From positions 12,643 through 76,642 of the forward strand of contig JABWCR010000006.1 of assembly GCA_013359125.1 (NCBI GenBank): a stretch of DNA of 64,000 nucleotides, given 5' to 3'. Source of the DNA: Armatimonadota bacterium (GTDB taxonomy: Bacteria; Armatimonadota; Fimbriimonadia; Fimbriimonadales; GBS-DC). The notes under the pieces are model-generated. The model had not been told where the DNA came from and searched no databases. It worked only from the letters and a program-made list of their open reading frames with translations. Positions 1 through 64,000 of this stretch are shown here, piece by piece (the stretch's first letter is position 1; each line of letters begins with the position of its first letter). Position numbers and translations under genes: made by a program.

Positions 1-351
1 CCGGTGCCGGTCGAAATTCGGCTGTTCCGCAATCCGCTAGTATTTAGCAAGGGCGAGGAGATCGCTTCAGAGTCGATCGAGCCGCATAGTTCCGCCCAAG
101 CGCTCACCATGGTGCTTCAGTTTTTGAAGGACGAAGTACGGAGCCGAGCGATCGACGAGGGCCTGATACCGCGCTTCGATCCTCGTGCCGAAGAGCCTTT
201 TATAGGCGAACTGCCAGGCGACCAGCTGCTGGACCTCGCGACGAGCATTGCCCGGCTTGGAGGAAAGGTGCGAATCACAGCCAGAGCCGGCGACGACATC
301 CGTGCTGCCGATCCGCTCCGGCTCTCCTTTGAAGTCCGCCGAGAGCGCTAG
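1..351 (+). CDS. C-terminal fragment of an unidentified protein (open to the window edge)
   Basis: Frame 1 is open from base 1 to TAG at 349-351. No family recognised. Its end overlaps the stop of the convergent isomerase-like gene. Confidence 0.3.
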   Translation, partial: PVPVEIRLFRNPLVFSKGEEIASESIEPHSSAQALTMVLQFLKDEVRSRAIDEGLIPRFDPRAEEPFIGELPGDQLLDLATSIARLGGKVRITARAGDDIRAADPLRLSFEVRRER

Positions 352-1799
352 TCCAGCACGATCGGCTCGATTCCCAATTTCTCGCAGGCCGAGACAAGGG
401 CGCCTATGTGGTCGCCAATGATGGCGTGAATGTGGTTGCACGAGAAGTTTGCCGCCAAAGTATCTGGAGAGCAGTCGAATCGAGCGTAAGCGTGCGGCCA
501 TTCGTAAGTGGTCATTTTAGCCAAACGCTCGTCCTCTTCAAAGCCGAATCTCTCGAAACTCCCGCGAAGAAGGTGCATCCGGTGCGCTCCGCTCTTTCGT
601 GTGATTCGGCCAAAGGTAACCCTCTCTGCCGGGTCTGCGTAGAACTGCACGCTAGCGCCGCCGCATGGGAAGTACATCTCGTTGGAAGGATGCAGCCTCG
701 CTTCCTTCCAGTTCTCGCGCCAGTTGTCGCTTCGGTGGGCGAACCAAGGCGCGTGCTGGCCGGAGTTGACCAGATCGTAGACTCGCAGTTCCTCGTGATA
801 GTGCCTCAGATCGGCAAACAGTACGGGCGTCCTGCTGAGGAGCTTCATGATTTGCATGGTCAGAGCGCCGTTGGAGTCGCACTCGGTGGCGCAAACGATC
901 GGTTCTTTATCGCCCTCCTCCCAATCGGCCGTGTCGTTCAGCAGGGCTTCTGGCACGTCCATGGTGCAACCCTTGTCCCACTCCGTATAGTCTAATTGGC
1001 CGGTCAGACCGCAGAAGTCGAGGCCCTCGTCTCTGCAGAGGTCTTTCATTGCGAGGTAAACGCGCACTTGTCTGGCCAAATGGCCGTCCAAACCTCGTCT
1101 CAGGCGGTCGTCGTTCCAGAGGATCTCGCCGCACGAATCTTCAAGCCACTGGAGACCCGCTTCGACCCGGTCTGCCGAGACCTTCTCGGCCAGCCAGGCC
1201 AAGCGCAGCTGCGAGACGTGAAAGACATGAACGCCGAACTGTTCCATCCATTGGCTAGGGTCTAAGTGGCCTGTATACATGCCCATCGATGGACCGTCCA
1301 CGCATCCGTATCGCTGTCCGTACAGTTCTGCCGCGGCCTCTTCGCCTGCGATGCGTTCGTCAGGATCGTTGTCCCGCAAAAAGGCCCGAATGGACGCTTG
1401 TACCTTTGGATCGGCAACGTCGCCTAAGGCACGACCGAATCGCCTCCCCATTTCGTCCAGGGCGCCGGCCGAAGCGAAAAAGGCCACCCAGCCGGGATAG
1501 GCCGGGTTGATGTTGCCCATGCAGAGGATGGGGGCGTCGATGAGCGCGGCGGCTTGAGCCGTAAAATCGGGATAAGACCAGACGCAGAAGTTGAAGATGA
1601 CCGCATCGCAATCGGCCATGCGGTCCGCCTCGTTTCGCGCGGTCGCAAAGTTCCAAACGACCTCTTCGGCCTCTTCAACGTCATGGCCTTCTTGCGCCAA
1701 CCATCCTGATATCCGGCGCTGAAACCGAAAGCAGTCTTCGCGCAGTCGGTCGGCGACTCGTTTGCGTCCGTCGGTAAAGGTGATGATCCCAACTTTCAT
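348..1799 (-). CDS. L-fucose/L-arabinose isomerase-family sugar isomerase-like protein
   Basis: 483-aa ORF with ATG at 1799-1797. Overall resemblance to FucI/AraA-like isomerases (COG2407 type), judged from the translation only. Confidence 0.65.
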   Translation of the reverse strand: MKVGIITFTDGRKRVADRLREDCFRFQRRISGWLAQEGHDVEEAEEVVWNFATARNEADRMADCDAVIFNFCVWSYPDFTAQAAALIDAPILCMGNINPAYPGWVAFFASAGALDEMGRRFGRALGDVADPKVQASIRAFLRDNDPDERIAGEEAAAELYGQRYGCVDGPSMGMYTGHLDPSQWMEQFGVHVFHVSQLRLAWLAEKVSADRVEAGLQWLEDSCGEILWNDDRLRRGLDGHLARQVRVYLAMKDLCRDEGLDFCGLTGQLDYTEWDKGCTMDVPEALLNDTADWEEGDKEPIVCATECDSNGALTMQIMKLLSRTPVLFADLRHYHEELRVYDLVNSGQHAPWFAHRSDNWRENWKEARLHPSNEMYFPCGGASVQFYADPAERVTFGRITRKSGAHRMHLLRGSFERFGFEEDERLAKMTTYEWPHAYARFDCSPDTLAANFSCNHIHAIIGDHIGALVSACEKLGIEPIVLD

Positions 1800-1890
1800 A
1801 CCGATACCTTCTATCGAGGCACCCCCGAATCCTGCGATTCGAAACCCCGAGGTCGGGAATTGTGTAGACTGGTCGGTTAGGAGGCCATTG

Positions 1891-2955
1891 ATGAAAGCGA
1901 TATGGGCGAGTTTGGCGATAGCGATAGCATTTGCAACGGTGGGACAGGAGCCTGCTCAGAAGAAAGGCGTACAGGGATTTGAGAACTCGGACGAGGGATG
2001 GATTATTTTGCCCGGCGCCGACGGCAAGGCGGAGCGCACGAGCAACCCGAACGATGTGAAATCTGGCGAACGGGCGTTGGTTTACACGTATGTAACGGGC
2101 AGCGGCAAGCTCCACGCCATAGTCAACCCGACGGTAGAGTATTACGCGCAGGGCTTTCGGTTTTGGTACAAGACCGACCGACCGACCATTCTGGCGTTCA
2201 TGCTCTCCGAACAGGGCGACGAGCGCTGGGTGGTCTCGCTCTGGTCGTCGGGCAATCAGTGGCAGCAGGCGACCCTTGCGCTGTCCGACTTTGAACTGGC
2301 AGAGGATGCGACCATCGTCAACAGCAAGATCGACATGGAGAAGATGGAGGGCATGGGCTTTGTCGACCTTTACAGCATTCTGGCGGGAAACAGCGACCTG
2401 GGGATGCTCTTAGGCACCATGCCGGGAACGCACATGCTGTGGCTGGACGATTTTGAGAGCCTTGAGAAGGCGCCCGCGCGCGCGGCACGGGCCGAACGGA
2501 TCATAGACGACTTCAAGCGAGACTACTTATCGTGGGGCGGGACGGCGAACGTAGCTCTGAGCAAAGTCGGCGAGGGGATGGAAGTTCGATATCGCCAGGA
2601 GAATCAGGGTCTGTTCGCGGTGTTTCACGGCTTGACGCCCAAGCGCGCCGCTGGATCGAAAGGCGTTTCGGTCAAGATCAAGATCCGAGCTGCGACCACG
2701 ATGGCGCTGACCGTGGAAGAGACCGATGGCGAGCGGTGGGCAATGACCAAGGACATAGGTGGCGAATCGGGCTTTACAACTTGGGAAGTCCAGTGGTCCG
2801 AGATGACCATCACCGACGACACCAAGGGCAAAGGCGACGGCAAGTTCGATGCGTCGAAAGTCAAGATGATCTCTTTGCTCGATCTGGGCGCGCTGCTCGA
2901 TACGGCCGAACCGGCCAATAGTTGGACGATCGGCGAGGTCGGCCTGATCAAATAG
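1891..2955 (+). CDS. secreted protein with two beta-sandwich (CBM/CIA30-like) halves
   Basis: AGGAGG at 1879-1884, 6 nt before ATG 1891. Signal peptide MKAIWASLAIAIAFATVGQ. Two similar ~150-aa halves. The track ORF from 1762 overlaps the divergent upstream gene and is probably too long. Confidence 0.55.
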   Translation: MKAIWASLAIAIAFATVGQEPAQKKGVQGFENSDEGWIILPGADGKAERTSNPNDVKSGERALVYTYVTGSGKLHAIVNPTVEYYAQGFRFWYKTDRPTILAFMLSEQGDERWVVSLWSSGNQWQQATLALSDFELAEDATIVNSKIDMEKMEGMGFVDLYSILAGNSDLGMLLGTMPGTHMLWLDDFESLEKAPARAARAERIIDDFKRDYLSWGGTANVALSKVGEGMEVRYRQENQGLFAVFHGLTPKRAAGSKGVSVKIKIRAATTMALTVEETDGERWAMTKDIGGESGFTTWEVQWSEMTITDDTKGKGDGKFDASKVKMISLLDLGALLDTAEPANSWTIGEVGLIK

Positions 2956-3550
2956 GCTTGGTCGGCTCTAACAGCGCGATCAGCGCTTGTTCGGCTTCCC
3001 TGGGCTTAAACCCCGCAGGCCCAGGGGCGCCCTTATAGACGATCTTGCCCGTTTTGTCGATCACGTAGATTCGGTCGGGCCATCCGGCGTAGGCTTTCTC
3101 AACGGCATCGTCTATGCCGTCCACGACGACCGGGAAATCGAGTTTGAGTTTAGCGGCGCAAGTATCGGCGACCTCGTTTCGCTCCGTAAGGCTCCTTGGA
3201 GTTCTGACAATGACGCCTTGCGTTTCGTTCTGAGGAACTTGCCAACCGTCCGACGGATGCGCCTCGCGCACGTAGACCAATCGCACGTCGGCTCGATCTT
3301 TGTAGTCTCGAAAGATTCGATTGAGCGCCCCGACCTGGGCGCGAAACGGCGGTCAGGTGTAGCTTCCAAAGATCAGAAAAGTCGGCCGCTTGCCAAAATT
3401 GTCGGAAAGTTTGAACTCCTTGTCCGAGTTCAGAACTTTGAGAGTGAAATCTGGCGCTTTGTCGCCCACCTTGAGCGCTCCCTGCTGGGGGCGATCGCGC
3501 TGTGCCTGAAGAGCCAGCAGCGTCGCCAATACGAGAATGAGCGCTTTCAT
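2948..3550 (-). CDS. secreted iodothyronine-deiodinase-like thioredoxin-fold selenoprotein (in-frame UGA = Sec at 3355-3353)
   Basis: Track ORFs 3353-3745 and 2948-3286 share one frame, separated only by TGA. Read-through gives LIFGSYT-U-PPF ... VYVREAHPSDGW ... RIYVIDKTGKIVYKGAPGPAGF. Signal peptide MKALILVLATLLALQAQ. The ATG at 3550 overlaps the lgt stop (ATGA). Confidence 0.7.
3325..3342 (-). promoter_or_regulatory. candidate bacterial SECIS hairpin
   Basis: RNA GCGCCC-AGGUCG-GGGCGC (6-bp GC stem, 6-nt loop containing GGUC) begins 10 nt after the UGA. Confidence 0.5.
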
Positions 3551-4335
3551 GATTGCTTGGACGGCTCGACGGCGGATTTGTTCAATGATGAGCGCCAGAG
3601 ATAGAGCGCAAGGCCAAAGGCGAGGGCGCCGATCGCGGCCAGATGTCCGAAGGTGAACGGTTCGACCCAATACTTTGAGGTTGCGCCCGCGCGGAAGAAT
3701 TCGTTGACGAATCGATAAGCGCCATAGAGCATGAGAAATTGGCAAAAGGTCTGGCCAGTGAAACGCTTTCTCTTTTCCAGCAACAGTAGCGCTGCGAAGA
3801 TGCCCAGACCGAATAGAAAGGAGTAGATTTGCGTCGGATGGCTAGGCTCTGTCATAACGCCGGGTCGGTCTTCCATTGGAAAGGTCAGGCCCCAGGGCAC
3901 GCCGGTCGGGCAGCCGTAGCAACAGCCGGCCAACAGGCATCCCAGCCGTGCGATGGCGTAGGCGAGGGCGAGCGAAGGGGCAAAGCAATCGGCCGCGGGC
4001 CAGAAGGACATCTTTTTGGCCCGCATGCAGAGATAGACGCCTAGGCTGCCGCCGACCAGGCCGCCAAAGAAACCCAGCCCGCCTTGCCATATGGCGAAAA
4101 CCTCCAACCAATTGTCGCGAAACTCGCGCCAGTTCATGGCGACGTAGACGATTCTCGCGCCGACAACGCCTCCAAATACGCCCGCCAATGCGCTGTCGAT
4201 GGCGTTTTCGGGCTTCATGCCAAAGCGGGGCGCTCTGCGGGCTGCGATCAACACGGCGACGATAATGCCGACCACCCACATCAGGCCGTAGCCTCGGACG
4301 ACGAACGGGCCGACCGAGAAGATTTCGGGCATCAT
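3547..4335 (-). CDS. lgt: prolipoprotein diacylglyceryl transferase
   Basis: 262 aa from ATG 4335 (ATGA overlap with the lspA stop). Polytopic membrane protein with the Lgt-type Gly-rich block WQGGLGFFGGLVGG. The track ORF extension to 4542 lies inside lspA. Confidence 0.9.
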   Translation of the reverse strand: MMPEIFSVGPFVVRGYGLMWVVGIIVAVLIAARRAPRFGMKPENAIDSALAGVFGGVVGARIVYVAMNWREFRDNWLEVFAIWQGGLGFFGGLVGGSLGVYLCMRAKKMSFWPAADCFAPSLALAYAIARLGCLLAGCCYGCPTGVPWGLTFPMEDRPGVMTEPSHPTQIYSFLFGLGIFAALLLLEKRKRFTGQTFCQFLMLYGAYRFVNEFFRAGATSKYWVEPFTFGHLAAIGALAFGLALYLWRSSLNKSAVEPSKQS

Positions 4336-4799
4336 GAGGCGGCCTCTCTCTTTATCGCGCGCGAGACTTTTAGAGTCATGACGACGTATAGGATTACGGC
4401 AGCGTTGATACTGATATCCGCGATGTTGAAGACAGGCCAAACCCGAAAGTCGAACATATCGACGACGTAGCCGCGAAAGATGCGATCGACCATGTTGGCC
4501 AACGCTCCGCCCGTCAGCAACCCGAGCGCGACCTGCCCCCACTTTGGCGTTTGGGGATGGCGGATCAGGTAGAACACGACCGCCAGCACGATAGCGACCG
4601 CGAGAGGAATCGTCAGCCAGCCTCGGTCTTGCAAGAGGCCAAACGCAATGCCGGTGTTGTGCGTCAGCGTAAGGTGAAAGACGCCATTGATGATCGGTCT
4701 GCTTTCGCCCAAGACTAGATTTGAAACGGTGAGCACTTTGACCGCCTGATCGACCGCGACGGCGCCGAGGAGCGTCGTCCAGAAGTAAAACGCCTTCAC
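4332..4799 (-). CDS. lspA: lipoprotein signal peptidase II
   Basis: 155 aa, GTG start in a GTGA overlap with the radC stop. Four TM segments. Motifs HNTGIAFG and FNIADISI. Confidence 0.9.
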   Translation of the reverse strand: MKAFYFWTTLLGAVAVDQAVKVLTVSNLVLGESRPIINGVFHLTLTHNTGIAFGLLQDRGWLTIPLAVAIVLAVVFYLIRHPQTPKWGQVALGLLTGGALANMVDRIFRGYVVDMFDFRVWPVFNIADISINAAVILYVVMTLKVSRAIKREAAS

Positions 4800-5494
4800 A
4801 TTAAGCCTTGGCGATGCAGGCTGACATATCGGCCTTCCCCGATGATCACGTGGTCCAAAACGGGGATGTCCAACGTCTCGCCCGCTTTCTTGAGTTCTTT
4901 GGTCGTTTCCAGGTCTTCCTTGCTGGGCGCAGGGTCGCCGCTCGGATGATTGTGGGCCACTATGATGCTCTTGGCTCCTTCGCGCACTGCCAGTTTGAAC
5001 ACCTCTCGAGCATGGGCGAGGCTAGCGTCCAGGAGGCCTTTTGTTACGTCTTCCTGAGCAAAGACTCGGTTCTTGACGTCCAAAAGCAGGACGATGAATC
5101 GCTCTTGCTTTTCGTCTTTGACGCGATGGCACAGAAGGTTGTAAACGTCTTCCGGCGAGTCGATTTGAGGATTTTCGCCAAGGCTCTCTAGGGCTACTCG
5201 CTTGCCCAATTCCATCGCAGCCTTAATCTGGACAGCCTTAGAAAAGCCCAATCCCTTGATCTTGCCCAACTCGGTAAGGCTGGCGGCGCCGATGCCGCGG
5301 AGCGATTTGAACTGAGAAATGAGGGTGCGACCTAAATCTATTGCCGAAGCGCCTTGCGAGCCGACCCTCAAGATAATCGCCAACAGCTCGGCGTTGCTCA
5401 GGTGCTCCGGGCCGTACGCAGCAAGACGCTCGCGCGGTCGCTCGGATGCGGGCATCTCTCGTATGGTGTAGAAGGTCTTGACGTTCTCCCCCAT
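4796..5494 (-). CDS. radC: RadC-family JAB/MPN-domain protein
   Basis: 232 aa from ATG 5494. N-terminal HhH-like region and C-terminal JAMM motif VAHNHPSGDPAPS. The 630-aa track ORF is an Arg-rich artefactual extension overlapping the GT39 gene. Confidence 0.85.
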   Translation of the reverse strand: MGENVKTFYTIREMPASERPRERLAAYGPEHLSNAELLAIILRVGSQGASAIDLGRTLISQFKSLRGIGAASLTELGKIKGLGFSKAVQIKAAMELGKRVALESLGENPQIDSPEDVYNLLCHRVKDEKQERFIVLLLDVKNRVFAQEDVTKGLLDASLAHAREVFKLAVREGAKSIIVAHNHPSGDPAPSKEDLETTKELKKAGETLDIPVLDHVIIGEGRYVSLHRQGLM

Positions 5495-5514
5495 CGGGTC
5501 GATTCTACCAGACG

Positions 5515-6972
5515 CTACTGTACCGGGCCATAGAGCGCATACTCGCCTCCTTCGCGAACAAGAGGCGCGACGATTTGGGGTTTGCGACCCTTGGTGAGGC
5601 AGTAACCGCCGTTGTTTAGGAGCGCCAACGCCTCTTCCAAAGTCTCGCAGGGAACGGCTCGGCCCGATACATAGAAATCGAGACTTGGAAGGCCCGGCTT
5701 CACGTCGAACACTCCGAGCTCTGCGGCAGGCGGAACGAAGCGGGCCAACTCTCTGGGAGCGGCCAGAAATCGGGCATCGTAGGCTGTTAATCCGACATGG
5801 AAACCGAAGCCAGCGATTGCGAGCATCACGGTTGCTGTCGCCGTTCGAGAAATTGCGAATCGGACGTATGGAAGCGCCGCCAGAAGCGCAATCCACGGCG
5901 ACTGAAGGAAAACAGCCAGGCCGACAGAGAGAAAGACCCAAAGCAGTCCCATGGCCAATTGTCCATAAACTGCCACATCGGATGAGAATCGAGCGTTTCG
6001 CGCCAAACAAGCCCCGATCAAGAGCGCGAGGGCCGGCGTCGTTGGCAAGATGTAATGAGGCAGTTTGGTGCCGCTTATGGTGAAGAGCGCGAAGACGATG
6101 AGCGCCCATCGCCACAGGAACTGTTCGACCGGGTTTGACGGCTGTCGCCACAAGGCGCCCAGTTTGTCCGCCCAGGGCGCCATTCCGAGAAGAAGGACGA
6201 CCGGGTAGAACGGCAGGCCGACCAAGAAATTGGGCGGCGCATGCGCCTTGTCGCCCCCTGCCAAACGGGACAGATTTTGTTTGACGATGAACTCGTTGAA
6301 GAAGTCTCCTCCGTGTTGCGCGTAGACGGCGAAATACCAAGGCGCCGCGGTCGCGATCGCTGTTAGGAGGGCGGCGATCGCGTATCGAAATTGGAATCCG
6401 TTGGATCGGAGCAACGGCAGCGAGGCTAAAATCAAAACGCCGATCAGAAAGAGCGCCATTGGGCCTTTCATCAAGGTCGCGGCGCCCGTTGCAATTCCCA
6501 AGGGAACGCACCAAAACGGGTTCTTGGCGGTCTCCCATAGCGATATCAGCCCTATCAGAAAAAAAAGGACGAGCGCCATGTCGGTCAGCGCCAGACGACC
6601 TAAGACGAAGACCAGAGGCGAGGACAAGAACACGAGGGCGGCGAACTGCCCCGCGCCGGGCGAGAGTCGCCTTTCGCCCCAGGCCCAAAGAAGTATCGCA
6701 ATGAGGCCAAAGGACAGGATAGAGGGCAATCTTGCGGCGGCTTCGGACGCTCCGAGCAACTTGATGCTAACGGCCATCAACCAATAAAGACCCGCAGGCT
6801 TTTCAAACCAGGGCTCGCCATAGAGCCTGGGCGTTATCCAATCGCCGGACCTCGCCATGGCGGCCGATACGGAGGCATAAAACCCTTCGTCAAGGTCGGT
6901 CAGGCCGAACGATGCCGCGTCCCAAAGGGCAAAACCGAGCGCAACCGCGAGCAGGGCGGCCAGTCGGCTCAA
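5515..6972 (-). CDS. GT39/GT83-type (ArnT/PMT-like) membrane glycosyltransferase
   Basis: 485 aa, TTG start in a TTGA overlap with the upstream stop. Many TM helices. First-loop DLDEGFY (DE motif) and EKPAGLYW are typical of ArnT/PMT-family enzymes. Confidence 0.8.
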   Translation of the reverse strand: MSRLAALLAVALGFALWDAASFGLTDLDEGFYASVSAAMARSGDWITPRLYGEPWFEKPAGLYWLMAVSIKLLGASEAAARLPSILSFGLIAILLWAWGERRLSPGAGQFAALVFLSSPLVFVLGRLALTDMALVLFFLIGLISLWETAKNPFWCVPLGIATGAATLMKGPMALFLIGVLILASLPLLRSNGFQFRYAIAALLTAIATAAPWYFAVYAQHGGDFFNEFIVKQNLSRLAGGDKAHAPPNFLVGLPFYPVVLLLGMAPWADKLGALWRQPSNPVEQFLWRWALIVFALFTISGTKLPHYILPTTPALALLIGACLARNARFSSDVAVYGQLAMGLLWVFLSVGLAVFLQSPWIALLAALPYVRFAISRTATATVMLAIAGFGFHVGLTAYDARFLAAPRELARFVPPAAELGVFDVKPGLPSLDFYVSGRAVPCETLEEALALLNNGGYCLTKGRKPQIVAPLVREGGEYALYGPVQ

Positions 6973-7343
6973 CGGTACCAGCCCTGCTCGATCTCTTGAA
7001 GCTGAGCCTCGGTCATGCCAAAATGGTGGCCGATCTCGTGCAAGAGCGTTTCTCTGATTTGGCGTCGGACCTCAGTGCGCGTTCGGCAGATTCTTTGGAT
7101 GTTGAGTTGATAGAGGTAGATGTGCGCGGGGTAGGGCATCGGGTCGAAGACGGACTGGCTAGTCCTGGGCGCGCCGACATAGAGGCCGAGCAAGGTCTTT
7201 TTTCGATGTCGTCCGGCCTCTTCGCCCGGTTCGTCCTCCACAACGATCGTAACGTTGTGGAGCTTCTGGCGAAACTCGCGAGGAATCTTGCGGTACTCCC
7301 ACCTGGCCCACTGTTCGAACTCCTCGCGAGAGACCTCAACCAT
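6969..7343 (-). CDS. small zincin-like metallopeptidase (DUF1025/Zincin_1-like)
   Basis: 124 aa with the HEIGHHFG zinc-binding motif near the C-terminus. Starts 3 nt after the PafA-like stop. Confidence 0.7.
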   Translation of the reverse strand: MVEVSREEFEQWARWEYRKIPREFRQKLHNVTIVVEDEPGEEAGRHRKKTLLGLYVGAPRTSQSVFDPMPYPAHIYLYQLNIQRICRTRTEVRRQIRETLLHEIGHHFGMTEAQLQEIEQGWYR

Positions 7344-7346
7344 GCG

Positions 7347-8822
7347 TTAGAGCCATGTCAAGAAGCGCGAGACTTCCTTTGAGTACGATCCGAACGGATC
7401 GCGCAGGTCGATCTGGCGCATACGGTCGACATAGACCATGTCCCAATCAACATAGTACTTGGACGGACGGGATTCGCAGAGTTTCTTGACGATCGTCGCT
7501 CGAGCGCCTGCTCGGGTGTTGGTCGGCGCCTGTTCTGTAGCGGTCTCGATCCGCTCGTCAGTCACTACTCGCTTGACGGCGCCCATCTCTTCTAAAGCAT
7601 GGTAAAGGCCCTGATCGGGATTGATATTGTGGTACTCGAGATCGATGCTGTGGAGCGAATCGTCGTCCCAATCGACGCCCGCATCTTCCATATACTCCCG
7701 AAGAATGTTCTGTTTGATGACCCAATCGATACGATCGTCTAACTGTTCCGGATCGGTCTCCAACAGGTTGAGCACATAATCCCATTCGGTCAGCACCCAA
7801 TCGGTCTCTGCGTCCCGACCGGCGAAGCGCTTTTGCGCCAATGCCAGGTAGGCGCGCTGAAGATCGATGGCCGAGATGGAGTCGCCATCGATCAAGTGCA
7901 CGATCCATTTCCGCGTTTCGTCGCGCGATATGTGCCGCATGGCGTTCAGCGGGTCTTGAATGCGCAGGTAGCTGGGCAATGCGCGCGCCTCCATCAAATC
8001 GAGTACCAGGCAGGTTGCGCCAATCTTGAGCGCGAACGCGTACTCGCTCATATTGCCTTCGCCATACAGAAGGTGCAGCCGCTGGTAGTTGCTGGAGCCA
8101 TAGACGCTGTCCCACTTTGGGTTGATGATGGCCCGATTGAAGCGCACGCGGGAGGCGGTAACGCGAACGATGTGATCGGCTCGCTGGGAGAGTTGGAACT
8201 TGACCGTCGGATCCGGCAACACGTTGTAGACTTGCGAGACCCAGATAAAGTCTATCGGATGCTGCGCCATGTCTCGCAGGGAGGGCAATGTGTTGGAGTG
8301 CTCCAGAATGTGGCCGCCCACTCGCCCGGACCCGCCGTATATCTGCCGCGTGATCAAGAAGGGCAGGATCAGGTTAAACGCATCGGCCGGATACCGCTCG
8401 TCAGCACGAATCAAGTAGTTCTCGTGACAGCCGAACGTATGTCCGCCAAAGTGATCGACGTTGTTGTTGTAGAAGGAGACTTTATCGTCCCATCCCATTT
8501 CCCGAAGGATGTTCACAATGATCCTTTGTCCCGCCTTTTCGTGCGCGACCAAGTCGAACAGGCTGGCGCACTCGGCGGTTGCGAACTCGAGGTGGCTTCC
8601 GACCGCGTCGATGTAGAGGCGCGATCCGTTTTTTAGGAATCCGCCGCTTCGGGCGGGCTCGAACGCTTCGTCTCGGGCGGTCAGGTCGATCAGGCCCAAT
8701 CCGGCTTTGTAGAATGCGTGGTTTTTGACTGCTTCGACGACGGTTTCGGCGCCCCCGAGGGAATCGTCCCGAATCAGGCAGCCAAACTCGGTCTCGATGC
8801 CGAACACGCGTCGGCCGAGCAT
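7347..8822 (-). CDS. pafA: Pup-ligase-family protein, PafA-like (modifier ligase)
   Basis: N-terminus MLGRRVFGIETEFG, then RLYIDAVGSHLEFATAEC and GCHENYL blocks as in PafA. Occupies the position after prcA. An alternative ATG at 8870 would overlap prcA by 35 nt. Confidence 0.8.
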   Translation of the reverse strand: MLGRRVFGIETEFGCLIRDDSLGGAETVVEAVKNHAFYKAGLGLIDLTARDEAFEPARSGGFLKNGSRLYIDAVGSHLEFATAECASLFDLVAHEKAGQRIIVNILREMGWDDKVSFYNNNVDHFGGHTFGCHENYLIRADERYPADAFNLILPFLITRQIYGGSGRVGGHILEHSNTLPSLRDMAQHPIDFIWVSQVYNVLPDPTVKFQLSQRADHIVRVTASRVRFNRAIINPKWDSVYGSSNYQRLHLLYGEGNMSEYAFALKIGATCLVLDLMEARALPSYLRIQDPLNAMRHISRDETRKWIVHLIDGDSISAIDLQRAYLALAQKRFAGRDAETDWVLTEWDYVLNLLETDPEQLDDRIDWVIKQNILREYMEDAGVDWDDDSLHSIDLEYHNINPDQGLYHALEEMGAVKRVVTDERIETATEQAPTNTRAGARATIVKKLCESRPSKYYVDWDMVYVDRMRQIDLRDPFGSYSKEVSRFLTWL

Positions 8823-8835
8823 GGATTCGCCGCTC

Positions 8836-9570
8836 TTAAAGAGTCCTGAGATGCCTTTCAACGGTTTCATGATCGATTCGTCGGAAGCGGTTTTCTCTAT
8901 GGGTTCGGCGTTCGAGGATAGCGGCCTCGATCTCGCCTTGTTCTATCGCGGTTTTTAGCGCGGATATGGCTTGATCGTCGGTCGGTTCCTCTTCCAACTC
9001 GATGGAGGCTTTTGCGGCGCCCCAAGCCAAGAGACAGGACGGCAGAGCCTCGTCGATCGTGCCGCCGTGCTTTAGGCGGCTGGTTGCGGCCTCCTCGGCC
9101 TTGTCGTCGCCTGCGACGACTGCTCGGTTCTTTTGGGGCGCATAGTCCCCGTCATAGCCCAAAGTGAAGAACTTATCCTCCTCCAATTGGTCGGCGACCT
9201 CGGCAAAGAGGCCTCTTGCGACTAACGGCGAGATGGTCGGGTCTCCAAATGCGCGTTTGACCGCAGGGCTTAACGCGACGCCTACCACTCTCTGGATCGT
9301 AACGTCGTCCGGGCTGCGGGCAAAGCCTTCTTGATGGGCAAAATCGATCGCGGCGATCCTCAGAGCCTCGACATCCGATTGAGCCCCCAACGCGCCATAG
9401 ACCAACTTGTCGTAGATCTCATAGATTTTGGGAGATCGACGGCGCACGCTCATTATCAAGACCCCTTCGGCGCACGAGGCGGCCACGACCGGGCTGCCGT
9501 CGCGCAGGCGCAGGCGCACAAACTCCTCTCTTCGGTTGACGCTTTCTTGCCAGTCGTAAGGCGTTATCAC
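8836..9570 (-). CDS. prcA: 20S proteasome alpha subunit
   Basis: 244 aa immediately downstream of the beta subunit (1-nt gap). Ntn-hydrolase-fold-like sequence without an N-terminal catalytic Thr. Confidence 0.8.
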   Translation of the reverse strand: MITPYDWQESVNRREEFVRLRLRDGSPVVAASCAEGVLIMSVRRRSPKIYEIYDKLVYGALGAQSDVEALRIAAIDFAHQEGFARSPDDVTIQRVVGVALSPAVKRAFGDPTISPLVARGLFAEVADQLEEDKFFTLGYDGDYAPQKNRAVVAGDDKAEEAATSRLKHGGTIDEALPSCLLAWGAAKASIELEEEPTDDQAISALKTAIEQGEIEAAILERRTHRENRFRRIDHETVERHLRTL

Positions 9571-9571
9571 T

Positions 9572-10327
9572 TTATTTGCCTAATTTGGAAATAGCGGCTC
9601 GAAGCTCTTCGTCGGACAACGAGACAACGCCTTCCTCGGATACGCGCTTTGCGGTCGGTAGCACCTTGTCGAATCCGCCTGTGGCCGAATCGAGGTCGGA
9701 GGCAATGTCCAGCAGCGTCAAGGCGTCTTTGAGAACGTCGTCGTAGGGTCTTTCTTCGAACTTGCCGCGGGTCTTTTCGATATATTCGAACGCTCCTCGA
9801 ATTCGTTCCGATCCGGATCCCGCGGCCGTATAGGAATCGCTTTCGAATCGCGCGCCAGAGGCGTCGTAAAAGTAGATTCTCGCTCGCGATTCTGCCAGAT
9901 CATAGGCCGTAAGGATTGGCACGAAAAGACCAATTCCGCTCATTGCATTGGGGAGATTGGCCGACAGAGCGCGCGAGATCTCTTGCAGTTTGCCGTCCAG
10001 ACTCATCGGTTGAAGCTGGCTGCGCGAAAAGTACTTGAACGCATGGCGCAGGTAGCGCGCCGACTCGATTGCTCGACCGTAGGCGCCTGCCAAGGCTATG
10101 AGCGTATAGTCGTCCAGGGCGATGATCTTTTCTGCTTTGTCGTACATGATGGCGGCAGCCGCCGTCGCTCTGCGATCGCCCAGGTTGAGCGCGCCGCCTT
10201 TATACTTAACGGCCAATACGGTAGTGCCGTGCGTCTCCAAGCCTGCCGCAGCATTCGGATGCGCTACTATCGAGAAGGGCAAGATGCCGTTCTCGGCCAA
10301 AAGCGCCGCAAAGTCGCCTTTGCTCAT
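9572..10327 (-). CDS. prcB: 20S proteasome beta subunit (with propeptide)
   Basis: A 34-aa propeptide ending ...ETHG is followed by TTVLAVKY. Counting from that Thr, Asp17 (LGDRR) and Lys33 (DKAEK) are in place. Confidence 0.85.
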   Translation of the reverse strand: MSKGDFAALLAENGILPFSIVAHPNAAAGLETHGTTVLAVKYKGGALNLGDRRATAAAAIMYDKAEKIIALDDYTLIALAGAYGRAIESARYLRHAFKYFSRSQLQPMSLDGKLQEISRALSANLPNAMSGIGLFVPILTAYDLAESRARIYFYDASGARFESDSYTAAGSGSERIRGAFEYIEKTRGKFEERPYDDVLKDALTLLDIASDLDSATGGFDKVLPTAKRVSEEGVVSLSDEELRAAISKLGK

Positions 10328-10331
10328 GCGG

Positions 10332-10517
10332 TTACTCGCCGCTCCTTTGGCGGTACTTTTTGGCCTGTTCCGGGTCTACCTTTCTCATGCGTTTGAGAAG
10401 TTCGTTCGCGCCCGGACGGTCTACTTTGGGCGACTTTGGTCCGTCCTCGTCGCCGTGCTTGGTGGACCGCTCCTGCGGGATCGGCTTTCTCAATCGGTCT
10501 TCTGTTCTAATGATCAT
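10332..10517 (-). CDS. Pup-like small protein modifier, UBact-type (C-terminal RSGE)
   Basis: 61 aa, charged and low-complexity, ending LLKRMRKVDPEQAKKYRQRSGE-stop. Start ATG overlaps the Dop-like stop (ATGA). The stop is 4 nt before the prcB start. Confidence 0.72.
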   Translation of the reverse strand: MIIRTEDRLRKPIPQERSTKHGDEDGPKSPKVDRPGANELLKRMRKVDPEQAKKYRQRSGE

Positions 10518-12040
10518 AATTGGCTCCTTAGCGCATCTGCGATCGCGTCAGCGAAGGCTGTCGGGTCGTCAATTCCCTGCAATGTCTCCAGCAGTTTGGT
10601 CAAATCGGGGTCGACCAATCTCTCTAAGTTGATCGTTCGCTCGCCCCTGTCCGTCTTTAATCGAAGTCGTCCCCAACTTATCCATACGATGCGGTCGGCA
10701 AAGCGTTGCACGGCCAAGCCTCTTATCTTGGCGCGGGTCGCGTCCATTGCCTCTGAGATGGATGACTGGGCGGTCTCGTCAGAGATCAGCGCCAGCAACT
10801 GGCCTTGGTCTACCAAAGCCTGATAAAGGCTCTCGGTTGGATTGAGTAGATGGTACTCCATATCGAGGGCGGCGATCATAGGATCGGACAGTTCGACTCC
10901 GTCCGAATCCATGTAGAGCCTGAGCAATCCCAGTTTGGCCGCCCAGTCCGCTCGGTCGGATAGTCTCATCGGGTCGTCGTCCAGCAAGTCGAGGCATCGC
11001 TCCCACTCCGCCATTACCCAGTCCGTCTCTTTGTCTTGACCTTCCAACAGTTTGGCGGCTTCGGAGAGATAGGCGCGTTGCACGTCGGTTGCTCGAATCT
11101 TCTGTCCATTGCTCAGTTCCACCGTCCAAGCGAACTGCTGGTCTCGCGAAATCTCTTTGATCGCTCGGACAGGGTCTCTTATCTCTATCTTGGGCTGCCA
11201 TCCGTGCTCGATCAGGTCGAGCGCGATCCGGGTTGTCCCGACTTTCATCGCGGTGGCCCAATGGGATCGGTTGGCATCGCCACAGATGACATGGAGCCGA
11301 CGATATTGGGCTGCGTCCGCATGAGGCTCGTCGCGCGTGTTGAAGATGGGGCGCCGATAGAGGGTATCGACGCTGGCGATCTCGCTGATGAAGTCGGCGC
11401 GCTGAGAGATTTGGAAGGCCGCTTTAGGCCTCCTCTCACCTTCAATGATCGCTTTGCCTGCGCCTGTAAAAATCTGCCTGGTTGATAGAAAAGGGATGAG
11501 TCCCGCCAAGAGCCGATCGAACTCTACGTCTCGGCGGCAGAGGTAACTTTCGTGGCAGCCATAACTTGCGCCATGGTAGTCCGTGTTGTTCTTGTAAACC
11601 CTTACCTCGGCTCCGACGTTTTTTGAATAGGTTTGCGCGCACTGCTGCACGATCTGTTCGCCCGCCAGGTCGGCGGCAACAAGCGAGAGAAGCCCGACCG
11701 TTTCGGGCGTGGCATATTCGGGATGGCCATGATCGTTGTACAGTCTGCCGCCGTTTGATAAGACGCGGTCGGCGACGGCTTGTTGGCCAAAGGCGCGCAC
11801 CGTGCTGGATTGCTCGAAGCGATCGTCGTTCGGGTCGGTCTGAAGCCGATCGGCCCGAAAGCCCCGCATGTCTCTTCGCGGGTCTTCTAAGGAGTAGTTC
11901 CACTTTCGCACTCCGTCCAAGGGGCACGAGCGCACGATTTCCGCAGAAGCCTCCATCAGTTGAGAGACCGGAAGCCCCTCGACCGTAAAGCCGTATTCCG
12001 TCTCAAGCCCGACTAATCGACGCACACCGAGATTATACAT
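10514..12040 (-). CDS. dop: Pup-ligase-family protein, Dop-like (deamidase/de-conjugase)
   Basis: RRLVGLETEYG, WNYSLEDPRRDMRGF and RLYNDHGHPEYATPE resemble Dop blocks rather than PafA. Occupies the position before the modifier gene. ATG 12040 gives an 8-nt overlap with the upstream gene. The track start at 12091 is GTG with a 59-nt overlap. Confidence 0.8.
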   Translation of the reverse strand: MYNLGVRRLVGLETEYGFTVEGLPVSQLMEASAEIVRSCPLDGVRKWNYSLEDPRRDMRGFRADRLQTDPNDDRFEQSSTVRAFGQQAVADRVLSNGGRLYNDHGHPEYATPETVGLLSLVAADLAGEQIVQQCAQTYSKNVGAEVRVYKNNTDYHGASYGCHESYLCRRDVEFDRLLAGLIPFLSTRQIFTGAGKAIIEGERRPKAAFQISQRADFISEIASVDTLYRRPIFNTRDEPHADAAQYRRLHVICGDANRSHWATAMKVGTTRIALDLIEHGWQPKIEIRDPVRAIKEISRDQQFAWTVELSNGQKIRATDVQRAYLSEAAKLLEGQDKETDWVMAEWERCLDLLDDDPMRLSDRADWAAKLGLLRLYMDSDGVELSDPMIAALDMEYHLLNPTESLYQALVDQGQLLALISDETAQSSISEAMDATRAKIRGLAVQRFADRIVWISWGRLRLKTDRGERTINLERLVDPDLTKLLETLQGIDDPTAFADAIADALRSQL

Positions 12041-12545
12041 CTGACAGGCGTTTAGTAAGCCACTCTTCGACTTCGGCAAGCGAATCGGCACGGTCTGCGA
12101 CTTCCGGCAAAGCGTCCGCCCAGCCGAAAAGAAGCAACGGCTTTTGCATTCGGAGCGCCAGAGCGATCTCGTTAAGCGTGCCGTCGCTCCCCGGCAGGGC
12201 GATGATCAGGTCGCTGGTTCTGACATTGATCCAGTTTCGCGTTGCTGCATCGGGAGCGAGCGGGTCGAAAGCGCCGAGAGGCGCAACGACCGGGATTTCG
12301 ATCCATTGGTTAGGGTAACCGGGCGGCAATCGATGGTCGGCGCCTATGGTGGGCAAGATGCCGATGCTGGCGCCTTTCCTTTCAGGCTCTTCGACAAAGG
12401 CCTTGGCGACCGAAGCCATAACGCCCTGTCCACCGCCTGTAAGGAGATTCAGCCCTCGCCTGGCGAGCAGTCTGCCCAGAGGTTGCGCCAAGTGCGGGCG
12501 GTCTTCTGTGCCCGACCCCATCACGCCTACTATAGGACGCTTCAT
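12033..12545 (-). CDS. TIGR00725/LOG-like (SLOG, Rossmann) family protein
   Basis: 170 aa. IVGVMGSG ... LLTGGGQGVM ... LPGSDGTLNE resembles the LOG PGGxGTxxE motif. Confidence 0.7.
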   Translation of the reverse strand: MKRPIVGVMGSGTEDRPHLAQPLGRLLARRGLNLLTGGGQGVMASVAKAFVEEPERKGASIGILPTIGADHRLPPGYPNQWIEIPVVAPLGAFDPLAPDAATRNWINVRTSDLIIALPGSDGTLNEIALALRMQKPLLLFGWADALPEVADRADSLAEVEEWLTKRLSDV

Positions 12546-12570
12546 ATCGCTTTGCCAAACGATGGTTCTA

Positions 12571-13842
12571 CTATGCTATCCGATCGATTTCGCCCATATA
12601 CGGATAAAGCGGCTCTGGCAGTTTGATGCTTCCGTCGGCGCCCTGATAGGTCTCGATCAATGCGGCCACCAAACGGGGGAGCGCCGTGCCCGAAGCGTTG
12701 AGAGTGTGAACGAACTCGGGCTTGCCTCCTTCGCGTCGGAAGCGGATGTTGGCTCGTCGAGCCTGGAAGGCCTCGAAGTTGCTGCAGGAGGAGACTTCCA
12801 GATACTCGCCCACGCCGGGGGACCAGACTTCCAGATCGTAGCACTTGGCCGCCGCAAAGCCAAGATCGCCGCCGCAAAGCGTTACAACGCGATAGTGCAG
12901 ACCGAGCGCCTGCAGCACAGACTCGGCATCGGCTAGGAGTTTCTCGTGCTCGGCGTAAGATTCTTCAGGAAGCGCGAACTTGACCAGTTCCACTTTGTTA
13001 AATTGGTGGACGCGCAGGAGCCCTCGCGTCAGGCGGCCGGCGGCGCCCGCCTCGCGCCTGAAGCAAGGCGAGTAGGCCGCATAGTTGATCGGAAGTTGAT
13101 CGGCTTCCAGGATTTCGTCTCGGTGGATGTTGGTAACCGGCACTTCGGCGGTCGGTATCAGATAGAGATCGTCGTCCGCGCAGTGGTACATGTCTTCTCG
13201 AAACTTGGGGAGTTGCCCCGTGCCTTGCAAGACCTCTGGTCGGACCAAGAAGGGCGGAAAGATCTCGGTATAGGCGTGCTTGGAGACGTGCAGATCGATC
13301 ATGAAGTTGATCAGAGCTCTTTCGAGCCTGGCGCCCAGACCTTTGTAGACGATAAAGCCGCTGCCGCCTATCTTGGCGCCCGCTTCGAAGTCGATGATGC
13401 CGAGCGCCTCGGCTATCTCCCAATGGGGCTTTGGCTGGAAGTCAAAGCGGGTCTTTTCGCCCCATCGCTTGTGCTCAGGATTGTCGGCGCTCTCCTTGCC
13501 GGGAGGCACCGATTCGTGGGGTATGTTGGGGATTAGAAGCAAGGTCGCTTCGCGTTCTTCTTCGATTCGGTTTGCGTCTGCTCGAAGCTGCGCGATCTGA
13601 TCGCTCACAACCTTGAGCCTCGCAATCTCGGCCGAGGCCTCTTGCCCGGCGCGCTTCATCTCGGCGACGACCTTGGAGGCTGCGTTTTGCTCCGCGGTCA
13701 GTCGCTCTGTCTCCGTTACGGCCTCTCGCCATTTTTTATCCAGTTCCAGCCACTTGTCGACCAGTTCTGGGCTTTCGTTGCGTTTGGCCATGCCGGCCAG
13801 GGCGGCTTGAGGGTCGGAGCGCAGAAGTCGATAGTCGAGCAT
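12571..13842 (-). CDS. serS: seryl-tRNA synthetase
   Basis: 423 aa. N-terminal coiled-coil arm ([11 protein letters not shown]...) and class II core motifs (FRREAG, GSGTA-like ending). Confidence 0.95.
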
Positions 13843-13891
13843 GAGGAGTATTGTACCGCTTGGTCGTTTTGGTTTCCGGCGGTCTTTGGGC

Positions 13892-13897
13892 TATAAT
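13892..13897 (+). promoter_or_regulatory. candidate -10 box (TATAAT), with TTGGTT 17 nt upstream
   Basis: Perfect TATAAT in the serS/HNH divergent intergenic region, followed by a G-rich likely start site near 13901-13904. Confidence 0.4.
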
Positions 13898-13903
13898 ATA
13901 GGG

Positions 13904-14062
13904 GACGAATGATTAAGGAACGCGATATGTTGCGGTTGAACAGCGTGCGCTGGAGTACCGGCTCTTGGTTCGGAATGCGGGGGCGCTTCCGTCAGAAGCT
14001 TGCCCTTCCTTGTGCCAATCAGGAAGCCCGCGCCCAGCGTTGCGTCGGGCTTCTTTCTTTTT
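13904..14062 (+). ncRNA. candidate structured small RNA or 5' leader of unknown class
   Basis: About 160 nt between a TATAAT box and a strong intrinsic terminator. Contains several stable hairpins, for example GGGCGCUUC-CGUCA-GAAGCuuGCCC at 13981-14005 and CUUCCU...AGGAAG, which competes with the terminator 5' arm. Confidence 0.3.
14023..14062 (+). terminator. intrinsic terminator or attenuator upstream of the HNH gene
   Basis: GAAGCCCGCGC ... GCG(u)CGGGCUUC stem followed by UUUCUUUUU. Confidence 0.6.
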
Positions 14063-14095
14063 CGAAGCCAAATTTGAGCGGAGGCCGATGACGAG

Positions 14096-14620
14096 ATGGG
14101 CGAAGTCCTGGTGCTGAACCAAAACTATGAGCCGCTGAATGTTTGCTCGATCCATCGCGCGGTTACGATGGTTCTTTTGGGCAAGGTGGAGATCGTGCGC
14201 CACAACGGTCGGCGGATCGGCACGATTTCTGGCGGCTTTGAAGCGCCGTCCGTGATCCGGCTCAGCTATTTGGTTAAGCGACCATTGCCCGACATCCGAG
14301 TGAGCCGACGCGCGGTGCTGGCGCGAGACCGATACACGTGCCAATACTGCGGTCATGTTTCCAGAGATCTGACTGTGGACCATGTCGTGCCGCGCCGGCA
14401 CGGCGGGCTGGACACTTGGGAGAATTTGGTCGCCTGTTGCCGCCGCTGCAATCTGCACAAAAGCGACCGGTCGCCTAACCAGGCGAATTTGAAGCTGATG
14501 CGAAAGCCCAAGAGGCCGCATTTCGTCCCTTACTTGAGCCTGCCGCTTTATGTCAAAGCGCTGGCCAAGGAGGATTGGAGAGAGTTCTTGCCGGTTTTCG
14601 ACGACCTAGAGTTCCACTGA
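14096..14620 (+). CDS. stand-alone HNH endonuclease
   Basis: 174 aa. CQYCG ... DHVVPRRHGG ... NLVACCRRCNLHK (HNH/zinc motif). GGAGG 11 nt upstream of the ATG. Confidence 0.85.
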   Translation: MGEVLVLNQNYEPLNVCSIHRAVTMVLLGKVEIVRHNGRRIGTISGGFEAPSVIRLSYLVKRPLPDIRVSRRAVLARDRYTCQYCGHVSRDLTVDHVVPRRHGGLDTWENLVACCRRCNLHKSDRSPNQANLKLMRKPKRPHFVPYLSLPLYVKALAKEDWREFLPVFDDLEFH

Positions 14621-14621
14621 C

Positions 14622-15692
14622 CTATCGCAAGAGTCGATCTTGGAAGAGCTTATACAGGTCTAGCGAGATCACCGAGACAAAGATCAGCAGCACCATCGAG
14701 AGGCCGACGGCCTGGACGGCGCGAGTCGCTTTGGCCGAGAGCCTCTTTCTCCGAATCGATTCGACCAGGATGATCAATATCCAGCCGCCGTCCAGTACGG
14801 GTATGGGCAACAGGTTGACGATTCCGAGCATAATCGAGAAGGACCCGGCAAACTGCGCGACTTGAGTGAAGCCCAGGCGGCTGACGTTGCTGACCTGGTT
14901 GGCGATGGAGGCTGGGCCGCCCACCTCGTCCGAGCTGGCTCTGCCAGAAACCAGTTTAGTCAGGAAGCCGGTGATTCCCACGATGTGATTGAACGTAACC
15001 GTTCCCGCATACTGGACCGCGCCGATCAGCCCGACCGGCTCTCGTTCGCTCAGCCACATGATCCCGATCATGCCGATTTCGACTTTCTTGCCGTCGACTT
15101 CTTTCTCTTTGCCCTTAGGCGTTACCTTGAGTTCGACCGTCTGGCCGTTGCGATCGACAACAAGGGCGAGTTCCTTGCCCAGGCCCTTTTCTATGAGGTT
15201 CTTCGCCTCTTCGGTCGTGGCGATCGGCTGACCGTCGATCGACCGGACAAAGTCGCCCGTTCTCATACCCGCTTGGTGCGCTGGGTCGCCCGGGTTGACG
15301 AACTGAACGCGAGGAACGGCCTTGTCGGAAGGAACGCCAGCGAACGTTGCGATCAAAAAGAACAGCACAAGCCCCAGCAAGATGCTAAAGAGCGGGCCGG
15401 CGAATATCGTCGTGAAGCGCGCCCAGCCGCCTTTCGATTGGAATCCGTCGGGCTCGTGCGCATCTTCCGGATTCATTCCCGCGATCTTTACAAACCCGCC
15501 GATCGGTACGGCGCGCCAGTTATAGACCGTGCCGGATTTATCTTTGCCTAAGCGAAAGAGGACCGATCCAAACCCAAGGGCGAACTCCTCAACTCTCATT
15601 CCGGCGCGCTTGGCAAAGTACATGTGGCCGAACTCGTGCACGGCCACTAAGAGCGTAAATATCCCCAATATATAGAAAATCGTCGGTATCAT
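14622..15692 (-). CDS. rseP: RIP site-2 metalloprotease RseP
   Basis: HEFGHMYFAKRAG (HExxH), central PDZ-like region, C-terminal NLLPIPVLDGG. Confidence 0.9.
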   Translation of the reverse strand: MIPTIFYILGIFTLLVAVHEFGHMYFAKRAGMRVEEFALGFGSVLFRLGKDKSGTVYNWRAVPIGGFVKIAGMNPEDAHEPDGFQSKGGWARFTTIFAGPLFSILLGLVLFFLIATFAGVPSDKAVPRVQFVNPGDPAHQAGMRTGDFVRSIDGQPIATTEEAKNLIEKGLGKELALVVDRNGQTVELKVTPKGKEKEVDGKKVEIGMIGIMWLSEREPVGLIGAVQYAGTVTFNHIVGITGFLTKLVSGRASSDEVGGPASIANQVSNVSRLGFTQVAQFAGSFSIMLGIVNLLPIPVLDGGWILIILVESIRRKRLSAKATRAVQAVGLSMVLLIFVSVISLDLYKLFQDRLLR

Positions 15693-16861
15693 CAGGCTAA
15701 CGCGGGCGCCTCCTTACGTCTGGCCAGCTCGTAGGCCGCTTTCCTCGATGCGGCGTCTTCGGCCAGCACGTTATCGAGCGTAACTTCCGTTACCGCTCGT
15801 GAAGACAGCACCGTTCGTGCCAACGGCACAATCTCGTGGAAGCCGATTTCGCCCCGAAGAAACAAGTCTACCGCCGCTTCGTTGGCCGCGTTGAGCGCCG
15901 TTGGCGCCGTGCCGCCATTCCTAGCGGCCTCGTAGGCCAAGTCGATGGCTGGATAGCGAAGGCCGTCCATTTCGCTGAACTCGAGCCGCGACATTTTTTC
16001 CAGCGGCAGCCTGGGCAATCGCGTTTCTGGGCGATCGGGATACATGAGCGCGTACTGGATGGGGCCTCGCATATCGGGCATTCCCATTTGCGCCTTCATC
16101 GAGCCGTCTTTGAACTCGACAATAGAGTGCACGATGCTTTGAGGATGCAAGGCGACGCTGATTCGGTCGTACGGCAGATCGAACAGCCATCTCGCTTCTA
16201 TGATCTCCAGCCCCTTGTTCATCATTGTGGCCGAATCGACCGTAACCTTTGGCCCCATGCTCCAATTGGGGTGATTGAGCGCGTCGGCGACCGTTACCTG
16301 TGAAAGTCGGCCAATCGGCCAGTCGCGCAGCGCGCCGCCCGACGCCGTCAGGATGATTCTCTCGATGTTCGACTTCTCTTCGCCCTGGAGGCACTGGAAG
16401 ATTGCAGAATGCTCGCTGTCGATGGGGATGATAGGCGCGTTCATTCTTCGAGATTCCTGCATGACGATCTCGCCGGCGGAGACGAGCGTTTCCTTAGTCG
16501 AGAGCGCGACCGGCTTGCCATGGCTGAGAGCCATTAGCGTCGGTTGCAGCCCGATCATGCCGGCGACGGCCACGACTACAAGATCGACTTCTGGTCGGCT
16601 CACCAGTTCGCACAGTCCTTCGACGCCTTCTTTGACGGTGATTTCGCCTGCGGCGATAGTGGCTCTTGCCCGTTCTGCGGCTTGGTGCGAAGCCAAACCG
16701 ATCCATTGGACGCCGTGCCGACGGGCTTGCTGGATAAGCAACTCCGCATTGGAGCAAGCGGCGAGCGCGACCACGCTCAAATGTTCAGGCAGTCGTTGGA
16801 CAATATCGAGAACTTGGCGGCCTATGGAGCCTGTCGAGCCAAGCAGTGCGATTCTTTTCAT
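15692..16861 (-). CDS. dxr: 1-deoxy-D-xylulose 5-phosphate reductoisomerase
   Basis: 389 aa. LLGSTGSIGRQVLDIV NADPH-binding N-terminus. The typical dxr-rseP gene order is present. Confidence 0.95.
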   Translation of the reverse strand: MKRIALLGSTGSIGRQVLDIVQRLPEHLSVVALAACSNAELLIQQARRHGVQWIGLASHQAAERARATIAAGEITVKEGVEGLCELVSRPEVDLVVVAVAGMIGLQPTLMALSHGKPVALSTKETLVSAGEIVMQESRRMNAPIIPIDSEHSAIFQCLQGEEKSNIERIILTASGGALRDWPIGRLSQVTVADALNHPNWSMGPKVTVDSATMMNKGLEIIEARWLFDLPYDRISVALHPQSIVHSIVEFKDGSMKAQMGMPDMRGPIQYALMYPDRPETRLPRLPLEKMSRLEFSEMDGLRYPAIDLAYEAARNGGTAPTALNAANEAAVDLFLRGEIGFHEIVPLARTVLSSRAVTEVTLDNVLAEDAASRKAAYELARRKEAPALA

Positions 16862-16887
16862 GAGGCTAGCCTATATTACCTTTTGAG

Positions 16888-19800
16888 TCAGGCGATTGGT
16901 TCCCCTACAGGATCAACGGCCATCTCGACGACCGCCCGAGTCTCATCGACCGGATCGCCCGCTTTGTACGGCACGATGCGCGAGACCCCAGAGACCATGG
17001 TAACGCCGACCCAGGTCTTGGCGCGTCCGATGGTAACCGGATTGTGCGTAACGACCAAGGTTTGGCTGGTCTTGGCCAGTTCCTCTACGTGATCGACAAA
17101 TCGCTCGACGTTGCGACCGTCCAGAGCGGCGTCTACCTCGTCTAGCACGCAGAACGGGCTTGGATTGACATCGAGGAACGCAAAGAGCAAGGAGGCCGCC
17201 GTTAGGGCGCGCTCGCCGCCGCTCAGCAGTTCGAGTCTTTGGCGCCGCTTGTTGGGGGGCTGGGCTTCGATGACGACCCCGGCGCTCAACGGATCGTCGG
17301 GGTCGGTTACGATCAGATCGCACTGTCCTCCGCCAAAGAGGCGGGCAAAGCGATCCTGGAAGGCGGCGCGAATGCGGTCGAGGGCTTGTTCGAACTGCTC
17401 TCTTGCCGATCCGTCCATCTCCTGCAGACTCTGCTTGATCCGATCGTGCGACAGCGCCAAGTCCTCGCGCTGTGTCATTAGTTGATCGTGCCGTTCCGAA
17501 AGCCGCTCAAACTCCTCGACCGCGCCCAGATTGACATCGCCCATTGCCATCATGGACCGGCGGAGCGAGCGAATTCGATCTTCGACCCCTGTCGCCTCGG
17601 ATTCCCAACTCTTATCGGGTTCTCCGATGGGATCGTCGCCGAACTCCTGCTCCCATCGCTCTTTCAGCTCGGCGATTCGCGCCTCGGCTCTTGCCGACTG
17701 AAGCTCCAACTCGCGATCTTTGCGCGAGAGCGAAGAAAGGTCGGATCGCATTTGCCGAATCTTGTCGGCCAGTTGGTATCCCAACTCCAACTGTTCCTGT
17801 CGCTTGGTTTTTAGGTCGGCGGCTTGTTTCTCGGCGGCTTGAAGCTGCAGATCGGCTTGGGCGCGCTCGATTAGGATGGTCGCTTCGCGCTTCTCGATCT
17901 CTTTGAGTTCGCTGCCGACCTGCGCGATACGGCCTTCCAGCTCTGTTCGTCTGATTTCTTCGTTCGCACGGTGGCGCTCAAGTTCTTTTGTTTCGCCCGT
18001 TAGAACCTCTCGCTCGCGTCGGCGCTCCGCATCGCGGCTGCGCGATACGGCCAGTTCGCTTGTAATCTGCTCTATCTGGGCTCTCAGATCGTCCATATTG
18101 AGGGCGATCTGGTCCGGGTCGTACTCGGTCGCCATTGAGGCCGCATCGTCTGCGATTCTAAGGGCCTGCCGGACTTCGTCCAGTCGTTTTTGGGCATCGG
18201 CAAGCGACTTGTGCGCCGCTTGTTCCTCTGCCCGGGCGCCCGCTAGTCGGGTCGAATGGTCGTTGAGCTGGGTCGTGAGGCTTGATGCTTGCTCAAGCAA
18301 GGCGGCCTCTTCGCTCATAGCTATCGATCTGGCTTGCTCAATCGCGTCGATCTGAGTTTGGATCTGCGTTAGACGATCGCGAGCGCTGTCGTATTCCGCC
18401 CTCATCCAGATTGCGCCTCGCTTCTCGATGCTGCCGCCAAACAGGGCGCCTGCGGCGCTTACCGATTCTCCATCGATTGTAACGACCCGTTCGATGTCTG
18501 GATCGCGCTTGGCAACTCGGATCGCTTCTTCCAGGTTCTCCGCAAGCGCCACGCTGTCGAAGAACGACTTGAGCTCGCCTTCCAGATGCTGGCTGAGGCA
18601 GTTTGGACAGCGCTTGCGCTCTGACATCAGTTCCAAAGGCAAGAAGGTTGCAGAACCCAGATCGTTCTCTCTCAGGTATCGGATCGCGGCGAGCGCTTGA
18701 TCGACCGAATCGCAGACAAAGGCATCTGCCAGAGCGCCGAGCGCGGCGGATAAGGCCAATCGGTGGCGGTCGTCGGTCGATATCGTCTCGGCAGCGCGGC
18801 GATAGACCGGCGGCAAGTTGCCGTTGGCGATCGCGCTCAAGATGGCCTGAACCCCTGCTTCCGAGTCTTCGCCAGACTTCAGCGCGCCTTCGATAACTTC
18901 CAGGCGGCCGGATTCGCGATCGAATTCGGACTTCAGCAAGCCTGCCTGATCGGTTAAGTTCTTGACCGATCGGCTTGCTTCGGCCGTCTTTGAACGGAGG
19001 CCTTCTAACTGCGCCTTAAGGCCCTCCGCACGCTCTTCGATCGAGCTTCTCGACATTTGGGCCGCTTCAGCGTTGCCAGCCGCCTCGTCCAAGGCGTTCA
19101 GGAGATCGGCCTCCTCTGAGCGGAGCCGTTCGATGGTCGCCTTTGACTGCTCGATGCTGAGTCGCTCTTCGGTAACTTGCTTCCACAGTCGTTCCAACTG
19201 GCTTCGTTCGTCCTCGAGTTTGGCTCTGGCTTGCTCCAGTTCTGCGGCTTGACGCTCGCCGTCGGGGGCCGATGCGAGTTCGGTCAGGCGCCTTGCCGAC
19301 TCTTCGAGTTCTGATGCGAGCCTTTCGCACCGCTCTGCGACGCCGGCAATCTCGGAACGGGTCACCTCGATCAACTCGCTGATCGTTTCGCGACGCTGCT
19401 GAGCGAGATTCCATTGACCTTCTAATCTCTCTAAAGCGCTGTGCATCCCGCTCTGGACGACGCGTATCGCGTCGAGCTCGGCATCGATCTCAGCGACTGC
19501 CAAACCGCCTTGTTCTGCCAACTGTTCCTGCTGTTCGATCAGCATCTCTAAGTTGGTCATTTGCGAATCGAGCGCTTCGCGCCTAGAGTCTGCATCAGCC
19601 AGGACTGCTTCGGATAGGCGCATTTCATTGCTCAGAAAGCGGCGGTCGAGGAGCGTCAGTTCGTCACGGAGTTCGCGATATCGGACGGCGCGTTCGGCTT
19701 CGAGCCGCATCGGCTCTCGCTGCCGATCCAATTCGGCAATCACGTCTTCGGCTCGTTGCAGGTGCATTCGCGCCGTCTCCAGGTCGCGAAGGGTCTCTCT

Positions 19801-20328
19801 CCTTCGGTGCCGGTAGCCTGCCACGCCTGCGGCCTCTTCGATCCATTGTCGCCGCTCTTCGGGAGTCGCGGCTAGAAAGCTCTCGACATCGCCCTGGCCA
19901 ATGATCGCATAGCCGCCTCGCCCCAGCCCGGTGCCTGCAAAGAGGTCGGCCACGTCTTTGAGCCTGCAGGGGGTTTTATTGATCCAGCAGTCCCACTCGC
20001 CGTTGCGATAGAGCCGCCGGGTTACTTGCACCTCTTCGGCGTTCAACGGCAACCAGCGCGATTCGTTGTCGAAGAGCAGGCTGACCTCGGCCAGGCCGGT
20101 AGGTTTTGTATCGGTGGAGCCGGCAAAGACGACTTCGGTCGCAGAGCCTGCCCTCAGGGCGCGAGGGGAAATCTCGCCCAGCGCCCAGACGATCGCGTCA
20201 ACGAGGTTGCTCTTGCCGCAACCGTTCGGCCCAACCACAGCGGTCAGATCGCCGTCCAGGTCGATCTCCGTGCGATTGGCGAACGTCTTAAAGCCTTGAA
20301 TTCGAATCCTTTTGAGAGCGATGGGCAT
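16888..20328 (-). CDS. smc: chromosome segregation protein SMC
   Basis: 1146 aa. Walker A GPNGCGKSN, long coiled coils with a hinge, C-terminal LSGGE signature and Walker B LDEVDAALD. Confidence 0.95.
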   Translation of the reverse strand: MPIALKRIRIQGFKTFANRTEIDLDGDLTAVVGPNGCGKSNLVDAIVWALGEISPRALRAGSATEVVFAGSTDTKPTGLAEVSLLFDNESRWLPLNAEEVQVTRRLYRNGEWDCWINKTPCRLKDVADLFAGTGLGRGGYAIIGQGDVESFLAATPEERRQWIEEAAGVAGYRHRRRETLRDLETARMHLQRAEDVIAELDRQREPMRLEAERAVRYRELRDELTLLDRRFLSNEMRLSEAVLADADSRREALDSQMTNLEMLIEQQEQLAEQGGLAVAEIDAELDAIRVVQSGMHSALERLEGQWNLAQQRRETISELIEVTRSEIAGVAERCERLASELEESARRLTELASAPDGERQAAELEQARAKLEDERSQLERLWKQVTEERLSIEQSKATIERLRSEEADLLNALDEAAGNAEAAQMSRSSIEERAEGLKAQLEGLRSKTAEASRSVKNLTDQAGLLKSEFDRESGRLEVIEGALKSGEDSEAGVQAILSAIANGNLPPVYRRAAETISTDDRHRLALSAALGALADAFVCDSVDQALAAIRYLRENDLGSATFLPLELMSERKRCPNCLSQHLEGELKSFFDSVALAENLEEAIRVAKRDPDIERVVTIDGESVSAAGALFGGSIEKRGAIWMRAEYDSARDRLTQIQTQIDAIEQARSIAMSEEAALLEQASSLTTQLNDHSTRLAGARAEEQAAHKSLADAQKRLDEVRQALRIADDAASMATEYDPDQIALNMDDLRAQIEQITSELAVSRSRDAERRREREVLTGETKELERHRANEEIRRTELEGRIAQVGSELKEIEKREATILIERAQADLQLQAAEKQAADLKTKRQEQLELGYQLADKIRQMRSDLSSLSRKDRELELQSARAEARIAELKERWEQEFGDDPIGEPDKSWESEATGVEDRIRSLRRSMMAMGDVNLGAVEEFERLSERHDQLMTQREDLALSHDRIKQSLQEMDGSAREQFEQALDRIRAAFQDRFARLFGGGQCDLIVTDPDDPLSAGVVIEAQPPNKRRQRLELLSGGERALTAASLLFAFLDVNPSPFCVLDEVDAALDGRNVERFVDHVEELAKTSQTLVVTHNPVTIGRAKTWVGVTMVSGVSRIVPYKAGDPVDETRAVVEMAVDPVGEPIA

Positions 20329-20469
20329 CCGTTCCGTCCATCATCCGATACTACGGGTTGTATTATGCACGATGGAAGCAAGAAAGATGTTGGGATTCCT
20401 TTGTTGGTCGCGCTGTATAGACAACGGCGCGCGACTTTCTGCCGGGTAGACTTGGTCCGGAGGGATCTT

Positions 20470-21234
20470 ATGATTACAGCGACCCGATTCTTATTAAAGT
20501 CTCTGATGGTTGTTTTGGCAGGGAGTCTCGTTCAGTTTCCTTGCGCCGGGCAAACATGCGACCGTCGAGAGACCCTATTGACCTATTCTGGCGACCTGCG
20601 AGGGGTTACGGCTTTGGCGCATTCGCCTGATGGCTCGACATTAGCCGTAGGCACTGCCGTGATGCTGAGTTCCGGGACTCTCAGAACGCGATATTCGGGC
20701 GGAACGGTCGTCTTGATGGATCTAGCCACTTCGGATATTCGGACCGTTTTTGAAGTTGCCAGTAGCGACGGAGTCACGGCTTTGGCGTTTTCTCCCGACG
20801 GACGCCGGTTGGCGATCGGCGTTACGCGAATGCTTGGGGACGGAACGCTGGGAACGCGATACTTGTCAGGCACGGTCTATTTGTACGACATTGAGCAAAA
20901 CGTCTGGGTTACGGCCTACTCAGAGACAATTAACAACCCTGGCGTAACGAGCCTTAGCTTCAGCCCGTTAGGAAGCCATCTTGCGATCGGAATCTCGCGA
21001 GTTAGGAGCGATGGCGTTGCAGGAACTCGATTTGTGGGCGCTTCCGTCGTTACGATTCGGTACCCATTGGCCGATGTCAACGGCGACCTTTGCACCGACG
21101 ACAGCGATCTTGCGGCGGTATTGCTCGCATTTGGTCAGTCCGGCATCAATTTGCCGGAAGACGTCAACTGTAGCGGAACGGTCGATGACGCCGACCTGGC
21201 GCTTCTCCTATTCGATTTCGGCACTGGCTGTTAG
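20470..21234 (+). CDS. secreted repeat protein (SPDG-type beta-propeller-like repeats) with C-terminal dockerin-like module
   Basis: GGAGG before ATG 20470. Signal peptide MITATRFLLKSLMVVLAGSLV. Four ~45-aa repeats (GVTALAxSPDGxxLAxG...GTLxTRYxxGTV). C-terminal DVNGD...FGTGC. Confidence 0.6.
   Translation: MITATRFLLKSLMVVLAGSLVQFPCAGQTCDRRETLLTYSGDLRGVTALAHSPDGSTLAVGTAVMLSSGTLRTRYSGGTVVLMDLATSDIRTVFEVASSDGVTALAFSPDGRRLAIGVTRMLGDGTLGTRYLSGTVYLYDIEQNVWVTAYSETINNPGVTSLSFSPLGSHLAIGISRVRSDGVAGTRFVGASVVTIRYPLADVNGDLCTDDSDLAAVLLAFGQSGINLPEDVNCSGTVDDADLALLLFDFGTGC
21064..21231 (+). other. dockerin-like double Ca-binding module, copy 1
   Basis: PLADVNGDLCTDDSDLAAVLLAFGQSGINLPEDVNCSGTVDDADLALLLFDFGTGC. 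Confidence 0.55.
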
Positions 21235-21397
21235 GTATTGGCACGGAACTTCGCGATGGCCTATTCGTCTTCTATCTAGCACTTTCCGGCAGGCGGCTCC
21301 GCACACTTCGATTGGTTACGTTCCGGCCAATCTATGGTAAAATTCCTTGTAACAGCCGGAGCGGAGTTCCTGCTGGACACAAAAGGAGGCTTTTGTT

Positions 21398-22084
21398 ATG
21401 AAACGCTTAATTCCGGGGCTTGCCCTTGGACTCTTGCTGACGTTTGGAGCGACCGCGCAGGATCAGGGCGGCAACAAGAACAGCCAGCCGACGCCTCCGG
21501 GCAACGTCATTGCGCCCGCGCGGCCGGCGACCGGCATCACCCCTCAGGCGCTGACCGTTTCGCTCGGTCTCAATGCCGATCAGCGCGCTCGCGTCGAGCG
21601 GATGTATCAGGATTGGCAAGATCGCAACAACCAAATTAAGGCGGACGGCGGCTTGACTCAGGATCAGCGGCTGCAGCGCATGATGAAGAGCCGCGACGAG
21701 TATATTACCCAGGTGCGCGGGCAACTGACCGACGAGCAGAAGGTCAAGTTCGAAGAGGTTTTGAAGACCGACACCTCCGGCGCCGCGCAGGAGTTTACGC
21801 TCAACGCCGAACAACGGCAGAAGATTCTCGAAATCACCAAGCGCTACAACAAGATCAAGGCCGAAAAGATGGAGGATCCCAAGCTGAATCCTCAGGATCG
21901 CCAGAAGGCCATTCGCGAGGTCGAGAAGCAGATGCTCGACGAGATCAAGGGCGTCTTTACGCCCGAGCAGCGCGCCCGATTCGAGGAGCGGCAGAAGAAT
22001 CTGGAAGAGGCCAAGGCCAAAGAAGCCAAGCCCGCAGAGAAGAAGCCTGAAAGCAAAGAGGGCGACAAGAAGGGCGATAAGTAG
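21398..22084 (+). CDS. secreted Spy/CpxP-like LTXXQ-repeat protein
   Basis: Signal peptide MKRLIPGLALGLLLTFGATAQ. Six L(T/N)xxQ(R/K) helix motifs (LNADQRARV, LTQDQRLQR, LTDEQKVKF, LNAEQRQKI, LNPQDRQKA, FTPEQRARF). Lys-rich tail. Confidence 0.6.
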   Translation: MKRLIPGLALGLLLTFGATAQDQGGNKNSQPTPPGNVIAPARPATGITPQALTVSLGLNADQRARVERMYQDWQDRNNQIKADGGLTQDQRLQRMMKSRDEYITQVRGQLTDEQKVKFEEVLKTDTSGAAQEFTLNAEQRQKILEITKRYNKIKAEKMEDPKLNPQDRQKAIREVEKQMLDEIKGVFTPEQRARFEERQKNLEEAKAKEAKPAEKKPESKEGDKKGDK

Positions 22085-22090
22085 TTTGCC

Positions 22091-22127
22091 GAGATAGGCC
22101 GATCTTGCGCTCGGCCTATCTCTTTTT
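22091..22127 (+). terminator. intrinsic terminator
   Basis: Perfect 12-bp stem GAGATAGGCCGA/TCGGCCTATCTC, 8-nt loop, then TTTTT. Confidence 0.75.
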
Positions 22128-22192
22128 GAACAGCGCCAGAACCACGTCCCCGTCAAACTTCATCTTTTTCAACTCGTCCACGATTTTTAGCC

Positions 22193-23920
22193 TCATAGAG
22201 CATCGATCTCCCGCGGGTGCTTGTACTGTTCCCTTCTCTTCTGCACAAGAAAGTCCATCACTTGCAAGGGATCGAAGCCCAAGCGAACGAGGCTCTCGCG
22301 AATCATCTCGGAAGCGGCCTCGAACTCGCCGAAGATGACGGCGATGGCGCCCGCTTCTCTGATTTTGGCCATATCCTTGCCGCGATGGACTCTGGCAATA
22401 ATAGGGAGATTCGGCTCCATTTGTTTGAGCCTATTGACGACCATGGCGGCAGCATCGCCGTCTGGCAGCGCAACGATGGCCAGTTGCACTTTGTGAGCGC
22501 CTGCGCGCTGCAGCACTATATCGGACGAAGCGTCCCCGTAGAGCACAACGACATTGTCGCTGTGGGGGTGGTGGAAAGCGGTTTCGTCGTAATCGACCGC
22601 CACATGAGCGACGCCCATCGAGGCCAGAGCCTCGGACAAGTATCGACCGACCCTGCCGAATCCCAAGATTGCGACTTGCGGATGGAATGCGCGCAGTTTT
22701 TCCAGTTCGTCGTGCTCCCGAGGGCTGCGGTTAAAGAGTCTGGCGATCGCTGGCCATCGGATGAGCCTCGAGTAGATTTTGGGGGAGATCTGATAGAGGA
22801 ACGGTGCAAGCAATAGCGAGACGAGCGCCGAAGACAAGATGATCGAGCCCATTTCGTTCGAGATCAGGCCGCGGCTTGCACCGAATGTGGTCAGGACAAA
22901 GGTGAACTCGCCGATGTGCGCAAGCCCCAAGGCCGAAATGGTCGCTGTGCGTCCGTGCCAACCTGCTGCAAGGAGCACGGTCGCAACCAGGAGAGCCTTG
23001 ACGATCAGGATCAGACCGAGCGTTGCTAGCACGGAGGGCCACTGTTTGACGAGACTCTGGAGATCCAGCAGCATTCCGACCGAAACGAAGAACATCGAGG
23101 CGAAGACGTCTCTGAGCGGCCGAACCTGGCTGAAAGCTTCGTGCGCGTAATCCGATTCGCTGATCATCAGTCCCGCCATAAAGGCGCCGATCTCCACGCC
23201 GAGGCCCGCTTCCTGGGCCACGATGCTCACGATGAGACAGGAGCATACGATCGTTAAGAGGAAGAGTTCGCGACTGCGTCGATGCGCCACAGCGTGGAGG
23301 ATGCGCGGCATTCCCTTGGTGGCCACAATGATCGTGCCGACCAAGAAAAGCGCCGCTTTGCCGATCGCTATCAAGACCTGTCCGAAATCGTCTGGGGAGT
23401 AGTTGGGGCCAAAAGCCGGCAACAGTGCGATCATGAGGATCACGGCCAAGTCTTGCGCGATCAACAGAGCCAGCATCGCTTTGCCGTGCGAAGAGTGGAG
23501 TTCGCCCCGTTCTTCCAACACCTTCATCATGACCGCGGTTGAACTGAGCGCCAAGCCGCAACCCAAGAAAACGCCCTGAAACAGGGTCCAGCCGAGGAAG
23601 TTGGCCACTAGCGCTCCGACCGCAACCATGCCGAGAATCTGCGCGCTGCCGGCAAAGAGCGCCGTGCGCCAAACCGAACGAAGCTCCTCGAGAGAAAACT
23701 GCACCCCGACCGCGAACATCAAGAGCGCGGCGCCTAGTTCGGCGACTAGTTCGACCGCCTCAGGGCTTGCCGAAAAGCCAGGCGCATAGATGCCCACCAC
23801 TACGCCAGCGGCCAAGTAGCCGACTAACGGGGGAAGTTTGGCAAGATTGGCGGCCAGTCCGCCCACCAATCCGGCCACCAATGCTGCTCCGACGCCGGAC
23901 AGAAAGATGTGGCCGTCCAT
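22193..23920 (-). CDS. CPA2-family cation:proton antiporter with TrkA-N/TrkA-C (RCK) domains (Kef-type)
   Basis: 575 aa. About 12 TM N-terminal domain, then Rossmann motif ILGFGRVGRYL and a C-terminal RCK-C-like region. Confidence 0.85.
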   Translation of the reverse strand: MDGHIFLSGVGAALVAGLVGGLAANLAKLPPLVGYLAAGVVVGIYAPGFSASPEAVELVAELGAALLMFAVGVQFSLEELRSVWRTALFAGSAQILGMVAVGALVANFLGWTLFQGVFLGCGLALSSTAVMMKVLEERGELHSSHGKAMLALLIAQDLAVILMIALLPAFGPNYSPDDFGQVLIAIGKAALFLVGTIIVATKGMPRILHAVAHRRSRELFLLTIVCSCLIVSIVAQEAGLGVEIGAFMAGLMISESDYAHEAFSQVRPLRDVFASMFFVSVGMLLDLQSLVKQWPSVLATLGLILIVKALLVATVLLAAGWHGRTATISALGLAHIGEFTFVLTTFGASRGLISNEMGSIILSSALVSLLLAPFLYQISPKIYSRLIRWPAIARLFNRSPREHDELEKLRAFHPQVAILGFGRVGRYLSEALASMGVAHVAVDYDETAFHHPHSDNVVVLYGDASSDIVLQRAGAHKVQLAIVALPDGDAAAMVVNRLKQMEPNLPIIARVHRGKDMAKIREAGAIAVIFGEFEAASEMIRESLVRLGFDPLQVMDFLVQKRREQYKHPREIDAL

Positions 23921-23954
23921 CGAATCTTAGTTCGACTTGGGCCGGTCGCATCCT

Positions 23955-25166
23955 CTACTTGATGTTGCCCATCAGGCTGTAAATGGGGGAAATAACGGAC
24001 ATGGCGAAAACGCCGATCACGACGCCGAGCGCCAGCACCATGATCGGCTCTAGGATCGACGTCAGCCCTTTCAGGCGTTGTTGCACCTCGTCGTCGTAGA
24101 ACTCCACAACCTCGCCCAACATTTCGGGCAGCGCGCCTGTTTTTTCGCCCGCGGCGACCAGTTGCAGCACGATGGTCGGAAACTCGTTCGTCTCCTTCAT
24201 CGAATGGGCGAGAGGCAGGCCGCTTTCGGCGTCCATCTTGACTTTCGTCAACGCCCGCTCCATTCTTCGGTCGCCCGACGTTTCGGCTGCGATCTCGATC
24301 GACCGCCCCAAATTGACGCCCGATGCAATCAGCGTCTGGAGGGCCGACAGCGACCGGGTCAGCACCACCTTGCGCGTCAAATCGCCTACCATCGGCAGTC
24401 GCGCAATCCAATAGCCGACCGGCTCTCTAAACTTTGGCAGCTGCCACAATCCGTACAATGCGATCAAGACGACTAGCGGAGACGCCAGAGCGATAATCTT
24501 GTATCGGTCCCCCAATGTGCCAAGGAAAACAAGCGCCTGGGTGGTTACTGGAAGATCGACTTTCATCTGCTTGAACATCTCGGCAAACTTCGGCATGATA
24601 AAAGCGATCATGTAGGCAAAGGCGAACATCGTGGCGATCAGGATCGATGCGGGATACATCATTGCCGACTTGACCCGTCGTTGAAGCCCGAGCGCCTCGT
24701 TCAGGTAGTCTGCGGCGCGCTTCAAGATCGTATCCAGATTGCCGCCGGTTTCCGCGGCCTGCACCAGGTTGACGTAAAGCTTAGGAAACACGGTCGGACG
24801 ACGGCGCATCGCTTCGGACAGGGATCTTCCCTCTTCGACCTCGGCCTTTACTTGATCGAGCGACTCCTTGAGAACGCCGGGCTTCATGTGCTCGCCCAAT
24901 GCTCGCAGCGACTCCAGAATCGGCACTCCTGCGCGCACCATGACTGCGAACTCTCGGCTGAAGGCCACGAGTTCGTCCATCCGCGCGCGCTTTAAGGATT
25001 TGAGGCGTTGGGCTATCGGAGCATCGTTTCCGCCCGATTTAAGCATCATGACGAAGCAACCGTCGCGATGGAGGGCCTCTAAGGCAGCCTGCTGCGAAGC
25101 CGCCTCAAGGCTCACTTTTCTTTGCTCGCCGCTCTGCGTTCGAACTCTTCCGACAAATGTAGGCAT
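23955..25166 (-). CDS. pilC: type IV pilus/T2SS platform protein (GspF/PilC family)
   Basis: 403 aa with the duplicated GspF-type architecture and 3 TM segments. Follows the ATPase gene after a 6-nt gap. Confidence 0.85.
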   Translation of the reverse strand: MPTFVGRVRTQSGEQRKVSLEAASQQAALEALHRDGCFVMMLKSGGNDAPIAQRLKSLKRARMDELVAFSREFAVMVRAGVPILESLRALGEHMKPGVLKESLDQVKAEVEEGRSLSEAMRRRPTVFPKLYVNLVQAAETGGNLDTILKRAADYLNEALGLQRRVKSAMMYPASILIATMFAFAYMIAFIMPKFAEMFKQMKVDLPVTTQALVFLGTLGDRYKIIALASPLVVLIALYGLWQLPKFREPVGYWIARLPMVGDLTRKVVLTRSLSALQTLIASGVNLGRSIEIAAETSGDRRMERALTKVKMDAESGLPLAHSMKETNEFPTIVLQLVAAGEKTGALPEMLGEVVEFYDDEVQQRLKGLTSILEPIMVLALGVVIGVFAMSVISPIYSLMGNIK

Positions 25167-25172
25167 TGTTTT

Positions 25173-26852
25173 TTAGGCCGCCAACCTTATCGGAGGGGCG
25201 GATTCTTCGGCTTCCATCTCTTCCAAATCGTTGGCCACGACGCGGAAGAGTTCCTCGATCGAAGTTCTGCCTTCGATCACGTGTCTCGCCGCGTCTTGAT
25301 AAAGAGGAACCATCCCGCCTTCTGTGGCGCATTGACGGATGACCGATGTCGATTCGCGCCGCATAACCGCCTTCCTCACGGCATCGTCCATCAGCAGGCA
25401 TTCCAAAATGACGGTTCGGCCTCGATAGCCTGAAAAATTGCACCGATGACAGCCGACAGCGCCAAAAGTACGGACGCCGTCGAACGACACGCCCAACCGT
25501 GCTGCCAAAGCCGGGTCGGGCGCGGCATCCGTCTTACAATCGGGGCACAACAGCCTAATAAGCCTTTGCGAGCAAACACCGACCAGCGCCGAAGCCAACA
25601 AGAACGGCTCTATGCCCATCTCCAGCAGGCGACCGGGCGCGCCCGATGCCTCGTTGGCATGAAGGGTCGAAAACACCATGTGGCCCGTGAGAGCGGCTTC
25701 GATGGCCACTTCCGCCGTTTCTTGGTCTCGAATCTCGCCCACCAGCACCACATCGGGGTCTTGGCGCAAGATCGAACGCAGGCCGTTGGCGAACGTCATC
25801 CCAGCCTTGACGTTCACGCTGCCTTGGGTAATGCCCGACAATTGGTACTCGACCGGGTCCTCGATGGTGATGATGTTGCGCTCCGCGCTGTTCAGATGGC
25901 TTAGGCAGCCGTACAGCGTCGTCGTCTTTCCGCTTCCGGTCGGGCCGCAAACCAGCATCATGCCGTAGGGTCGCTCCACAACCGTTTGAACGCGCTGAAG
26001 CGCCATCGGATGCAGGCCGAGTTTTTCGAGTTCGAATACCAGGGAGGTCTTGTCCAAGATTCGCATGACGACCTTCTCGCCGAAGATCGAGGGATAGGTC
26101 GAGACGCGCAGATCGTAGGCCTTGCCAGCGACCGAGTAGGCAATGCGTCCGTCTTGGGGCGATCGTTTTTCGGCAATATCCATCTCTGCCAAAATCTTAA
26201 TTCGGGCGACCACGCCGTCGTGCAGTTCTTTCGGGACTTCGGACGATTCTCGCAGCGCTCCGTCCACTCGGACGCGCACCCGCGAGCGGTCGGCCATCGG
26301 TTCGATATGAATGTCGCTCGACCGATCGGCGATGGCGCGGTTGAGAAGCGCCTCCACCAAGCGGACGACAGAAGCATCTTCTTCCGAATCGCTTTGGATT
26401 CGCTCCACAACGGTGCGGACGTCCTCGTCCAGCCCATAGTAGCGCATGAGGGCGTCGTGTATCTGAGTCCGCGAGGCGACCGTTACAATGACTTCTCTCC
26501 CCGTCGCCGATCGCAGATCGTCCAGCGCCATGATGTCTGCCGGATCCGACATGGCCACGACGATCTGATTGCCTTGGACTGCGACCGGCATAGCCTTGCC
26601 TCTCACCGCAACATCGCGCGGCACCGCCGCGATCGCGTCTGCAGAGGGATGCGTCGATTGAAAATCGACAAAGGGCACGTTGTAGACGGCGCTGAGCGCC
26701 TTCGCCCGATCGCTCTCCGTGATCGCGCCGACGCGAATCAGGTAATCCTCTATCTGCTCGTTGGCATCCTCCCGCTTGGCCAAAAGCTCGCCCAAGCGAC
26801 CGGCATCGATCATGCCTTCGTCAATCAGGACGTCGGTCAATCGGCGAGTCAT
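25173..26852 (-). CDS. pilB: type IV pilus/T2SS assembly ATPase (GspE/PilB family)
   Basis: N-terminal GSPII_E_N-like domain, Walker A GPTGSGKTT, tetracysteine CPDC...CHRC. Confidence 0.9.
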   Translation of the reverse strand: MTRRLTDVLIDEGMIDAGRLGELLAKREDANEQIEDYLIRVGAITESDRAKALSAVYNVPFVDFQSTHPSADAIAAVPRDVAVRGKAMPVAVQGNQIVVAMSDPADIMALDDLRSATGREVIVTVASRTQIHDALMRYYGLDEDVRTVVERIQSDSEEDASVVRLVEALLNRAIADRSSDIHIEPMADRSRVRVRVDGALRESSEVPKELHDGVVARIKILAEMDIAEKRSPQDGRIAYSVAGKAYDLRVSTYPSIFGEKVVMRILDKTSLVFELEKLGLHPMALQRVQTVVERPYGMMLVCGPTGSGKTTTLYGCLSHLNSAERNIITIEDPVEYQLSGITQGSVNVKAGMTFANGLRSILRQDPDVVLVGEIRDQETAEVAIEAALTGHMVFSTLHANEASGAPGRLLEMGIEPFLLASALVGVCSQRLIRLLCPDCKTDAAPDPALAARLGVSFDGVRTFGAVGCHRCNFSGYRGRTVILECLLMDDAVRKAVMRRESTSVIRQCATEGGMVPLYQDAARHVIEGRTSIEELFRVVANDLEEMEAEESAPPIRLAA

Positions 26853-28171
26853 TGGCCTTCCTCTTCGTCGGAGATGATCGTTGGCGACAGGAAGATCAGA
26901 AGCTCGTTCTGGCTCTTGGTCGCTCGCCGGTGTTTGAACAGTTCGCCCAAAACGGGTATTTGGGATAGAATCGGCACGGACTGCATGGATCGGGTCTCCT
27001 CTTCGCGTATCAATCCGCCCAAAGCAATCTGCGATCCGCTTTTGACCCTGATCTTTGTTCTGACTTCGCGGGTTGATATTTGCGGGTAGGTGCTTTCGCC
27101 AATGCGCAGGAAGCCGGTTACGACCGAGACCTGAGGATAGATGTCGAGCGTAACATTGCCGTCCTCATCGGCCCAAGCCTGAACCCTCAGCACGACGCCG
27201 ACCTCTTGCTCTCGCACGTCGAAGAGCGGCGTGCCGGCGGTCGTTGTTCCCGTTACAACAGGATAGAGCAGACGATCGCCGATCAGAATGTGCCCGGTTT
27301 CGCCGTTCATGACCATCACGTTCGGGTGAGCCAGGAGCTTCGCGTTGCCTTTCTGCTCCATCGCTTTGAGAGTGGCTTCGATGCTGAGAGGGCTTCGCCA
27401 AAACGGGCCTTGGTGACTGGGCTTCAGCAGAGGATCGTTCACATAAGAATCGCGCTCGGAAGGGCGGACGATCTCTTGCCAGGTCGATTTGCTCCAGTCC
27501 CACAAGATTCCCATCTCGCCCAGCGAGGTCCGGTTGACGTCCGTTACGATCACCTCGATCTTGACCTGAACCGGTTTCTTGTCGATCGTCTTTGCGGTCT
27601 CAACGGCTTCGGCGACCATGTCTGCCGGGCCTCGGATGATGATCTCTCGACCGGCCGCGGGCGCCGCGGCTTCGGTAGAAGGCGTCGCAGATTCGCTTTC
27701 AGAATCCATCGATCCAGACATCTGCGGCAATGAGACGACGGCGCTTGGGATGATGGTCAGTTCGGGAAAGAGGCTCTTAAGAGCGCCTATGAGCGATGCG
27801 CTCGTTACGAACTTGGAGGAATAGACGCTCAGTGCGATTGTGGCCGGTCTGGCGGGTACGGCCGGTTCGTAGGCCTTCAGGTTCTCGGGTGTAGCGACTA
27901 CATAAGCGCCTTCGACTTTGGCATAGGCCAAGCCATGCGGCCTTGTAAGGAGTTCTAGCGCCTGTTCGACTGTAACGCCTTTGAGGGTTGCCGTAGCCCG
28001 ATAGTCTGACGGAACGTTCGAGATAATGTTCGTGCCCGACTGCTGGCCGATCATCTGGAGCGCGACCGCTAAAGGCATTGAATCGAACTCTAGGTCGAGC
28101 TTTCGCTCGTCTTTGAGCGAAGTTGAAAAGGTCAAAAAGATCGAGAATGCGATCGTCCATATCCAGCTCAT
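26849..28171 (-). CDS. pilQ: secretin (PilQ/GspD family), short form
   Basis: 440 aa. Signal/anchor, STN/secretin-N-like region, C-terminal secretin block GGLIREEETRSMQSVPILSQIPVLGELF. ATGA overlaps at both ends. Confidence 0.85.
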   Translation of the reverse strand: MSWIWTIAFSIFLTFSTSLKDERKLDLEFDSMPLAVALQMIGQQSGTNIISNVPSDYRATATLKGVTVEQALELLTRPHGLAYAKVEGAYVVATPENLKAYEPAVPARPATIALSVYSSKFVTSASLIGALKSLFPELTIIPSAVVSLPQMSGSMDSESESATPSTEAAAPAAGREIIIRGPADMVAEAVETAKTIDKKPVQVKIEVIVTDVNRTSLGEMGILWDWSKSTWQEIVRPSERDSYVNDPLLKPSHQGPFWRSPLSIEATLKAMEQKGNAKLLAHPNVMVMNGETGHILIGDRLLYPVVTGTTTAGTPLFDVREQEVGVVLRVQAWADEDGNVTLDIYPQVSVVTGFLRIGESTYPQISTREVRTKIRVKSGSQIALGGLIREEETRSMQSVPILSQIPVLGELFKHRRATKSQNELLIFLSPTIISDEEEGQ

Positions 28172-28779
28172 GGCTCTACTCCTTGGGGCGCGGAACCCAG
28201 TTTAAGGCGGTACTGCTTTCCTTCGTGCTCTACCGTGATTTCGTACTTTTGACGGTCGATGACCCGCCATTCCGAGCTCGGCTTCGAGTCGGCGATGAAG
28301 ACCTTCCCGTTCACTTCGATGGCCGCTCTTTCTTCGCCGTTCGCGCCGCGCACGATTCCTCGAAGCAACGGCTTAGGCGGCTCGGGCAACGGCTCTGGTT
28401 CAGTTCTTGTCTCTGCGGGCTTCTCCGGCTCAGGTTGTCCCGTTGGTCTCATGCTCCATCCGTCAGGCGGCGAGTCGAAAGAGAGCGGCCGAAGCGGCGT
28501 TTCCGGCTGCGGATTCGGTTCGGCTCTCGTTTCGGTTCCTGTCCTAAAGGGCTCTTCTCGTTCGGCCGGCGCTTGATCCAATCTCTGTCGAAGCCGCTCG
28601 TAGTAATCTGCAGGCGGCCCCGCATCGCTGGTGGGCGCCGTTTCATCGACTATTGGAGCGACCGACGTTGTAACGGGGCCGCCTGCTGCCTTCTTGGGAG
28701 AGAGCATGGGAACCGCAACGCTCAACAGCATAACGACCGCTCCTGAGATCAAGAAGACCTCGCGTTTGGGCTTCTTCAC
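28168..28779 (-). CDS. Pro/Glu-rich membrane-anchored protein in the PilP position
   Basis: GTG 28779 in a GTGA overlap with the upstream stop. One TM (VFLISGAVVMLLSVAV), a long PE-rich linker and a small C-terminal beta domain. Assigned by position only. Confidence 0.35.
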   Translation of the reverse strand: MKKPKREVFLISGAVVMLLSVAVPMLSPKKAAGGPVTTSVAPIVDETAPTSDAGPPADYYERLRQRLDQAPAEREEPFRTGTETRAEPNPQPETPLRPLSFDSPPDGWSMRPTGQPEPEKPAETRTEPEPLPEPPKPLLRGIVRGANGEERAAIEVNGKVFIADSKPSSEWRVIDRQKYEITVEHEGKQYRLKLGSAPQGVEP

Positions 28780-29357
28780 GCGCCGCCCCCAGAATCCGAC
28801 GCAGGCATCAGGGCTTCGAACTCTACGATCATCTGAGGCTGTGCGGAGTCGCCCTTGGTCGATATGTTTATGCCATTGGGCGCGACCACAAGCGCGTCTC
28901 TGCGGATATCGTCGATCCATCTCGCAACGCCCCGAGAAGGACCTTCGATGCGAAACCGCAAGAGCTTCTTCTTCCAGATCGAATCCGGGTCGTCGCCGGG
29001 GGCAGAAGAAACGTCGACGCCAAGCGGCCTTAAGTTGTGGCGCCTGGCTAGCGCGGACATGCGCGAAATGACGTGCGAAACGGGATTGGTCGCTTCTTCC
29101 AATTTGGAGGCAATCGCGAAGAGCTCTGCATTCGCGCTCGCTCTGCCCGCTAGCGAATCTTGCTCCGATCGGACATGCTCTATCTGGCCCTTAAGAGCCT
29201 CGATGTCGGAGACGTATCGATTCTTGATCGTCAGAAGAGCACCCGCGACTATAGTCGATATAGAAACGGCCGATATGGCGGCCCACTTGAGCCTTGACGA
29301 CCGGGACTCGGCGAACGCGAGCGTCGCCCAAAACCGTCTGGCGGACAGCGGCCTCAT
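28776..29357 (-). CDS. pilO: PilO-like pilus assembly protein
   Basis: 193 aa. N-terminal TM, coiled-coil segment, C-terminal alpha/beta domain. Lies between the PilN-like gene and the secretin. Confidence 0.5.
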   Translation of the reverse strand: MRPLSARRFWATLAFAESRSSRLKWAAISAVSISTIVAGALLTIKNRYVSDIEALKGQIEHVRSEQDSLAGRASANAELFAIASKLEEATNPVSHVISRMSALARRHNLRPLGVDVSSAPGDDPDSIWKKKLLRFRIEGPSRGVARWIDDIRRDALVVAPNGINISTKGDSAQPQMIVEFEALMPASDSGGGA

Positions 29358-29908
29358 TCTGTCTCCTCCGCACTTGCCTGGCTTGGAGCGATCAGCCTAA
29401 TTTCAAAACGGGAGGCGCCGTCCGTTTCTCCTCTGTTGACCGACGATGGCGTCACCTCGGTGAAGAGTCCCACAGTGCGCAGTCTTTCGCTATAGGCTTT
29501 GATCGCTTCAAAGTCCTGTGCGCCGCCGCGAAGGTTGACCGACCAACCGCTTTCGTGCTCAAACTGCGCCTGCATCTCTTCGAGCCAGGCTTGCAACGGC
29601 ACGGTCTTGCCAGTCGCCATGACGGCGAGCGAGAACTCTTGGCACCGCGCCCTGGCGTTTTCAAGGTCGGCCGCCTCGAATGGCGGCATCGATTCTTCGG
29701 GCGCATCGATCAACGCTTTCAAGATGGTCTCTTGCCTCGCTTTCTCGACGCGCAGATCGGGAATCAACAAGGCAAAGGCCGCCAACGAAAGGATGGACAG
29801 GGCGCTCCCGCTCACAAAGGCGACGAAAAGCCCCTTGATCTTGAGCAGTTCGCGCTGGCGTCGAGCACGCCACTCCATTGCCAGGTTGACCGGTCTCATT
29901 GCGCTCAT
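29354..29908 (-). CDS. pilN: PilN-like pilus assembly protein
   Basis: ATG 29908 in an ATGA overlap with the pilM stop. N-terminal MRPVNL motif (INLLP-like), one TM, periplasmic domain. Confidence 0.5.
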   Translation of the reverse strand: MSAMRPVNLAMEWRARRQRELLKIKGLFVAFVSGSALSILSLAAFALLIPDLRVEKARQETILKALIDAPEESMPPFEAADLENARARCQEFSLAVMATGKTVPLQAWLEEMQAQFEHESGWSVNLRGGAQDFEAIKAYSERLRTVGLFTEVTPSSVNRGETDGASRFEIRLIAPSQASAEETE

Positions 29909-30966
29909 GCGGCCAGGGCCTCCTGACAAGCGATGATCGCGGCTCCCAATGCAGGACAATATGGATTCAGGTCGTCTTCTTTTAGCTTCTCGGGCCAATC
30001 GAACGCGGCCTCTAGATCGCCGGGCAAGCAGGTAACCCCCAGCGAAGCCGAGCAATAGCGCTCCAATCCCCTGATCGAGGCGCCCTCGCCCGTCAAAACA
30101 AAGGCGTCCAGCAATCCCAAGTAACTGCCGTCTGGGAATCTCGATCTCTGAAAGTCGGCCAATCTTCTCATCTCTGCAGTCAGTTCGTGCAGAAACTGCA
30201 GCGCCGAGATGGGCGGCAGCCCTAATTCTGTAGGGAACTGCAGCAGGCCGGCGTCATCGATCGTTGCCTCTCGCAATAGGGCGACGGCTTCGTTCGTGTC
30301 GGCCCCCACGAAGCGACCGATCGTATCGATGAGTTCGTCAGTGCCATGGTTGAGGGTGCGGGTGAACTCCAATCTCGTTTCGCGCGCCACAGTCATTTCT
30401 ATATATTCCGCCTGGAGATTGATGGCGGCTGTGGCTTTGCCTTTCCACAGAATGCTGTCCGTCGCCTGGTTTCTCGTAAGCGCCGCCACAACGGCATCCG
30501 ATTCGGGCGCGGCGACGACGGGGACAAGGCCGGCCAACAGCGCTGCATCCAAGCGCCCATCGATGACCGACCTTGGCGCAGCCACCAAGCGCGCGGGCAG
30601 CGGCACGTTCTCGTCTCCCGTCTCGTATGCTTCGGGCGGCACGGAGAAGCGATAGGTCATCGGTTCGGCGGCGTTTGGCAGTCTTTTGGGGCCTTCGAAC
30701 GGGGCAGCAGCGTTGAGTTCGTCCAGGCTGATTCTTGGAGCGTCGACCCACTTGTTGAGGGCGCGCGGAACGGCGATCGCGACCGGTCCGTTGGCCCGAA
30801 CGCGCCGGGCCAACTGACCGATTGTCGCCGCGACCTGCTTTAGATTGACGACAACTCCGCCCGCGACCGAGCCAGGAGGCGACAGAGTCCGGCATGCCGC
30901 TTTAACCCTGCTTTCGGCGAGCGCGACCATCGTTATATATCGAGAATTGATTTCCAAGCCAACCAT
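29905..30966 (-). CDS. pilM: PilM-like actin-fold pilus assembly protein
   Basis: 353 aa. N-terminal VGLEINSRYITMV, typical of PilM/FtsA-like proteins. First gene of the cluster. Confidence 0.7.
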   Translation of the reverse strand: MVGLEINSRYITMVALAESRVKAACRTLSPPGSVAGGVVVNLKQVAATIGQLARRVRANGPVAIAVPRALNKWVDAPRISLDELNAAAPFEGPKRLPNAAEPMTYRFSVPPEAYETGDENVPLPARLVAAPRSVIDGRLDAALLAGLVPVVAAPESDAVVAALTRNQATDSILWKGKATAAINLQAEYIEMTVARETRLEFTRTLNHGTDELIDTIGRFVGADTNEAVALLREATIDDAGLLQFPTELGLPPISALQFLHELTAEMRRLADFQRSRFPDGSYLGLLDAFVLTGEGASIRGLERYCSASLGVTCLPGDLEAAFDWPEKLKEDDLNPYCPALGAAIIACQEALAA

Positions 30967-31031
30967 GCGATGTCCTGGGTAAATTGTCGGTAATGGCGGG
31001 CGTCCCGTTTAGCCCGAAACAAAGGAAGGGG

Positions 31032-31061
31032 TTGACGCAAAGCGTTCGAATTGGGTACATT
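31032..31061 (+). promoter_or_regulatory. candidate sigma70-type promoter (TTGACG-18 nt-TACATT)
   Basis: Hexamers at 31032-31037 and 31056-31061. The tandem 8-mer TTACGAAG TTACGAAG (31063-31078) sits at the predicted start site. Confidence 0.35.
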
Positions 31062-31389
31062 GTTACGAAGTTACGAAGACTGGCAAAAATACTTGCCGCC
31101 AAAAAGAAGGAATCTGCGGGCGGGAGGTCGAATTGTCTGTCAGCGTCCTTTTCCCATGTGGAATGGGAGCGCGCTAACTTAAAATCTGTTTGTGGCAGGT
31201 CAAACGCTTACTGACCGCCATGCCGTTGGAAAGGGGGCATTTCGGTGTTTGGCTTCTCGCAGAGCGACCGAAATGCAAGCAAGTCTAAGGCGAGTTGGCT
31301 GGAGGCCGACTCGCGAGCAGACTGGGCTGTCGCCTCGCTCCGACACAACGGACATGGATGGTAGATTGCGTGCGGAGGTGTGTAGCAAT

Positions 31390-33168
31390 ATGCGAAGCAT
31401 TCTTTTGGTCGTCTTAGCGGCTGGCGCCGCCGGATTGAGCATAAGTCTGGCGATTGCCGATAACAAGAACCGCATCCCGATCGATTACGCGGCTGGCTGG
31501 GGCGAGTGCGAAATCGATCTCAACCACGAATTCCAATCGGACAACATTGTCGATCAATGGCGCGTCAAGCCCGATGCCAACTGGGCAGCGGCGAACATTT
31601 TGCTAGCGCCGGCCGTCGATCGTACGGTGTTCAACACGGGCACCGGAAGCCAAAGGCTCCGATTTACCAGGCCGACCAACGGCATGGCCGCAGCAATGTC
31701 GTTCGGCACCAACCCAATCCCGGCTAATCAGGACAACTACCCATCGACGCAAGAGCGCGTAGACGTGCAATTCTCGTTGCGCGCCACCGGCGTTCTCAAC
31801 ATGCAGTTTGGCATCGAACTTTCGATGACCAACAACATGGGGCAGACCAGTTGGACCTGGCTGCAAACTCCCGGCGCTGTCAACGGGAGCGGCCAGTGGG
31901 AAGTTCGTCGAGTATCGTTCGTCGTTCCTCAAAACGCGACCAACTTTTCGATCAACTTCCGCTTCTTGGGCGGCGAGGGGCCGGTAGCCGGCACTTTTTG
32001 GATCGACTCGATGCGAGTTACGACCGGTCGGTTGATGCCTGAACGTTCCAAGGGTTCGCTCAAGCTGGCTCGAATGTATCGCGATCCAGAAGATTTGATC
32101 GGCGATGCGGCTCAGTACGATCTGTTCATCGTTCCCCATACATCGATACCCGCGATCAAGACGCTCAATCCAGATGCGCGCTGCCTGCATTACGTGCTGG
32201 GCTGGCAGTCGTTGTTCGTCGATGCTTTGGGCGGCAACAGTACGATCAATCACGATCTGTTCCCATACGATTGGGTGAACCTGAACCATCCGGAATGGTT
32301 CCTGACCGATCTGCAAGGACCGAGAATCTTCCGACGTTGGGCCAACTCTCGAAACGAGTACCTGATGGACTACGGCAACCCGGAGCTTCGAGACCATATC
32401 TTTGAGAACCTGCGACAGCAGCTGCATCGAGCCTATGGCGCCAACAGCCAACTTCGCGCTGAGGGACTGATGTTCGATAATTTCTCCTTCTTGATCTGGC
32501 GACAGTCGAACGCCTACCAGACACAGACGCAGCGCGTGAACGCCACCCAGGGCTATTTTAGCCATCTGAATCAGGACGTTCGCAACACGGGCGGCTGGAG
32601 GACCTACACCAATCTTTCGCGCGGGGACGTCTTAAACGGTCCGTATTCGACCATCATGCCCTTGCTGGACGGCTACCTGGTCGAAGGCTTTATGGTGCAT
32701 GCCTACGACGGACAGTTCCATCCGCCGGATCGTGCGGCATGGCACCTGAGGACTGTGGCCAACAACCCTTCAAAGACCGCCATTCTGCTCGGACGCGAGT
32801 TCAGCAAGGATCGTCAGAAGTACAACTACCTGATCGCTTCCTACTATCTGGTCAATCACTCCAACGTGTTCGTCGCGATTTGGCCAGACGGAGACGAGAG
32901 TCGGCCGGTGATCAAGCCCGAGCTGTTTTTGCCGATGGGCAATCCTACCAGCAATAACTTCACGTTGCTGGCGGGCGCAGATGCCACCGGAGCCCTCTAT
33001 GCGCGGGCTTACGACAACGGCGTGGCGGTAGTCAACACTTCGCCTTCGGCTACCTTCAACTATCTGCCGCAGTTCGACTATCGAGACGCTACCGGTCGAA
33101 TTTTCCGAGCCGGTCTTGCGATCAATGTAAAGCCGAACTCCGGCTTGACGCTGCTTCGACTGCACTAA
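31390..33168 (+). CDS. secreted putative glycoside-hydrolase-like (GHL/GH114-like TIM-barrel) protein with an N-terminal beta-sandwich domain
   Basis: GGAGG 12 nt upstream of ATG 31390. Signal peptide MRSILLVVLAAGAAGLSISLAIA. The C-terminal half (NHPEWFL, MDYGNPELRDH, GLMFDNF) resembles glycosyl-hydrolase-like families. Family assignment is tentative. Confidence 0.45.
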   Translation: MRSILLVVLAAGAAGLSISLAIADNKNRIPIDYAAGWGECEIDLNHEFQSDNIVDQWRVKPDANWAAANILLAPAVDRTVFNTGTGSQRLRFTRPTNGMAAAMSFGTNPIPANQDNYPSTQERVDVQFSLRATGVLNMQFGIELSMTNNMGQTSWTWLQTPGAVNGSGQWEVRRVSFVVPQNATNFSINFRFLGGEGPVAGTFWIDSMRVTTGRLMPERSKGSLKLARMYRDPEDLIGDAAQYDLFIVPHTSIPAIKTLNPDARCLHYVLGWQSLFVDALGGNSTINHDLFPYDWVNLNHPEWFLTDLQGPRIFRRWANSRNEYLMDYGNPELRDHIFENLRQQLHRAYGANSQLRAEGLMFDNFSFLIWRQSNAYQTQTQRVNATQGYFSHLNQDVRNTGGWRTYTNLSRGDVLNGPYSTIMPLLDGYLVEGFMVHAYDGQFHPPDRAAWHLRTVANNPSKTAILLGREFSKDRQKYNYLIASYYLVNHSNVFVAIWPDGDESRPVIKPELFLPMGNPTSNNFTLLAGADATGALYARAYDNGVAVVNTSPSATFNYLPQFDYRDATGRIFRAGLAINVKPNSGLTLLRLH

Positions 33169-33195
33169 AGCCAAGGCAATCTGCCATAAAGCATT

Positions 33196-33226
33196 AGGCC
33201 CGGGATTCACCCTCCTGGGCCTTTTT
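33196..33226 (+). terminator. intrinsic terminator
   Basis: AGGCCCGGG ... CCTGGGCCT stem with one G-U pair, followed by TTTTT. Confidence 0.6.
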
Positions 33227-33250
33227 GTCATGCTACAATCGAACTGAACG

Positions 33251-34720
33251 ATGCTGACCCCGACTCTGACAGACTTCATGGCATCCTGCCAAACGAGCGC
33301 TCTCTGCCCAGTTTGGGCCGACGAGATGGCGGACTTAGAAACTCCCGTGTCGGCCTTCTATAAATTGGGCGCCCTTTCGGACTATGCGTTTCTTTTGGAA
33401 AGCGTTACGGGAGGCGAACGCATCGCTCGATACTCTTACATCGGTGTTGGAGCAAAGATTGTCTGGAGAGCAAACGGTCGAGACTTGCGGGAGACGATCG
33501 ATGGCGAGGCGCGGTCGGTCGATCTCGGCGCGCTCGATCCGATCTCCTATGTGAGCCGGGAAGTAACCGGCAAGACGCATCTCTCCGCCCACGGATTGCC
33601 GCCATTCTCTGGCGGGGCTGTCGGCTGGATCGGCTATGACGCGGTTCGGCTTTTCGAGCGCCTTCCCAAACCTCCGACCGACGACCTAAAAGTTGACGAT
33701 CTATGCCTGGTTGTCCCAAGTCTTGTCATAGCATTCGACCATGCGAAGCGGCAGATGAGATTGATCGCGACGATCCGGTCGGGCGACAAGACGGAGTATG
33801 AGGCGGCTGAAGCCACGATTGCCGACGCCCTCGCGAAACTCAAAGCGCCGATCCAAACATCGTCGGACAATGCGGGCGAGCGAGCCTCGACGATCGCGTC
33901 CAACAGATCGCCCGAGGACTTCATGGCCGCCGCGCGCAGGGCCAAAGAGTACATCTACGCGGGAGACGCGATCCAGGTCGTGCTGAGCCAGCGCTTTGAA
34001 ACAGAAGCCGATGCGCCGCCATTCGACATTTATCGCGCGCTCCGCTCGCTCAATCCTTCGCCCTATATGTTCTATTTTAAGACGCCGTCCGAGATCGTAC
34101 TAGGCGCCTCGCCAGAGATACTCGTTTCGGTGCATGATCGAAAGGTAACGGTAAGGCCGATAGCGGGGACTCGACGGCGAGGCGAGAGCGAGGATGAAGA
34201 CCGACGATTGGAGGCAGAACTCTTGTCGGACGAAAAGGAGCTCGCCGAGCACGTCATGTTAGTGGACTTGGGTCGAAACGATGTTGGGCGGGTCTCGGAG
34301 TTTGGCACAGTGAGCGTTAGAGACCTCATGGTTGTCGAGCGGTACTCGCACGTGATGCACATTGTCTCCGAGGTCCAGGGCCGGCTCAAAGAGGGCTTGA
34401 CCGCCGCCGATGCCCTTAAGGCGACGTTTCCGGCCGGTACGGTTTCTGGCGCGCCCAAGGTACGGGCCATGCAGATCATAGACGAATTAGAGCCGACCAA
34501 ACGAGGCCTTTATGCGGGAGCGTTGGGCTATATTGGCTTTTCGGGCGATATGGACCTGTGCATCACGATCCGTACTATTCTCATCAAAGACGGCAAGGCC
34601 TACGTCCAATCTGGGGCGGGCATCGTTGCCGATTCGGAACCTGAACTGGAGCTGGCCGAAACCGAAAACAAAGCCAGGGCAGCTTTGGCGGCCATCGAGA
34701 TGGCCCGACGGGGCCTGTGA
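33251..34720 (+). CDS. trpE: anthranilate synthase component I
   Basis: 489 aa. LSQRF, LNPSPYMFYF and IAGTRRRG blocks. TACAAT box at 33234-33239, only 11 nt from the ATG. Confidence 0.95.
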   Translation: MLTPTLTDFMASCQTSALCPVWADEMADLETPVSAFYKLGALSDYAFLLESVTGGERIARYSYIGVGAKIVWRANGRDLRETIDGEARSVDLGALDPISYVSREVTGKTHLSAHGLPPFSGGAVGWIGYDAVRLFERLPKPPTDDLKVDDLCLVVPSLVIAFDHAKRQMRLIATIRSGDKTEYEAAEATIADALAKLKAPIQTSSDNAGERASTIASNRSPEDFMAAARRAKEYIYAGDAIQVVLSQRFETEADAPPFDIYRALRSLNPSPYMFYFKTPSEIVLGASPEILVSVHDRKVTVRPIAGTRRRGESEDEDRRLEAELLSDEKELAEHVMLVDLGRNDVGRVSEFGTVSVRDLMVVERYSHVMHIVSEVQGRLKEGLTAADALKATFPAGTVSGAPKVRAMQIIDELEPTKRGLYAGALGYIGFSGDMDLCITIRTILIKDGKAYVQSGAGIVADSEPELELAETENKARAALAAIEMARRGL

Positions 34721-34768
34721 AGGTATACTAATCCTTGCACGGGAGGCTTCGGCAAGAAAGGAATCAGA

Positions 34769-35566
34769 ATGGCTTACGCTCGTAATCCGCTGGCCAAGCG
34801 GCACAGTTGGCTCAAGTCGTCCCGCAAAGACAGTTGGTGGATTCCTCAGCTTTTCACGGCGATCGTGCTCCTTGGGTTCATCGGATATGCGAACTTTCGC
34901 GTGTTCGAGAACGCCCATTACGAATTTGGCACCCTGCTCTCGCCGTTCTATTCGCCCCTTCTCTTTGGTCCCGCAGACAGCCATCATGCCTGGTTCTCCA
35001 AGCCAGATTGGCTGCCTCGCTGGATCTCGCCCGCGTTCTTGATCCTGTGGGCTCCGGCGGGCTTTAGGCTGACTTGCTACTACTATCGCGGCGCATACTA
35101 TAAGGCTATCTGGCAAGATCCGCCCGGTTGCGGCGTCGGCGAACCTCGAAAAGGCTATTTGGGCGAGAAATTTTTGCCCTTGGTCGTGCAGAACCTTCAT
35201 CGCTATTTTCTTTACTTTGCCCTTCTCTTTATCCCGATTCTAACGTGGGACGTTTGGAACGCTTGCTGGGACGGCTATGGCGATTCGAGACGATTCAGCA
35301 TCGGGCTGGGCACGCTGTTGCTATTTGGAGCAACGGCTACGCTCGCGCTCTATACCTTTTCGTGCCATTCGTTGCGGCATTTGATCGGCGGCAATCGGGA
35401 TAAGCTCTCTGATCGGCCAGCCCAGTTTGCTTGTTACAACTGCGTATCGGCGCTCAATAAAAATCACATGCTCTATGCCTGGATCAGCCTCTTCTTGGTA
35501 GCCTTTGCCGATCTGTACGTCCGGCTGTGCTCGACAGGGGCAATTAGCGACTTGAGGTTCTTTTGA
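34769..35566 (+). CDS. sdhC: succinate dehydrogenase/fumarate reductase membrane (cytochrome b-type) subunit
   Basis: 265 aa, about 5 TM helices with conserved His. The stop overlaps the sdhA ATG (TGATG). Assigned by topology and position. Confidence 0.6.
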   Translation: MAYARNPLAKRHSWLKSSRKDSWWIPQLFTAIVLLGFIGYANFRVFENAHYEFGTLLSPFYSPLLFGPADSHHAWFSKPDWLPRWISPAFLILWAPAGFRLTCYYYRGAYYKAIWQDPPGCGVGEPRKGYLGEKFLPLVVQNLHRYFLYFALLFIPILTWDVWNACWDGYGDSRRFSIGLGTLLLFGATATLALYTFSCHSLRHLIGGNRDKLSDRPAQFACYNCVSALNKNHMLYAWISLFLVAFADLYVRLCSTGAISDLRFF

Positions 35567-37380
35567 TGTCGGAGCGGCAGACGCACGAGCACGATGTGCT
35601 GGTTATCGGTGCGGGCGGCGCGGGCCTAAGGGCCGCCATTGAGGCTTCTGCGAAGGGCCTGAAAGTCGGATTGGTCTGCAAATCTCTATTGGGCAAAGCC
35701 CACACGGTGATGGCCGAAGGCGGCGTGGCGGCAGCCATGGGCAATGTGGACGACCGCGACAACTGGCGAGTCCACTTTGCCGATACTATGCGCGGCGGCC
35801 AGTACCTCAACCATTGGCGCATGGCGCAACTGCACGCCCAACAAGCTCCCGATCGGGTTCGCGAATTAGAAGCGTGGGGCGCGCTCTTTGATCGAACCAA
35901 AGACGGTCGGATTCTTCAGCGGAATTTTGGCGGCCATGCCTATCCTCGCTTGGCGCACGTGGGCGATCGCACCGGTCTGGAGATGATTCGCACTCTCCAA
36001 GATCATGGCATCCACATGGGCATAGAGGTCTTCATGGAGTGCGCAGTCATCCGCTTGCTGACGGACGGCGGGCGGGTTGCGGGCGCGTTCGGATATTTTC
36101 GAGAGAACGGTCGATTCGTCGTTTTTAAGGCCAAAGCGATCATCGTCTGCACGGGGGGGATTGGCAAGGCCTATCAGATCACTAGCAACAGCTGGGAATA
36201 CACGGCGGATGGACAAGCATTGGCGTATCAAGCCGGCGCCGACTTAAAGGATATGGAGTTCGTTCAGTTCCACCCGACCGGCATGGTTTGGCCTCCCAGC
36301 GCAAAGGGGATTTTGGTTACCGAAGGCGTTCGCGGCGAGGGCGGCATTTTGGTCAACAGCGAAGGTCGGCGCTTCATGTTCGACGACATTCCCGATAACT
36401 ATCGCAATCAGACCGCAAGCGACGAGGAAGAGGGATGGCGGTACATAACGGGCGACAAGAATGCCAAACGGCCGCCCGAGTTGCTCACGAGGGACCATGT
36501 GGCGCGCTGCATTGTGCGCGAGATCAAGGCTGGGCGCGGCAGTCCGCACGGCGGCGTCTTTCTTGACATTGCATGGATCAAAAAGCACATTCCCCATGCC
36601 CCCGAGCACATTAAGAAGAAACTCCCCAGCATGTACCACCAGTTCAAAGAGTTGGCCGGAGTGGACATTACGGAGACTCCGATGGAAGTCGGTCCGACTT
36701 GCCACTACGTCATGGGCGGAATCGCAGTCGATCCGGACAGTCAGATGGCGACCGTGCCCGGGCTGTTTGCTGCGGGAGAATCTGCGGCAGGGCTGCACGG
36801 CGCCAACCGTCTGGGCGGCAACTCGCTGAGCGATCTGCTGGTGTTTGGCAAGCTGGCGGGGGACGGCGCGGCGGCATACGTCGGTGATTGCCCCAACGTC
36901 GAGCCTGACAAGTCCCAAATCGACGATGCGGAGCAGTGGGCGCTCAGCTTCTTCAATCAGCCTTCCCGAGACGACAATCCGTTCAAGATTCAGCAGGACC
37001 TTCAAGCCATGATGCAAGACCTGGCCGGCATCGTTCGGACGGGCGAAGAGATGGCGCGCGCATTGGAAGAACTCTCGAAGCTGAAGGCGCGCGCGGCGGT
37101 CGTACCGGTCGACGGCAATCGCGAGTTCAATCCAGGCTGGCACACCGCGATGGCGCTGGACAACTTGCTGATCGCTTCGGAAGCGATCGTGCGCTGCGCG
37201 TTAGAGCGCAAAGAAAGCCGCGGCGGCCACTTCCGCGACGACTACCCGAGCAAGTCTGAGGAGTTTGCCAAGGTCAACCACATAGTAAAGCGAGGCGCCG
37301 ACGGCAAAATGGAACTTTCGGCACAGCCCGTTGCCGAAATGCCCCAGGAACTCAAAGAGATCATCGAGGAGTTTAAGTAA
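35566..37380 (+). CDS. sdhA: succinate dehydrogenase/fumarate reductase flavoprotein subunit
   Basis: VIGAGGAGLRAA dinucleotide fold, covalent-FAD His context KAHTVMAEGG, GANRLGGNSL block. Confidence 0.9.
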   Translation: MSERQTHEHDVLVIGAGGAGLRAAIEASAKGLKVGLVCKSLLGKAHTVMAEGGVAAAMGNVDDRDNWRVHFADTMRGGQYLNHWRMAQLHAQQAPDRVRELEAWGALFDRTKDGRILQRNFGGHAYPRLAHVGDRTGLEMIRTLQDHGIHMGIEVFMECAVIRLLTDGGRVAGAFGYFRENGRFVVFKAKAIIVCTGGIGKAYQITSNSWEYTADGQALAYQAGADLKDMEFVQFHPTGMVWPPSAKGILVTEGVRGEGGILVNSEGRRFMFDDIPDNYRNQTASDEEEGWRYITGDKNAKRPPELLTRDHVARCIVREIKAGRGSPHGGVFLDIAWIKKHIPHAPEHIKKKLPSMYHQFKELAGVDITETPMEVGPTCHYVMGGIAVDPDSQMATVPGLFAAGESAAGLHGANRLGGNSLSDLLVFGKLAGDGAAAYVGDCPNVEPDKSQIDDAEQWALSFFNQPSRDDNPFKIQQDLQAMMQDLAGIVRTGEEMARALEELSKLKARAAVVPVDGNREFNPGWHTAMALDNLLIASEAIVRCALERKESRGGHFRDDYPSKSEEFAKVNHIVKRGADGKMELSAQPVAEMPQELKEIIEEFK

Positions 37381-37383
37381 ACC

Positions 37384-38151
37384 ATGAAAGCGATCCTTGG
37401 ATTGGTAGCGATCTGCGCTGCACTGACGGGGTGCGATAAGGCGACTAAAGAAGAGGCGAAGGCTTCTGCCCCGCCGGACTACGTGGCGACGGCGCCGTTC
37501 TCTGGCTACAAGACCGTTGCCGATTTCGAGAAGCAAGACGCCGCCGAAAGGAAAGAGAACGTCTTTTATCGCAAGATGATCCGTGGCAGCGAAGAAAAGG
37601 GCGGGGTCGCGATCACTATCGATCACGACCTGGATCCTATCAAGACCCCTCAGTTGCTGAAGAAGCTGGAAGGGGTCGGTCTGTTCGCAACGATTTTTGT
37701 TACCGGCCAGCAGGCCGAAAAGCATCCCGATCTGGTCAAGAAGCTGTTTCAGGCGGGACATCTGGTGGGCAATCGAAGCTATCACAACGTGAACATGGCC
37801 AAGTTGGATCGAGGCACGGCCCACGCAGAATGGCTGAAGGCAAAGCAAGCAGTCGCCAAGGCTACCGGCGATGAAGCCAAGTTCGCTCGACCGCCCGGGG
37901 GGGCCTACACGGATCCATCGATTCTTGGCGCGATGAAAGCCGGCTTGGTAACCGTGCTTTGGTCGGACGATTTTCGAAAGGGCGCCCGGCCTGATCGAGT
38001 TAGGAGCGGCAGCGTTATTCTGTTGGACGACAGTTCCTTAGATCAACTTGACGTACTGGCCAAGCGTCTGAAAGGCCAATTTCGATTCATCACCGTATAC
38101 GACATGGATGTGGAGCGGATGACGGCGCCTATGCGAGGCGGCCTGCAGTAA
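37384..38151 (+). CDS. lipoprotein with a divergent NodB/CE4 polysaccharide-deacetylase domain
   Basis: Lipobox LTGC (MKAILGLVAICAALTGC). NodB-like order of motifs, but with substitutions (TIDHD, GNRSYHN, RPPGG, ILLDD). Confidence 0.6.
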   Translation: MKAILGLVAICAALTGCDKATKEEAKASAPPDYVATAPFSGYKTVADFEKQDAAERKENVFYRKMIRGSEEKGGVAITIDHDLDPIKTPQLLKKLEGVGLFATIFVTGQQAEKHPDLVKKLFQAGHLVGNRSYHNVNMAKLDRGTAHAEWLKAKQAVAKATGDEAKFARPPGGAYTDPSILGAMKAGLVTVLWSDDFRKGARPDRVRSGSVILLDDSSLDQLDVLAKRLKGQFRFITVYDMDVERMTAPMRGGLQ

Positions 38152-38155
38152 GCCG

Positions 38156-38929
38156 TTATCGCTTTGCGATCTGGTTGTCCGGCCCAAGGCGGCCTTTCAC
38201 GCGATCATAGACTTCGGGCGCTTCGTAGACGACCAGCAGATTGGTGAGCGGTCGGCTTGGGGCAATTACCATCTTTTTGCGATAGTAGAGCGTTGACGAG
38301 CCGCCGCCATCCAGAGCGATCGCGTTCACCGCGCCGAGAGCTTTCATCACCTGCGCCATCTTGGTCAAGGTGATCGGCTTTCTTGTAACGACCACGATCA
38401 GTTTGTTGTGCTTGGTAACGCCCACTGCGGTGCGCGGCGCAGGACTGTAGATTCGGGGGTCTCGAAATCCTTCAGAACGAGCGTCCACGTAGGCCTTACC
38501 ATCTGTGATCAATCGCGGGCCCGCAGCCACTAGATAGTCGTAGTCTCTCCAATCCTGCCGACGGAATTGGGGGGCGCGCATAAAGACGACCTTGTTGTCG
38601 CGCGTGATGCCCATAGAGGTGCCTCGGCCGCCATAATGCGCTAAGTTGCCGCCGATCACGATGTCGCCGATAGGCATCTTGGTTTTTTTGCAGAAGTAGG
38701 TGCCGCAAACAGCCGCGGTCGGTTGGGCTTTTGCCAACAGAGAGTAGACCGATTCTGGACGGCCCGTCTGCCTCGTCATCACGCCGGAGACTTTGACCTT
38801 CTTGTCGTTGAGGTTCGCTGTGATCACCTTGATGGGAACGCCGAGGGCCGACTTCGACTCGATCGCGACCGATTGAGCCCAGCCAAGAGCAACGGAGCCG
38901 ATCAACAGCAGTCCAGAGAGCAAGCGCAT
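38156..38929 (-). CDS. secreted phosphodiester glycosidase (NAGPA/DUF2233) family protein
   Basis: Signal peptide MRLLSGLLLIGSVALGWAQ. C-terminal AVNAIALDGGGSSTL block. Confidence 0.7.
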   Translation of the reverse strand: MRLLSGLLLIGSVALGWAQSVAIESKSALGVPIKVITANLNDKKVKVSGVMTRQTGRPESVYSLLAKAQPTAAVCGTYFCKKTKMPIGDIVIGGNLAHYGGRGTSMGITRDNKVVFMRAPQFRRQDWRDYDYLVAAGPRLITDGKAYVDARSEGFRDPRIYSPAPRTAVGVTKHNKLIVVVTRKPITLTKMAQVMKALGAVNAIALDGGGSSTLYYRKKMVIAPSRPLTNLLVVYEAPEVYDRVKGRLGPDNQIAKR

Positions 38930-39003
38930 TGGGTAGTCCTCGCCTTTCGTACCTCAAGGTTATACGCCCAATCGCTTTTGGCGGAGACGGCAGATTTGCC
39001 GGA

Positions 39004-40167
39004 TTATTGAGGCAACAGGCTAATGCCGAGGAACAACTGCAGCGCCGAGACGATTGTGCCGGCGAAGAGGCCGCCGATCAACACCTGAAAAAGCCCTGAG
39101 TTCCAAAGCCTTAAGCCAAAGGTCGGCTGAACGTGAGAAAGATTTCGATGTCGCTCCAGCAACTCCTTCCCAACGCGGATGGCATCCTCTATCTGTCGGT
39201 CGTTCGGCGGTTTGGTCGTCGCGGCAGCCTGCAATAGGGCGCCAAACCCCCTCCAGGTGAAAAGCGTGAAGAGCAATGCCATCAATGTGTGGCCTTCGGA
39301 CCCTGCGCCTGGAAAGAGATACATGAACGCCTGCGTCATGCCCAAGAAGAGAAAGACGGCGGCAGCCAGATTGGTGCCGCATCGAGGGTGCACGCGCGGC
39401 ATCCGCCGGACCGCTTCTAAGACCAGGGGTTCTCCCCTCTCGATCGCGTGGACGACTTTGTGCTCGGCCGCGTGAGCGCCGGCCAGCGGCAGAAATCTGA
39501 GAAGCGCCAAGAAGAGAACGATCTGAAACCCGCGAGCGGCCGCACCGACCATGTCCGCCATGTTCCATGCCCCGGCAAAGGGCGAGTTCATGTAACTCTT
39601 GAGCGGAAATGACGTGTTGGCTTGGACGAGCTCGGCTCCGGCCGAAACGGCTGTCATGGAGATCACAAAGAGGCCGAACATCATCATTCCTGTCAGCGCT
39701 AGGGCTAGGTCGCCCGGACCGGCTCGTGCGGTTGCGGTGGTCAGATAGACGCCTAGGGGAGTTGCCAATCCGCCGATCATCGGTGGTTTTAGCGCCTGGT
39801 GAGCGGGAGCTATTAAGTCGATATCGCTCAGGATGCCGACATAGCGGCCCTCTGTGTCTACGACTATCAGCGCGGTTTGGGCGGACCTCTGCAGGGCGCC
39901 GATCGCCTCTATCAAGGCGGCATCCTGTTGGATTGCAAGAGCATCGTTCAGCATGATCGATTCGACGGTTTGGCTCTCGGCGCCTTCGCGGTTGAGGCGC
40001 GGTCGTATTTGGGCGTAAGAAACGAGGCCAATGGGGATGCCGGCGCGAGTAACCGCCAATGCAGGCGCGCCCGTCTCCTGCATCATTCGAGCTGCGCGTT
40101 GAAGACTGTCTTGAGCATAAAGCGATGGAGCGCGGCGGAATCGATCGGAGACAGGGCCGGAGAACAT
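39004..40167 (-). CDS. CBS-pair domain fused to a DUF1385 (YqhQ-like) membrane domain
   Basis: N-terminal ~125 aa has two CBS-like repeats. The remainder carries DUF1385 hallmarks HAAEHKVVHAIE, HPRCGT and TTKPPNDRQIEDAI. Confidence 0.55.
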   Translation of the reverse strand: MFSGPVSDRFRRAPSLYAQDSLQRAARMMQETGAPALAVTRAGIPIGLVSYAQIRPRLNREGAESQTVESIMLNDALAIQQDAALIEAIGALQRSAQTALIVVDTEGRYVGILSDIDLIAPAHQALKPPMIGGLATPLGVYLTTATARAGPGDLALALTGMMMFGLFVISMTAVSAGAELVQANTSFPLKSYMNSPFAGAWNMADMVGAAARGFQIVLFLALLRFLPLAGAHAAEHKVVHAIERGEPLVLEAVRRMPRVHPRCGTNLAAAVFLFLGMTQAFMYLFPGAGSEGHTLMALLFTLFTWRGFGALLQAAATTKPPNDRQIEDAIRVGKELLERHRNLSHVQPTFGLRLWNSGLFQVLIGGLFAGTIVSALQLFLGISLLPQ

Positions 40168-40216
40168 TTCCGTAAAGAGTGTACCCGGGAGCGCTTGGGT
40201 ATACTTCTTAGGCGGT

Positions 40217-40293
40217 CGGGGCGTGGCTCAGCTTGGTAGAGCGCTCCTTTCGGGTGGGAGAGGTCGGCAGTTCAAATCTGCCCGCCCCGACCA
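40217..40293 (+). tRNA. tRNA-Pro (anticodon CGG), CCA encoded
   Basis: Manual cloverleaf. Acceptor CGGGGCG/CGCCCCG (C1-G72), D arm GCTC/GAGC, anticodon arm CTCCT-TTCGGGT-GGGAG, T arm GGCAG-TTCAAAT-CTGCC, discriminator A plus CCA. 77 nt. Confidence 0.9.
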
Positions 40294-40300
40294 GATGTCT

Positions 40301-40960
40301 TCAATTGGACGTAAACATTTCGGCGTGCCTGTCCGGATCGAACGATTTGATCCGAGGCTGTCTCGACATCTCTCTGAGTTCATCCAGAAGCAGGCGCAAT
40401 CGCTCGCTGGTATCCCGCGTCTCCAAGAGCCGTTGCTTGAAGCCGAGGTCCGAAGGCAAGCTGGATGCTACCGCAAACGAGAGCAACACCGGATCTTCGG
40501 GGAACTCTATCCGCCTCATCGCCAAACCTTCTTGCTCGAGCATCGAGCGAAGATGGCCTTCAAAGGCGAGAGTTACCTCTTCCATTAGCATATAGGCGTC
40601 GTTGTCGTGCTGCCATGGCCTTTCGCGCCAGGGCTCGACGCCGGCCTGTAAATAGGCTTCCTCCCGGTCGAAGTCGCAAATGTGAAACCGTTCGACTCCG
40701 ATCGCGGTTAGATAGAGCCGTCCATCGTCCAAGCGCTGGAGATTGGTAATTCGAGCCAGCGTGCCGATAGAATGCGGCGAGGCCTCCGGATCGATTTCCG
40801 TGCCTTCGCGCAGCAGCGCGACGCCAAATCCCTCGCCTGTTTCCAAGCAATGGTCCACCATCTTCAAGTAGCGGGGTTCGAAGATGTGCAGGGGCAGTAC
40901 GGCATAGGGAAACAGGACAGCATTGAGGGGGAAGATGGGAATGCGGAGGCCTGTTTCCAT
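40301..40960 (-). CDS. LON N-terminal (substrate-binding) domain-only protein
   Basis: 219 aa. IPIFPLNAVLFPYAVLPLHIFEPRYLKMV is the classic Lon N-domain opening. No AAA+ or protease domain. Confidence 0.8.
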   Translation of the reverse strand: METGLRIPIFPLNAVLFPYAVLPLHIFEPRYLKMVDHCLETGEGFGVALLREGTEIDPEASPHSIGTLARITNLQRLDDGRLYLTAIGVERFHICDFDREEAYLQAGVEPWRERPWQHDNDAYMLMEEVTLAFEGHLRSMLEQEGLAMRRIEFPEDPVLLSFAVASSLPSDLGFKQRLLETRDTSERLRLLLDELREMSRQPRIKSFDPDRHAEMFTSN

Positions 40961-41000
40961 AAACTTTAACCAGCCCGATTATAACACAGTTTTCTGAAGG

Positions 41001-43607
41001 TTAGTCGGTCTCGATCTTGCGTTTCCATTGATCGAGCATTACGAGCGCCTCGACGGGGGTCATTTCGCTCAGGTCGATCCGCTTGATCTCGTCCACCACA
41101 GGATGAGCGGCGGCCTCGAACAGGGTTAGTTGCACCGTCTTGGTCGAGAATGCGGTTTCTGGCAAGGCAGTCCCCTTATCCTCAAATCGGGTTAGGATGT
41201 GGCGGGCTCTATCCAGCGCCGTATTAGGTATCCCCGCCATCTTGGCCACCTGGATGCCGTAACTTTTGTCCGCGCCGCCCGGCAGAACCTTGTGCAGCCA
41301 GACTACTTTGTCCCCTTGCTCCTTAACGGCAACGCGGAAGTTTTTGACGCCTGGCGATTGCCGGGTCAGCTCGTTCAGGTAGTGATAGTGAGTGGCGAAG
41401 AGCGTTTTGCACCCTATATCGGCCAGATACTCGGCCACCGCCCATGCGATCGCTAGCCCGTCGTAAGTGCTGGTTCCGCGCCCAATCTCGTCGAGGATCA
41501 CGAGGCTGCGCGGCGTGGCGTTGTTGAGTATGTTCGCCGTTTCGGTCATCTCCACCATAAAGGTCGATTGGCCTGTCGCCAGTTCGTCGCGGGCGCCCAC
41601 CCGCGTGAAGATTCGATCCACTATTCCAATGCTCGCCCGATCTGCCGGAACGAAACTGCCCGCCTGAGCCAGCAACGCGATCAGCGCGACCTGCCGGATA
41701 TAGGTGCTTTTCCCGCTCATGTTGGGTCCGGTCAGAATGATGAGCCTTTGGTCGCTTTCGTCCAAGAGGCAATCGTTAGGAACGAAGGCAACGCCGCCGA
41801 ATCGCTCCACTACCGGATGGCGTCCGCCAACAATCTCAAGCCGATCCTCCAAGTTGACGCTTGGCCGAACATACCGGTGACGAACGGCGACTTCTGCCAA
41901 TGACGCCATAGCGTCCAACTCGGCGATGGCGCGCGCAATGCGGAGCAGATCGGCCGACTCTCTGGCGACCGCCTCTCTCACTCGGCAAAAGACATCGTAC
42001 TCCAGCGCTATGATCTTCTCCTGCGCTCCGACCAGCGCCGCCTCTTGCTCCTTAAGTTCTGGCGTGATATACCGCTCGGCATTCGCGGTCGTTTGCTTCC
42101 TGATGTAATGCGGGGGCGCTTTGTCCGAGTGAATCTTGGATATTTCGATGTAGTATCCAAAGACGGCGTTGTAGCCGATCTTGAGGGGCAGTCCATGCTG
42201 TGCTTTTTCTTTTGCTTCCAGTTCTGCGATCCAGGCCTTTCCGCTCTTTGTCATCTCGCGCAGCTGATCCAATTCGGGCTCGCATCCCGGTTTGATCATG
42301 CCGCCGTCTCTCAACGTAGCGGGCGGATCGTCCAGGAGCGATCGATCCAACATTTGCTGTACCCCCTCTATAGGCTGCACGACGGACGCAATGTTAACCA
42401 TCTTGGCCGACTTTGTTTCGCCGTCGATCAACTTGCAAAGCGCTTCGCGCAAATGGGGCAACAGGCGCAGAGACGAGCGCAGCGCGACCAAGTCTCGAGC
42501 ATTGGCTGCGCCGGTAGCCGCCCTGCCGACCAAGCGCTCGATGTCTGCGTTCTTGCTTAACAGCGCGCGAATCTCCTCTCTCAAGAGGCCTTTGGCTGTC
42601 AGGAGTTCGACCGCGTCTAGCCTTTCATTGATGGGATTGGGGTCTAAAAGCGGCTCGTCGAGCCATCGTTTTAGCATTCTGGCGCCCATAGGCGTCTGCG
42701 TTTGATCGAGCGTGCTGAGCAAGGTCAGGCGCCGGCTGCCGTCTTGCAGGTTCTGCGACACTTCGAGATGTCGGCGCGCGATCGAATCGAGGTGCATGAA
42801 GCGCTCGACCGAGTAGGTCGATAGCGTCTGAATATGGCCGAGCGCGGCGATTTCGTTCTTTTGGAGGTATTTCAGCGTCATGGCCGCGGCTTCGATGCCT
42901 CTGGAGTACTCCTCGCAGCCAAATCCCCGCAAGTTCGCCACGCCAAAGTGGTGCAAGAGCACCGATCGGGCGTCCCTTGGCAGATCGCGCTGGACGTCGA
43001 AAGGCGTGATCGAAGCGGGTATGGCCGCCTCCAGCTCGCGGATCAGTTCGTCGTGCTCTGCGGGCACCAAAATCTCAGCCGGTTCTAATCGCGCCAGTTC
43101 GTCCATCAGCTTTTCCTGTCGCCGCTCGCCAGAAATCTCTGTAACGAGGAACTCGCCGGTCGATACGTCCACAACGCCGAGGCCGTGCACCGGATCGCCA
43201 AAGACGGCGGCCACCAGATAGTTGCTCTTGCCCTCGGGCAACATCGAGTCTTGAAGCAGCGTGCCCGCTGTCAAGACTCGGGTTACTTTTCGTTTGACAA
43301 GGCCTTTAGCCGTTTTTGGGTCTTCCGCTTGTTCGCAGACGGCGACCTTGAAGCCCTTTTGAACTAAGCGGGCGATGTAGCGTTCGGCCGCATGGATGGG
43401 AAAGCCCGACATTGCAACTCGGCCATTGTCGCCGTCGTCTCGTCCCGTCAGCGTGATTTCGAGGGCTTTGGCGGCGATCTCGGCATCTTCGCCATAGAAC
43501 TCGTAGAAGTCGCCCACCTGCATGGCCAGCAGGGCGTCCTGGCGCTCTGCCTTGACGCGGAAGTACTGTTGAAGCATCGGCGTTTTAGGCGAAAAGGGGG
43601 CGCTCAT
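41001..43607 (-). CDS. mutS: DNA mismatch repair protein MutS
   Basis: Start at ATG 43607 (MSAPFSPKTPMLQQY). Walker A GPNMSGKST. Full MutS domain order. Confidence 0.95.
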   Translation of the reverse strand: MSAPFSPKTPMLQQYFRVKAERQDALLAMQVGDFYEFYGEDAEIAAKALEITLTGRDDGDNGRVAMSGFPIHAAERYIARLVQKGFKVAVCEQAEDPKTAKGLVKRKVTRVLTAGTLLQDSMLPEGKSNYLVAAVFGDPVHGLGVVDVSTGEFLVTEISGERRQEKLMDELARLEPAEILVPAEHDELIRELEAAIPASITPFDVQRDLPRDARSVLLHHFGVANLRGFGCEEYSRGIEAAAMTLKYLQKNEIAALGHIQTLSTYSVERFMHLDSIARRHLEVSQNLQDGSRRLTLLSTLDQTQTPMGARMLKRWLDEPLLDPNPINERLDAVELLTAKGLLREEIRALLSKNADIERLVGRAATGAANARDLVALRSSLRLLPHLREALCKLIDGETKSAKMVNIASVVQPIEGVQQMLDRSLLDDPPATLRDGGMIKPGCEPELDQLREMTKSGKAWIAELEAKEKAQHGLPLKIGYNAVFGYYIEISKIHSDKAPPHYIRKQTTANAERYITPELKEQEAALVGAQEKIIALEYDVFCRVREAVARESADLLRIARAIAELDAMASLAEVAVRHRYVRPSVNLEDRLEIVGGRHPVVERFGGVAFVPNDCLLDESDQRLIILTGPNMSGKSTYIRQVALIALLAQAGSFVPADRASIGIVDRIFTRVGARDELATGQSTFMVEMTETANILNNATPRSLVILDEIGRGTSTYDGLAIAWAVAEYLADIGCKTLFATHYHYLNELTRQSPGVKNFRVAVKEQGDKVVWLHKVLPGGADKSYGIQVAKMAGIPNTALDRARHILTRFEDKGTALPETAFSTKTVQLTLFEAAAHPVVDEIKRIDLSEMTPVEALVMLDQWKRKIETD

Positions 43608-43644
43608 GGACGTTTCGATTATACTCAAGCCCGGAGGGAATAAA

Positions 43645-44046
43645 ATGAGAAAAGGTGCCATCAACCGCGTATCGGAAGTCGCGCTTTGGACAAAGGACTT
43701 AGACGAAGCTAAGCGGTTTTACCTTGACCGGCTTGGGTTCGAGGTAGTCGAAGAAGATGTCGGCCGCAACGCATTCTTGAGGTCGGGAGACTTTCTCTTG
43801 GTGTTGTTCGACAAGACAAATCCGAACACGGCGCTGGCCAACGCTTATTTGGAGCGCAAGGGCGGTCCTCGGGGAGAGGTCTACCACTTGGCGTTCCAGA
43901 TCGATCCTGCAGAGTTGGACGAGTCTGCCGAAAGCCTCAGGACGGACGGTCTTGAAGTATCCGGCCCAGTTGAGTTTGCATCGGGGCGTCGGTCTTACTT
44001 TGTCGAAGATCCGGACGAGCATTGGATCGAACTGACAGACAGGTAG
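43645..44046 (+). CDS. VOC/glyoxalase-family protein
   Basis: GGAGGG before ATG 43645. 133 aa with a glyoxalase-like beta-alpha-beta-beta-beta pattern (FYLDRLGFEVV ... YHLAFQI ... DPDEHWIEL). Confidence 0.75.
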   Translation: MRKGAINRVSEVALWTKDLDEAKRFYLDRLGFEVVEEDVGRNAFLRSGDFLLVLFDKTNPNTALANAYLERKGGPRGEVYHLAFQIDPAELDESAESLRTDGLEVSGPVEFASGRRSYFVEDPDEHWIELTDR

Positions 44047-44082
44047 AATCTACAGCAAATCCCTGTCGAACAGGAGGGCGCC

Positions 44083-44988
44083 ATGTTGAGAGCGTTTTTT
44101 GCGATTTCATTGTGCTTTAGTCTGTTGGCTGTGCAGGCGCAGGACCTGTCTGGACTGCTGTCGGGCGATCGATATCCCGTAAGCATGAAGCTTAAGGACT
44201 TGACTTCCGAATGGAAGCGGGTCAAGTTGACCCTTGTCGGATCGGGGGACGGCCAAGGAGACCTCATGAAGCAATTGATGCCCATGATGATGCTTGGCTC
44301 TACGATGTCGAGCGAGCCGGGCGGCGGCGAATCGGGCGCGGAAGCGATGATGGGCATGGCCTTCCTCAATCAAATGTTCGGCGGCGGCGATAAAGGCGAC
44401 GCGGCCTACACCAAGGGCGAAACGCTGCAGATTGCAGGGCAGACGTTCCTGGTTACCTATCGGATCAAATCTGAATCAAAAGACTTCATGACCCTTATGA
44501 TGGAATCGATGGCTTCTGGCGACGAGCCTGACCCTTCGACATTGTTCGGAGGGGGCGCAAACGCGGACAGCGAACTGGATCTGAGCCTCGTCAACATTGC
44601 GTCTATCGCCCGTTTAGAGGGCATTGCCAAGTTCGATCTCGAGAAGGAACTCGAATCGCTAAACAAGTCTGGCTCATCCATGTTCGACATGTTCAAGGAC
44701 ATGGCCGAGGGCATGGAGGGCGAGGCGACTATAGGCAACGAAGTTCGAGCCGAGCCCGTGCCATTGCTGAATATGTCCCGTTATGTCTACGATTCGATCA
44801 ACGAGGATGCGGAGTTGAGGCGCGCGGGCGTCTATGTCGCACAATCTGGAACGAAGGTCATATTGACCGGTCGCGTTGCCAATGCTTCGCAAAAGGCAAA
44901 AGCGGAGAGGATGGCTCGCAAGGCGCTGGATGAGATGGGCAGCAACTATACGATCGAGAACACGATCGAGGTCAAGCGAAGAAGATAG
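44083..44988 (+). CDS. secreted Met-rich protein with a C-terminal BON-like domain
   Basis: Signal peptide MLRAFFAISLCFSLLAVQAQ. Met clusters (LMKQLMPMMMLGSTM, AEAMMGMAFLNQMF, FMTLMMESM). C-terminal VYVAQSGTKVILTGRVANASQKAKAERMA resembles BON. Confidence 0.5.
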   Translation: MLRAFFAISLCFSLLAVQAQDLSGLLSGDRYPVSMKLKDLTSEWKRVKLTLVGSGDGQGDLMKQLMPMMMLGSTMSSEPGGGESGAEAMMGMAFLNQMFGGGDKGDAAYTKGETLQIAGQTFLVTYRIKSESKDFMTLMMESMASGDEPDPSTLFGGGANADSELDLSLVNIASIARLEGIAKFDLEKELESLNKSGSSMFDMFKDMAEGMEGEATIGNEVRAEPVPLLNMSRYVYDSINEDAELRRAGVYVAQSGTKVILTGRVANASQKAKAERMARKALDEMGSNYTIENTIEVKRRR

Positions 44989-45009
44989 GATGAAGGGTGC
45001 GGTCTGCCG

Positions 45010-45039
45010 TTGACTTTTCTTACCTAAATCTGCCATAAT
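45010..45039 (+). promoter_or_regulatory. candidate gyrB promoter (TTGACT-18 nt-CATAAT)
   Basis: Hexamers at 45010-45015 and 45034-45039. GGGAGG RBS before ATG 45082. Confidence 0.4.
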
Positions 45040-45081
45040 TGAGGGACTTGAAGGCACGAAATTTAGGGAGGCTGCGCCCTC

Positions 45082-47130
45082 ATGGCCGCCAATAGCGAAC
45101 AAGCCCCACTGTCGTTCCCCGATGAGCCCGGCGAAGAGCAAGTTTACGAACTTTCGGTAGGCGAGAGCGTCGAACAGGCCTCTTCGGTCGTCGAGGGCGA
45201 ATACACTGCTGAACAACTGACCGTTCTCCAAGGGTTGGAGGCCGTTCGAGTGCGGCCCGCAATGTATATCGGCGACGTCTTTACCAAGGGTCTTCACCAT
45301 CTCTTTGTAGAGGTAACCGACAACGCGGTGGACGAGGCGATGGCCGGCCACTGCGACACGATCGACGTGGTCCTGCACGAGGACAATTCCCTCTCCGTTC
45401 AGGATAACGGTCGCGGCATTCCGGTCGAAATCCATCCCGACACTGGCCGCCCAGGCGTCGAAGTCGTGATGACGATGCTGCACGCTGGCGGCAAGTTCGG
45501 CAGCGGCGGCTATCGGTTTTCGGGCGGCTTGCACGGCGTCGGCGTTTCGGTGGTCAATGCCCTTTCGGAGTGGTTAGAGGTGGAGGTCGCGCGCGATGGA
45601 TGGCTCCATCATCAGCGGTTTGAGCGCGGCGTTCCGGTCAAGGATCTAGAGAAGGTCAAGAAGGTTAATTACCGGGGCACCAAGGTTCGCTGGCTGGCCG
45701 ATCATGAGATTTTTGGCGAGTTCAAGTATGAATATCACTTCTTCACGCAACGGCTGAGGGAGCTGGCTTACCTCAACCCTTCCACTCGGTTTCATTTTTC
45801 AAATGAAGTTACGGGCGAGACTTTCGAGTTCTTCTACAAGCGCGGCATCGCGGAGTTGGTCGAGTTCCTGAACGAGAGCAAGGACCCCATTCACAAGCCG
45901 ATCTACTTCCGAAACGCGAGAGAGGACACCGAGGTCGAAGTAGCTCTCCAATATCACGCCGGATACCAGGCTACGATCTTCACCTACGCGAACAACATTC
46001 ACACGCACGAAGGCGGCACTCACCTCTCAGGATTCAAGACGGCGATGACTCGCGTTATGAACCAGTATGCGCGCAAAGCGGGCTTGCTTAAGGAAAAGGA
46101 CGCGAACTTCACCGGCGACGACGTTTTGGAGGGATTGACCTCGGTTGTGGCGGTGAAACTGTTAAACCCGCAGTTTGAGGGGCAGACCAAGTCCAAGCTG
46201 GGCAACCTTGAGATGCAGGGTTTGGTGAACTCGATCGTAGGCGAGGGATTTACGCAGTTTTTGGAAGAGAATCCGTCGATCGCCCGCAAGATAATCGACA
46301 AGGCGGTAACCGCTCAACGAGTGCGAGAGGCCGCGCGCAAGCAGGCGGAGCTTGTGCGCCGTCAAAGCGCTCTGGAGGGCGGCTCCCTGCCCGGCAAGCT
46401 TTATGACTGCACAGAGCGCGACCCCAGCAAGAGCGAACTGTTTCTCGTCGAAGGCGAATCGGCAGGCGGTTCGGCCAAGGGCGGTCGAGATCGCCGGACG
46501 CAAGCCATCCTGACGCTTAAGGGCAAGGTGCTGAACGTCGAGAAGGCGCGGCTGGACAAAGCGCTGGAGAATGCGGAAATCCGCGCCTTGATCGCCTCTC
46601 TAGGCACTGGGATCGCGATGAACGGGCAAGCGGACAACAACGGCGGCGAGGCGGCCAGCAAGTTCGATTTGAGCAAGCTCCGTTATCACCGGATCATCCT
46701 GATGACCGATGCCGACGTGGACGGGCAGCACATTCGGACATTGTTGCTGACCCTTTTCTTTCGATATATGCGTCCGCTGATCGATGAGGGGCACATTTAC
46801 ATTGCCAAGCCGCCGCTCTTTCGCATTCGCGTGGGCAAGAACGAGCAGTTCTATGCTCAAGATGAAGAAGAGCGAGACCGCATTCTAAAGGACGTTAAGA
46901 CCAAGAACATCGCAGTAACGCGCTTTAAGGGCTTGGGCGAAATGGACGCCGACGACCTGGCCGAGACGACCATGGACCCAACGAAGCGGGCCATTGTAAA
47001 GGTTACGCTCGAAGACGGCATCGAGGCCGACCGACTCTTTAGCCTTTTGATGGGCGACAAGGTCGAACCGCGGAGAGCGTTTATAGAGAAGCACGCCACC
47101 GAAGTTACCGAAGTTGACTGGCATTATTAG
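45082..47130 (+). CDS. gyrB: DNA gyrase subunit B
   Basis: 682 aa. GLEAVRVRPAMYIGD, GHKL ATPase blocks, TOPRIM EGESAGGSAK, PLKGKVLNVEKA-like segment. Confidence 0.97.
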   Translation: MAANSEQAPLSFPDEPGEEQVYELSVGESVEQASSVVEGEYTAEQLTVLQGLEAVRVRPAMYIGDVFTKGLHHLFVEVTDNAVDEAMAGHCDTIDVVLHEDNSLSVQDNGRGIPVEIHPDTGRPGVEVVMTMLHAGGKFGSGGYRFSGGLHGVGVSVVNALSEWLEVEVARDGWLHHQRFERGVPVKDLEKVKKVNYRGTKVRWLADHEIFGEFKYEYHFFTQRLRELAYLNPSTRFHFSNEVTGETFEFFYKRGIAELVEFLNESKDPIHKPIYFRNAREDTEVEVALQYHAGYQATIFTYANNIHTHEGGTHLSGFKTAMTRVMNQYARKAGLLKEKDANFTGDDVLEGLTSVVAVKLLNPQFEGQTKSKLGNLEMQGLVNSIVGEGFTQFLEENPSIARKIIDKAVTAQRVREAARKQAELVRRQSALEGGSLPGKLYDCTERDPSKSELFLVEGESAGGSAKGGRDRRTQAILTLKGKVLNVEKARLDKALENAEIRALIASLGTGIAMNGQADNNGGEAASKFDLSKLRYHRIILMTDADVDGQHIRTLLLTLFFRYMRPLIDEGHIYIAKPPLFRIRVGKNEQFYAQDEEERDRILKDVKTKNIAVTRFKGLGEMDADDLAETTMDPTKRAIVKVTLEDGIEADRLFSLLMGDKVEPRRAFIEKHATEVTEVDWHY

Positions 47131-47208
47131 CGCCGCGATTGGCCTTTGCCGTGATATAATATCTTGGGCGGCGGTTTGCCGCCTGCAGACGAAGGAGGCT
47201 TGGCACCT

Positions 47209-48030
47209 ATGCACCGTTTATTGATGCTATTAGGCTTATCGGCGGCGTCCATTGCTATGGCTGTGGCGCAACCCTCTTACTCCAGCACGAAGGCTGGCAG
47301 TTTCTTGGATCGGATCGGTATCCAATCTCTGCTCTGGGACGATCCTTACGACGGATTCGATTACGACGTTGCCTCTCAGGTCTTCCCGGATTATCCACAG
47401 TTCTCGATTTTTCAGTTCGACGATTTCACCGTGGACGGTTGCGCATGGCGAATCAGAAAGATCACGGCTTATGGCAACGAACTTGGCAACGCGGCGAACA
47501 ATCAAGCCGTTCGCGTTCGCATTCAGGAACGCGCTGACTTTGAGAATCCGGGCACTATTTATTTGGATGCGGGCGGTATCGAAACGGGCGAGAATGTAGC
47601 GAGCCTGCTGGAGTTTAACAACCTAAGCCTTATTTTGCCTGCCGGTCAGTACTTCATGACGGTCTATGTGGTGCGCGACTACAACTCCGGCCTGCAGTGG
47701 TTCTGGTGGCGGAACACTCCCGTTCAGAAGTCTCAGCATGTGTTCCACAATCCTGGCAACGGATTCGGATTTGGATCAAGCCCGCAAGATGGCAGCCAGA
47801 TTTTTGGATGGGAGGCCGACATGTCCTTCACCATCGAGGGCGATCACGCTTTCATCATTGGCGACGTCACCGGGGACTGTTGCGTGGACGATGACGATCT
47901 CTCCTTAGTCTTGGAGAACTTCGGCTCCCAGTGCACCGATTGCCCTGCCGACATCAACGGCGACGGCGTTGTGGACGATACCGACCTTGCGCTGGTGCTG
48001 GAGCGGTTCGGCGACGGTTGCGACGACTAA
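47209..48030 (+). CDS. secreted protein with C-terminal dockerin-like module
   Basis: GGAGG before ATG 47209. Signal peptide MHRLLMLLGLSAASIAMAVAQ. Unknown ~190-aa domain followed by the dockerin-like tail. Confidence 0.55.
   Translation: MHRLLMLLGLSAASIAMAVAQPSYSSTKAGSFLDRIGIQSLLWDDPYDGFDYDVASQVFPDYPQFSIFQFDDFTVDGCAWRIRKITAYGNELGNAANNQAVRVRIQERADFENPGTIYLDAGGIETGENVASLLEFNNLSLILPAGQYFMTVYVVRDYNSGLQWFWWRNTPVQKSQHVFHNPGNGFGFGSSPQDGSQIFGWEADMSFTIEGDHAFIIGDVTGDCCVDDDDLSLVLENFGSQCTDCPADINGDGVVDDTDLALVLERFGDGCDD
47854..48027 (+). other. dockerin-like double Ca-binding module, copy 2
   Basis: IIGDVTGDCCVDDDDLSLVLENFGSQCTDCPADINGDGVVDDTDLALVLERFGDGCDD. Confidence 0.55.
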
Positions 48031-48095
48031 AACCACAGGAACGCAATCGCTCGTTGCTCGTAGTTACCTTCGGACGTTACATCCGGAGGTAACAG

Positions 48096-48617
48096 ATGAT
48101 CAAGAAGCTTACTTTGGCTATCGGCATTGCCGTCTTGTCGACTCTTGCTCTGACGACCGCTCAGAATCGCGGTCCGATCGCAGTCGGCACGGCAGCGCCT
48201 GAGTTCTCGCTGAAAGACCTGGAAGGAAAGGTCGTGTCGGACAAGCAGTTGGGCGGCAAGGTCGTCGTGCTCGACTTTTGGGCCACTTGGTGCGGGCCGT
48301 GCAAGCAGACCCTTCCTCATACGCAAGCTTTGTCCGTCTCCCCTGAGGCCAAGTCGGGCCAGTTGGCCGTCATTGCTGTGAATCTGAGGGAAGACCGTCA
48401 GAAGGTCGCCGGCTTTATGAAGCAAAACGGTTATTCGTTCCGAGTGGCGCTCGATGAGAAGGGCTCGGTCGGACAGGCTTACAACGTCAGCGGCATTCCC
48501 GCGTTCGTGGTCATTGATCGAAAGGGCAAAGTGGCCTTCTCGACTTCGGGGCTGGGCGAAGCCAAAAAGAAGGAGATGGACCAAGTCATCCGAACGTCGT
48601 TGGCGCAGCGCCGTTAG
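48096..48617 (+). CDS. TlpA/ResA-like periplasmic thiol:disulfide oxidoreductase
   Basis: Signal/anchor MIKKLTLAIGIAVLSTLAL. Thioredoxin-fold motif FWATWCGPCK. Confidence 0.85.
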   Translation: MIKKLTLAIGIAVLSTLALTTAQNRGPIAVGTAAPEFSLKDLEGKVVSDKQLGGKVVVLDFWATWCGPCKQTLPHTQALSVSPEAKSGQLAVIAVNLREDRQKVAGFMKQNGYSFRVALDEKGSVGQAYNVSGIPAFVVIDRKGKVAFSTSGLGEAKKKEMDQVIRTSLAQRR

Positions 48618-48982
48618 AGTTCGGGGAAAACCCTGCGCAGACCTTGTAAAACGCGATCGGGCTGGAACGGTTTGGCGATAAAGTCGGCCGCTCCCAGCCT
48701 GATGGCTTCCATCACAACTTCCTTGTTTCCCGATGCGGAGCAAACCAGGGTTTTGGCCATTGGATCGGCCTGCTTGATCCGTTCGAGCGCTTCCAGGCCG
48801 TTCATTTCGGGCATCGCGATGTCCATAAAGACCGCATCTGGGTGAAGCGTCTGGTAGAGCTCGACGCCGATCGCCCCGTTCTCGGCCTCCCCGACCACTT
48901 GAACTCCCAGTTCGGACAGGATCTCGCGAAGACGATCTCGCATGTACTTGACGTCATCGACTATTAGAACGCTTCGCGGCAT
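48614..48982 (-). CDS. single-domain CheY-like response regulator
   Basis: 122 aa. Acidic pocket DD (IVDD), phospho-acceptor Asp in FMDIAMP, conserved Lys in AKPF. No output domain. Confidence 0.85.
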   Translation of the reverse strand: MPRSVLIVDDVKYMRDRLREILSELGVQVVGEAENGAIGVELYQTLHPDAVFMDIAMPEMNGLEALERIKQADPMAKTLVCSASGNKEVVMEAIRLGAADFIAKPFQPDRVLQGLRRVFPEL

Positions 48983-49029
48983 GGTTCTATTATCGGAGCC
49001 ATGCCGCGAATGGCATTAGTGTCGGTCCC

Positions 49030-50724
49030 TTAGCACCCGGCTCCGAAGTTTGAGAGCACGATGGCCAAGTCGTCATCGTCTATCCTTCCGTCGGTGTTCA
49101 GATCGGCGGGATGCAACGGGCTGTTTAGGCCAAAAGCGGCCAGCACGGCCGCGAGGTCCGTGTCGTCCACGCAGCCGTTTAGGTCCACATCGCCTGGACG
49201 GACGGAATACCGCCACTCTTGAATCCAGGCCGACCAGTTTCCACCGGTCGCTCGCTGGCCAACGCCCCAGACGGTGCGCATGTCGGTGGGATCAAGCCCG
49301 ACGCCGAAGTAATCGCCCCAACGGTTGCCGCCGTACGCAGAGTTGCCCAGCGCGACTGGCGTAGCCGATTCTGGGTTTGGCTGGCCGTTGCGCCATGCCG
49401 AAACGGCGACCTCGGCAAATGTAGCCGGGCTGTCGGACGAACGCCCCATGATGAACAGGATGTCCTTGTCGCGATTGACCTGCATGGCTGGGAAGTAGTA
49501 GTCCATCCCTGGCGCGCCATAAGTTACGGTTGTAACGCTGGGCGTTTGACCCACGGCTACAGTCATTCTATAGATGCGGGCCGCGGCGCGACTGCCCAGA
49601 CCGTCTCCCCAATCTCGAGCAACGCTGTGGCCAGTCGTCATCACGCCGTGAGCATAGGTCGCATTGAGCAATCTGGAATCGATGTTGCTGATTCGGGTGG
49701 TCGTACCTGGCTGGCGGCCGCCTGGAGACGAAGCATAGTTCGGGATCGCTACGTTGTTGCTCTCGAATGTCGGCTCGGTTCCATTGGCCCAGAACTGCGA
49801 CGGGTTGATGATCTTGCGCACGCGCATCTGATTGCCGCCGCCGACCGCGCACAAGAAGAGCGCTTCTTGTCCGTCGGGCATGGTGAACATCTCGGCAGGG
49901 TGCAAGGTTCCAAGGCCCGAGTAGAACACGTCGTACCTTGTGCTGGCTTGACCGTTGTAGATCTGCGCTTTGTTCAGCAACGTTATCTGGGAGCCCAAGA
50001 ACCCACCGCCGAACTGGTACATATTGCCGTGCAGCGCGAGCACATCCTTGTTGAAGCCTAGTTTTTCATAATCCGGCCACTGGGCGATGTCTTGGCCAGC
50101 TCGCAACCTTGCATTGATCCGATAGACCCACCAGCCGTCCATCGGATTGCCCGTGCGCGAAACGGCCAGTTCCCAGGAACTCTGAGGACTTTGCTGACGG
50201 GCGAACAGAACCAAGAAGCGGTCCCACCATGGATCGTAAGCGCACCAGGAGTCGAAGATAAAGTCATTGCTGTTAAAGAGGGTGTTGGCATCCACCGAGG
50301 AGAGCTGTTGACCATTCTTCGTGTAGATGACGATGTCGTCGTTGTTCACGCCGATAACATGGTTGCGGCCAACCGCCATGTCGGGGTCGGGCGGCGTCCA
50401 TTCGTTGGGCGCCGGACCGGCAAAGCCTCGGCCCAGGGTATAGGCCTGGATCGTGCCGCCGAAAACGCTCTCATCGATGGCGTATGGCCCTTCGCTATCG
50501 GTACCGGGCGCGTCGTCCTTACCCTTTGGCTTGTGCACGTAGCGCTGTGCAAACTTGGGAAGTTCCAGCCGGTTATCGGCCAGGTGAGCCTGAGAAATGT
50601 TCTTCATTGAGCGGAAAACAGGGGTAACGATCTCGCTCGGGCCGTGTATGATCGTCTCGTCCTGAGCAAATACCATGGTCGATACGGCTAGCAACACGGC
50701 GCAACTCCATAATCGCTTCTGCAT
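49030..50724 (-). CDS. large secreted protein (beta-propeller-like) with C-terminal dockerin-like module
   Basis: AGGAGG before ATG 50724. Signal peptide MQKRLWSCAVLLAVSTMVFAQ. About 480-aa unassigned domain followed by the dockerin-like tail. Confidence 0.55.
   Translation of the reverse strand: MQKRLWSCAVLLAVSTMVFAQDETIIHGPSEIVTPVFRSMKNISQAHLADNRLELPKFAQRYVHKPKGKDDAPGTDSEGPYAIDESVFGGTIQAYTLGRGFAGPAPNEWTPPDPDMAVGRNHVIGVNNDDIVIYTKNGQQLSSVDANTLFNSNDFIFDSWCAYDPWWDRFLVLFARQQSPQSSWELAVSRTGNPMDGWWVYRINARLRAGQDIAQWPDYEKLGFNKDVLALHGNMYQFGGGFLGSQITLLNKAQIYNGQASTRYDVFYSGLGTLHPAEMFTMPDGQEALFLCAVGGGNQMRVRKIINPSQFWANGTEPTFESNNVAIPNYASSPGGRQPGTTTRISNIDSRLLNATYAHGVMTTGHSVARDWGDGLGSRAAARIYRMTVAVGQTPSVTTVTYGAPGMDYYFPAMQVNRDKDILFIMGRSSDSPATFAEVAVSAWRNGQPNPESATPVALGNSAYGGNRWGDYFGVGLDPTDMRTVWGVGQRATGGNWSAWIQEWRYSVRPGDVDLNGCVDDTDLAAVLAAFGLNSPLHPADLNTDGRIDDDDLAIVLSNFGAGC
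49033..49200 (-). other. dockerin-like double Ca-binding module, copy 3
   Basis: RPGDVDLNGCVDDTDLAAVLAAFGLNSPLHPADLNTDGRIDDDDLAIVLSNFGAGC. Confidence 0.55.
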
Positions 50725-50857
50725 TTGTCTCCTCCTAACTCTAACTGCCAATCCTGGGCGCGACCGGCTTGGGGCCAAGAACGCCTCGATTGTATTATAA
50801 CACGGATAGGGCGGCAGGAGACCCGACAAAGGGCATAGAATCAAGTCCCGTCCGCCT

Positions 50858-52393
50858 ATGCTCGCAATCGTCCAGTCCGCCGCGCTTCAAGGCATCGATG
50901 CCTATCTGGTTACCGTCGAGGTGGACATCCAGCCCGGCGCTCCACAGATCACCATCGTCGGCCTGCCGGACGCCGCGGTGCAAGAATCGCGCGAGCGAGT
51001 AAAGACCGCTATTCAAAACGTCGAACTTTCGTATCCTTGGAAGCGATTGACGATCAATCTCGCCCCTGCCGATGTGCGCAAAGAGGGCCCATCGTTCGAT
51101 CTTCCCATTGCGGTAGGACTCTTGGCGGCCTCTAGTCAAGCGCCTTTGGAATCTTTGGAGGGTTGTCTGTTCTCCGGCGAACTCTCCTTGGACGGCACGC
51201 TCCGACCGATCAACGGCGCTTTGTCAATGGCATTGATGGCGAAGGAGATGGGGTTTCGGCGCATGATCGTGCCTAAGGAGAATGCCGAGGAGGCGGCGGT
51301 CGTTCGAGAAGTGTCCGCTTACGGCGCGGGCGATTTGAGGGATGTTGTGCGAATTCTGCACGATTTCAGTTCCGAATCGCCCGCCTACGCCGACCTGGAT
51401 GCCATTTTATCGAAGCTCCCTGAATATCCGGTCGATTTTGACGAGTTGAAGGGCCAGCCGGAGGCCCGGCGAGCCGCCGAGATCGCGGCCGCGGGCGGGC
51501 ATAACATGCTGATGATCGGCCCTCCTGGGTCGGGCAAGACGATGATCGCCCGGCGGATGCCGACCATTTTGCCCAGCATGACGCTGGAAGAGGCCTTGGA
51601 GACCACTCGCATCTATAGCGCGGGAGGAGTCCTGAAGGCAAAGGGCGGTCTGATGACGGATCGACCGTTCCGGTCGCCGCATCACACGACTTCGTACGCT
51701 GCGGTGATCGGCGGCGGCGCCTCGCCAAGACCGGGCGAGGTGAGCCTGGCGCACAACGGCGCGCTCTTTCTGGACGAGTTGCCCGAGTTTAAGCGAGACG
51801 TGTTAGAGGCTTTGCGCCAACCGTTAGAAGACGGATTGGTCAGTATCGCTCGCGTACAGGCCAGCGCGACCTATCCGGCACGGTTTATGCTGTTGGCCGC
51901 CATGAACCCCTGTCCTTGCGGCTATTACGGGGATGCGCGCAAGGCCTGCTCCTGTTCGCCTTTTACTATACGGAAGTATCTTCAGCGCATTTCTGGGCCG
52001 TTGCTCGACCGTATCGACATTCATATCGAGGTTCCGCGCCTGAATGAGGACCATTTGTTGGGCCAGGCGACCGGAGAGGGCTCGGAGGCCATTCGCGATA
52101 GGGTCGAGAGGGCAAGAGCGCTGCAGTTGGAGCGGTTTAAGAACGAGAACGCATTCTGCAACGCTCAAATGAACGGTCGGATGTTGCGCGCCCATTGTCA
52201 ACTGGACGCGGAGTCGCGGGATCAGTTGAAGGATTTGACGCGGGCGATGGGCTTCTCGGCTCGCGCATTGGACAGGCTGTTGAAAGTCGCTCGCACCATT
52301 GCCGACTTATCAGGCGATCCGGGCATACGCATCGAGCACTTGATGGAATCGGCGCAGTATCGCACGCTCGATCGGAAGTACTTTTTGGAATAA
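50858..52393 (+). CDS. comM: Mg-chelatase-like AAA+ protein YifB/ComM
   Basis: 511 aa. Lon-protease-like N-domain, Walker A GPPGSGKTM, Cys cluster NPCPCGY...CSC. Confidence 0.9.
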   Translation: MLAIVQSAALQGIDAYLVTVEVDIQPGAPQITIVGLPDAAVQESRERVKTAIQNVELSYPWKRLTINLAPADVRKEGPSFDLPIAVGLLAASSQAPLESLEGCLFSGELSLDGTLRPINGALSMALMAKEMGFRRMIVPKENAEEAAVVREVSAYGAGDLRDVVRILHDFSSESPAYADLDAILSKLPEYPVDFDELKGQPEARRAAEIAAAGGHNMLMIGPPGSGKTMIARRMPTILPSMTLEEALETTRIYSAGGVLKAKGGLMTDRPFRSPHHTTSYAAVIGGGASPRPGEVSLAHNGALFLDELPEFKRDVLEALRQPLEDGLVSIARVQASATYPARFMLLAAMNPCPCGYYGDARKACSCSPFTIRKYLQRISGPLLDRIDIHIEVPRLNEDHLLGQATGEGSEAIRDRVERARALQLERFKNENAFCNAQMNGRMLRAHCQLDAESRDQLKDLTRAMGFSARALDRLLKVARTIADLSGDPGIRIEHLMESAQYRTLDRKYFLE

Positions 52394-52430
52394 GGGGCGC
52401 GATTCGTACCTAAAATTGTGCTACATTTTT

Positions 52431-52871
52431 TCAAAAGGCCGCTTTTTCGTCCGAGGGGTAGATGGTCCATACCGGGCAGGGCGCGCGCTGGAAGAGGTAG
52501 CGGATCGTCGAGCCGATGGGGCGTTCTAAGGGGCGGTGGCGGCGGCTGTCGGTTACAACCAAGAGGTCGGCGGCGATCTCTTCGGCCTCGCCCACGATCG
52601 CCATTCCGGCTTCGCGGGATTGGATCATGTCGGCGTGCAGGTCTATGCCCAGTTTGCGGGCGATTTTTTCGGCCTCTTCTAATCGCTGTTCGGCATCGTC
52701 CAGGCCGGGAATGTCTAACGCATCGACCTCGTAGGAGAGCGGCACCTCTAGGACGTGCACGAGCGTAATGCGGGCGCGGATGCTTTTGGCCAAACGGCAG
52801 ACGATCCGGAGAGCCGCTTGATCTGCCGCGCTGCCTTTGTAGGCCAGAAGTATGTGTCGTTCGCCTTCCAT
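52431..52871 (-). CDS. universal stress protein (UspA family)
   Basis: 146 aa. Typical Usp alpha/beta pattern ending GSTIRYLFQRAPCPVW. Confidence 0.8.
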   Translation of the reverse strand: MEGERHILLAYKGSAADQAALRIVCRLAKSIRARITLVHVLEVPLSYEVDALDIPGLDDAEQRLEEAEKIARKLGIDLHADMIQSREAGMAIVGEAEEIAADLLVVTDSRRHRPLERPIGSTIRYLFQRAPCPVWTIYPSDEKAAF

Positions 52872-52877
52872 TGTCGC

Positions 52878-54797
52878 CTATCTTGAAAGCCGGTATCGCA
52901 CGTTGGTGACCACCACGTTCGGTTTATTGAGCAAGGCCAGTTTGAGCATCAAACCTGACTGGTTGTGCAACAGATTATGCCATGTCTTAGCCGCATGGAA
53001 CTCGGGGATGACCACGATCGCCTTGTCGAGTTTCTCCTCCTCAATCAGTTTGTCGAGGTATTCGATGACGGGCGCGACGAGGGAGCGATATTCGGAGTCG
53101 ATGATAGTGAGCGGGATGTCTTTGATCTTGGTCGCCCATTCGTCCTGCAGGCGCTGCGCCGCCGGGTGCATAAACTGCAGTTTGGCCTCGAGATTCGGGC
53201 CGCGTTTGACCACGCGACGGTAGATGGAGGGCGCTTGGGGGTCTATGTTGACGTGGAGGGCGATGATATGCTCGGGTTCGGCAATGGTGCGGGCGAATTC
53301 GATGGCTTGGGCGACGCCTCTATCGAGTCTGGGCGCCAGGACGACCACTCGAACGTTCAACTTTTCTCGGACTTCGTAGTTTTCCACCGAGAGTTCTCGT
53401 CGAAATTGGTCGTAATGGCGTTTGATTTTGGTCAGGGCGAGCACCATGATCGATATGGCGATGGCGATGGCCCAAGAGCCGCTTTCGAAGTTGACCAGGA
53501 ACTGAACGACGCAGACGATCGCGGTGGTAATGGCGCCGAAGCCGTTGATCGCGGCGTAGAGCTTCCACCCTGGGCCCTTGATACGAAGCCAGCGGGCCAC
53601 CATGCCGGACTGGGAGAGGGTAAAGGAGAGAAAGACCCCCAGCGCATAGAGCGGGATCAGCGCATGGGTATCGCCTTTCACGATCCAAAGCGTCAAGCCG
53701 GCCAGGAGTCCAAGGACGAGAATGCCGTTGGTGAACACCAATCGGTCGCCAACGTTTGCCAGTTGCCTGGGCGCAAAACCGGCGCGCGCCAAGATGGAGG
53801 ACAGTCGCGGGAAATCGACATAGGCCGTGTTGGCGGCCAGGATCAGAATCAGGGCGGTCGCCCCTTGGACCACGTAATAGAACCCGTCGATTCCGCTCCC
53901 TCCAAAGACCAACCGAGCGATGCTGGAGACGAGCGTTTCGGCGCCTTCGCCGTGCGATCCGACGGGCGTAACGCCCAAGACGCGGGCCAGCCAGGAGATC
54001 CCGCCGAAGAGCAGCGTCAGCAAGATGCCCATATAGGCCAGCGTGGCGGCGGCGTTCTTGGCCTCGGGGGCTTTGAAGGCTTGCACTCCGTCGGAGATGG
54101 CCTCTGTGCCAGTCAGCGCCGCACAGCCGCGAGCGAAGGCGGTGAGAATCAAGAAGAAGCTTAAATCTCGAAGTTCTCCCGGAGGATCCTTCGGGGGCAG
54201 CGGCTCGACGGAGCCTGAAAAGTATCGATAAGCTCCAAACCCGACCATAAAGAGGATGACGGCCACAAACCCATAGGTGGGCGGGGCGAAGAGGGCGCCC
54301 GATTCCTTGGCTCCGCGCAGATTGGCTATCGTGATGAGCGCGATAAACATCAGGCACAGCAACGTTCGATGCTCCTGCAAGGCCGGGAATGCGGACGCGA
54401 CCGCCGCCGCGCCTGCGGCGATGCTGACGGCAACAGTCAGCAAGTACCCGATCAGAAGAGCCGCAGCGGCCGTCAAGCCGAAGCCGTCGCCCAAGTTCTC
54501 GCGCGAGACGGTGAACGCGCCGCCTCCCTCTGGGTAGGCGTGTACCGTTTGGCGATAGGAAAAGATGACGATGGCCAGTAGGGCGATGATACAACCAGTA
54601 ATGGGTAGGGTAAGGCTTAAGGCCGCGGCGCCGGCCATCCACAGGACCAAGAGCATCTCTTCGGTGGCGTAGGCCGAACTGGAGAGGGCGTCGGAGGCGA
54701 AAACGGGGAGCGCTAACATCTTAGGAAGCCGCTCGTGTCGAGCCCGTCTGGAGGCTAACGGCCGGCCAAACAAAATGCGGCGCAACAGGGGTAACAT
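52878..54797 (-). CDS. APC-superfamily permease with a C-terminal cytoplasmic domain
   Basis: 639 aa. About 12 TM. N-terminal LPVFASDALSSSAYATEE is typical of this APC subgroup. About 200-aa soluble tail. Confidence 0.8.
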   Translation of the reverse strand: MLPLLRRILFGRPLASRRARHERLPKMLALPVFASDALSSSAYATEEMLLVLWMAGAAALSLTLPITGCIIALLAIVIFSYRQTVHAYPEGGGAFTVSRENLGDGFGLTAAAALLIGYLLTVAVSIAAGAAAVASAFPALQEHRTLLCLMFIALITIANLRGAKESGALFAPPTYGFVAVILFMVGFGAYRYFSGSVEPLPPKDPPGELRDLSFFLILTAFARGCAALTGTEAISDGVQAFKAPEAKNAAATLAYMGILLTLLFGGISWLARVLGVTPVGSHGEGAETLVSSIARLVFGGSGIDGFYYVVQGATALILILAANTAYVDFPRLSSILARAGFAPRQLANVGDRLVFTNGILVLGLLAGLTLWIVKGDTHALIPLYALGVFLSFTLSQSGMVARWLRIKGPGWKLYAAINGFGAITTAIVCVVQFLVNFESGSWAIAIAISIMVLALTKIKRHYDQFRRELSVENYEVREKLNVRVVVLAPRLDRGVAQAIEFARTIAEPEHIIALHVNIDPQAPSIYRRVVKRGPNLEAKLQFMHPAAQRLQDEWATKIKDIPLTIIDSEYRSLVAPVIEYLDKLIEEEKLDKAIVVIPEFHAAKTWHNLLHNQSGLMLKLALLNKPNVVVTNVRYRLSR

Positions 54798-54880
54798 TAG
54801 CCCCGGCGCTCCATGCCTAAACGGCTCCCTGGACTTGATCCATAGACCGAAGGATAACTATACCCGCGCCTTTAGGAACG

Positions 54881-56068
54881 ATGATAAACGAGAAGCTTTG
54901 GTCGTGGTGGTTTGCAAAGCAGGGATTGGACGGAAGCCTGGCAGGGGCTTCGCCCAAGGCGGTGTTGGAAAAGTCCGGTTGGGCGCGCACCGTGGGCGGC
55001 AGCAATCCCTATATCGCCCTGTTCGCCCGGGCCGGAATTGGAAAAGCGCAAGCCGAGCAATCGGTCGCCGACCTGCAGATTCACGAACTGCCCAGTGCCA
55101 GGGGCTGCACCTATCTGATCCCCAAGAGCGACTATGCGCTTGCACTGATTGCAGCGCAAGGCACGGGCTCGAAGCCGGGATTGTCCGGCGTGGAGAAGAG
55201 CCTGGGCGTTACGGAAGAGGAATTGGACCGGTTGATGGCGATGGTATTGGACGCCTTGGCGAAAGGGGCGCTCGATTCCCGCGGCTTAAGACAATCGCTA
55301 GGGGGCGCGGTGCGCAGTTTGGGGGACGAGGGCAAGAAGAAAGGCGTGGTCTCGACGCTGCCTTCGGCGCTGGGCCGTTTGCAGGCAGTCGGGAAGATTC
55401 GTCGCGTGCCGGTGGACGGGCGATTGGATCACGAACGGTATGCCTATGCGCTTTGGCGGCCCAGTCCTCTGGACGGTTCTTCGTTGACATTTGACGAAGC
55501 GATGGCCGAATTGGCCAAGAAGTACTTTCGATGGATCGGCCCAGCGACGGCCAAGCAGTTTCAGGCTTTTGCGGGCATTGGCGTCAAGGCGACGCAGTCC
55601 GCGCTGGACGCCATCGGTCTAATGCCGATCGAACCGGGGTCGGACTACTTGATATGCGGCGACGAACTGGACGACTTTAAGGCGCACAGACCGCCTTCTA
55701 AGCCTCAATACTCGTTGGTGTCCAGCCTCGATTCGATCGTGCTTTTGCGCCGAGATTCGGCGTCAGTAGTCGCTCAAGAAGACGCCGGGCGAGAGGTGTA
55801 CGGCGAGAAGACGACGACCTCGGTGGGCGGATTGCAGGACCTGCCGAGCCACGGGATATTTGATCGAGGACGGCTTATCGGGCTTTGGGAGTTCGATCCG
55901 AGCGTTGGCAAGATAGAAAGAACGCTGTTTGTGCCGGAGGATGCCGTTCTAAAGGCCAAAATTGTCGAGATGGAGCGTTTTGTGCGCGACGAGATCGGGG
56001 ATGCGCGCTCATTTAGTTTGGACAGTCCTGCTTCTCGAGAGCCAAGGCTTGCGGCGTTAAGAAGTTAA
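54881..56068 (+). CDS. winged-helix DNA-binding protein of the YcaQ/AlkZ-like (DUF1006) family
   Basis: 395 aa. N-terminal WFAKQGL ... VGGSNPYIALFARAG resembles the crosslink-repair glycosylase-like family. Recognised from memory only. Confidence 0.6.
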   Translation: MINEKLWSWWFAKQGLDGSLAGASPKAVLEKSGWARTVGGSNPYIALFARAGIGKAQAEQSVADLQIHELPSARGCTYLIPKSDYALALIAAQGTGSKPGLSGVEKSLGVTEEELDRLMAMVLDALAKGALDSRGLRQSLGGAVRSLGDEGKKKGVVSTLPSALGRLQAVGKIRRVPVDGRLDHERYAYALWRPSPLDGSSLTFDEAMAELAKKYFRWIGPATAKQFQAFAGIGVKATQSALDAIGLMPIEPGSDYLICGDELDDFKAHRPPSKPQYSLVSSLDSIVLLRRDSASVVAQEDAGREVYGEKTTTSVGGLQDLPSHGIFDRGRLIGLWEFDPSVGKIERTLFVPEDAVLKAKIVEMERFVRDEIGDARSFSLDSPASREPRLAALRS

Positions 56069-57318
56069 GCGCCCACGATTTCGCCTGAGCATTCTCCAAA
56101 GCCTATCGACGCAAATCCTTGTCTCTCGCATCTTGCCCGGAGAACGATGCGGTCGCCATCTTCCAGGAAGCGTCTCGACTCTCCGTTCGGCAGTTGGAAG
56201 GGCTGTTTGCCGCCGCGGGTCAATTCGAGCAGGGAACCCAGGCTTTCGATGTCTGGGCCAGAGATCGTGCCTGTTCCTATGAGATCGCCCGGCTTTAGGT
56301 TGCAGCCGTTGCTTGTGTGATGGGCGATCATCTGTGCGATGGTCCAGTAAAGCCATTTGGAGTTTGATCGGCAGAGGGTCATAGGCTCTGTATCCGCCTG
56401 GGCGATTTGGGCTTCAAGATGGATGTCGAAGCCGCTGCCTGCGGGCAACAGGTATGACAATGGCTGAGGGTCGCCTTCGGGGCGCTGGAACGGGTCGCAT
56501 CGGAAAGGCGCCAGCGCTTCAGTCGTAACGATCCATGGCGAGATCGTGGAGGCAAAGTTCTTGGCCAAGAAGGGGCCGAGGGGCTGATACTCCCATTTTT
56601 GGAGGTCTCGCGCAGACCAGTCATTGAGGAGGCAGAGTCCGAAAAGTTGCTGCTCGGCCTGACTAGCGTCGATCGGCTCGCCCAATTGATTGCCCGGGCC
56701 GATGAAGACGCCGATCTCCAGTTCGTAATCGAGCACGCGGCTGGGGCCATATGTGGGCGATTCGGCGTCGTCGGCCTTGGTCTGGCCTTTGGGACGCTTG
56801 ATCGGGGTTCCAGAAGGCACCACCGAAGAAGCGCGGCCGTGATAGGCGATGGGGATGTGCTTATAGTTGGGCAGGAGCGGGTTGTCGGGACGAAAGAGCG
56901 CTCCGACGTTGGTCGCGTGATAGATCGAGGCATAGAAATCGGTGTAGTCGCCAATGTCTGCCGGAAGATGCATTGTGCAATCGCTTGCTTTGTAAAGCGG
57001 CGCGCTGCGATCGCCGTCTTGGCGCAAGGCCCGGCTGATCGCCAGGCGGACCATGGACCAAGATTCTTGACCCAGCGACATGAAGCCATTTAGGGTTGGA
57101 CGGGATAGCGCCGCTTTGATGGTTTCGGACAGATCGGCGTTCTTGGCCCACTCGCGCGCATCCAAGATACGGTCGCCTATCGCGACGCCGATGCGGGGTT
57201 CTGCGGAAGACGGCGAAAAGACGCCAAAGGGCAGGTTTTGGACAGGGAATTCGCTGTCTTGGGCTGAATCGACCCAACTCTTGAGGTTCGGATCATGGGT
57301 TTCGTTCAATGGGGTCAT
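56065..57318 (-). CDS. fahA: fumarylacetoacetase
   Basis: ATG 57318 in an ATGA overlap with the upstream stop. N-terminal SWVDSAQDSEFPVQNLPFGVFS and the C-terminal FAH fold blocks. Confidence 0.9.
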   Translation of the reverse strand: MTPLNETHDPNLKSWVDSAQDSEFPVQNLPFGVFSPSSAEPRIGVAIGDRILDAREWAKNADLSETIKAALSRPTLNGFMSLGQESWSMVRLAISRALRQDGDRSAPLYKASDCTMHLPADIGDYTDFYASIYHATNVGALFRPDNPLLPNYKHIPIAYHGRASSVVPSGTPIKRPKGQTKADDAESPTYGPSRVLDYELEIGVFIGPGNQLGEPIDASQAEQQLFGLCLLNDWSARDLQKWEYQPLGPFLAKNFASTISPWIVTTEALAPFRCDPFQRPEGDPQPLSYLLPAGSGFDIHLEAQIAQADTEPMTLCRSNSKWLYWTIAQMIAHHTSNGCNLKPGDLIGTGTISGPDIESLGSLLELTRGGKQPFQLPNGESRRFLEDGDRIVLRARCERQGFASIGFGECSGEIVGA

Positions 57319-58109
57319 TTCAGATGTTCCAGCAGTTCGAGGGTTGGCTCGGTGAACGAGCAGGAGCCGAAGGAAGTCCATCGTCGGCGGAGGGCGCGAA
57401 TGGTTTCAAGGTCGAATGCTCGATCTCGCCAACTCATTTTGTCTTCATGAAACTGGAAATCCGAGCGATCGGCGGTTAACGCTTCGATCATCTCGGCTTC
57501 GTCGCTCAGCATGACGGCCACTGCGAGATTGACATAGCCGTGCATCCAGGATCGCGGCGGGTTTGGTTCGTAGGTCAATGGGTGTTCGTCGCAGAAGGGG
57601 TGGTGAAGGCCAGCGGTGGCCTTGAAAGGGCTTGCCCCGATCGACATGAGAAATCGGGCAACGTTTTGGGGATGGGGGATGAGATCGGGGGTAATTCCGC
57701 CCATGCGGATTTTGGGATAGAAGCCTTGTTCTATCGCATCCGTCGGGTTGGGCGTTTCGAAATAGGTCGGGCGGGGCAAGATGTCTGTTGGAAGCGTCTT
57801 GGTTTCGAAGCAATCCACGGTAAATCGACCGTCATGCTCGCAAAACGCCAGGGCCTTTTGCGCTTCTTCATCCGGATTCTCGCCCAATAGAACGGCTAGG
57901 GGGCATCTTACATCGGGCGGCGCATTTGCAGCCAGTTCTTTCAGGCGCGGGGCGGGAACCACCAGTCGGCCCAGCGCCCAAGACCATTCGCTTTGTCGGT
58001 AGTCGGCATAGTTTTGGACGGTCGCCGACATGTCCAAGCAGGCGGGCGGATAGAGTCCCGCATAGTCGATCAGGCCTTCGAGCAAGACGCGGGCAGACGC
58101 GAGCATCAT
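57315..58109 (-). CDS. conserved-looking hypothetical protein, translationally coupled to fahA
   Basis: 264-aa ORF with ordinary composition and no TM. No family recognised. Confidence 0.5.
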   Translation of the reverse strand: MMLASARVLLEGLIDYAGLYPPACLDMSATVQNYADYRQSEWSWALGRLVVPAPRLKELAANAPPDVRCPLAVLLGENPDEEAQKALAFCEHDGRFTVDCFETKTLPTDILPRPTYFETPNPTDAIEQGFYPKIRMGGITPDLIPHPQNVARFLMSIGASPFKATAGLHHPFCDEHPLTYEPNPPRSWMHGYVNLAVAVMLSDEAEMIEALTADRSDFQFHEDKMSWRDRAFDLETIRALRRRWTSFGSCSFTEPTLELLEHLK

Positions 58110-58147
58110 GGCGAAGCGAGTTTACCTGGTTTAGGTAGACTAGGGAC

Positions 58148-59137
58148 GTGAGGCAAGGTTATTTGATCGCTCCTCGGGCGCTGGAGTTGCGCCGCGTCGA
58201 ACCGCCATCTCCTGGCCCGGGAGAGGTTTTGGTGCGGGCGCGCGCGGCGCTGACTTGCGGCACGGATTTGAAGACCTATCGGCACGGCCATGCGCGGTTG
58301 CCGTTCGGACCGTTTGGGCACGAGGGTTCTGGCGAGGTTTTAGAGGTTGGCGCAGGCATCGAACGGTTCAAACCGGGCGATGCGGTCGTGTGGACGCCGA
58401 CCGCACCGTGCAAAGAGTGTCCACAGTGCCAAAAGGGGCGCGAGAACTTGTGCCGGCGGTTGATGGAGTCGGTCGTGCTGGGCGCCTTCGCCGACTTTGT
58501 GCTGATCCATGCGAAGGTTGCCGCGGTGCATCTCTTTCGCAAACCGAGCGGTTTGAGATTTGAGACGGCGGCCTTTACAGAGCCGTTAGCCTGCGTGATT
58601 CGGGCTTGGCGAGCGTGCGAGCCGTTGCCGGGCGAGTCTGTGCTGATCTTGGGCGGGGGCACGATGGCGATGCTTCACCTGATGGAGGCCAAACGCAGGG
58701 GGTTGCGCGCGACGGTTGCGGTTCGGTCGCCTCAAAAAGCATCTGTAGCACAAGATTTAGGCGCGTCGGAGGTGGTGGCCATTAAGGATGCGCCATTGGC
58801 CGACTTAGTGATCGAGGCGACCGGCAGCCCTGAAGTTTGGAGTTTGGCGCCGATGCTGGCGGAGCCGGGCGGAAAGGTTTTGTTCTATAGCGGGTTGACG
58901 AGAGACGCAATGGTCAATATCGCCGCAGAGAGGGTGCATTACGAAGAGGTTGCGCTGATCGGTGCGTTTCACTATACGACTCAAGACGCCCAGGAAGCGC
59001 TGCGTCGATTGGCAGAAGGCGAGATAGACCCGGAGCCGTTGATTACGGAGCGGAGGTCGTTAGATCGCCTTGTTGAGACATTTGAGGATTTGGATCAAAG
59101 CCGGGGGGCGAAGTACGCCTTTATCAACGATGATTAG
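58148..59137 (+). CDS. zinc-dependent MDR alcohol/polyol dehydrogenase
   Basis: GTG start. CGTD, GHEGSGEV and the structural-zinc Cys cluster CKECPQCQKGRENLC. Confidence 0.8.
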   Translation: MRQGYLIAPRALELRRVEPPSPGPGEVLVRARAALTCGTDLKTYRHGHARLPFGPFGHEGSGEVLEVGAGIERFKPGDAVVWTPTAPCKECPQCQKGRENLCRRLMESVVLGAFADFVLIHAKVAAVHLFRKPSGLRFETAAFTEPLACVIRAWRACEPLPGESVLILGGGTMAMLHLMEAKRRGLRATVAVRSPQKASVAQDLGASEVVAIKDAPLADLVIEATGSPEVWSLAPMLAEPGGKVLFYSGLTRDAMVNIAAERVHYEEVALIGAFHYTTQDAQEALRRLAEGEIDPEPLITERRSLDRLVETFEDLDQSRGAKYAFINDD

Positions 59138-60116
59138 CCGAACGAAATGCGCCGTCTACTATGCGCCGAACGACATTCGCATCGAGGAGCGCGAGCTTCC
59201 TGCCAGAGAGCCAGGCGGATTGCTGGTCGAGACGGTCGCCTGCGGGTTGTGCACGGGCGAGGTCATGGACTGGTACATGGCAAAAAAAGCACCCTTTACG
59301 CCGGGACACGAGATCGTCGCACGGGTGATCGAGGGAGACGGGATCGCACCGGGAACGCTGATCGCGCTGCATCACCACGCGGCCTGCGGGCAATGTCCGA
59401 CCTGTTTGCGAGGGGACGACGTTCACTGCGGGCAATGGAGGTCGTCTCGTCTGAATCCGGGCGGGTTGAGCGAACGAGTCGTCGTGCCGCCTGAGATAGC
59501 CACATCGGACGTCGTCGCTTTGAGCGGAAACAGGACGGTTGAAAGCTACGTTTTGACCGAGCCGTTGGCTTGCGCGATCAAGTCGCTTCGCCGGGCACGA
59601 TTCGAGGCTTCCGACAGGCTTGTAATCGTTGGTTTGGGCGCGATGGGGCTGCTTCATGCGTTGGTCGCGCAGCGAATGGGGGCCCGTTCGATAGCTGGGA
59701 TCGACTTAAATCCGGTGCGATTGGCTTTTGCCCGCGATTTGGGCCTTGCGGCCTTGGATCCGACTGAAGGTTCGGATGTCAATGGGGATGTGGTCGTGGT
59801 ATGTCCTGGTTCTCAATCTGCATTGGACTTAGGGGTCAGTCTATCGGCGCCAGGAGGACGTGTCGTGGTGTTCACACCGCTTCCTCCCGATGATAGATGG
59901 CCGGTCGATGCGCACAAGGTCTACTTTGACGAGATCAGCCTGATTCCGAGTTACTCAGCCGGCGCCGCGGAGTTTGTAGAGGCCGTGCGCATGATCGAAG
60001 CGGGGTTGCCGACCGAGCGCTTGGTTACTCATCGGCTGGCGTTAGACGAGGTTCAACGCGGGTACGACCTTGTTCGAGAGGCAAACGAAGCAATAAAGGT
60101 TGTGATAGAGCTATGA
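59130..60116 (+). CDS. zinc-dependent MDR alcohol/polyol dehydrogenase (paralogue)
   Basis: ATG 59130 (8-nt overlap). CGLCTGE, PGHEIVARV, CGQCPTCLRGDDVHC, Rossmann VGLGAMG. Confidence 0.8.
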   Translation: MISRTKCAVYYAPNDIRIEERELPAREPGGLLVETVACGLCTGEVMDWYMAKKAPFTPGHEIVARVIEGDGIAPGTLIALHHHAACGQCPTCLRGDDVHCGQWRSSRLNPGGLSERVVVPPEIATSDVVALSGNRTVESYVLTEPLACAIKSLRRARFEASDRLVIVGLGAMGLLHALVAQRMGARSIAGIDLNPVRLAFARDLGLAALDPTEGSDVNGDVVVVCPGSQSALDLGVSLSAPGGRVVVFTPLPPDDRWPVDAHKVYFDEISLIPSYSAGAAEFVEAVRMIEAGLPTERLVTHRLALDEVQRGYDLVREANEAIKVVIEL

Positions 60117-60574
60117 GAATCCCGTTCGACCGAGAGGGCCATCGATGGGTTGGAGTTGAAGAGAAGCGGTATGCCGACGGAGAGCAGGGCGCGCGGGGGA
60201 TGTCTTGGAAAGGCGTTACGCGATGCGAGATTTTCAGGGCGATCGAAGGAGCGCGATTCGACCTTCGGTATTTTGAGATCGCGCCTGGCGGGTATTCGAG
60301 GTTAGAGAAGCATCAACACGCCCACGCGATCGTTGTGATCCGAGGGCATGGGGAGGCGTTGATCGGCGACCAGGTGGTGAACTTGCAACCGTTCGACGCG
60401 GCCACTGTGCCTCCCATGACGCCGCACAGATGGGTCAATGCTGGCGACGAACCGTTCGGTTTCGTCTGTCCGGCCGAATCGCCTCGCGATATGCCGCAAC
60501 CCTTATCCGACGACGAGATCGCCCGGCTGCTATTCAACGAGGCGACCAGGCGGATCGTCGAAATAGACGGTTAG
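60113..60574 (+). CDS. cupin-domain protein
   Basis: 153 aa, ATGA overlap with the upstream gene. Cupin motifs HQHAHAIVVIRGHG and PHRWVNAGDEP. Confidence 0.75.
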   Translation: MRIPFDREGHRWVGVEEKRYADGEQGARGMSWKGVTRCEIFRAIEGARFDLRYFEIAPGGYSRLEKHQHAHAIVVIRGHGEALIGDQVVNLQPFDAATVPPMTPHRWVNAGDEPFGFVCPAESPRDMPQPLSDDEIARLLFNEATRRIVEIDG

Positions 60575-60789
60575 AGGTTGCCGACTGGAGCGGGCGCGCC
60601 TGGCTGGCCAGGTTGGCCGGGCTGCCCCGTGCCGGAATCCCTGGTCGACCCTGGATTCGTGTCGTAGCTATCCAACTTTGGCGCATTTCGGGTGTCGCCC
60701 GGCCCCTTGTTGTACATAAAGAACACCACGGCGACGGCTACGAGCGCGACGACGCAAAGCACAATGGCGGTCGTGTTATTGACCTTCAT
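60571..60789 (-). CDS. small membrane-anchored protein with a GQP-rich tail
   Basis: GGAGG before ATG 60789. 72 aa. TM AIVLCVVALVAVAVVFF, then GTGQPGQPGQPGAPAP. Uncertain. Confidence 0.35.
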   Translation of the reverse strand: MKVNNTTAIVLCVVALVAVAVVFFMYNKGPGDTRNAPKLDSYDTNPGSTRDSGTGQPGQPGQPGAPAPVGNL

Positions 60790-60865
60790 ATCGAAAAGTT
60801 CCTCCCCATCTGATGCATTTCTTCCAGCGGTTTCGCCGCGCTGATGGTCGATTCCTGCAAACGGC

Positions 60866-62542
60866 TCATTTTTTGGCTTCCGATAACATCTCTCGCGCAT
60901 GGACGATGGCCGTCTGGCCTGTATCGCCTGCGATCATACGGGCGATCTCTTCTTCGCGCTCTGCGCCGGACAAGAGTTGTGCTACAGCGACAGTCCGTCC
61001 ATCTATTTCCTGTTTATCGATCGAGAAGTGCTGATCGGCGCGCGCTGCGATTTGGGCCAGGTGCGTTACGCACAGCGCTTGCGAGTTCTTGGAAAGTCGA
61101 CTCAGTTTATCCGCGACGATGGTTGCTGCTCGACCGCCCAACCCTGCGTCTACCTCGTCGAAGATGAGCGATCCGACGGGAGACGCTCCGGCTAGCGCGC
61201 TTTTGATAGCCAGCATGACGCGCGATATCTCGCCGCCCGAGGCGATCTTGGTCAGGGGTTTTGGCGATTCGCCGATGTTTGCGCTGAAGAGGTATTCGAC
61301 CGCATCGGCGCCCTTTACATCGATCGGCTTGGGTTCGATCGAGATTGCGAATTGCGCATGGGTCATGCCGAGGTCTTGCAGGTGATCGTTTACGAGGGTC
61401 GCAAATGAAGTCGCGCCATCGGCTCTCATCCTGGTCAAGTTGGCGGCTGTATGAGTCAGCTCGTTGGCTGTCGAAACGAGTTGATTATTGAGCTCCTGCA
61501 GTCTCTCGTCTTGGTTTTCAAAGTCTCCCAGCTTGCGCCGGGCTTCTTCTCCGAAGGCTATCACGGCGGCTATGGATTCGCCGTACTTTCGTTTGAGCGA
61601 TCGTATTTGGTCCAGTCGCCTCACGGTCTTATCGAGCTCTTCGGGCTGTGCTTCTATCTCCTCGGCATAACGGCGAAGCGCTGTGGCGCAGTCTCTGGCC
61701 GAATCGAGAGCAGAGAGCAGGAGGCTGTCGAGCGCCTCCAGTCCGTCGTCCAGCTTCGCTGCTTCTGACAGGCTTTTCTGCGCCCGAGCCAAAGCCTCGT
61801 AGGCGCTTGCCTCGCCGTCCAGCGCATCGATCGCTTCGGCTGCGAGTTGGCCCAAGCGGTCGGCGTTGGCCAGACGCTTCTCGGCCGATTCGAGAGTTTC
61901 GTCTTCTCCCGGGGTTAGGTTCGCGCCTTCGATCTCTTCAGCCTGATACCGCAGCAAGTCGAGAGCGCGCTCTCGTTCGGCACCGGTTTGCGTCAGTTCT
62001 GCAATCTCGGCCTCTATCGACTGCTTGGCCAGATAGAGCTCGCGAACTTTGTGCTTGAGCTCGACGGCGGGAGCGCCGAGCCAATCGTCCAGGAGTTCTA
62101 AATGGGACGCCACCCGAAAGAGGGATTGATGCTCGTGCTGGCCGTGCAGATCAACCAGCGCTTCTGCCAGTTTTTTCAATGAAGAGACGGGGGCCGGACG
62201 GCCATTGATGCGGGCGCCCGTCCGGCCGTTGGTCGAGAGTTCTCGGCTGAGGAAGAGCAATCCGTCCTCTGGTTCGACGCCAATGTCATTGGCGATTGAA
62301 ATCGCTACGGGGCAGCGCCTGACATCGAAAACGGCTATTACGGTTGCCTGATCGCAGCCTTGTCGTATCAAATTCGTATCGGCGCGGTCGCCCAAGGCGA
62401 GGCTAATGGCGTCTATCAGAATAGACTTTCCGGCACCCGTTTCGCCCGTCAGCGCGATGAGGCCAGGACCGAACCGCAGGTTCAGCCGGTCCACAATGGC
62501 AACGTTCTCGATATGCAGTTCGACGAGCATCAGGCCGTCCAT
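60866..62542 (-). CDS. recN: DNA repair protein RecN
   Basis: 558 aa. Walker A GETGAGKSI, coiled-coil middle, C-terminal SGGE signature and FDEVDAGLGG. Confidence 0.95.
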   Translation of the reverse strand: MDGLMLVELHIENVAIVDRLNLRFGPGLIALTGETGAGKSILIDAISLALGDRADTNLIRQGCDQATVIAVFDVRRCPVAISIANDIGVEPEDGLLFLSRELSTNGRTGARINGRPAPVSSLKKLAEALVDLHGQHEHQSLFRVASHLELLDDWLGAPAVELKHKVRELYLAKQSIEAEIAELTQTGAERERALDLLRYQAEEIEGANLTPGEDETLESAEKRLANADRLGQLAAEAIDALDGEASAYEALARAQKSLSEAAKLDDGLEALDSLLLSALDSARDCATALRRYAEEIEAQPEELDKTVRRLDQIRSLKRKYGESIAAVIAFGEEARRKLGDFENQDERLQELNNQLVSTANELTHTAANLTRMRADGATSFATLVNDHLQDLGMTHAQFAISIEPKPIDVKGADAVEYLFSANIGESPKPLTKIASGGEISRVMLAIKSALAGASPVGSLIFDEVDAGLGGRAATIVADKLSRLSKNSQALCVTHLAQIAARADQHFSIDKQEIDGRTVAVAQLLSGAEREEEIARMIAGDTGQTAIVHAREMLSEAKK

Positions 62543-62701
62543 GTTGTACCCGACGAAAAGTTCTAGGGAAGCAAGAAGGAATCGGAGATGGGCGCGGCGA
62601 ATTACACAAGCGGTAGGAACGCGTTGCGCTGTCGTCTGGTATATAATGTGGGTTGATTGGGATTGGACAGGCAGGATTGCGAAAAAATGGGGTGAGATTC
62701 G

Positions 62702-63769
62702 ATGTCCTTGCAGTATAAGAGTTTGGTTATTGCCGCAGGTTTGGCGGCGCTCGTGGCGGGCGCTTCTGCTCAGCCTTATAGTTTCCGCGCCCTCGGCACA
62801 TTGGGCGGCGTTGATAGCTATGGCCGCTCTGTGAATAGTCAGGGCATGGTTGTTGGCTATTCTCGCAACTCCGCAGGCAATTATCGAGCATTCAAATGGG
62901 TCGATGGTCAGATGACCGACCTAGGCACTCTTGGCGGGCAGCGCAGTTATGCGTATGCCGTCAACGACGCTGGCATGATCGCAGGCGAAGCACAGCGCGC
63001 AGACGGCACTTATCGCGCTTTTCTTTATGACGGCTCTCAGATGATCGATCTTGGCACCTTGGGCGGCAACGAGAGCTTTGCGAGAGGGATCACTGCCGAC
63101 GGCAAGGTCGTCGGTTCTTCCAGATTGGCCAATGGCGAAACGCGCGCCTTCTATTACGATGGCACGACGATGCGCCAATTGCCGACTTTGGGCGGCAATT
63201 TTGCCGAAGCTTACGGCGTTAACAGTTTGGGCCAGGTCGTCGGGCACTCCCGAAACGCTTTGGGGCAAAATCAAGCTTTCATTTGGGACCCGGCCACGAA
63301 CCAGATAACAGGCTTGGGATCGTTGGGGGGCAGCGCCTCCATTGCGACCGGCATCAATAGCGACGGCTTGATCGTCGGGGCTGCGCGAAAGGCGTCAGGA
63401 GCCAATGCCGCTACCATGTGGCACAGCTCCGGTATTCTCGATATTGGCACCCTTGGAGGTCCCGAGAGCTGGGCTTACGGCATTAACGAGTTCGGCTATA
63501 TCGTCGGTTCGTCCACAATGCCCAACGGCAGCGACCGCGGTTTCTTCTATGACGGCGAGAGCCTGCACGATCTCAATCAATTGGTGCGGTTTTCGTCCAG
63601 TTGGGTGCTTCAGAGAGGATTGGGCATCAGCGACGCTGGACACATTACGGGATACGGAAGCTTTAATGGCCGCTTGCAGGGCTTTGTGATGAACCCTGTA
63701 CCAGAGCCTGCCTCGATGACTGCGCTTGCAATCGGCCTGATAGCCTTGGCACGGCGACGCCGTCGATAG
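62702..63769 (+). CDS. HAF-repeat extracellular protein with a PEP-CTERM sorting signal
   Basis: Signal peptide. About eight ~43-aa repeats each containing LGTLGG. C-terminal VPEPAS + hydrophobic helix + RRRRR. Confidence 0.8.
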   Translation: MSLQYKSLVIAAGLAALVAGASAQPYSFRALGTLGGVDSYGRSVNSQGMVVGYSRNSAGNYRAFKWVDGQMTDLGTLGGQRSYAYAVNDAGMIAGEAQRADGTYRAFLYDGSQMIDLGTLGGNESFARGITADGKVVGSSRLANGETRAFYYDGTTMRQLPTLGGNFAEAYGVNSLGQVVGHSRNALGQNQAFIWDPATNQITGLGSLGGSASIATGINSDGLIVGAARKASGANAATMWHSSGILDIGTLGGPESWAYGINEFGYIVGSSTMPNGSDRGFFYDGESLHDLNQLVRFSSSWVLQRGLGISDAGHITGYGSFNGRLQGFVMNPVPEPASMTALAIGLIALARRRRR

Positions 63770-64000
63770 ATGCTGAGAATCGCGCTCATTGGGACTGGCG
63801 GCATTGCAAACGGCCATGCCCAGGGCGCTGAAGCGTTGCCCGATCTCGTTCAAGTAACCGCGCTTTGCGACACCGACCCGGCGCGACTCGCGCGTTTTTC
63901 CAAGCGGTTTCCCGACGCGGTCGCCGTCAGCGACTGGCGCGAACTCCTGGCGCGAGACGATATCGACGCGTTTGACGTCTGCCTGCCCCACCATCTCCAT
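63770..64000 (+). CDS. Gfo/Idh/MocA-family oxidoreductase, N-terminal fragment (runs off the window)
   Basis: ATG directly after the preceding TAG. My translation is MLRIALIGTGGIANGHAQG...DVCLPHHLH (Rossmann N-terminus). Not in the ORF track because no stop is reached. Confidence 0.75.
   Translation, partial: MLRIALIGTGGIANGHAQGAEALPDLVQVTALCDTDPARLARFSKRFPDAVAVSDWRELLARDDIDAFDVCLPHHLH

Follow-up and report, generated by a model that had tools for sequence, protein, structure and literature searches.

We conclude that the minus-strand region 3550-2948 of the analysed DNA (the window, a stretch of 64,000 nucleotides) is very probably one intact gene, which would encode a putatively exported or membrane-tethered thioredoxin-fold selenoenzyme of about 200 aa from the bacterial deiodinase-like family. 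Comparison with relatives suggests that its in-frame UGA66 is recoded as selenocysteine (Sec, U). The features of the locus, all on the minus strand, are as follows.

2948-3550, minus strand: predicted deiodinase-like selenoprotein gene, complete, with 200 codons including Sec66, then the TGA terminator (2950-2948)
3547-3550, minus strand: ATGA, in which the start ATG (3550-3548) and the TGA that terminates lgt (3549-3547) overlap
3500-3550, minus strand: N-terminal hydrophobic leader MKALILVLATLLALQAQ, lacking a lipobox Cys and read from the sequence as a probable type I signal peptide
3353-3355, minus strand: in-frame UGA, the putative codon of selenocysteine U66 within FGSYT-U-PPFR, on the basis of TGA conservation in related loci and assemblies
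3325-3342, minus strand: SECIS-type hairpin GCGCCC-AGGUCG-GGGCGC, with a 6-bp stem and a 6-nt loop, beginning 10 nt past the UGA
3242-3265, minus strand: EAHPSDGW block with E96, H98 and W103, equivalent to Dio3 E200, H202 and W207 in the alignment to 4TR3
3158-3160, minus strand: codon of C131, a second redox residue that may be the resolving Cys, as judged from its conservation among the Sec forms

The original prediction was that two neighbouring open reading frames share one frame interrupted by a lone TGA and give a read-through product of about 200 aa, and the ORF listing and the translation bear this out. ORFs 3353-3745 and 2948-3286 on the minus strand form a single frame divided by one stop, the TGA at 3355-3353, from which 22 stop-free codons (3352-3287) lead to the second ORF. 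Translation from the ATG at 3550-3548 reads MKALILVLATLLALQAQ...FGSYT-*-PPFRAQVGALN...EAHPSDGW...YKGAPGPAGF and comprises 200 codons counting the UGA. The hallmark blocks expected in the joined product, FGSxT-U-PPF, EAHxSDGW and YKGxxGP, are present in it as FGSYT-*-PPF, EAHPSDGW and YKGAPGP.

The gene is the final one in the order lspA-lgt-dio, as indicated by the domains Peptidase_A8 and LGT followed by the two ORF pieces. This linkage to lspA/lgt is specific to the species of the window and absent from the other 80 genome loci; clustering of the flanks of the best 80 genome loci revealed no recurrent neighbour, and spurious high-GC ORFs dominated there. A strongly hydrophobic 12-mer lies N-terminal to the domain in 115 of the 123 relatives with a complete upstream frame, and the protein is probably exported. 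The window was also inspected for further selenoprotein genes: of the 90 additional TGA-separated frame pairs listed, none looked coding-like by eye.

Conservation of the in-frame TGA

Which codon the orthologues carry at the catalytic position was examined in genomes and metagenomes. Among the best 80 relatives (one genome per species), which span Armatimonadota, Planctomycetota, Acidobacteriota, Verrucomicrobia, Poribacteria and Kuenenia, the homologous codon is TGA in 74 and TGC (Cys) in 6, all six TGC loci belonging to Isosphaeraceae or Planctomycetaceae. The nearest genomes among them are MAGs of Armatimonadetes and Fimbriimonadaceae. Furthermore, TGA occupies the homologous codon in all 78 readable metagenome loci; the metagenome scan was seeded with a Cys form and aimed at Cys controls, it yielded TGA forms only, and five Cys-form DNAs were added individually as controls. 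When genome and metagenome loci are pooled, 152 of 158, from several phyla, carry TGA and 6 carry TGC. The flanks FGSYT-U-PPFR are kept in 128 of the 152 Sec forms, and the Cys homologues read FGSYT-C-PPFR. On these alignments the TGA is ancestral and conserved, and not the result of damage.

In protein databases some relatives are present as C-terminal fragments (110-134 aa) and others as full-length entries; in 66 of the latter the Sec position is filled by C (38 entries), W (27) or, once, G. P0001, the full-length database protein nearest to that of the window, has W at the Sec position and TGA in its DNA, which means that the gene caller applied a code with TGA as a sense codon; P0001 is the one entry for which W in place of TGA was confirmed at the DNA level. 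Public protein sets thus appear to conceal the family as C-terminal fragments, as "peroxiredoxin" with W at the Sec position, and in one case with G there, such that selenoprotein counts taken from protein databases would miss it.

The hairpin downstream of the UGA

The bSECIS criteria, as set out in PMC13188914, are a loop of 3-9 nt, a stem of 4-16 bp, a G within the first two nucleotides of the loop, a UGA-to-loop spacing of 16-37 nt and a minimum free energy of -7.5 kcal/mol or lower. The window hairpin falls within all these limits: the loop AGGUCG has 6 nt with G at position 2 and a further G next to it, the stem has 6 bp, the spacing is 16 nt, and the hairpin 3342-3325 folded alone reaches -11.8 kcal/mol. 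The local fold is not more stable than dinucleotide shuffles at 58% G+C (z from -0.15 to -0.41), and it exceeds the synonymous recodings of its 12 codons by a narrow margin, 12% of them being equally stable. At such a G+C content the stability of a single sequence is uninformative, and therefore the significance of the hairpin rests on comparison with relatives.

This comparison was made on an ungapped alignment of 75 Sec-form sequences. They share a family hairpin with a 7-bp stem starting 10 nt past the UGA and a GGU loop; pairing holds in 83% of its cells, and 57 cells have changes on both sides. The covariation score of 0.389 compares with 0.111 in shuffles, none of the 500 shuffles reaching 0.389, and sliding the partners lowers the score. 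RNAalifold returned this helix bulged by one nucleotide, with a compensatory change in 6 of the 7 pairs. For instance, the acidobacterial members encode R-R-E-V-P-A as CGG CGG GAG GTT CCC GCC, and the group of the window encodes R-A-Q-V-G-A as CGC GCC CAG GTC GGG GCG, the GGG:CCC arms being exchanged between the two. To judge from these codons, compensation in the hairpin acts through the encoded protein sequence.

The pairing register of the window is one nucleotide off the family consensus; the same register is found in the related locus L171, and in L097 with the arms swapped (GGGCGC...GCGCCC). The mean hairpin energy of the Sec forms is -12.3 kcal/mol. Synonymous recodings average -7.4, and the mean of 11 Cys forms is -9.0 (Sec vs. 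Cys forms, Mann-Whitney p = 1.8e-4). The hairpin that was proposed as a SECIS element 10 nt past the UGA thus agrees with the bSECIS model and, moreover, coincides with the covarying hairpin of the family.

One of the Cys forms, L175, retains the hairpin; one explanation is that it is a remnant of a Sec-form ancestor.

A likeness to the SECIS of E. coli fdhF was also part of the original prediction, and it holds for the loop, the spacing and the core. The fdhF segment used shows 100% identity to fdhF in the two matches listed and at least 99% in almost every one of the 5,419 E. coli genomes that contain it. In fdhF the loop is GGUC and the stem starts 11 nt past the UGA. The two hairpins resemble each other in the stem start 10-11 nt past the UGA, the loop GGUC and an identical CAGGUC core. 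They differ in that the window hairpin has no bulged U and forms a continuous, all G-C stem of 6 bp, that its loop comprises 6 nt whereas the fdhF loop comprises 4 nt closed by an A-U pair, and that its G-U dinucleotide lies one nucleotide nearer the UGA.

Bacterial SECIS elements are gene-specific, and for this reason little weight attaches to the result that Rfam gave no SECIS match in a gathering scan of the window and a permissive scan of 3250-3420. A different fold, the minimum-free-energy structure of a 71-nt segment, pairs CCUGACC with GGUCGGG across the UGA; it needs ACC before the UGA, a codon that is variable in relatives (ACT, ACG, ACA), and was rejected.

By comparison with relatives, SelB carrying Sec-tRNA(Sec) would bind the hairpin 3342-3325, the loop of which would offer GGU 17 nt past the UGA. 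No SECIS-type hairpin lies downstream of the gene's own terminal TGA.

Other readings of the locus

It is possible, although quite improbable, that the organism inherited a Sec-type gene and lost the Sec machinery, such that UGA66 now terminates translation or is weakly read as Cys or Trp by near-cognate tRNAs. The search for the machinery would agree with such a relic: tRNA-Sec, selA, selB and selD were not found in the 64-kb window and about 17 kb of its flanks (about 81 kb of the 113-kb contig), the one tRNA in the window is tRNA-Pro, and a hallmark-motif scan of all frames for SelA, SelB and SelD, together with a reading of 15 large window ORFs, found none of the three. The shifted register of the window hairpin and its lack of individual significance point the same way. 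However, some 81 kb is too small a part of the genome for this absence to weigh, and it neither supports nor refutes the Sec reading. Moreover, the frame is unbroken before and after the UGA with the family-invariant residues kept, and the hairpin of -11.8 kcal/mol is retained in a register that other Sec-form members also use. The sequence itself has been maintained across 10 independent assemblies of the organism, all with the TGA: nine other assemblies, from separate sequencing runs, have the 603-nt gene unchanged, and the tenth (L082) has five SNPs, four of them at third codon positions, and keeps the TGA. This pattern also indicates that the TGA is not a sequencing error. Read as a functional selenoprotein gene, the merged frame predicts a complete Sec-insertion system elsewhere in this Armatimonadota MAG.

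A nonsense pseudogene, in which a recent change of TGC or TGG to TGA struck a Cys-type deiodinase-like gene, has a very slight chance of being the correct reading and is close to refuted. TGA is indeed one substitution away from both TGC and TGG, and Cys-form homologues exist. Nevertheless, such a history would leave close relatives with Cys and the TGA unconserved, whereas the closest relatives all carry TGA and its presence in 152 of the 158 loci marks it as ancestral; the gene contains no further lesion, and a SECIS-type hairpin lies downstream of the codon.

The deposited annotation (GCA_026646355.1, contig JAPKFX010000010.1, where the window corresponds to record positions 36412-100411 in reverse orientation) splits the locus into a 65-aa and a 112-aa ORF, which is how gene callers were expected to treat it. 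That these are truly two separate small genes has a negligible probability, even though the callers annotated them so and a GTG is present at 3286. The break falls one residue ahead of the active site and cuts a single thioredoxin-fold domain, as recognized by PF00837, the deiodinase matches and Foldseek (see below), in line with the earlier objection that a 65-aa product ending at this point is implausible. The 22 codons from the TGA to the GTG encode the conserved PPFRxxVxxLNxxY helix, and the Cys forms are single polypeptides. The two hypothetical ORFs are to be merged into one selenoprotein gene.

Finally, an alternative genetic code that reads UGA as Trp or Gly (table 4 or 25), as might be suggested by the W in 27 public gene calls of relatives and the G in one, is refuted by stop-codon usage, since TGA terminates 14 of the 42 long ORFs in the window, lgt and the deiodinase-like gene included, and the W of P0001 stems from the caller's choice of table, the DNA having TGA. 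The code is thus standard, and the decoding of UGA66 must be context-dependent.

Relation to deiodinases, active site and function

The joined protein, with Cys put in for the UGA, was compared with Pfam as originally suggested and matched T4_deiodinase (PF00837) at 117.9 bits (cut-off 27, E 5.6e-34). The same stretch matches AhpC-TSA (PF00578, 42.7 bits) and Redoxin (42.4 bits), both exceeding their own cut-offs and both far under PF00837. The peroxiredoxin active-site motif needs a Pro seven residues before the catalytic position; inspection by eye found no Pro seven residues N-terminal of U66. The only strong sequence matches among solved structures are mouse Dio3 (4TR3, E 9.1e-21) and Dio2 (9H48, E 3.6e-19).

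The fold was examined on the full-length homologue P0001, which is 62% identical to the window protein and has an AF2 model with a mean pLDDT of 93.1. The best Foldseek matches of this model are 9H48 (TM 0.77/0.81) and 4TR3, with DsbE, ResA and peroxiredoxins ranking lower. The model of this 62%-identical homologue thus shows a predicted thioredoxin fold with the deiodinase-specific insertion, the closest structures being deiodinases. The assignment to the iodothyronine-deiodinase family made in the original prediction is upheld both by PF00837 and by the top ranking of Dio3 and Dio2 in sequence and in the P0001 model. Similarity to NCBIfam NF038285 (deiodinase_rel) is also strong at 231.7 bits (E 1.7e-68), a score under the curated cut-off of 250; the match is limited to profile positions 176-344 of 347, that is, the C-terminal half, and the window protein is without the N-terminal part of about 175 residues that this architecture has.

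Residues were mapped by a HMMER alignment to Dio3 (4TR3), with their roles taken from PMC7506546:

Catalytic Sec: Dio3 U170, window U66
Active-site turn: Dio3 P171 and P172, window P67 and P68
Active-site anchor network: Dio3 S167, window S63
Active-site anchor network: Dio3 T169, window T65
Active-site anchor network: Dio3 Y197, window Y93
Active-site anchor network: Dio3 E200, window E96
Active-site anchor network: Dio3 H202, window H98
Active-site anchor network: Dio3 W207, window W103
Active-site anchor network: Dio3 R225, window R124
Thyroxine binding or pocket: Dio3 R275, window P176
Thyroxine binding or pocket: Dio3 D211, window Q107
Thyroxine binding or pocket: Dio3 H219, window P118
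Thyroxine binding or pocket: Dio3 R176, window Q72
Dio3 cysteine: Dio3 C168, window Y64
Dio3 cysteine: Dio3 C239, window F139

The anchor network of Dio3 is fully matched in the window protein, and E96, A97 and H98 are invariant in the homologue alignment A1. In contrast, other residues take the place of those related to thyroxine and of the two Dio3 cysteines; in particular, P176, Q107 and P118 stand in place of the thyroxine-binding R275, D211 and H219, and the family of the window conserves C131 instead of C168 and C239. A Cys is found 55-75 residues past U in 150 of the 152 Sec forms and is the only Cys downstream of U in 123 of them; C131 is located on the helix after the insertion. In other respects the window protein resembles animal Dio1-3 (Dio3 4TR3, Dio2 9H48): they share the fold, the blocks FGS-x-T-U-PPF, Y-x-x-EAHPSDGW and RSL-x-x-R, and a hydrophobic segment at the N-terminus, and the Y-x-G-x-x-GP-x-G-aromatic block reads YKGAPGPAGF in the window and YQGGRGPDGY in Dio3. 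They differ in the SECIS, which in the window gene is of the bacterial type and within the coding sequence, and in animals is in the 3'UTR.

The conserved residues suggest that U66 sits in the T-U-P-P-F turn, where it would be held by S63, T65, Y93, E96, H98, W103 and R124, and that it serves as the nucleophile. Once oxidised to a selenenic acid or a selenenyl halide, the selenium would be resolved by C131 and then by an envelope thiol reductant, giving a putative redox cycle of two residues in which U66 attacks and C131 resolves. The substrate is probably not thyroxine, since the window protein has other residues at the positions with which Dio3 binds it; it may be either a peroxide or a halogenated aromatic compound. 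Conservation of the U66/C131 pair and loss of the thyroxine-binding residues narrow the range of worthwhile experiments on the substrate.

A bacterial family of deiodinase-like selenoproteins, which comprises Sec and Cys forms and has a bacterial SECIS, was described from the Sargasso Sea in 2005, with a redox role proposed (Zhang, Fomenko and Gladyshev, Genome Biol, PMC1088965), and it is listed among prokaryotic selenoprotein families in reviews of 2022 and 2026 (PMC9312934, PMC13188914). The window gene shares with the 2005 family PF00837, Sec or Cys at the catalytic position, and a bacterial SECIS directly past the UGA with G in a small apical loop. The motif of the representative in the reviews is UxxC, whereas U-P-P-F is present in the window gene and in all but two of the 152 Sec-form relatives (150), the two exceptions having U-G-P-Y. 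The family was first found in marine metagenomes, whereas the relatives collected here are mostly Acidobacteriota, Planctomycetota and Armatimonadota MAGs. The gene is thus an ordinary, mis-annotated member of a family known since 2005, and our result is a correction of annotation and not a discovery. Two observations may go beyond what a limited search of PMC1088965, PMC9312934 and PMC13188914 shows, namely the predominance of the Sec form among the closest relatives (mostly Acidobacteriota, Planctomycetota and Armatimonadota MAGs) and the conserved U/C131 pair.

It is conceivable, although unlikely, that these presumably exported Sec enzymes, abundant in soil Acidobacteriota, Planctomycetota and Armatimonadota, are envelope reductive dehalogenases of halogenated phenolics and are ancestral to the thyroid-hormone deiodinases of animals. 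In that case U66 and the family-specific C131 would cycle from a selenenyl halide to a selenenylsulfide. The evidence does not favour such a dehalogenase over a peroxidase role.

Relatives with tryptophan or glycine at the Sec position

At the position of the selenocysteine (Sec), 27 of the 66 full-length database relatives bear tryptophan and one bears glycine, P0001 (62% identical to the window protein), P0006 and P0009 among them; many of these W/G-bearing entries are named "peroxiredoxin". In the DNA of P0001, this position is occupied by TGA where the database protein shows W. We therefore conclude that the W/G-bearing relatives (P0001, P0006, P0009 and 25 others) are probably selenoproteins whose database translations used genetic code 4 or 25.

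Loci of the Cys and Sec forms

In the Cys form P0005 (L175, 301-903), the TGC codon is still followed by the family hairpin GGCGTCA-GGT-TGACGTC (-17.5 kcal/mol), which may be a remnant SECIS left by a Sec-to-Cys change.

The Cys-form genes P0024 (L173) and P0054 (L174) have an FG-GAP/UnbV_ASPIC gene on one side and a large gene matching Cytochrome_C554 and TPR on the other. Sulfatase genes are found on either side of the Cys-form gene P0012 (L172, Opitutaceae). At the Sec-form locus L066 (3538-6294), an ORF of multihaem-like type, in which the CxxCH motif occurs several times, is located 3′ of the gene, and the clustering of flanking genes placed this ORF in a neighbour cluster present in three loci.

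The lspA-lgt neighbourhood and candidate redox genes of the contig

Immediately 5′ of the selenoprotein gene lies the following pair:
3547-4799, minus strand, lspA (Peptidase_A8) and lgt

The selenoprotein start and the lgt stop share bases in an ATGA overlap, and the selenoprotein has no lipobox Cys. This linkage was found at none of the 80 relatives' loci compared.

On the same contig, outside the window (L177, 14126-17812), a 724-aa Thioredox_DsbH/Thioredoxin_7 protein adjoins a pyridine-nucleotide disulfide oxidoreductase. Speculatively, both are envelope or redox candidates that might serve as reductants of the selenoprotein.

Other gene clusters in the window

A UBact (bacterial ubiquitin-like) proteasome cluster occupies 7347-12091 on the minus strand:
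7347-8822 as called, minus strand, one of two Pup_ligase-family genes
9572-10327, minus strand, Proteasome-family subunit
about 10332-10517, minus strand, UBact gene, 61 aa
10514-12091, minus strand, the other Pup_ligase-family gene

The ORF adjoining the Proteasome-family subunit (about 8836-9519, minus strand) gave no Pfam match.

Two further ORFs were recognized from translations read by eye:
26849-28171, minus strand, secretin-like ORF
29905-30966, minus strand, PilM-like ORF

These by-eye translations point to a candidate type IV pilus or secretion cluster at 25173-30966 (minus strand).

Follow-up and report, generated by a model that had tools for sequence, protein, structure and literature searches.

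The window, by which we mean the whole 64-kb stretch of DNA analysed here, carries on its minus strand, between positions 7347 and 12040, five closely packed ORFs in the order dop-like, 61-aa UBact, prcB, prcA and pafA-like. This order had already been read from the sequence in an earlier note, and both the ORF coordinates and the family matches agree with it. The features of the cluster are as follows:

10514..12040, minus strand: dop-like, homologue of the UBact depupylase/deamidase (PF03136), 508 aa from the ATG at 12040; the ORF reaches a GTG at 12091, which gives 525 aa (10514-12091)
10332..10517, minus strand: UBact, 61-aa Pup-like modifier with the C-terminus YRQRSGE (PF20513, NF033388)
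9572..10327, minus strand: prcB, 20S proteasome beta subunit with a 34-residue propeptide, Thr1 being residue 35 (PF00227, TIGR03690)
8836..9570, minus strand: prcA, probable 20S proteasome alpha subunit, 244 aa when begun at the GTG at 9570, or 227 aa from the gene-caller start at 9519 (TIGR03691)
7347..8822, minus strand: pafA-like, homologue of the UBact-protein ligase, 491 aa from the gene-caller start MLGRRVFGIETEFG; the ORF reaches 8870 (PF03136)

The five genes are tightly coupled translationally; the dop stop codon and the UBact ATG overlap in the sequence ATGA, AAGGAG lies upstream of the UBact start, and a gap of 4 nt separates UBact from prcB. For the dop-like gene, the start at ATG 12040 is favoured, since the alignments with homologues begin at residue 19-25 of the 525-aa form.

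The 61-aa ORF, whose translation ends in ...LLKRMRKVDPEQAKKYRQRSGE, had been taken for a UBact modifier with an RSGE end, and this reading was confirmed by its scores of 81.8 bits against PF20513 (curated cut-off 27.8) and 81.6 bits against the equivalog model NF033388 (curated cut-off 35), both matches reaching the final residue. Conservation of this C-terminus beside the system genes of relatives had been anticipated as well, and YRQR[ST]G[EQ] was indeed kept in all 70 loci with a detected UBact (RSGE in 43, RSGQ in 21 and RTGE in 6). The locus is in this respect like the UBact systems of Gram-negative phyla, where a short modifier with the same terminal motif is encoded between a dop-like gene and the prcB-prcA pair, with a pafA-like gene after them, and the gene order in the window equals that of many surveyed loci. 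With the actinobacterial Pup-proteasome locus (mpa, dop, pup, prcB, prcA, pafA, pafBC) it shares the dop-modifier-prcB-prcA-pafA order; however, the modifier ends in RSGE and not in GGQ/GGE, and thus matches UBact, not Pup. The 2017 description of UBact reportedly covered Nitrospirae, Verrucomicrobia, Armatimonadetes, Nitrospinae and Planctomycetes. That such a system occurs outside Actinobacteria, which the earlier note had stressed, is already known: UBact is a curated Pfam and NCBIfam family, Pup-like modifiers and proteasomes in non-actinobacterial phyla were described in 2008 (PMC2588565), and Armatimonadetes are among the phyla with Dop/PafA homologues (PMC7947786).

The two Pup_ligase (PF03136) paralogues had been distinguished by short motifs, the upstream one as Dop-like and the downstream one as PafA-like, and we found these motifs present and the best models and best structures in agreement with the assignment. 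The upstream translation contains WNYSLEDPRRDMRGF and HGHPEYATPE, and scored 500 bits (E 6e-150) against PF03136; its best-scoring model was TIGR03688 Dop with 425.4 bits, under the equivalog cut-off of 492.3, versus 352 for the PafA model, and its top solved structure was A. cellulolyticus Dop (4b0r, 329 bits, versus 221 for PafA). The downstream translation contains GIETEFG and GSHLEFATAEC, and scored 419 bits (E 3e-125) against PF03136; its best-scoring model was TIGR03686 PafA with 319.5 bits, under the equivalog cut-off of 551.3, versus 276 for the Dop model, and its top solved structure was C. glutamicum PafA (4b0t, 229 bits, versus 211 for Dop). The Dop-specific loop, suggested as a further check, gave the same division, since the full-length alignment of the Dop-like protein to 4b0r/5lrt spans the Dop-loop region and the PafA-like protein is without the loop segment, its stretch before the Asp being shorter by 31 residues than that of the Dop-like protein. 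LYNDHGHPEY of the Dop-like protein aligned with LYVDHAHPEY, so that D103 corresponds to D94, the catalytic Asp of DopAc (A. cellulolyticus), and D72 of the PafA-like protein aligned to D64, the catalytic Asp of C. glutamicum PafA, with GIETEFG representing the GxETExG nucleotide/Mg motif. Both paralogues keep every residue that is invariant in 113 Dop/PafA sequences, GxETExG and the catalytic Asp included, and with them the ATP/Mg-binding residues expected of ligase homologues; conservation of the catalytic Asp and the nucleotide-binding residues in PF03136 enzymes is also a likeness to the actinobacterial Pup system.

For the proteasome subunits, PrcB scored 82 bits against PF00227 (cut-off 22.4) and 134 bits against TIGR03690, below the cut-off of 191.9. 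In alignments with the mature beta chains of Rhodococcus and M. tuberculosis (1q5q_H, 2fhg_H, 6ocw_H), its residue 35 fell on their residue 1, and a direct count in the translation, taking residue 35 as 1 from this alignment, found Thr1, Asp17 and Lys33 kept, in line with the propeptide and the three residues that had been picked out before. The beta-subunit propeptide and the predicted Thr1 chemistry are again features of the actinobacterial system. PrcA scored 69 bits (E 4e-19) against TIGR03691 (cut-off 139) and 20.7 bits against PF00227 (cut-off 22.4), and it matched M. tuberculosis PrcA with an E of 5e-10 over residues 8-209; the position of prcA in the cluster is kept across related loci. 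In contrast to the actinobacterial proteins, Dop, PafA, PrcB and PrcA of the window all lie below the actinobacterial NCBIfam equivalog cut-offs, and thus their functional equivalence is argued from the residues that are conserved and not from thresholds.

From homology to the actinobacterial system, we infer the following biochemistry for the cluster. With ATP, the PafA-like ligase would activate the C-terminal Glu of UBact at its side-chain carboxylate and would join it to a target lysine, and the Dop-like enzyme would reverse this ligation; no deamidation would be needed because the UBact terminus is already Glu, as in actinobacterial PupE species. PrcB would mature by cleavage of its propeptide, exposing Thr1, and an Mpa-type AAA+ ring would unfold the tagged proteins for degradation by the PrcA/PrcB 20S core.

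Such an unfoldase had been noted as missing from the vicinity of the cluster, as had PafB/PafC, and both local absences held. The Pfam scan of 47 window ORFs revealed no AAA+ protein of the Mpa/ARC/Cdc48 kind, and tblastn with four UBact-type Mpa queries gave no match in the window extended by 10 kb of contig at either end (83 kb), an interval which includes the sequence just past the cluster boundary. Likewise, no WYL regulator (PafB/PafC) was found in the 64-kb window or in the 83 kb of contig, and pafA is followed instead by genes for a Zincin_1 protein and a PMT-type glycosyltransferase. PafBC are known as actinobacterial regulators, so their absence here is expected; the locus differs from the actinobacterial one in having neither PafBC nor a linked Mpa. 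As substitute unfoldases, a ComM/YifB-like gene (50858-52393) and a Lon N-domain-only protein (40301-40960) were considered and rejected, since nothing ties either of them to the UBact system. The flanking SLOG and Zincin_1 genes were also rejected as parts of the system, being confined to the window organism and absent from all 80 related loci described below. Two homologue searches, one starting from the L021 Mpa and one from that of L033/P0165, gave about 8000 matches, and among the best 120 of these no mpa was attributable to the window organism; the candidates P0145, P0175 and P0146 belong to other organisms, where they lie in canonical linked clusters. The complete Fimbriimonadales genome AP024673.1 had no record match among the listed Mpa matches or the members of the P0294 cluster.

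The placement of mpa was compared across 80 related species loci, using the genes within 10 kb. An Mpa-like AAA gene lies directly upstream of dop in about 30 of the 80, from other Armatimonadota, Poribacteria, Fraserbacteria and Nitrospira (for example L021, L043 and L087 (Nitrospira), L091, L098 and L108). This is how the canonical UBact locus opens, whereas the window and its Fimbriimonadales-type relatives are without it: in the Fimbriimonadales-type clades nearest to the window, no locus has mpa within 10 kb. Among these, L014, L016 (bacterium HR15, BEHR01000001.1), L017 and L027 have the exact five-gene order of the window, and their proteins are 72-73% (PafA), 60-67% (PrcB) and 61-68% (UBact) identical to those of the window. 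Their Dops, in contrast, are just 49-51% identical to the window Dop and 65-77% identical among themselves, and the closest Dop match in the species-representative genome collection reached 53% identity; it is an oddity of the locus that its Dop is a divergent outlier (about 51%) while PafA of the same clade stands at about 72%. Some loci in related clades are reduced to dop-UBact or to dop alone within 10 kb. Fimbriimonadales-named as well as JP3_11-type genomes carry an orphan mpa, which has neither a Pup_ligase nor a UBact nor a proteasome gene within 10 kb; this mpa is 68-70% identical to operon-linked mpa and has the same TIGR03689 score (447-455 bits). These comparisons show that the canonical operon (mpa-dop-UBact-prcBA-pafA) is split in Fimbriimonadales-type bacteria, with mpa, and often pafA too, relocated. 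Since the nearest clades are all without an adjacent mpa and relatives carry an orphan mpa, the arrangement in the window points to a split operon and is not evidence of an unfoldase-free system. The earlier note had seen a variant with open substrate delivery in the lack of a nearby unfoldase, and here it is not supported, because the closest Fimbriimonadales-type lineages as a rule have no mpa beside the cluster and relatives have a stand-alone mpa. Its interpretation is thus partly supported, in the identities and local absences, and not in the significance that it implied.

We consider it highly probable that the locus is a chromosomal dop-UBact-prcB-prcA-pafA tagging and 20S operon, in a MAG of deep-branching Armatimonadota, whose mpa lies outside the operon, most likely elsewhere in the genome of the window organism, as in related Fimbriimonadales-type genomes. 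It seems unlikely that this lineage truly lost Mpa and that UBact tagging either supplies the 20S core by way of another activator, be it a gate opener independent of ATP or some other AAA+ protein, or serves as a reversible non-degradative modification. The search results in the 83 kb around the cluster and among the best Mpa matches are consistent with such a loss, and so are the increasing fragmentation of the operon in related clades and the fast-evolving window Dop; however, the best 120 of about 8000 matches make absence among them mean little, the MAG is a draft, and related Fimbriimonadales-type genomes keep an orphan mpa as close in sequence and score as described above. Moreover, the conserved C-terminal half of the window UBact is as conserved as in Mpa-linked loci, which also argues against a loss of Mpa. 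We find it likewise unlikely that this Armatimonadota lineage lost Mpa while its UBact ligase, deligase and 20S core stayed intact, and that its unusually fast-evolving Dop is the mark of a rewired system; if this were true, UBact tags would reach the proteasome via a different activator or would for the most part be a reversible, non-degradative modification.

It is highly improbable that these genes are a relic in decay, or that they were recently acquired by horizontal transfer and are not functionally integrated. This reading could draw on the divergent Dop and on the fact that Dop, PafA, PrcB and PrcA score under the NCBIfam equivalog cut-offs, and PrcA also under the Pfam gathering score, but sub-threshold scores are common to all UBact-type systems, operon-linked Mpa included. 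Against this reading, the five translationally coupled ORFs are intact and all family-invariant residues and the Thr1/Asp17/Lys33 triad are present. The GC content is uniform at 0.58 and the same as in the surroundings, and thus gives no hint of a recent island; the same locus was found in many independent assemblies, and the nearest homologues are all from Armatimonadota, none from Actinobacteria.

The locus adds another intact UBact-proteasome operon, found in an uncultured lineage of Armatimonadota, to those known, and has little import beyond its correct annotation. No experimental study of any UBact system was found in the open-access literature searched, and UBact systems still appear to be without experimental characterisation; the compact, intact cluster could for this reason reasonably supply genes for a reconstitution, though hundreds of others are available and it does not stand out among them. 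The operon split in Fimbriimonadales-type bacteria may guide the choice of a UBact model system. A further difference from the actinobacterial system concerns the end of the unfoldase itself: the C-terminal motif of actinobacterial Mpa is GQYL, whereas the UBact-type proteins end in -II.

The locus is a further example of an already known UBact-proteasome cluster. Its five ORFs, defined by ORF translation, are packed closely on the minus strand from 7347 to 12040-12091, as follows.

10514-12040 (508 aa) or 10514-12091 (525 aa), minus strand, dop-like gene (Pup-ligase family)
10332-10517, minus strand, UBact, 61 aa, C-terminus KKYRQRSGE
9572-10327, minus strand, prcB, proteasome beta subunit, 251 aa
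8836-9519/9570, minus strand, prcA, alpha subunit, 227/244 aa
7347-8822/8870, minus strand, pafA-like gene (second Pup-ligase-family protein), 491/507 aa

The stop codon of dop overlaps the start codon of UBact in the sequence ATGA, and AAGGAG lies upstream. A gap of 4 nt separates UBact from prcB, and the GC content of the window is flat at ~0.58 throughout. All motif strings quoted in the earlier note were present in the ORF translations. A Zincin_1 (PF06262) gene (6969-7343) starts 3 nt past the pafA stop, and a SLOG cluster-4 (PF18306) gene (12033-12545) shares 8 nt with the start of dop if dop begins at the ATG, or 59 nt if it begins at the GTG. Since neither adjoins the cluster in any of 80 related loci, species representatives recovered with the window Dop protein, both seem to be chance neighbours within a long run of co-directional genes.

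Both ligase paralogues matched Pup_ligase of Pfam, the upstream one with 500 bits and the downstream one with 419 bits. With NCBIfam models the upstream paralogue scored higher as Dop than as PafA (425 versus 352 bits) and the downstream one higher as PafA than as Dop (319 versus 276 bits), Dop, PafA, PrcB and PrcA all four remaining under the actinobacterial equivalog cut-offs. Among solved structures the upstream paralogue matched A. cellulolyticus Dop with 329 bits versus 221 for PafA, in an end-to-end alignment that included the Dop-loop region, and the downstream paralogue matched C. glutamicum PafA best, with 229 bits versus 211 for Dop. The structure matches agree with the NCBIfam ranking of a Dop-like upstream and a PafA-like downstream enzyme. 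When 80 Dop-like and 30 PafA-like sequences were aligned together with two structural references, both window paralogues proved to keep all fully invariant columns, including GxETExG and the catalytic Asp (window Dop D103 = Dop D94; window PafA D72 = PafA D64). PrcB matched Pfam Proteasome, and since its residue 35 aligned with the first residue of the mature beta chains from Rhodococcus and M. tuberculosis, it has a 34-residue propeptide, Thr1, Asp17 and Lys33. PrcA matched M. tuberculosis PrcA with an E of 5e-10.

The 61-aa ORF scored 81.8 bits with PF20513 (UBact; cut-off 27.8) and 81.6 bits with the NCBIfam UBact equivalog NF033388 (cut-off 35). As these curated models exist, standard pipelines would name the gene. 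The earlier note had staked its reading on conservation of this ORF and its RSGE terminus, and we found YRQR[ST]G[EQ] at the C-terminus in 70/70 loci with UBact detected (RSGE 43, RSGQ 21, RTGE 6). The helix region before it was equally conserved with or without a linked mpa, the gene for the AAA+ unfoldase. Because the window UBact ends in Glu, deamidation would be unnecessary, as is the case in PupE-bearing actinobacteria. Relatives often have variants that end in Q, for which reason the dual role of Dop is predicted to be retained across the family.

The earlier note had also pointed to a local lack of an unfoldase and of WYL proteins, and this was borne out. Neither an Mpa/ARC/Cdc48-type ATPase nor a WYL protein emerged from a Pfam scan of 47 window ORFs, a set made up of all 19 ORFs that reach 400 aa and most of the 150-400-aa ORFs free of overlap with a larger gene. 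The 10 kb of contig past each window end (JAPKFX010000010.1, 113 kb, MAG GCA_026646355.1) held none of either kind, and four UBact-type Mpa queries had no tblastn match in all 83 kb. The organism's own mpa was found neither in these 83 kb nor among the best 120 of ~8000 matches per Mpa search. Two other window proteins show no link to the UBact system: one of 219 aa that consists of a Lon substrate-binding (N-terminal) domain alone (40301-40960), and a ComM/YifB-type Mg-chelatase-like AAA+ protein (50858-52393).

In ~30 of the 80 loci, including those of Chthonomonadales, other Armatimonadota, Poribacteria, Fraserbacteria and Nitrospira, a ~585-aa GPPGCGKT AAA protein is encoded immediately upstream of dop, and independent look-ups gave the same canonical mpa-dop arrangement with domains PF17758, PF16450 and PF00004. 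The Fimbriimonadales-type loci, nearest to the window, had no mpa within 10 kb wherever the flank was sufficient. In a neighbour-joining Dop tree the mpa-less loci fell into two clades, with the window on a long branch of its own. Four of these loci (L014, L016 from bacterium HR15, L017 and L027) share the exact five-gene order of the window, while in most others pafA is also gone from the locus, some being reduced to dop-UBact or dop alone. The matches listed in a second Mpa search included proteins named Fimbriimonadales Mpa and JP3_11 Mpa. Their genes stand alone: within 10 kb of them there is no Pup_ligase, UBact or proteasome gene. One of these genes, on a 3.04-Mb contig, is flanked by nusA-ylxR on one side and a HEAT/AhpC gene on the other. 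These orphan proteins score as high with TIGR03689 as operon-linked Mpa (447-455 bits). The simplest reading of the local absence of mpa is an operon split with the unfoldase kept, and the split operon is typical of the lineage. Two Fimbriimonadales-type loci retain dop-UBact only, and no proteasome gene was detected in as much flank as was available. In both, a gene for a full-length Lon protease lies just upstream of dop in divergent orientation (L049, 6542-9169; L052, 6778-9171).

The window Dop is a long-branch outlier among Fimbriimonadales-type Dops. Its nearest homologues, Armatimonadota or Fimbriimonadales where named, are only 52-53% identical, and it shares 49-53% identity with the Fimbriimonadales-type Dops (L014, L016, L017, L027, L037), which are 65-77% identical among themselves, and ~51% with the HR15-type clade. 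Identity to that clade is 72-73% for PafA, 60-67% for PrcB and 68% for UBact. Divergence of the window Dop is apparently accelerated, and it differs at three near-invariant positions (C to T after HPEYATPE, A to S, and P to M); since it keeps all invariant residues, it is probably active.

By homology, the PafA-like enzyme would join the terminal Glu of UBact to substrate lysines in an ATP-dependent manner and the Dop-like enzyme would take the tag off, while an Mpa ring, probably encoded elsewhere, would recognise UBact and unfold the substrate for degradation by the PrcA/PrcB 20S core. Actinobacterial Mpa has a GQYL tail. The UBact-type Mpa proteins of L021, L031, L033, L034, L043, L060 and L087 end instead in -NII, -QII, -GII or -TVI, which suggests that they dock to the alpha ring of the 20S core through a different motif.

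A 2008 paper (PMC2588565) reported proteasome-linked Pup-like modifiers outside Actinobacteria, and Dop and PafA homologues have been noted in Armatimonadetes (PMC7947786). Thus, the annotation in the earlier note stands but its novelty was overstated, UBact outside Actinobacteria being known and the split operon lineage-typical. The open-access literature searched contained no experimental study of UBact. Among other surveyed loci, L075-L086 and L089, from MAGs labelled Chloroflexota, carry a Dop-like gene and, as the very next gene, a second Pup-ligase paralogue equidistant from window Dop and PafA (~250-270 bits each), with no UBact or proteasome gene detectable by phmmer with the window proteins as queries; these pairs may represent a different modifier system. 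Some otherwise canonical operons carry an inserted gene, either a Uma2-family (PF05685) gene that separates prcB from prcA (L091/L094) or a CpXC-domain (PF14353) gene that separates dop from UBact (L098-L101).

An identical locus is present in many Logan assemblies. Genes for LpxK and a lipid A acyltransferase lie on the same contig as the window and suggest a diderm. Elsewhere the window holds a type IV pilus/type II secretion-like cluster on the minus strand (23955-30966; T2SSF, T2SSE with an MshEN domain, secretin, PilN and PilM), and PEP-CTERM and dockerin-motif proteins (62702-63769, 49030-50844).
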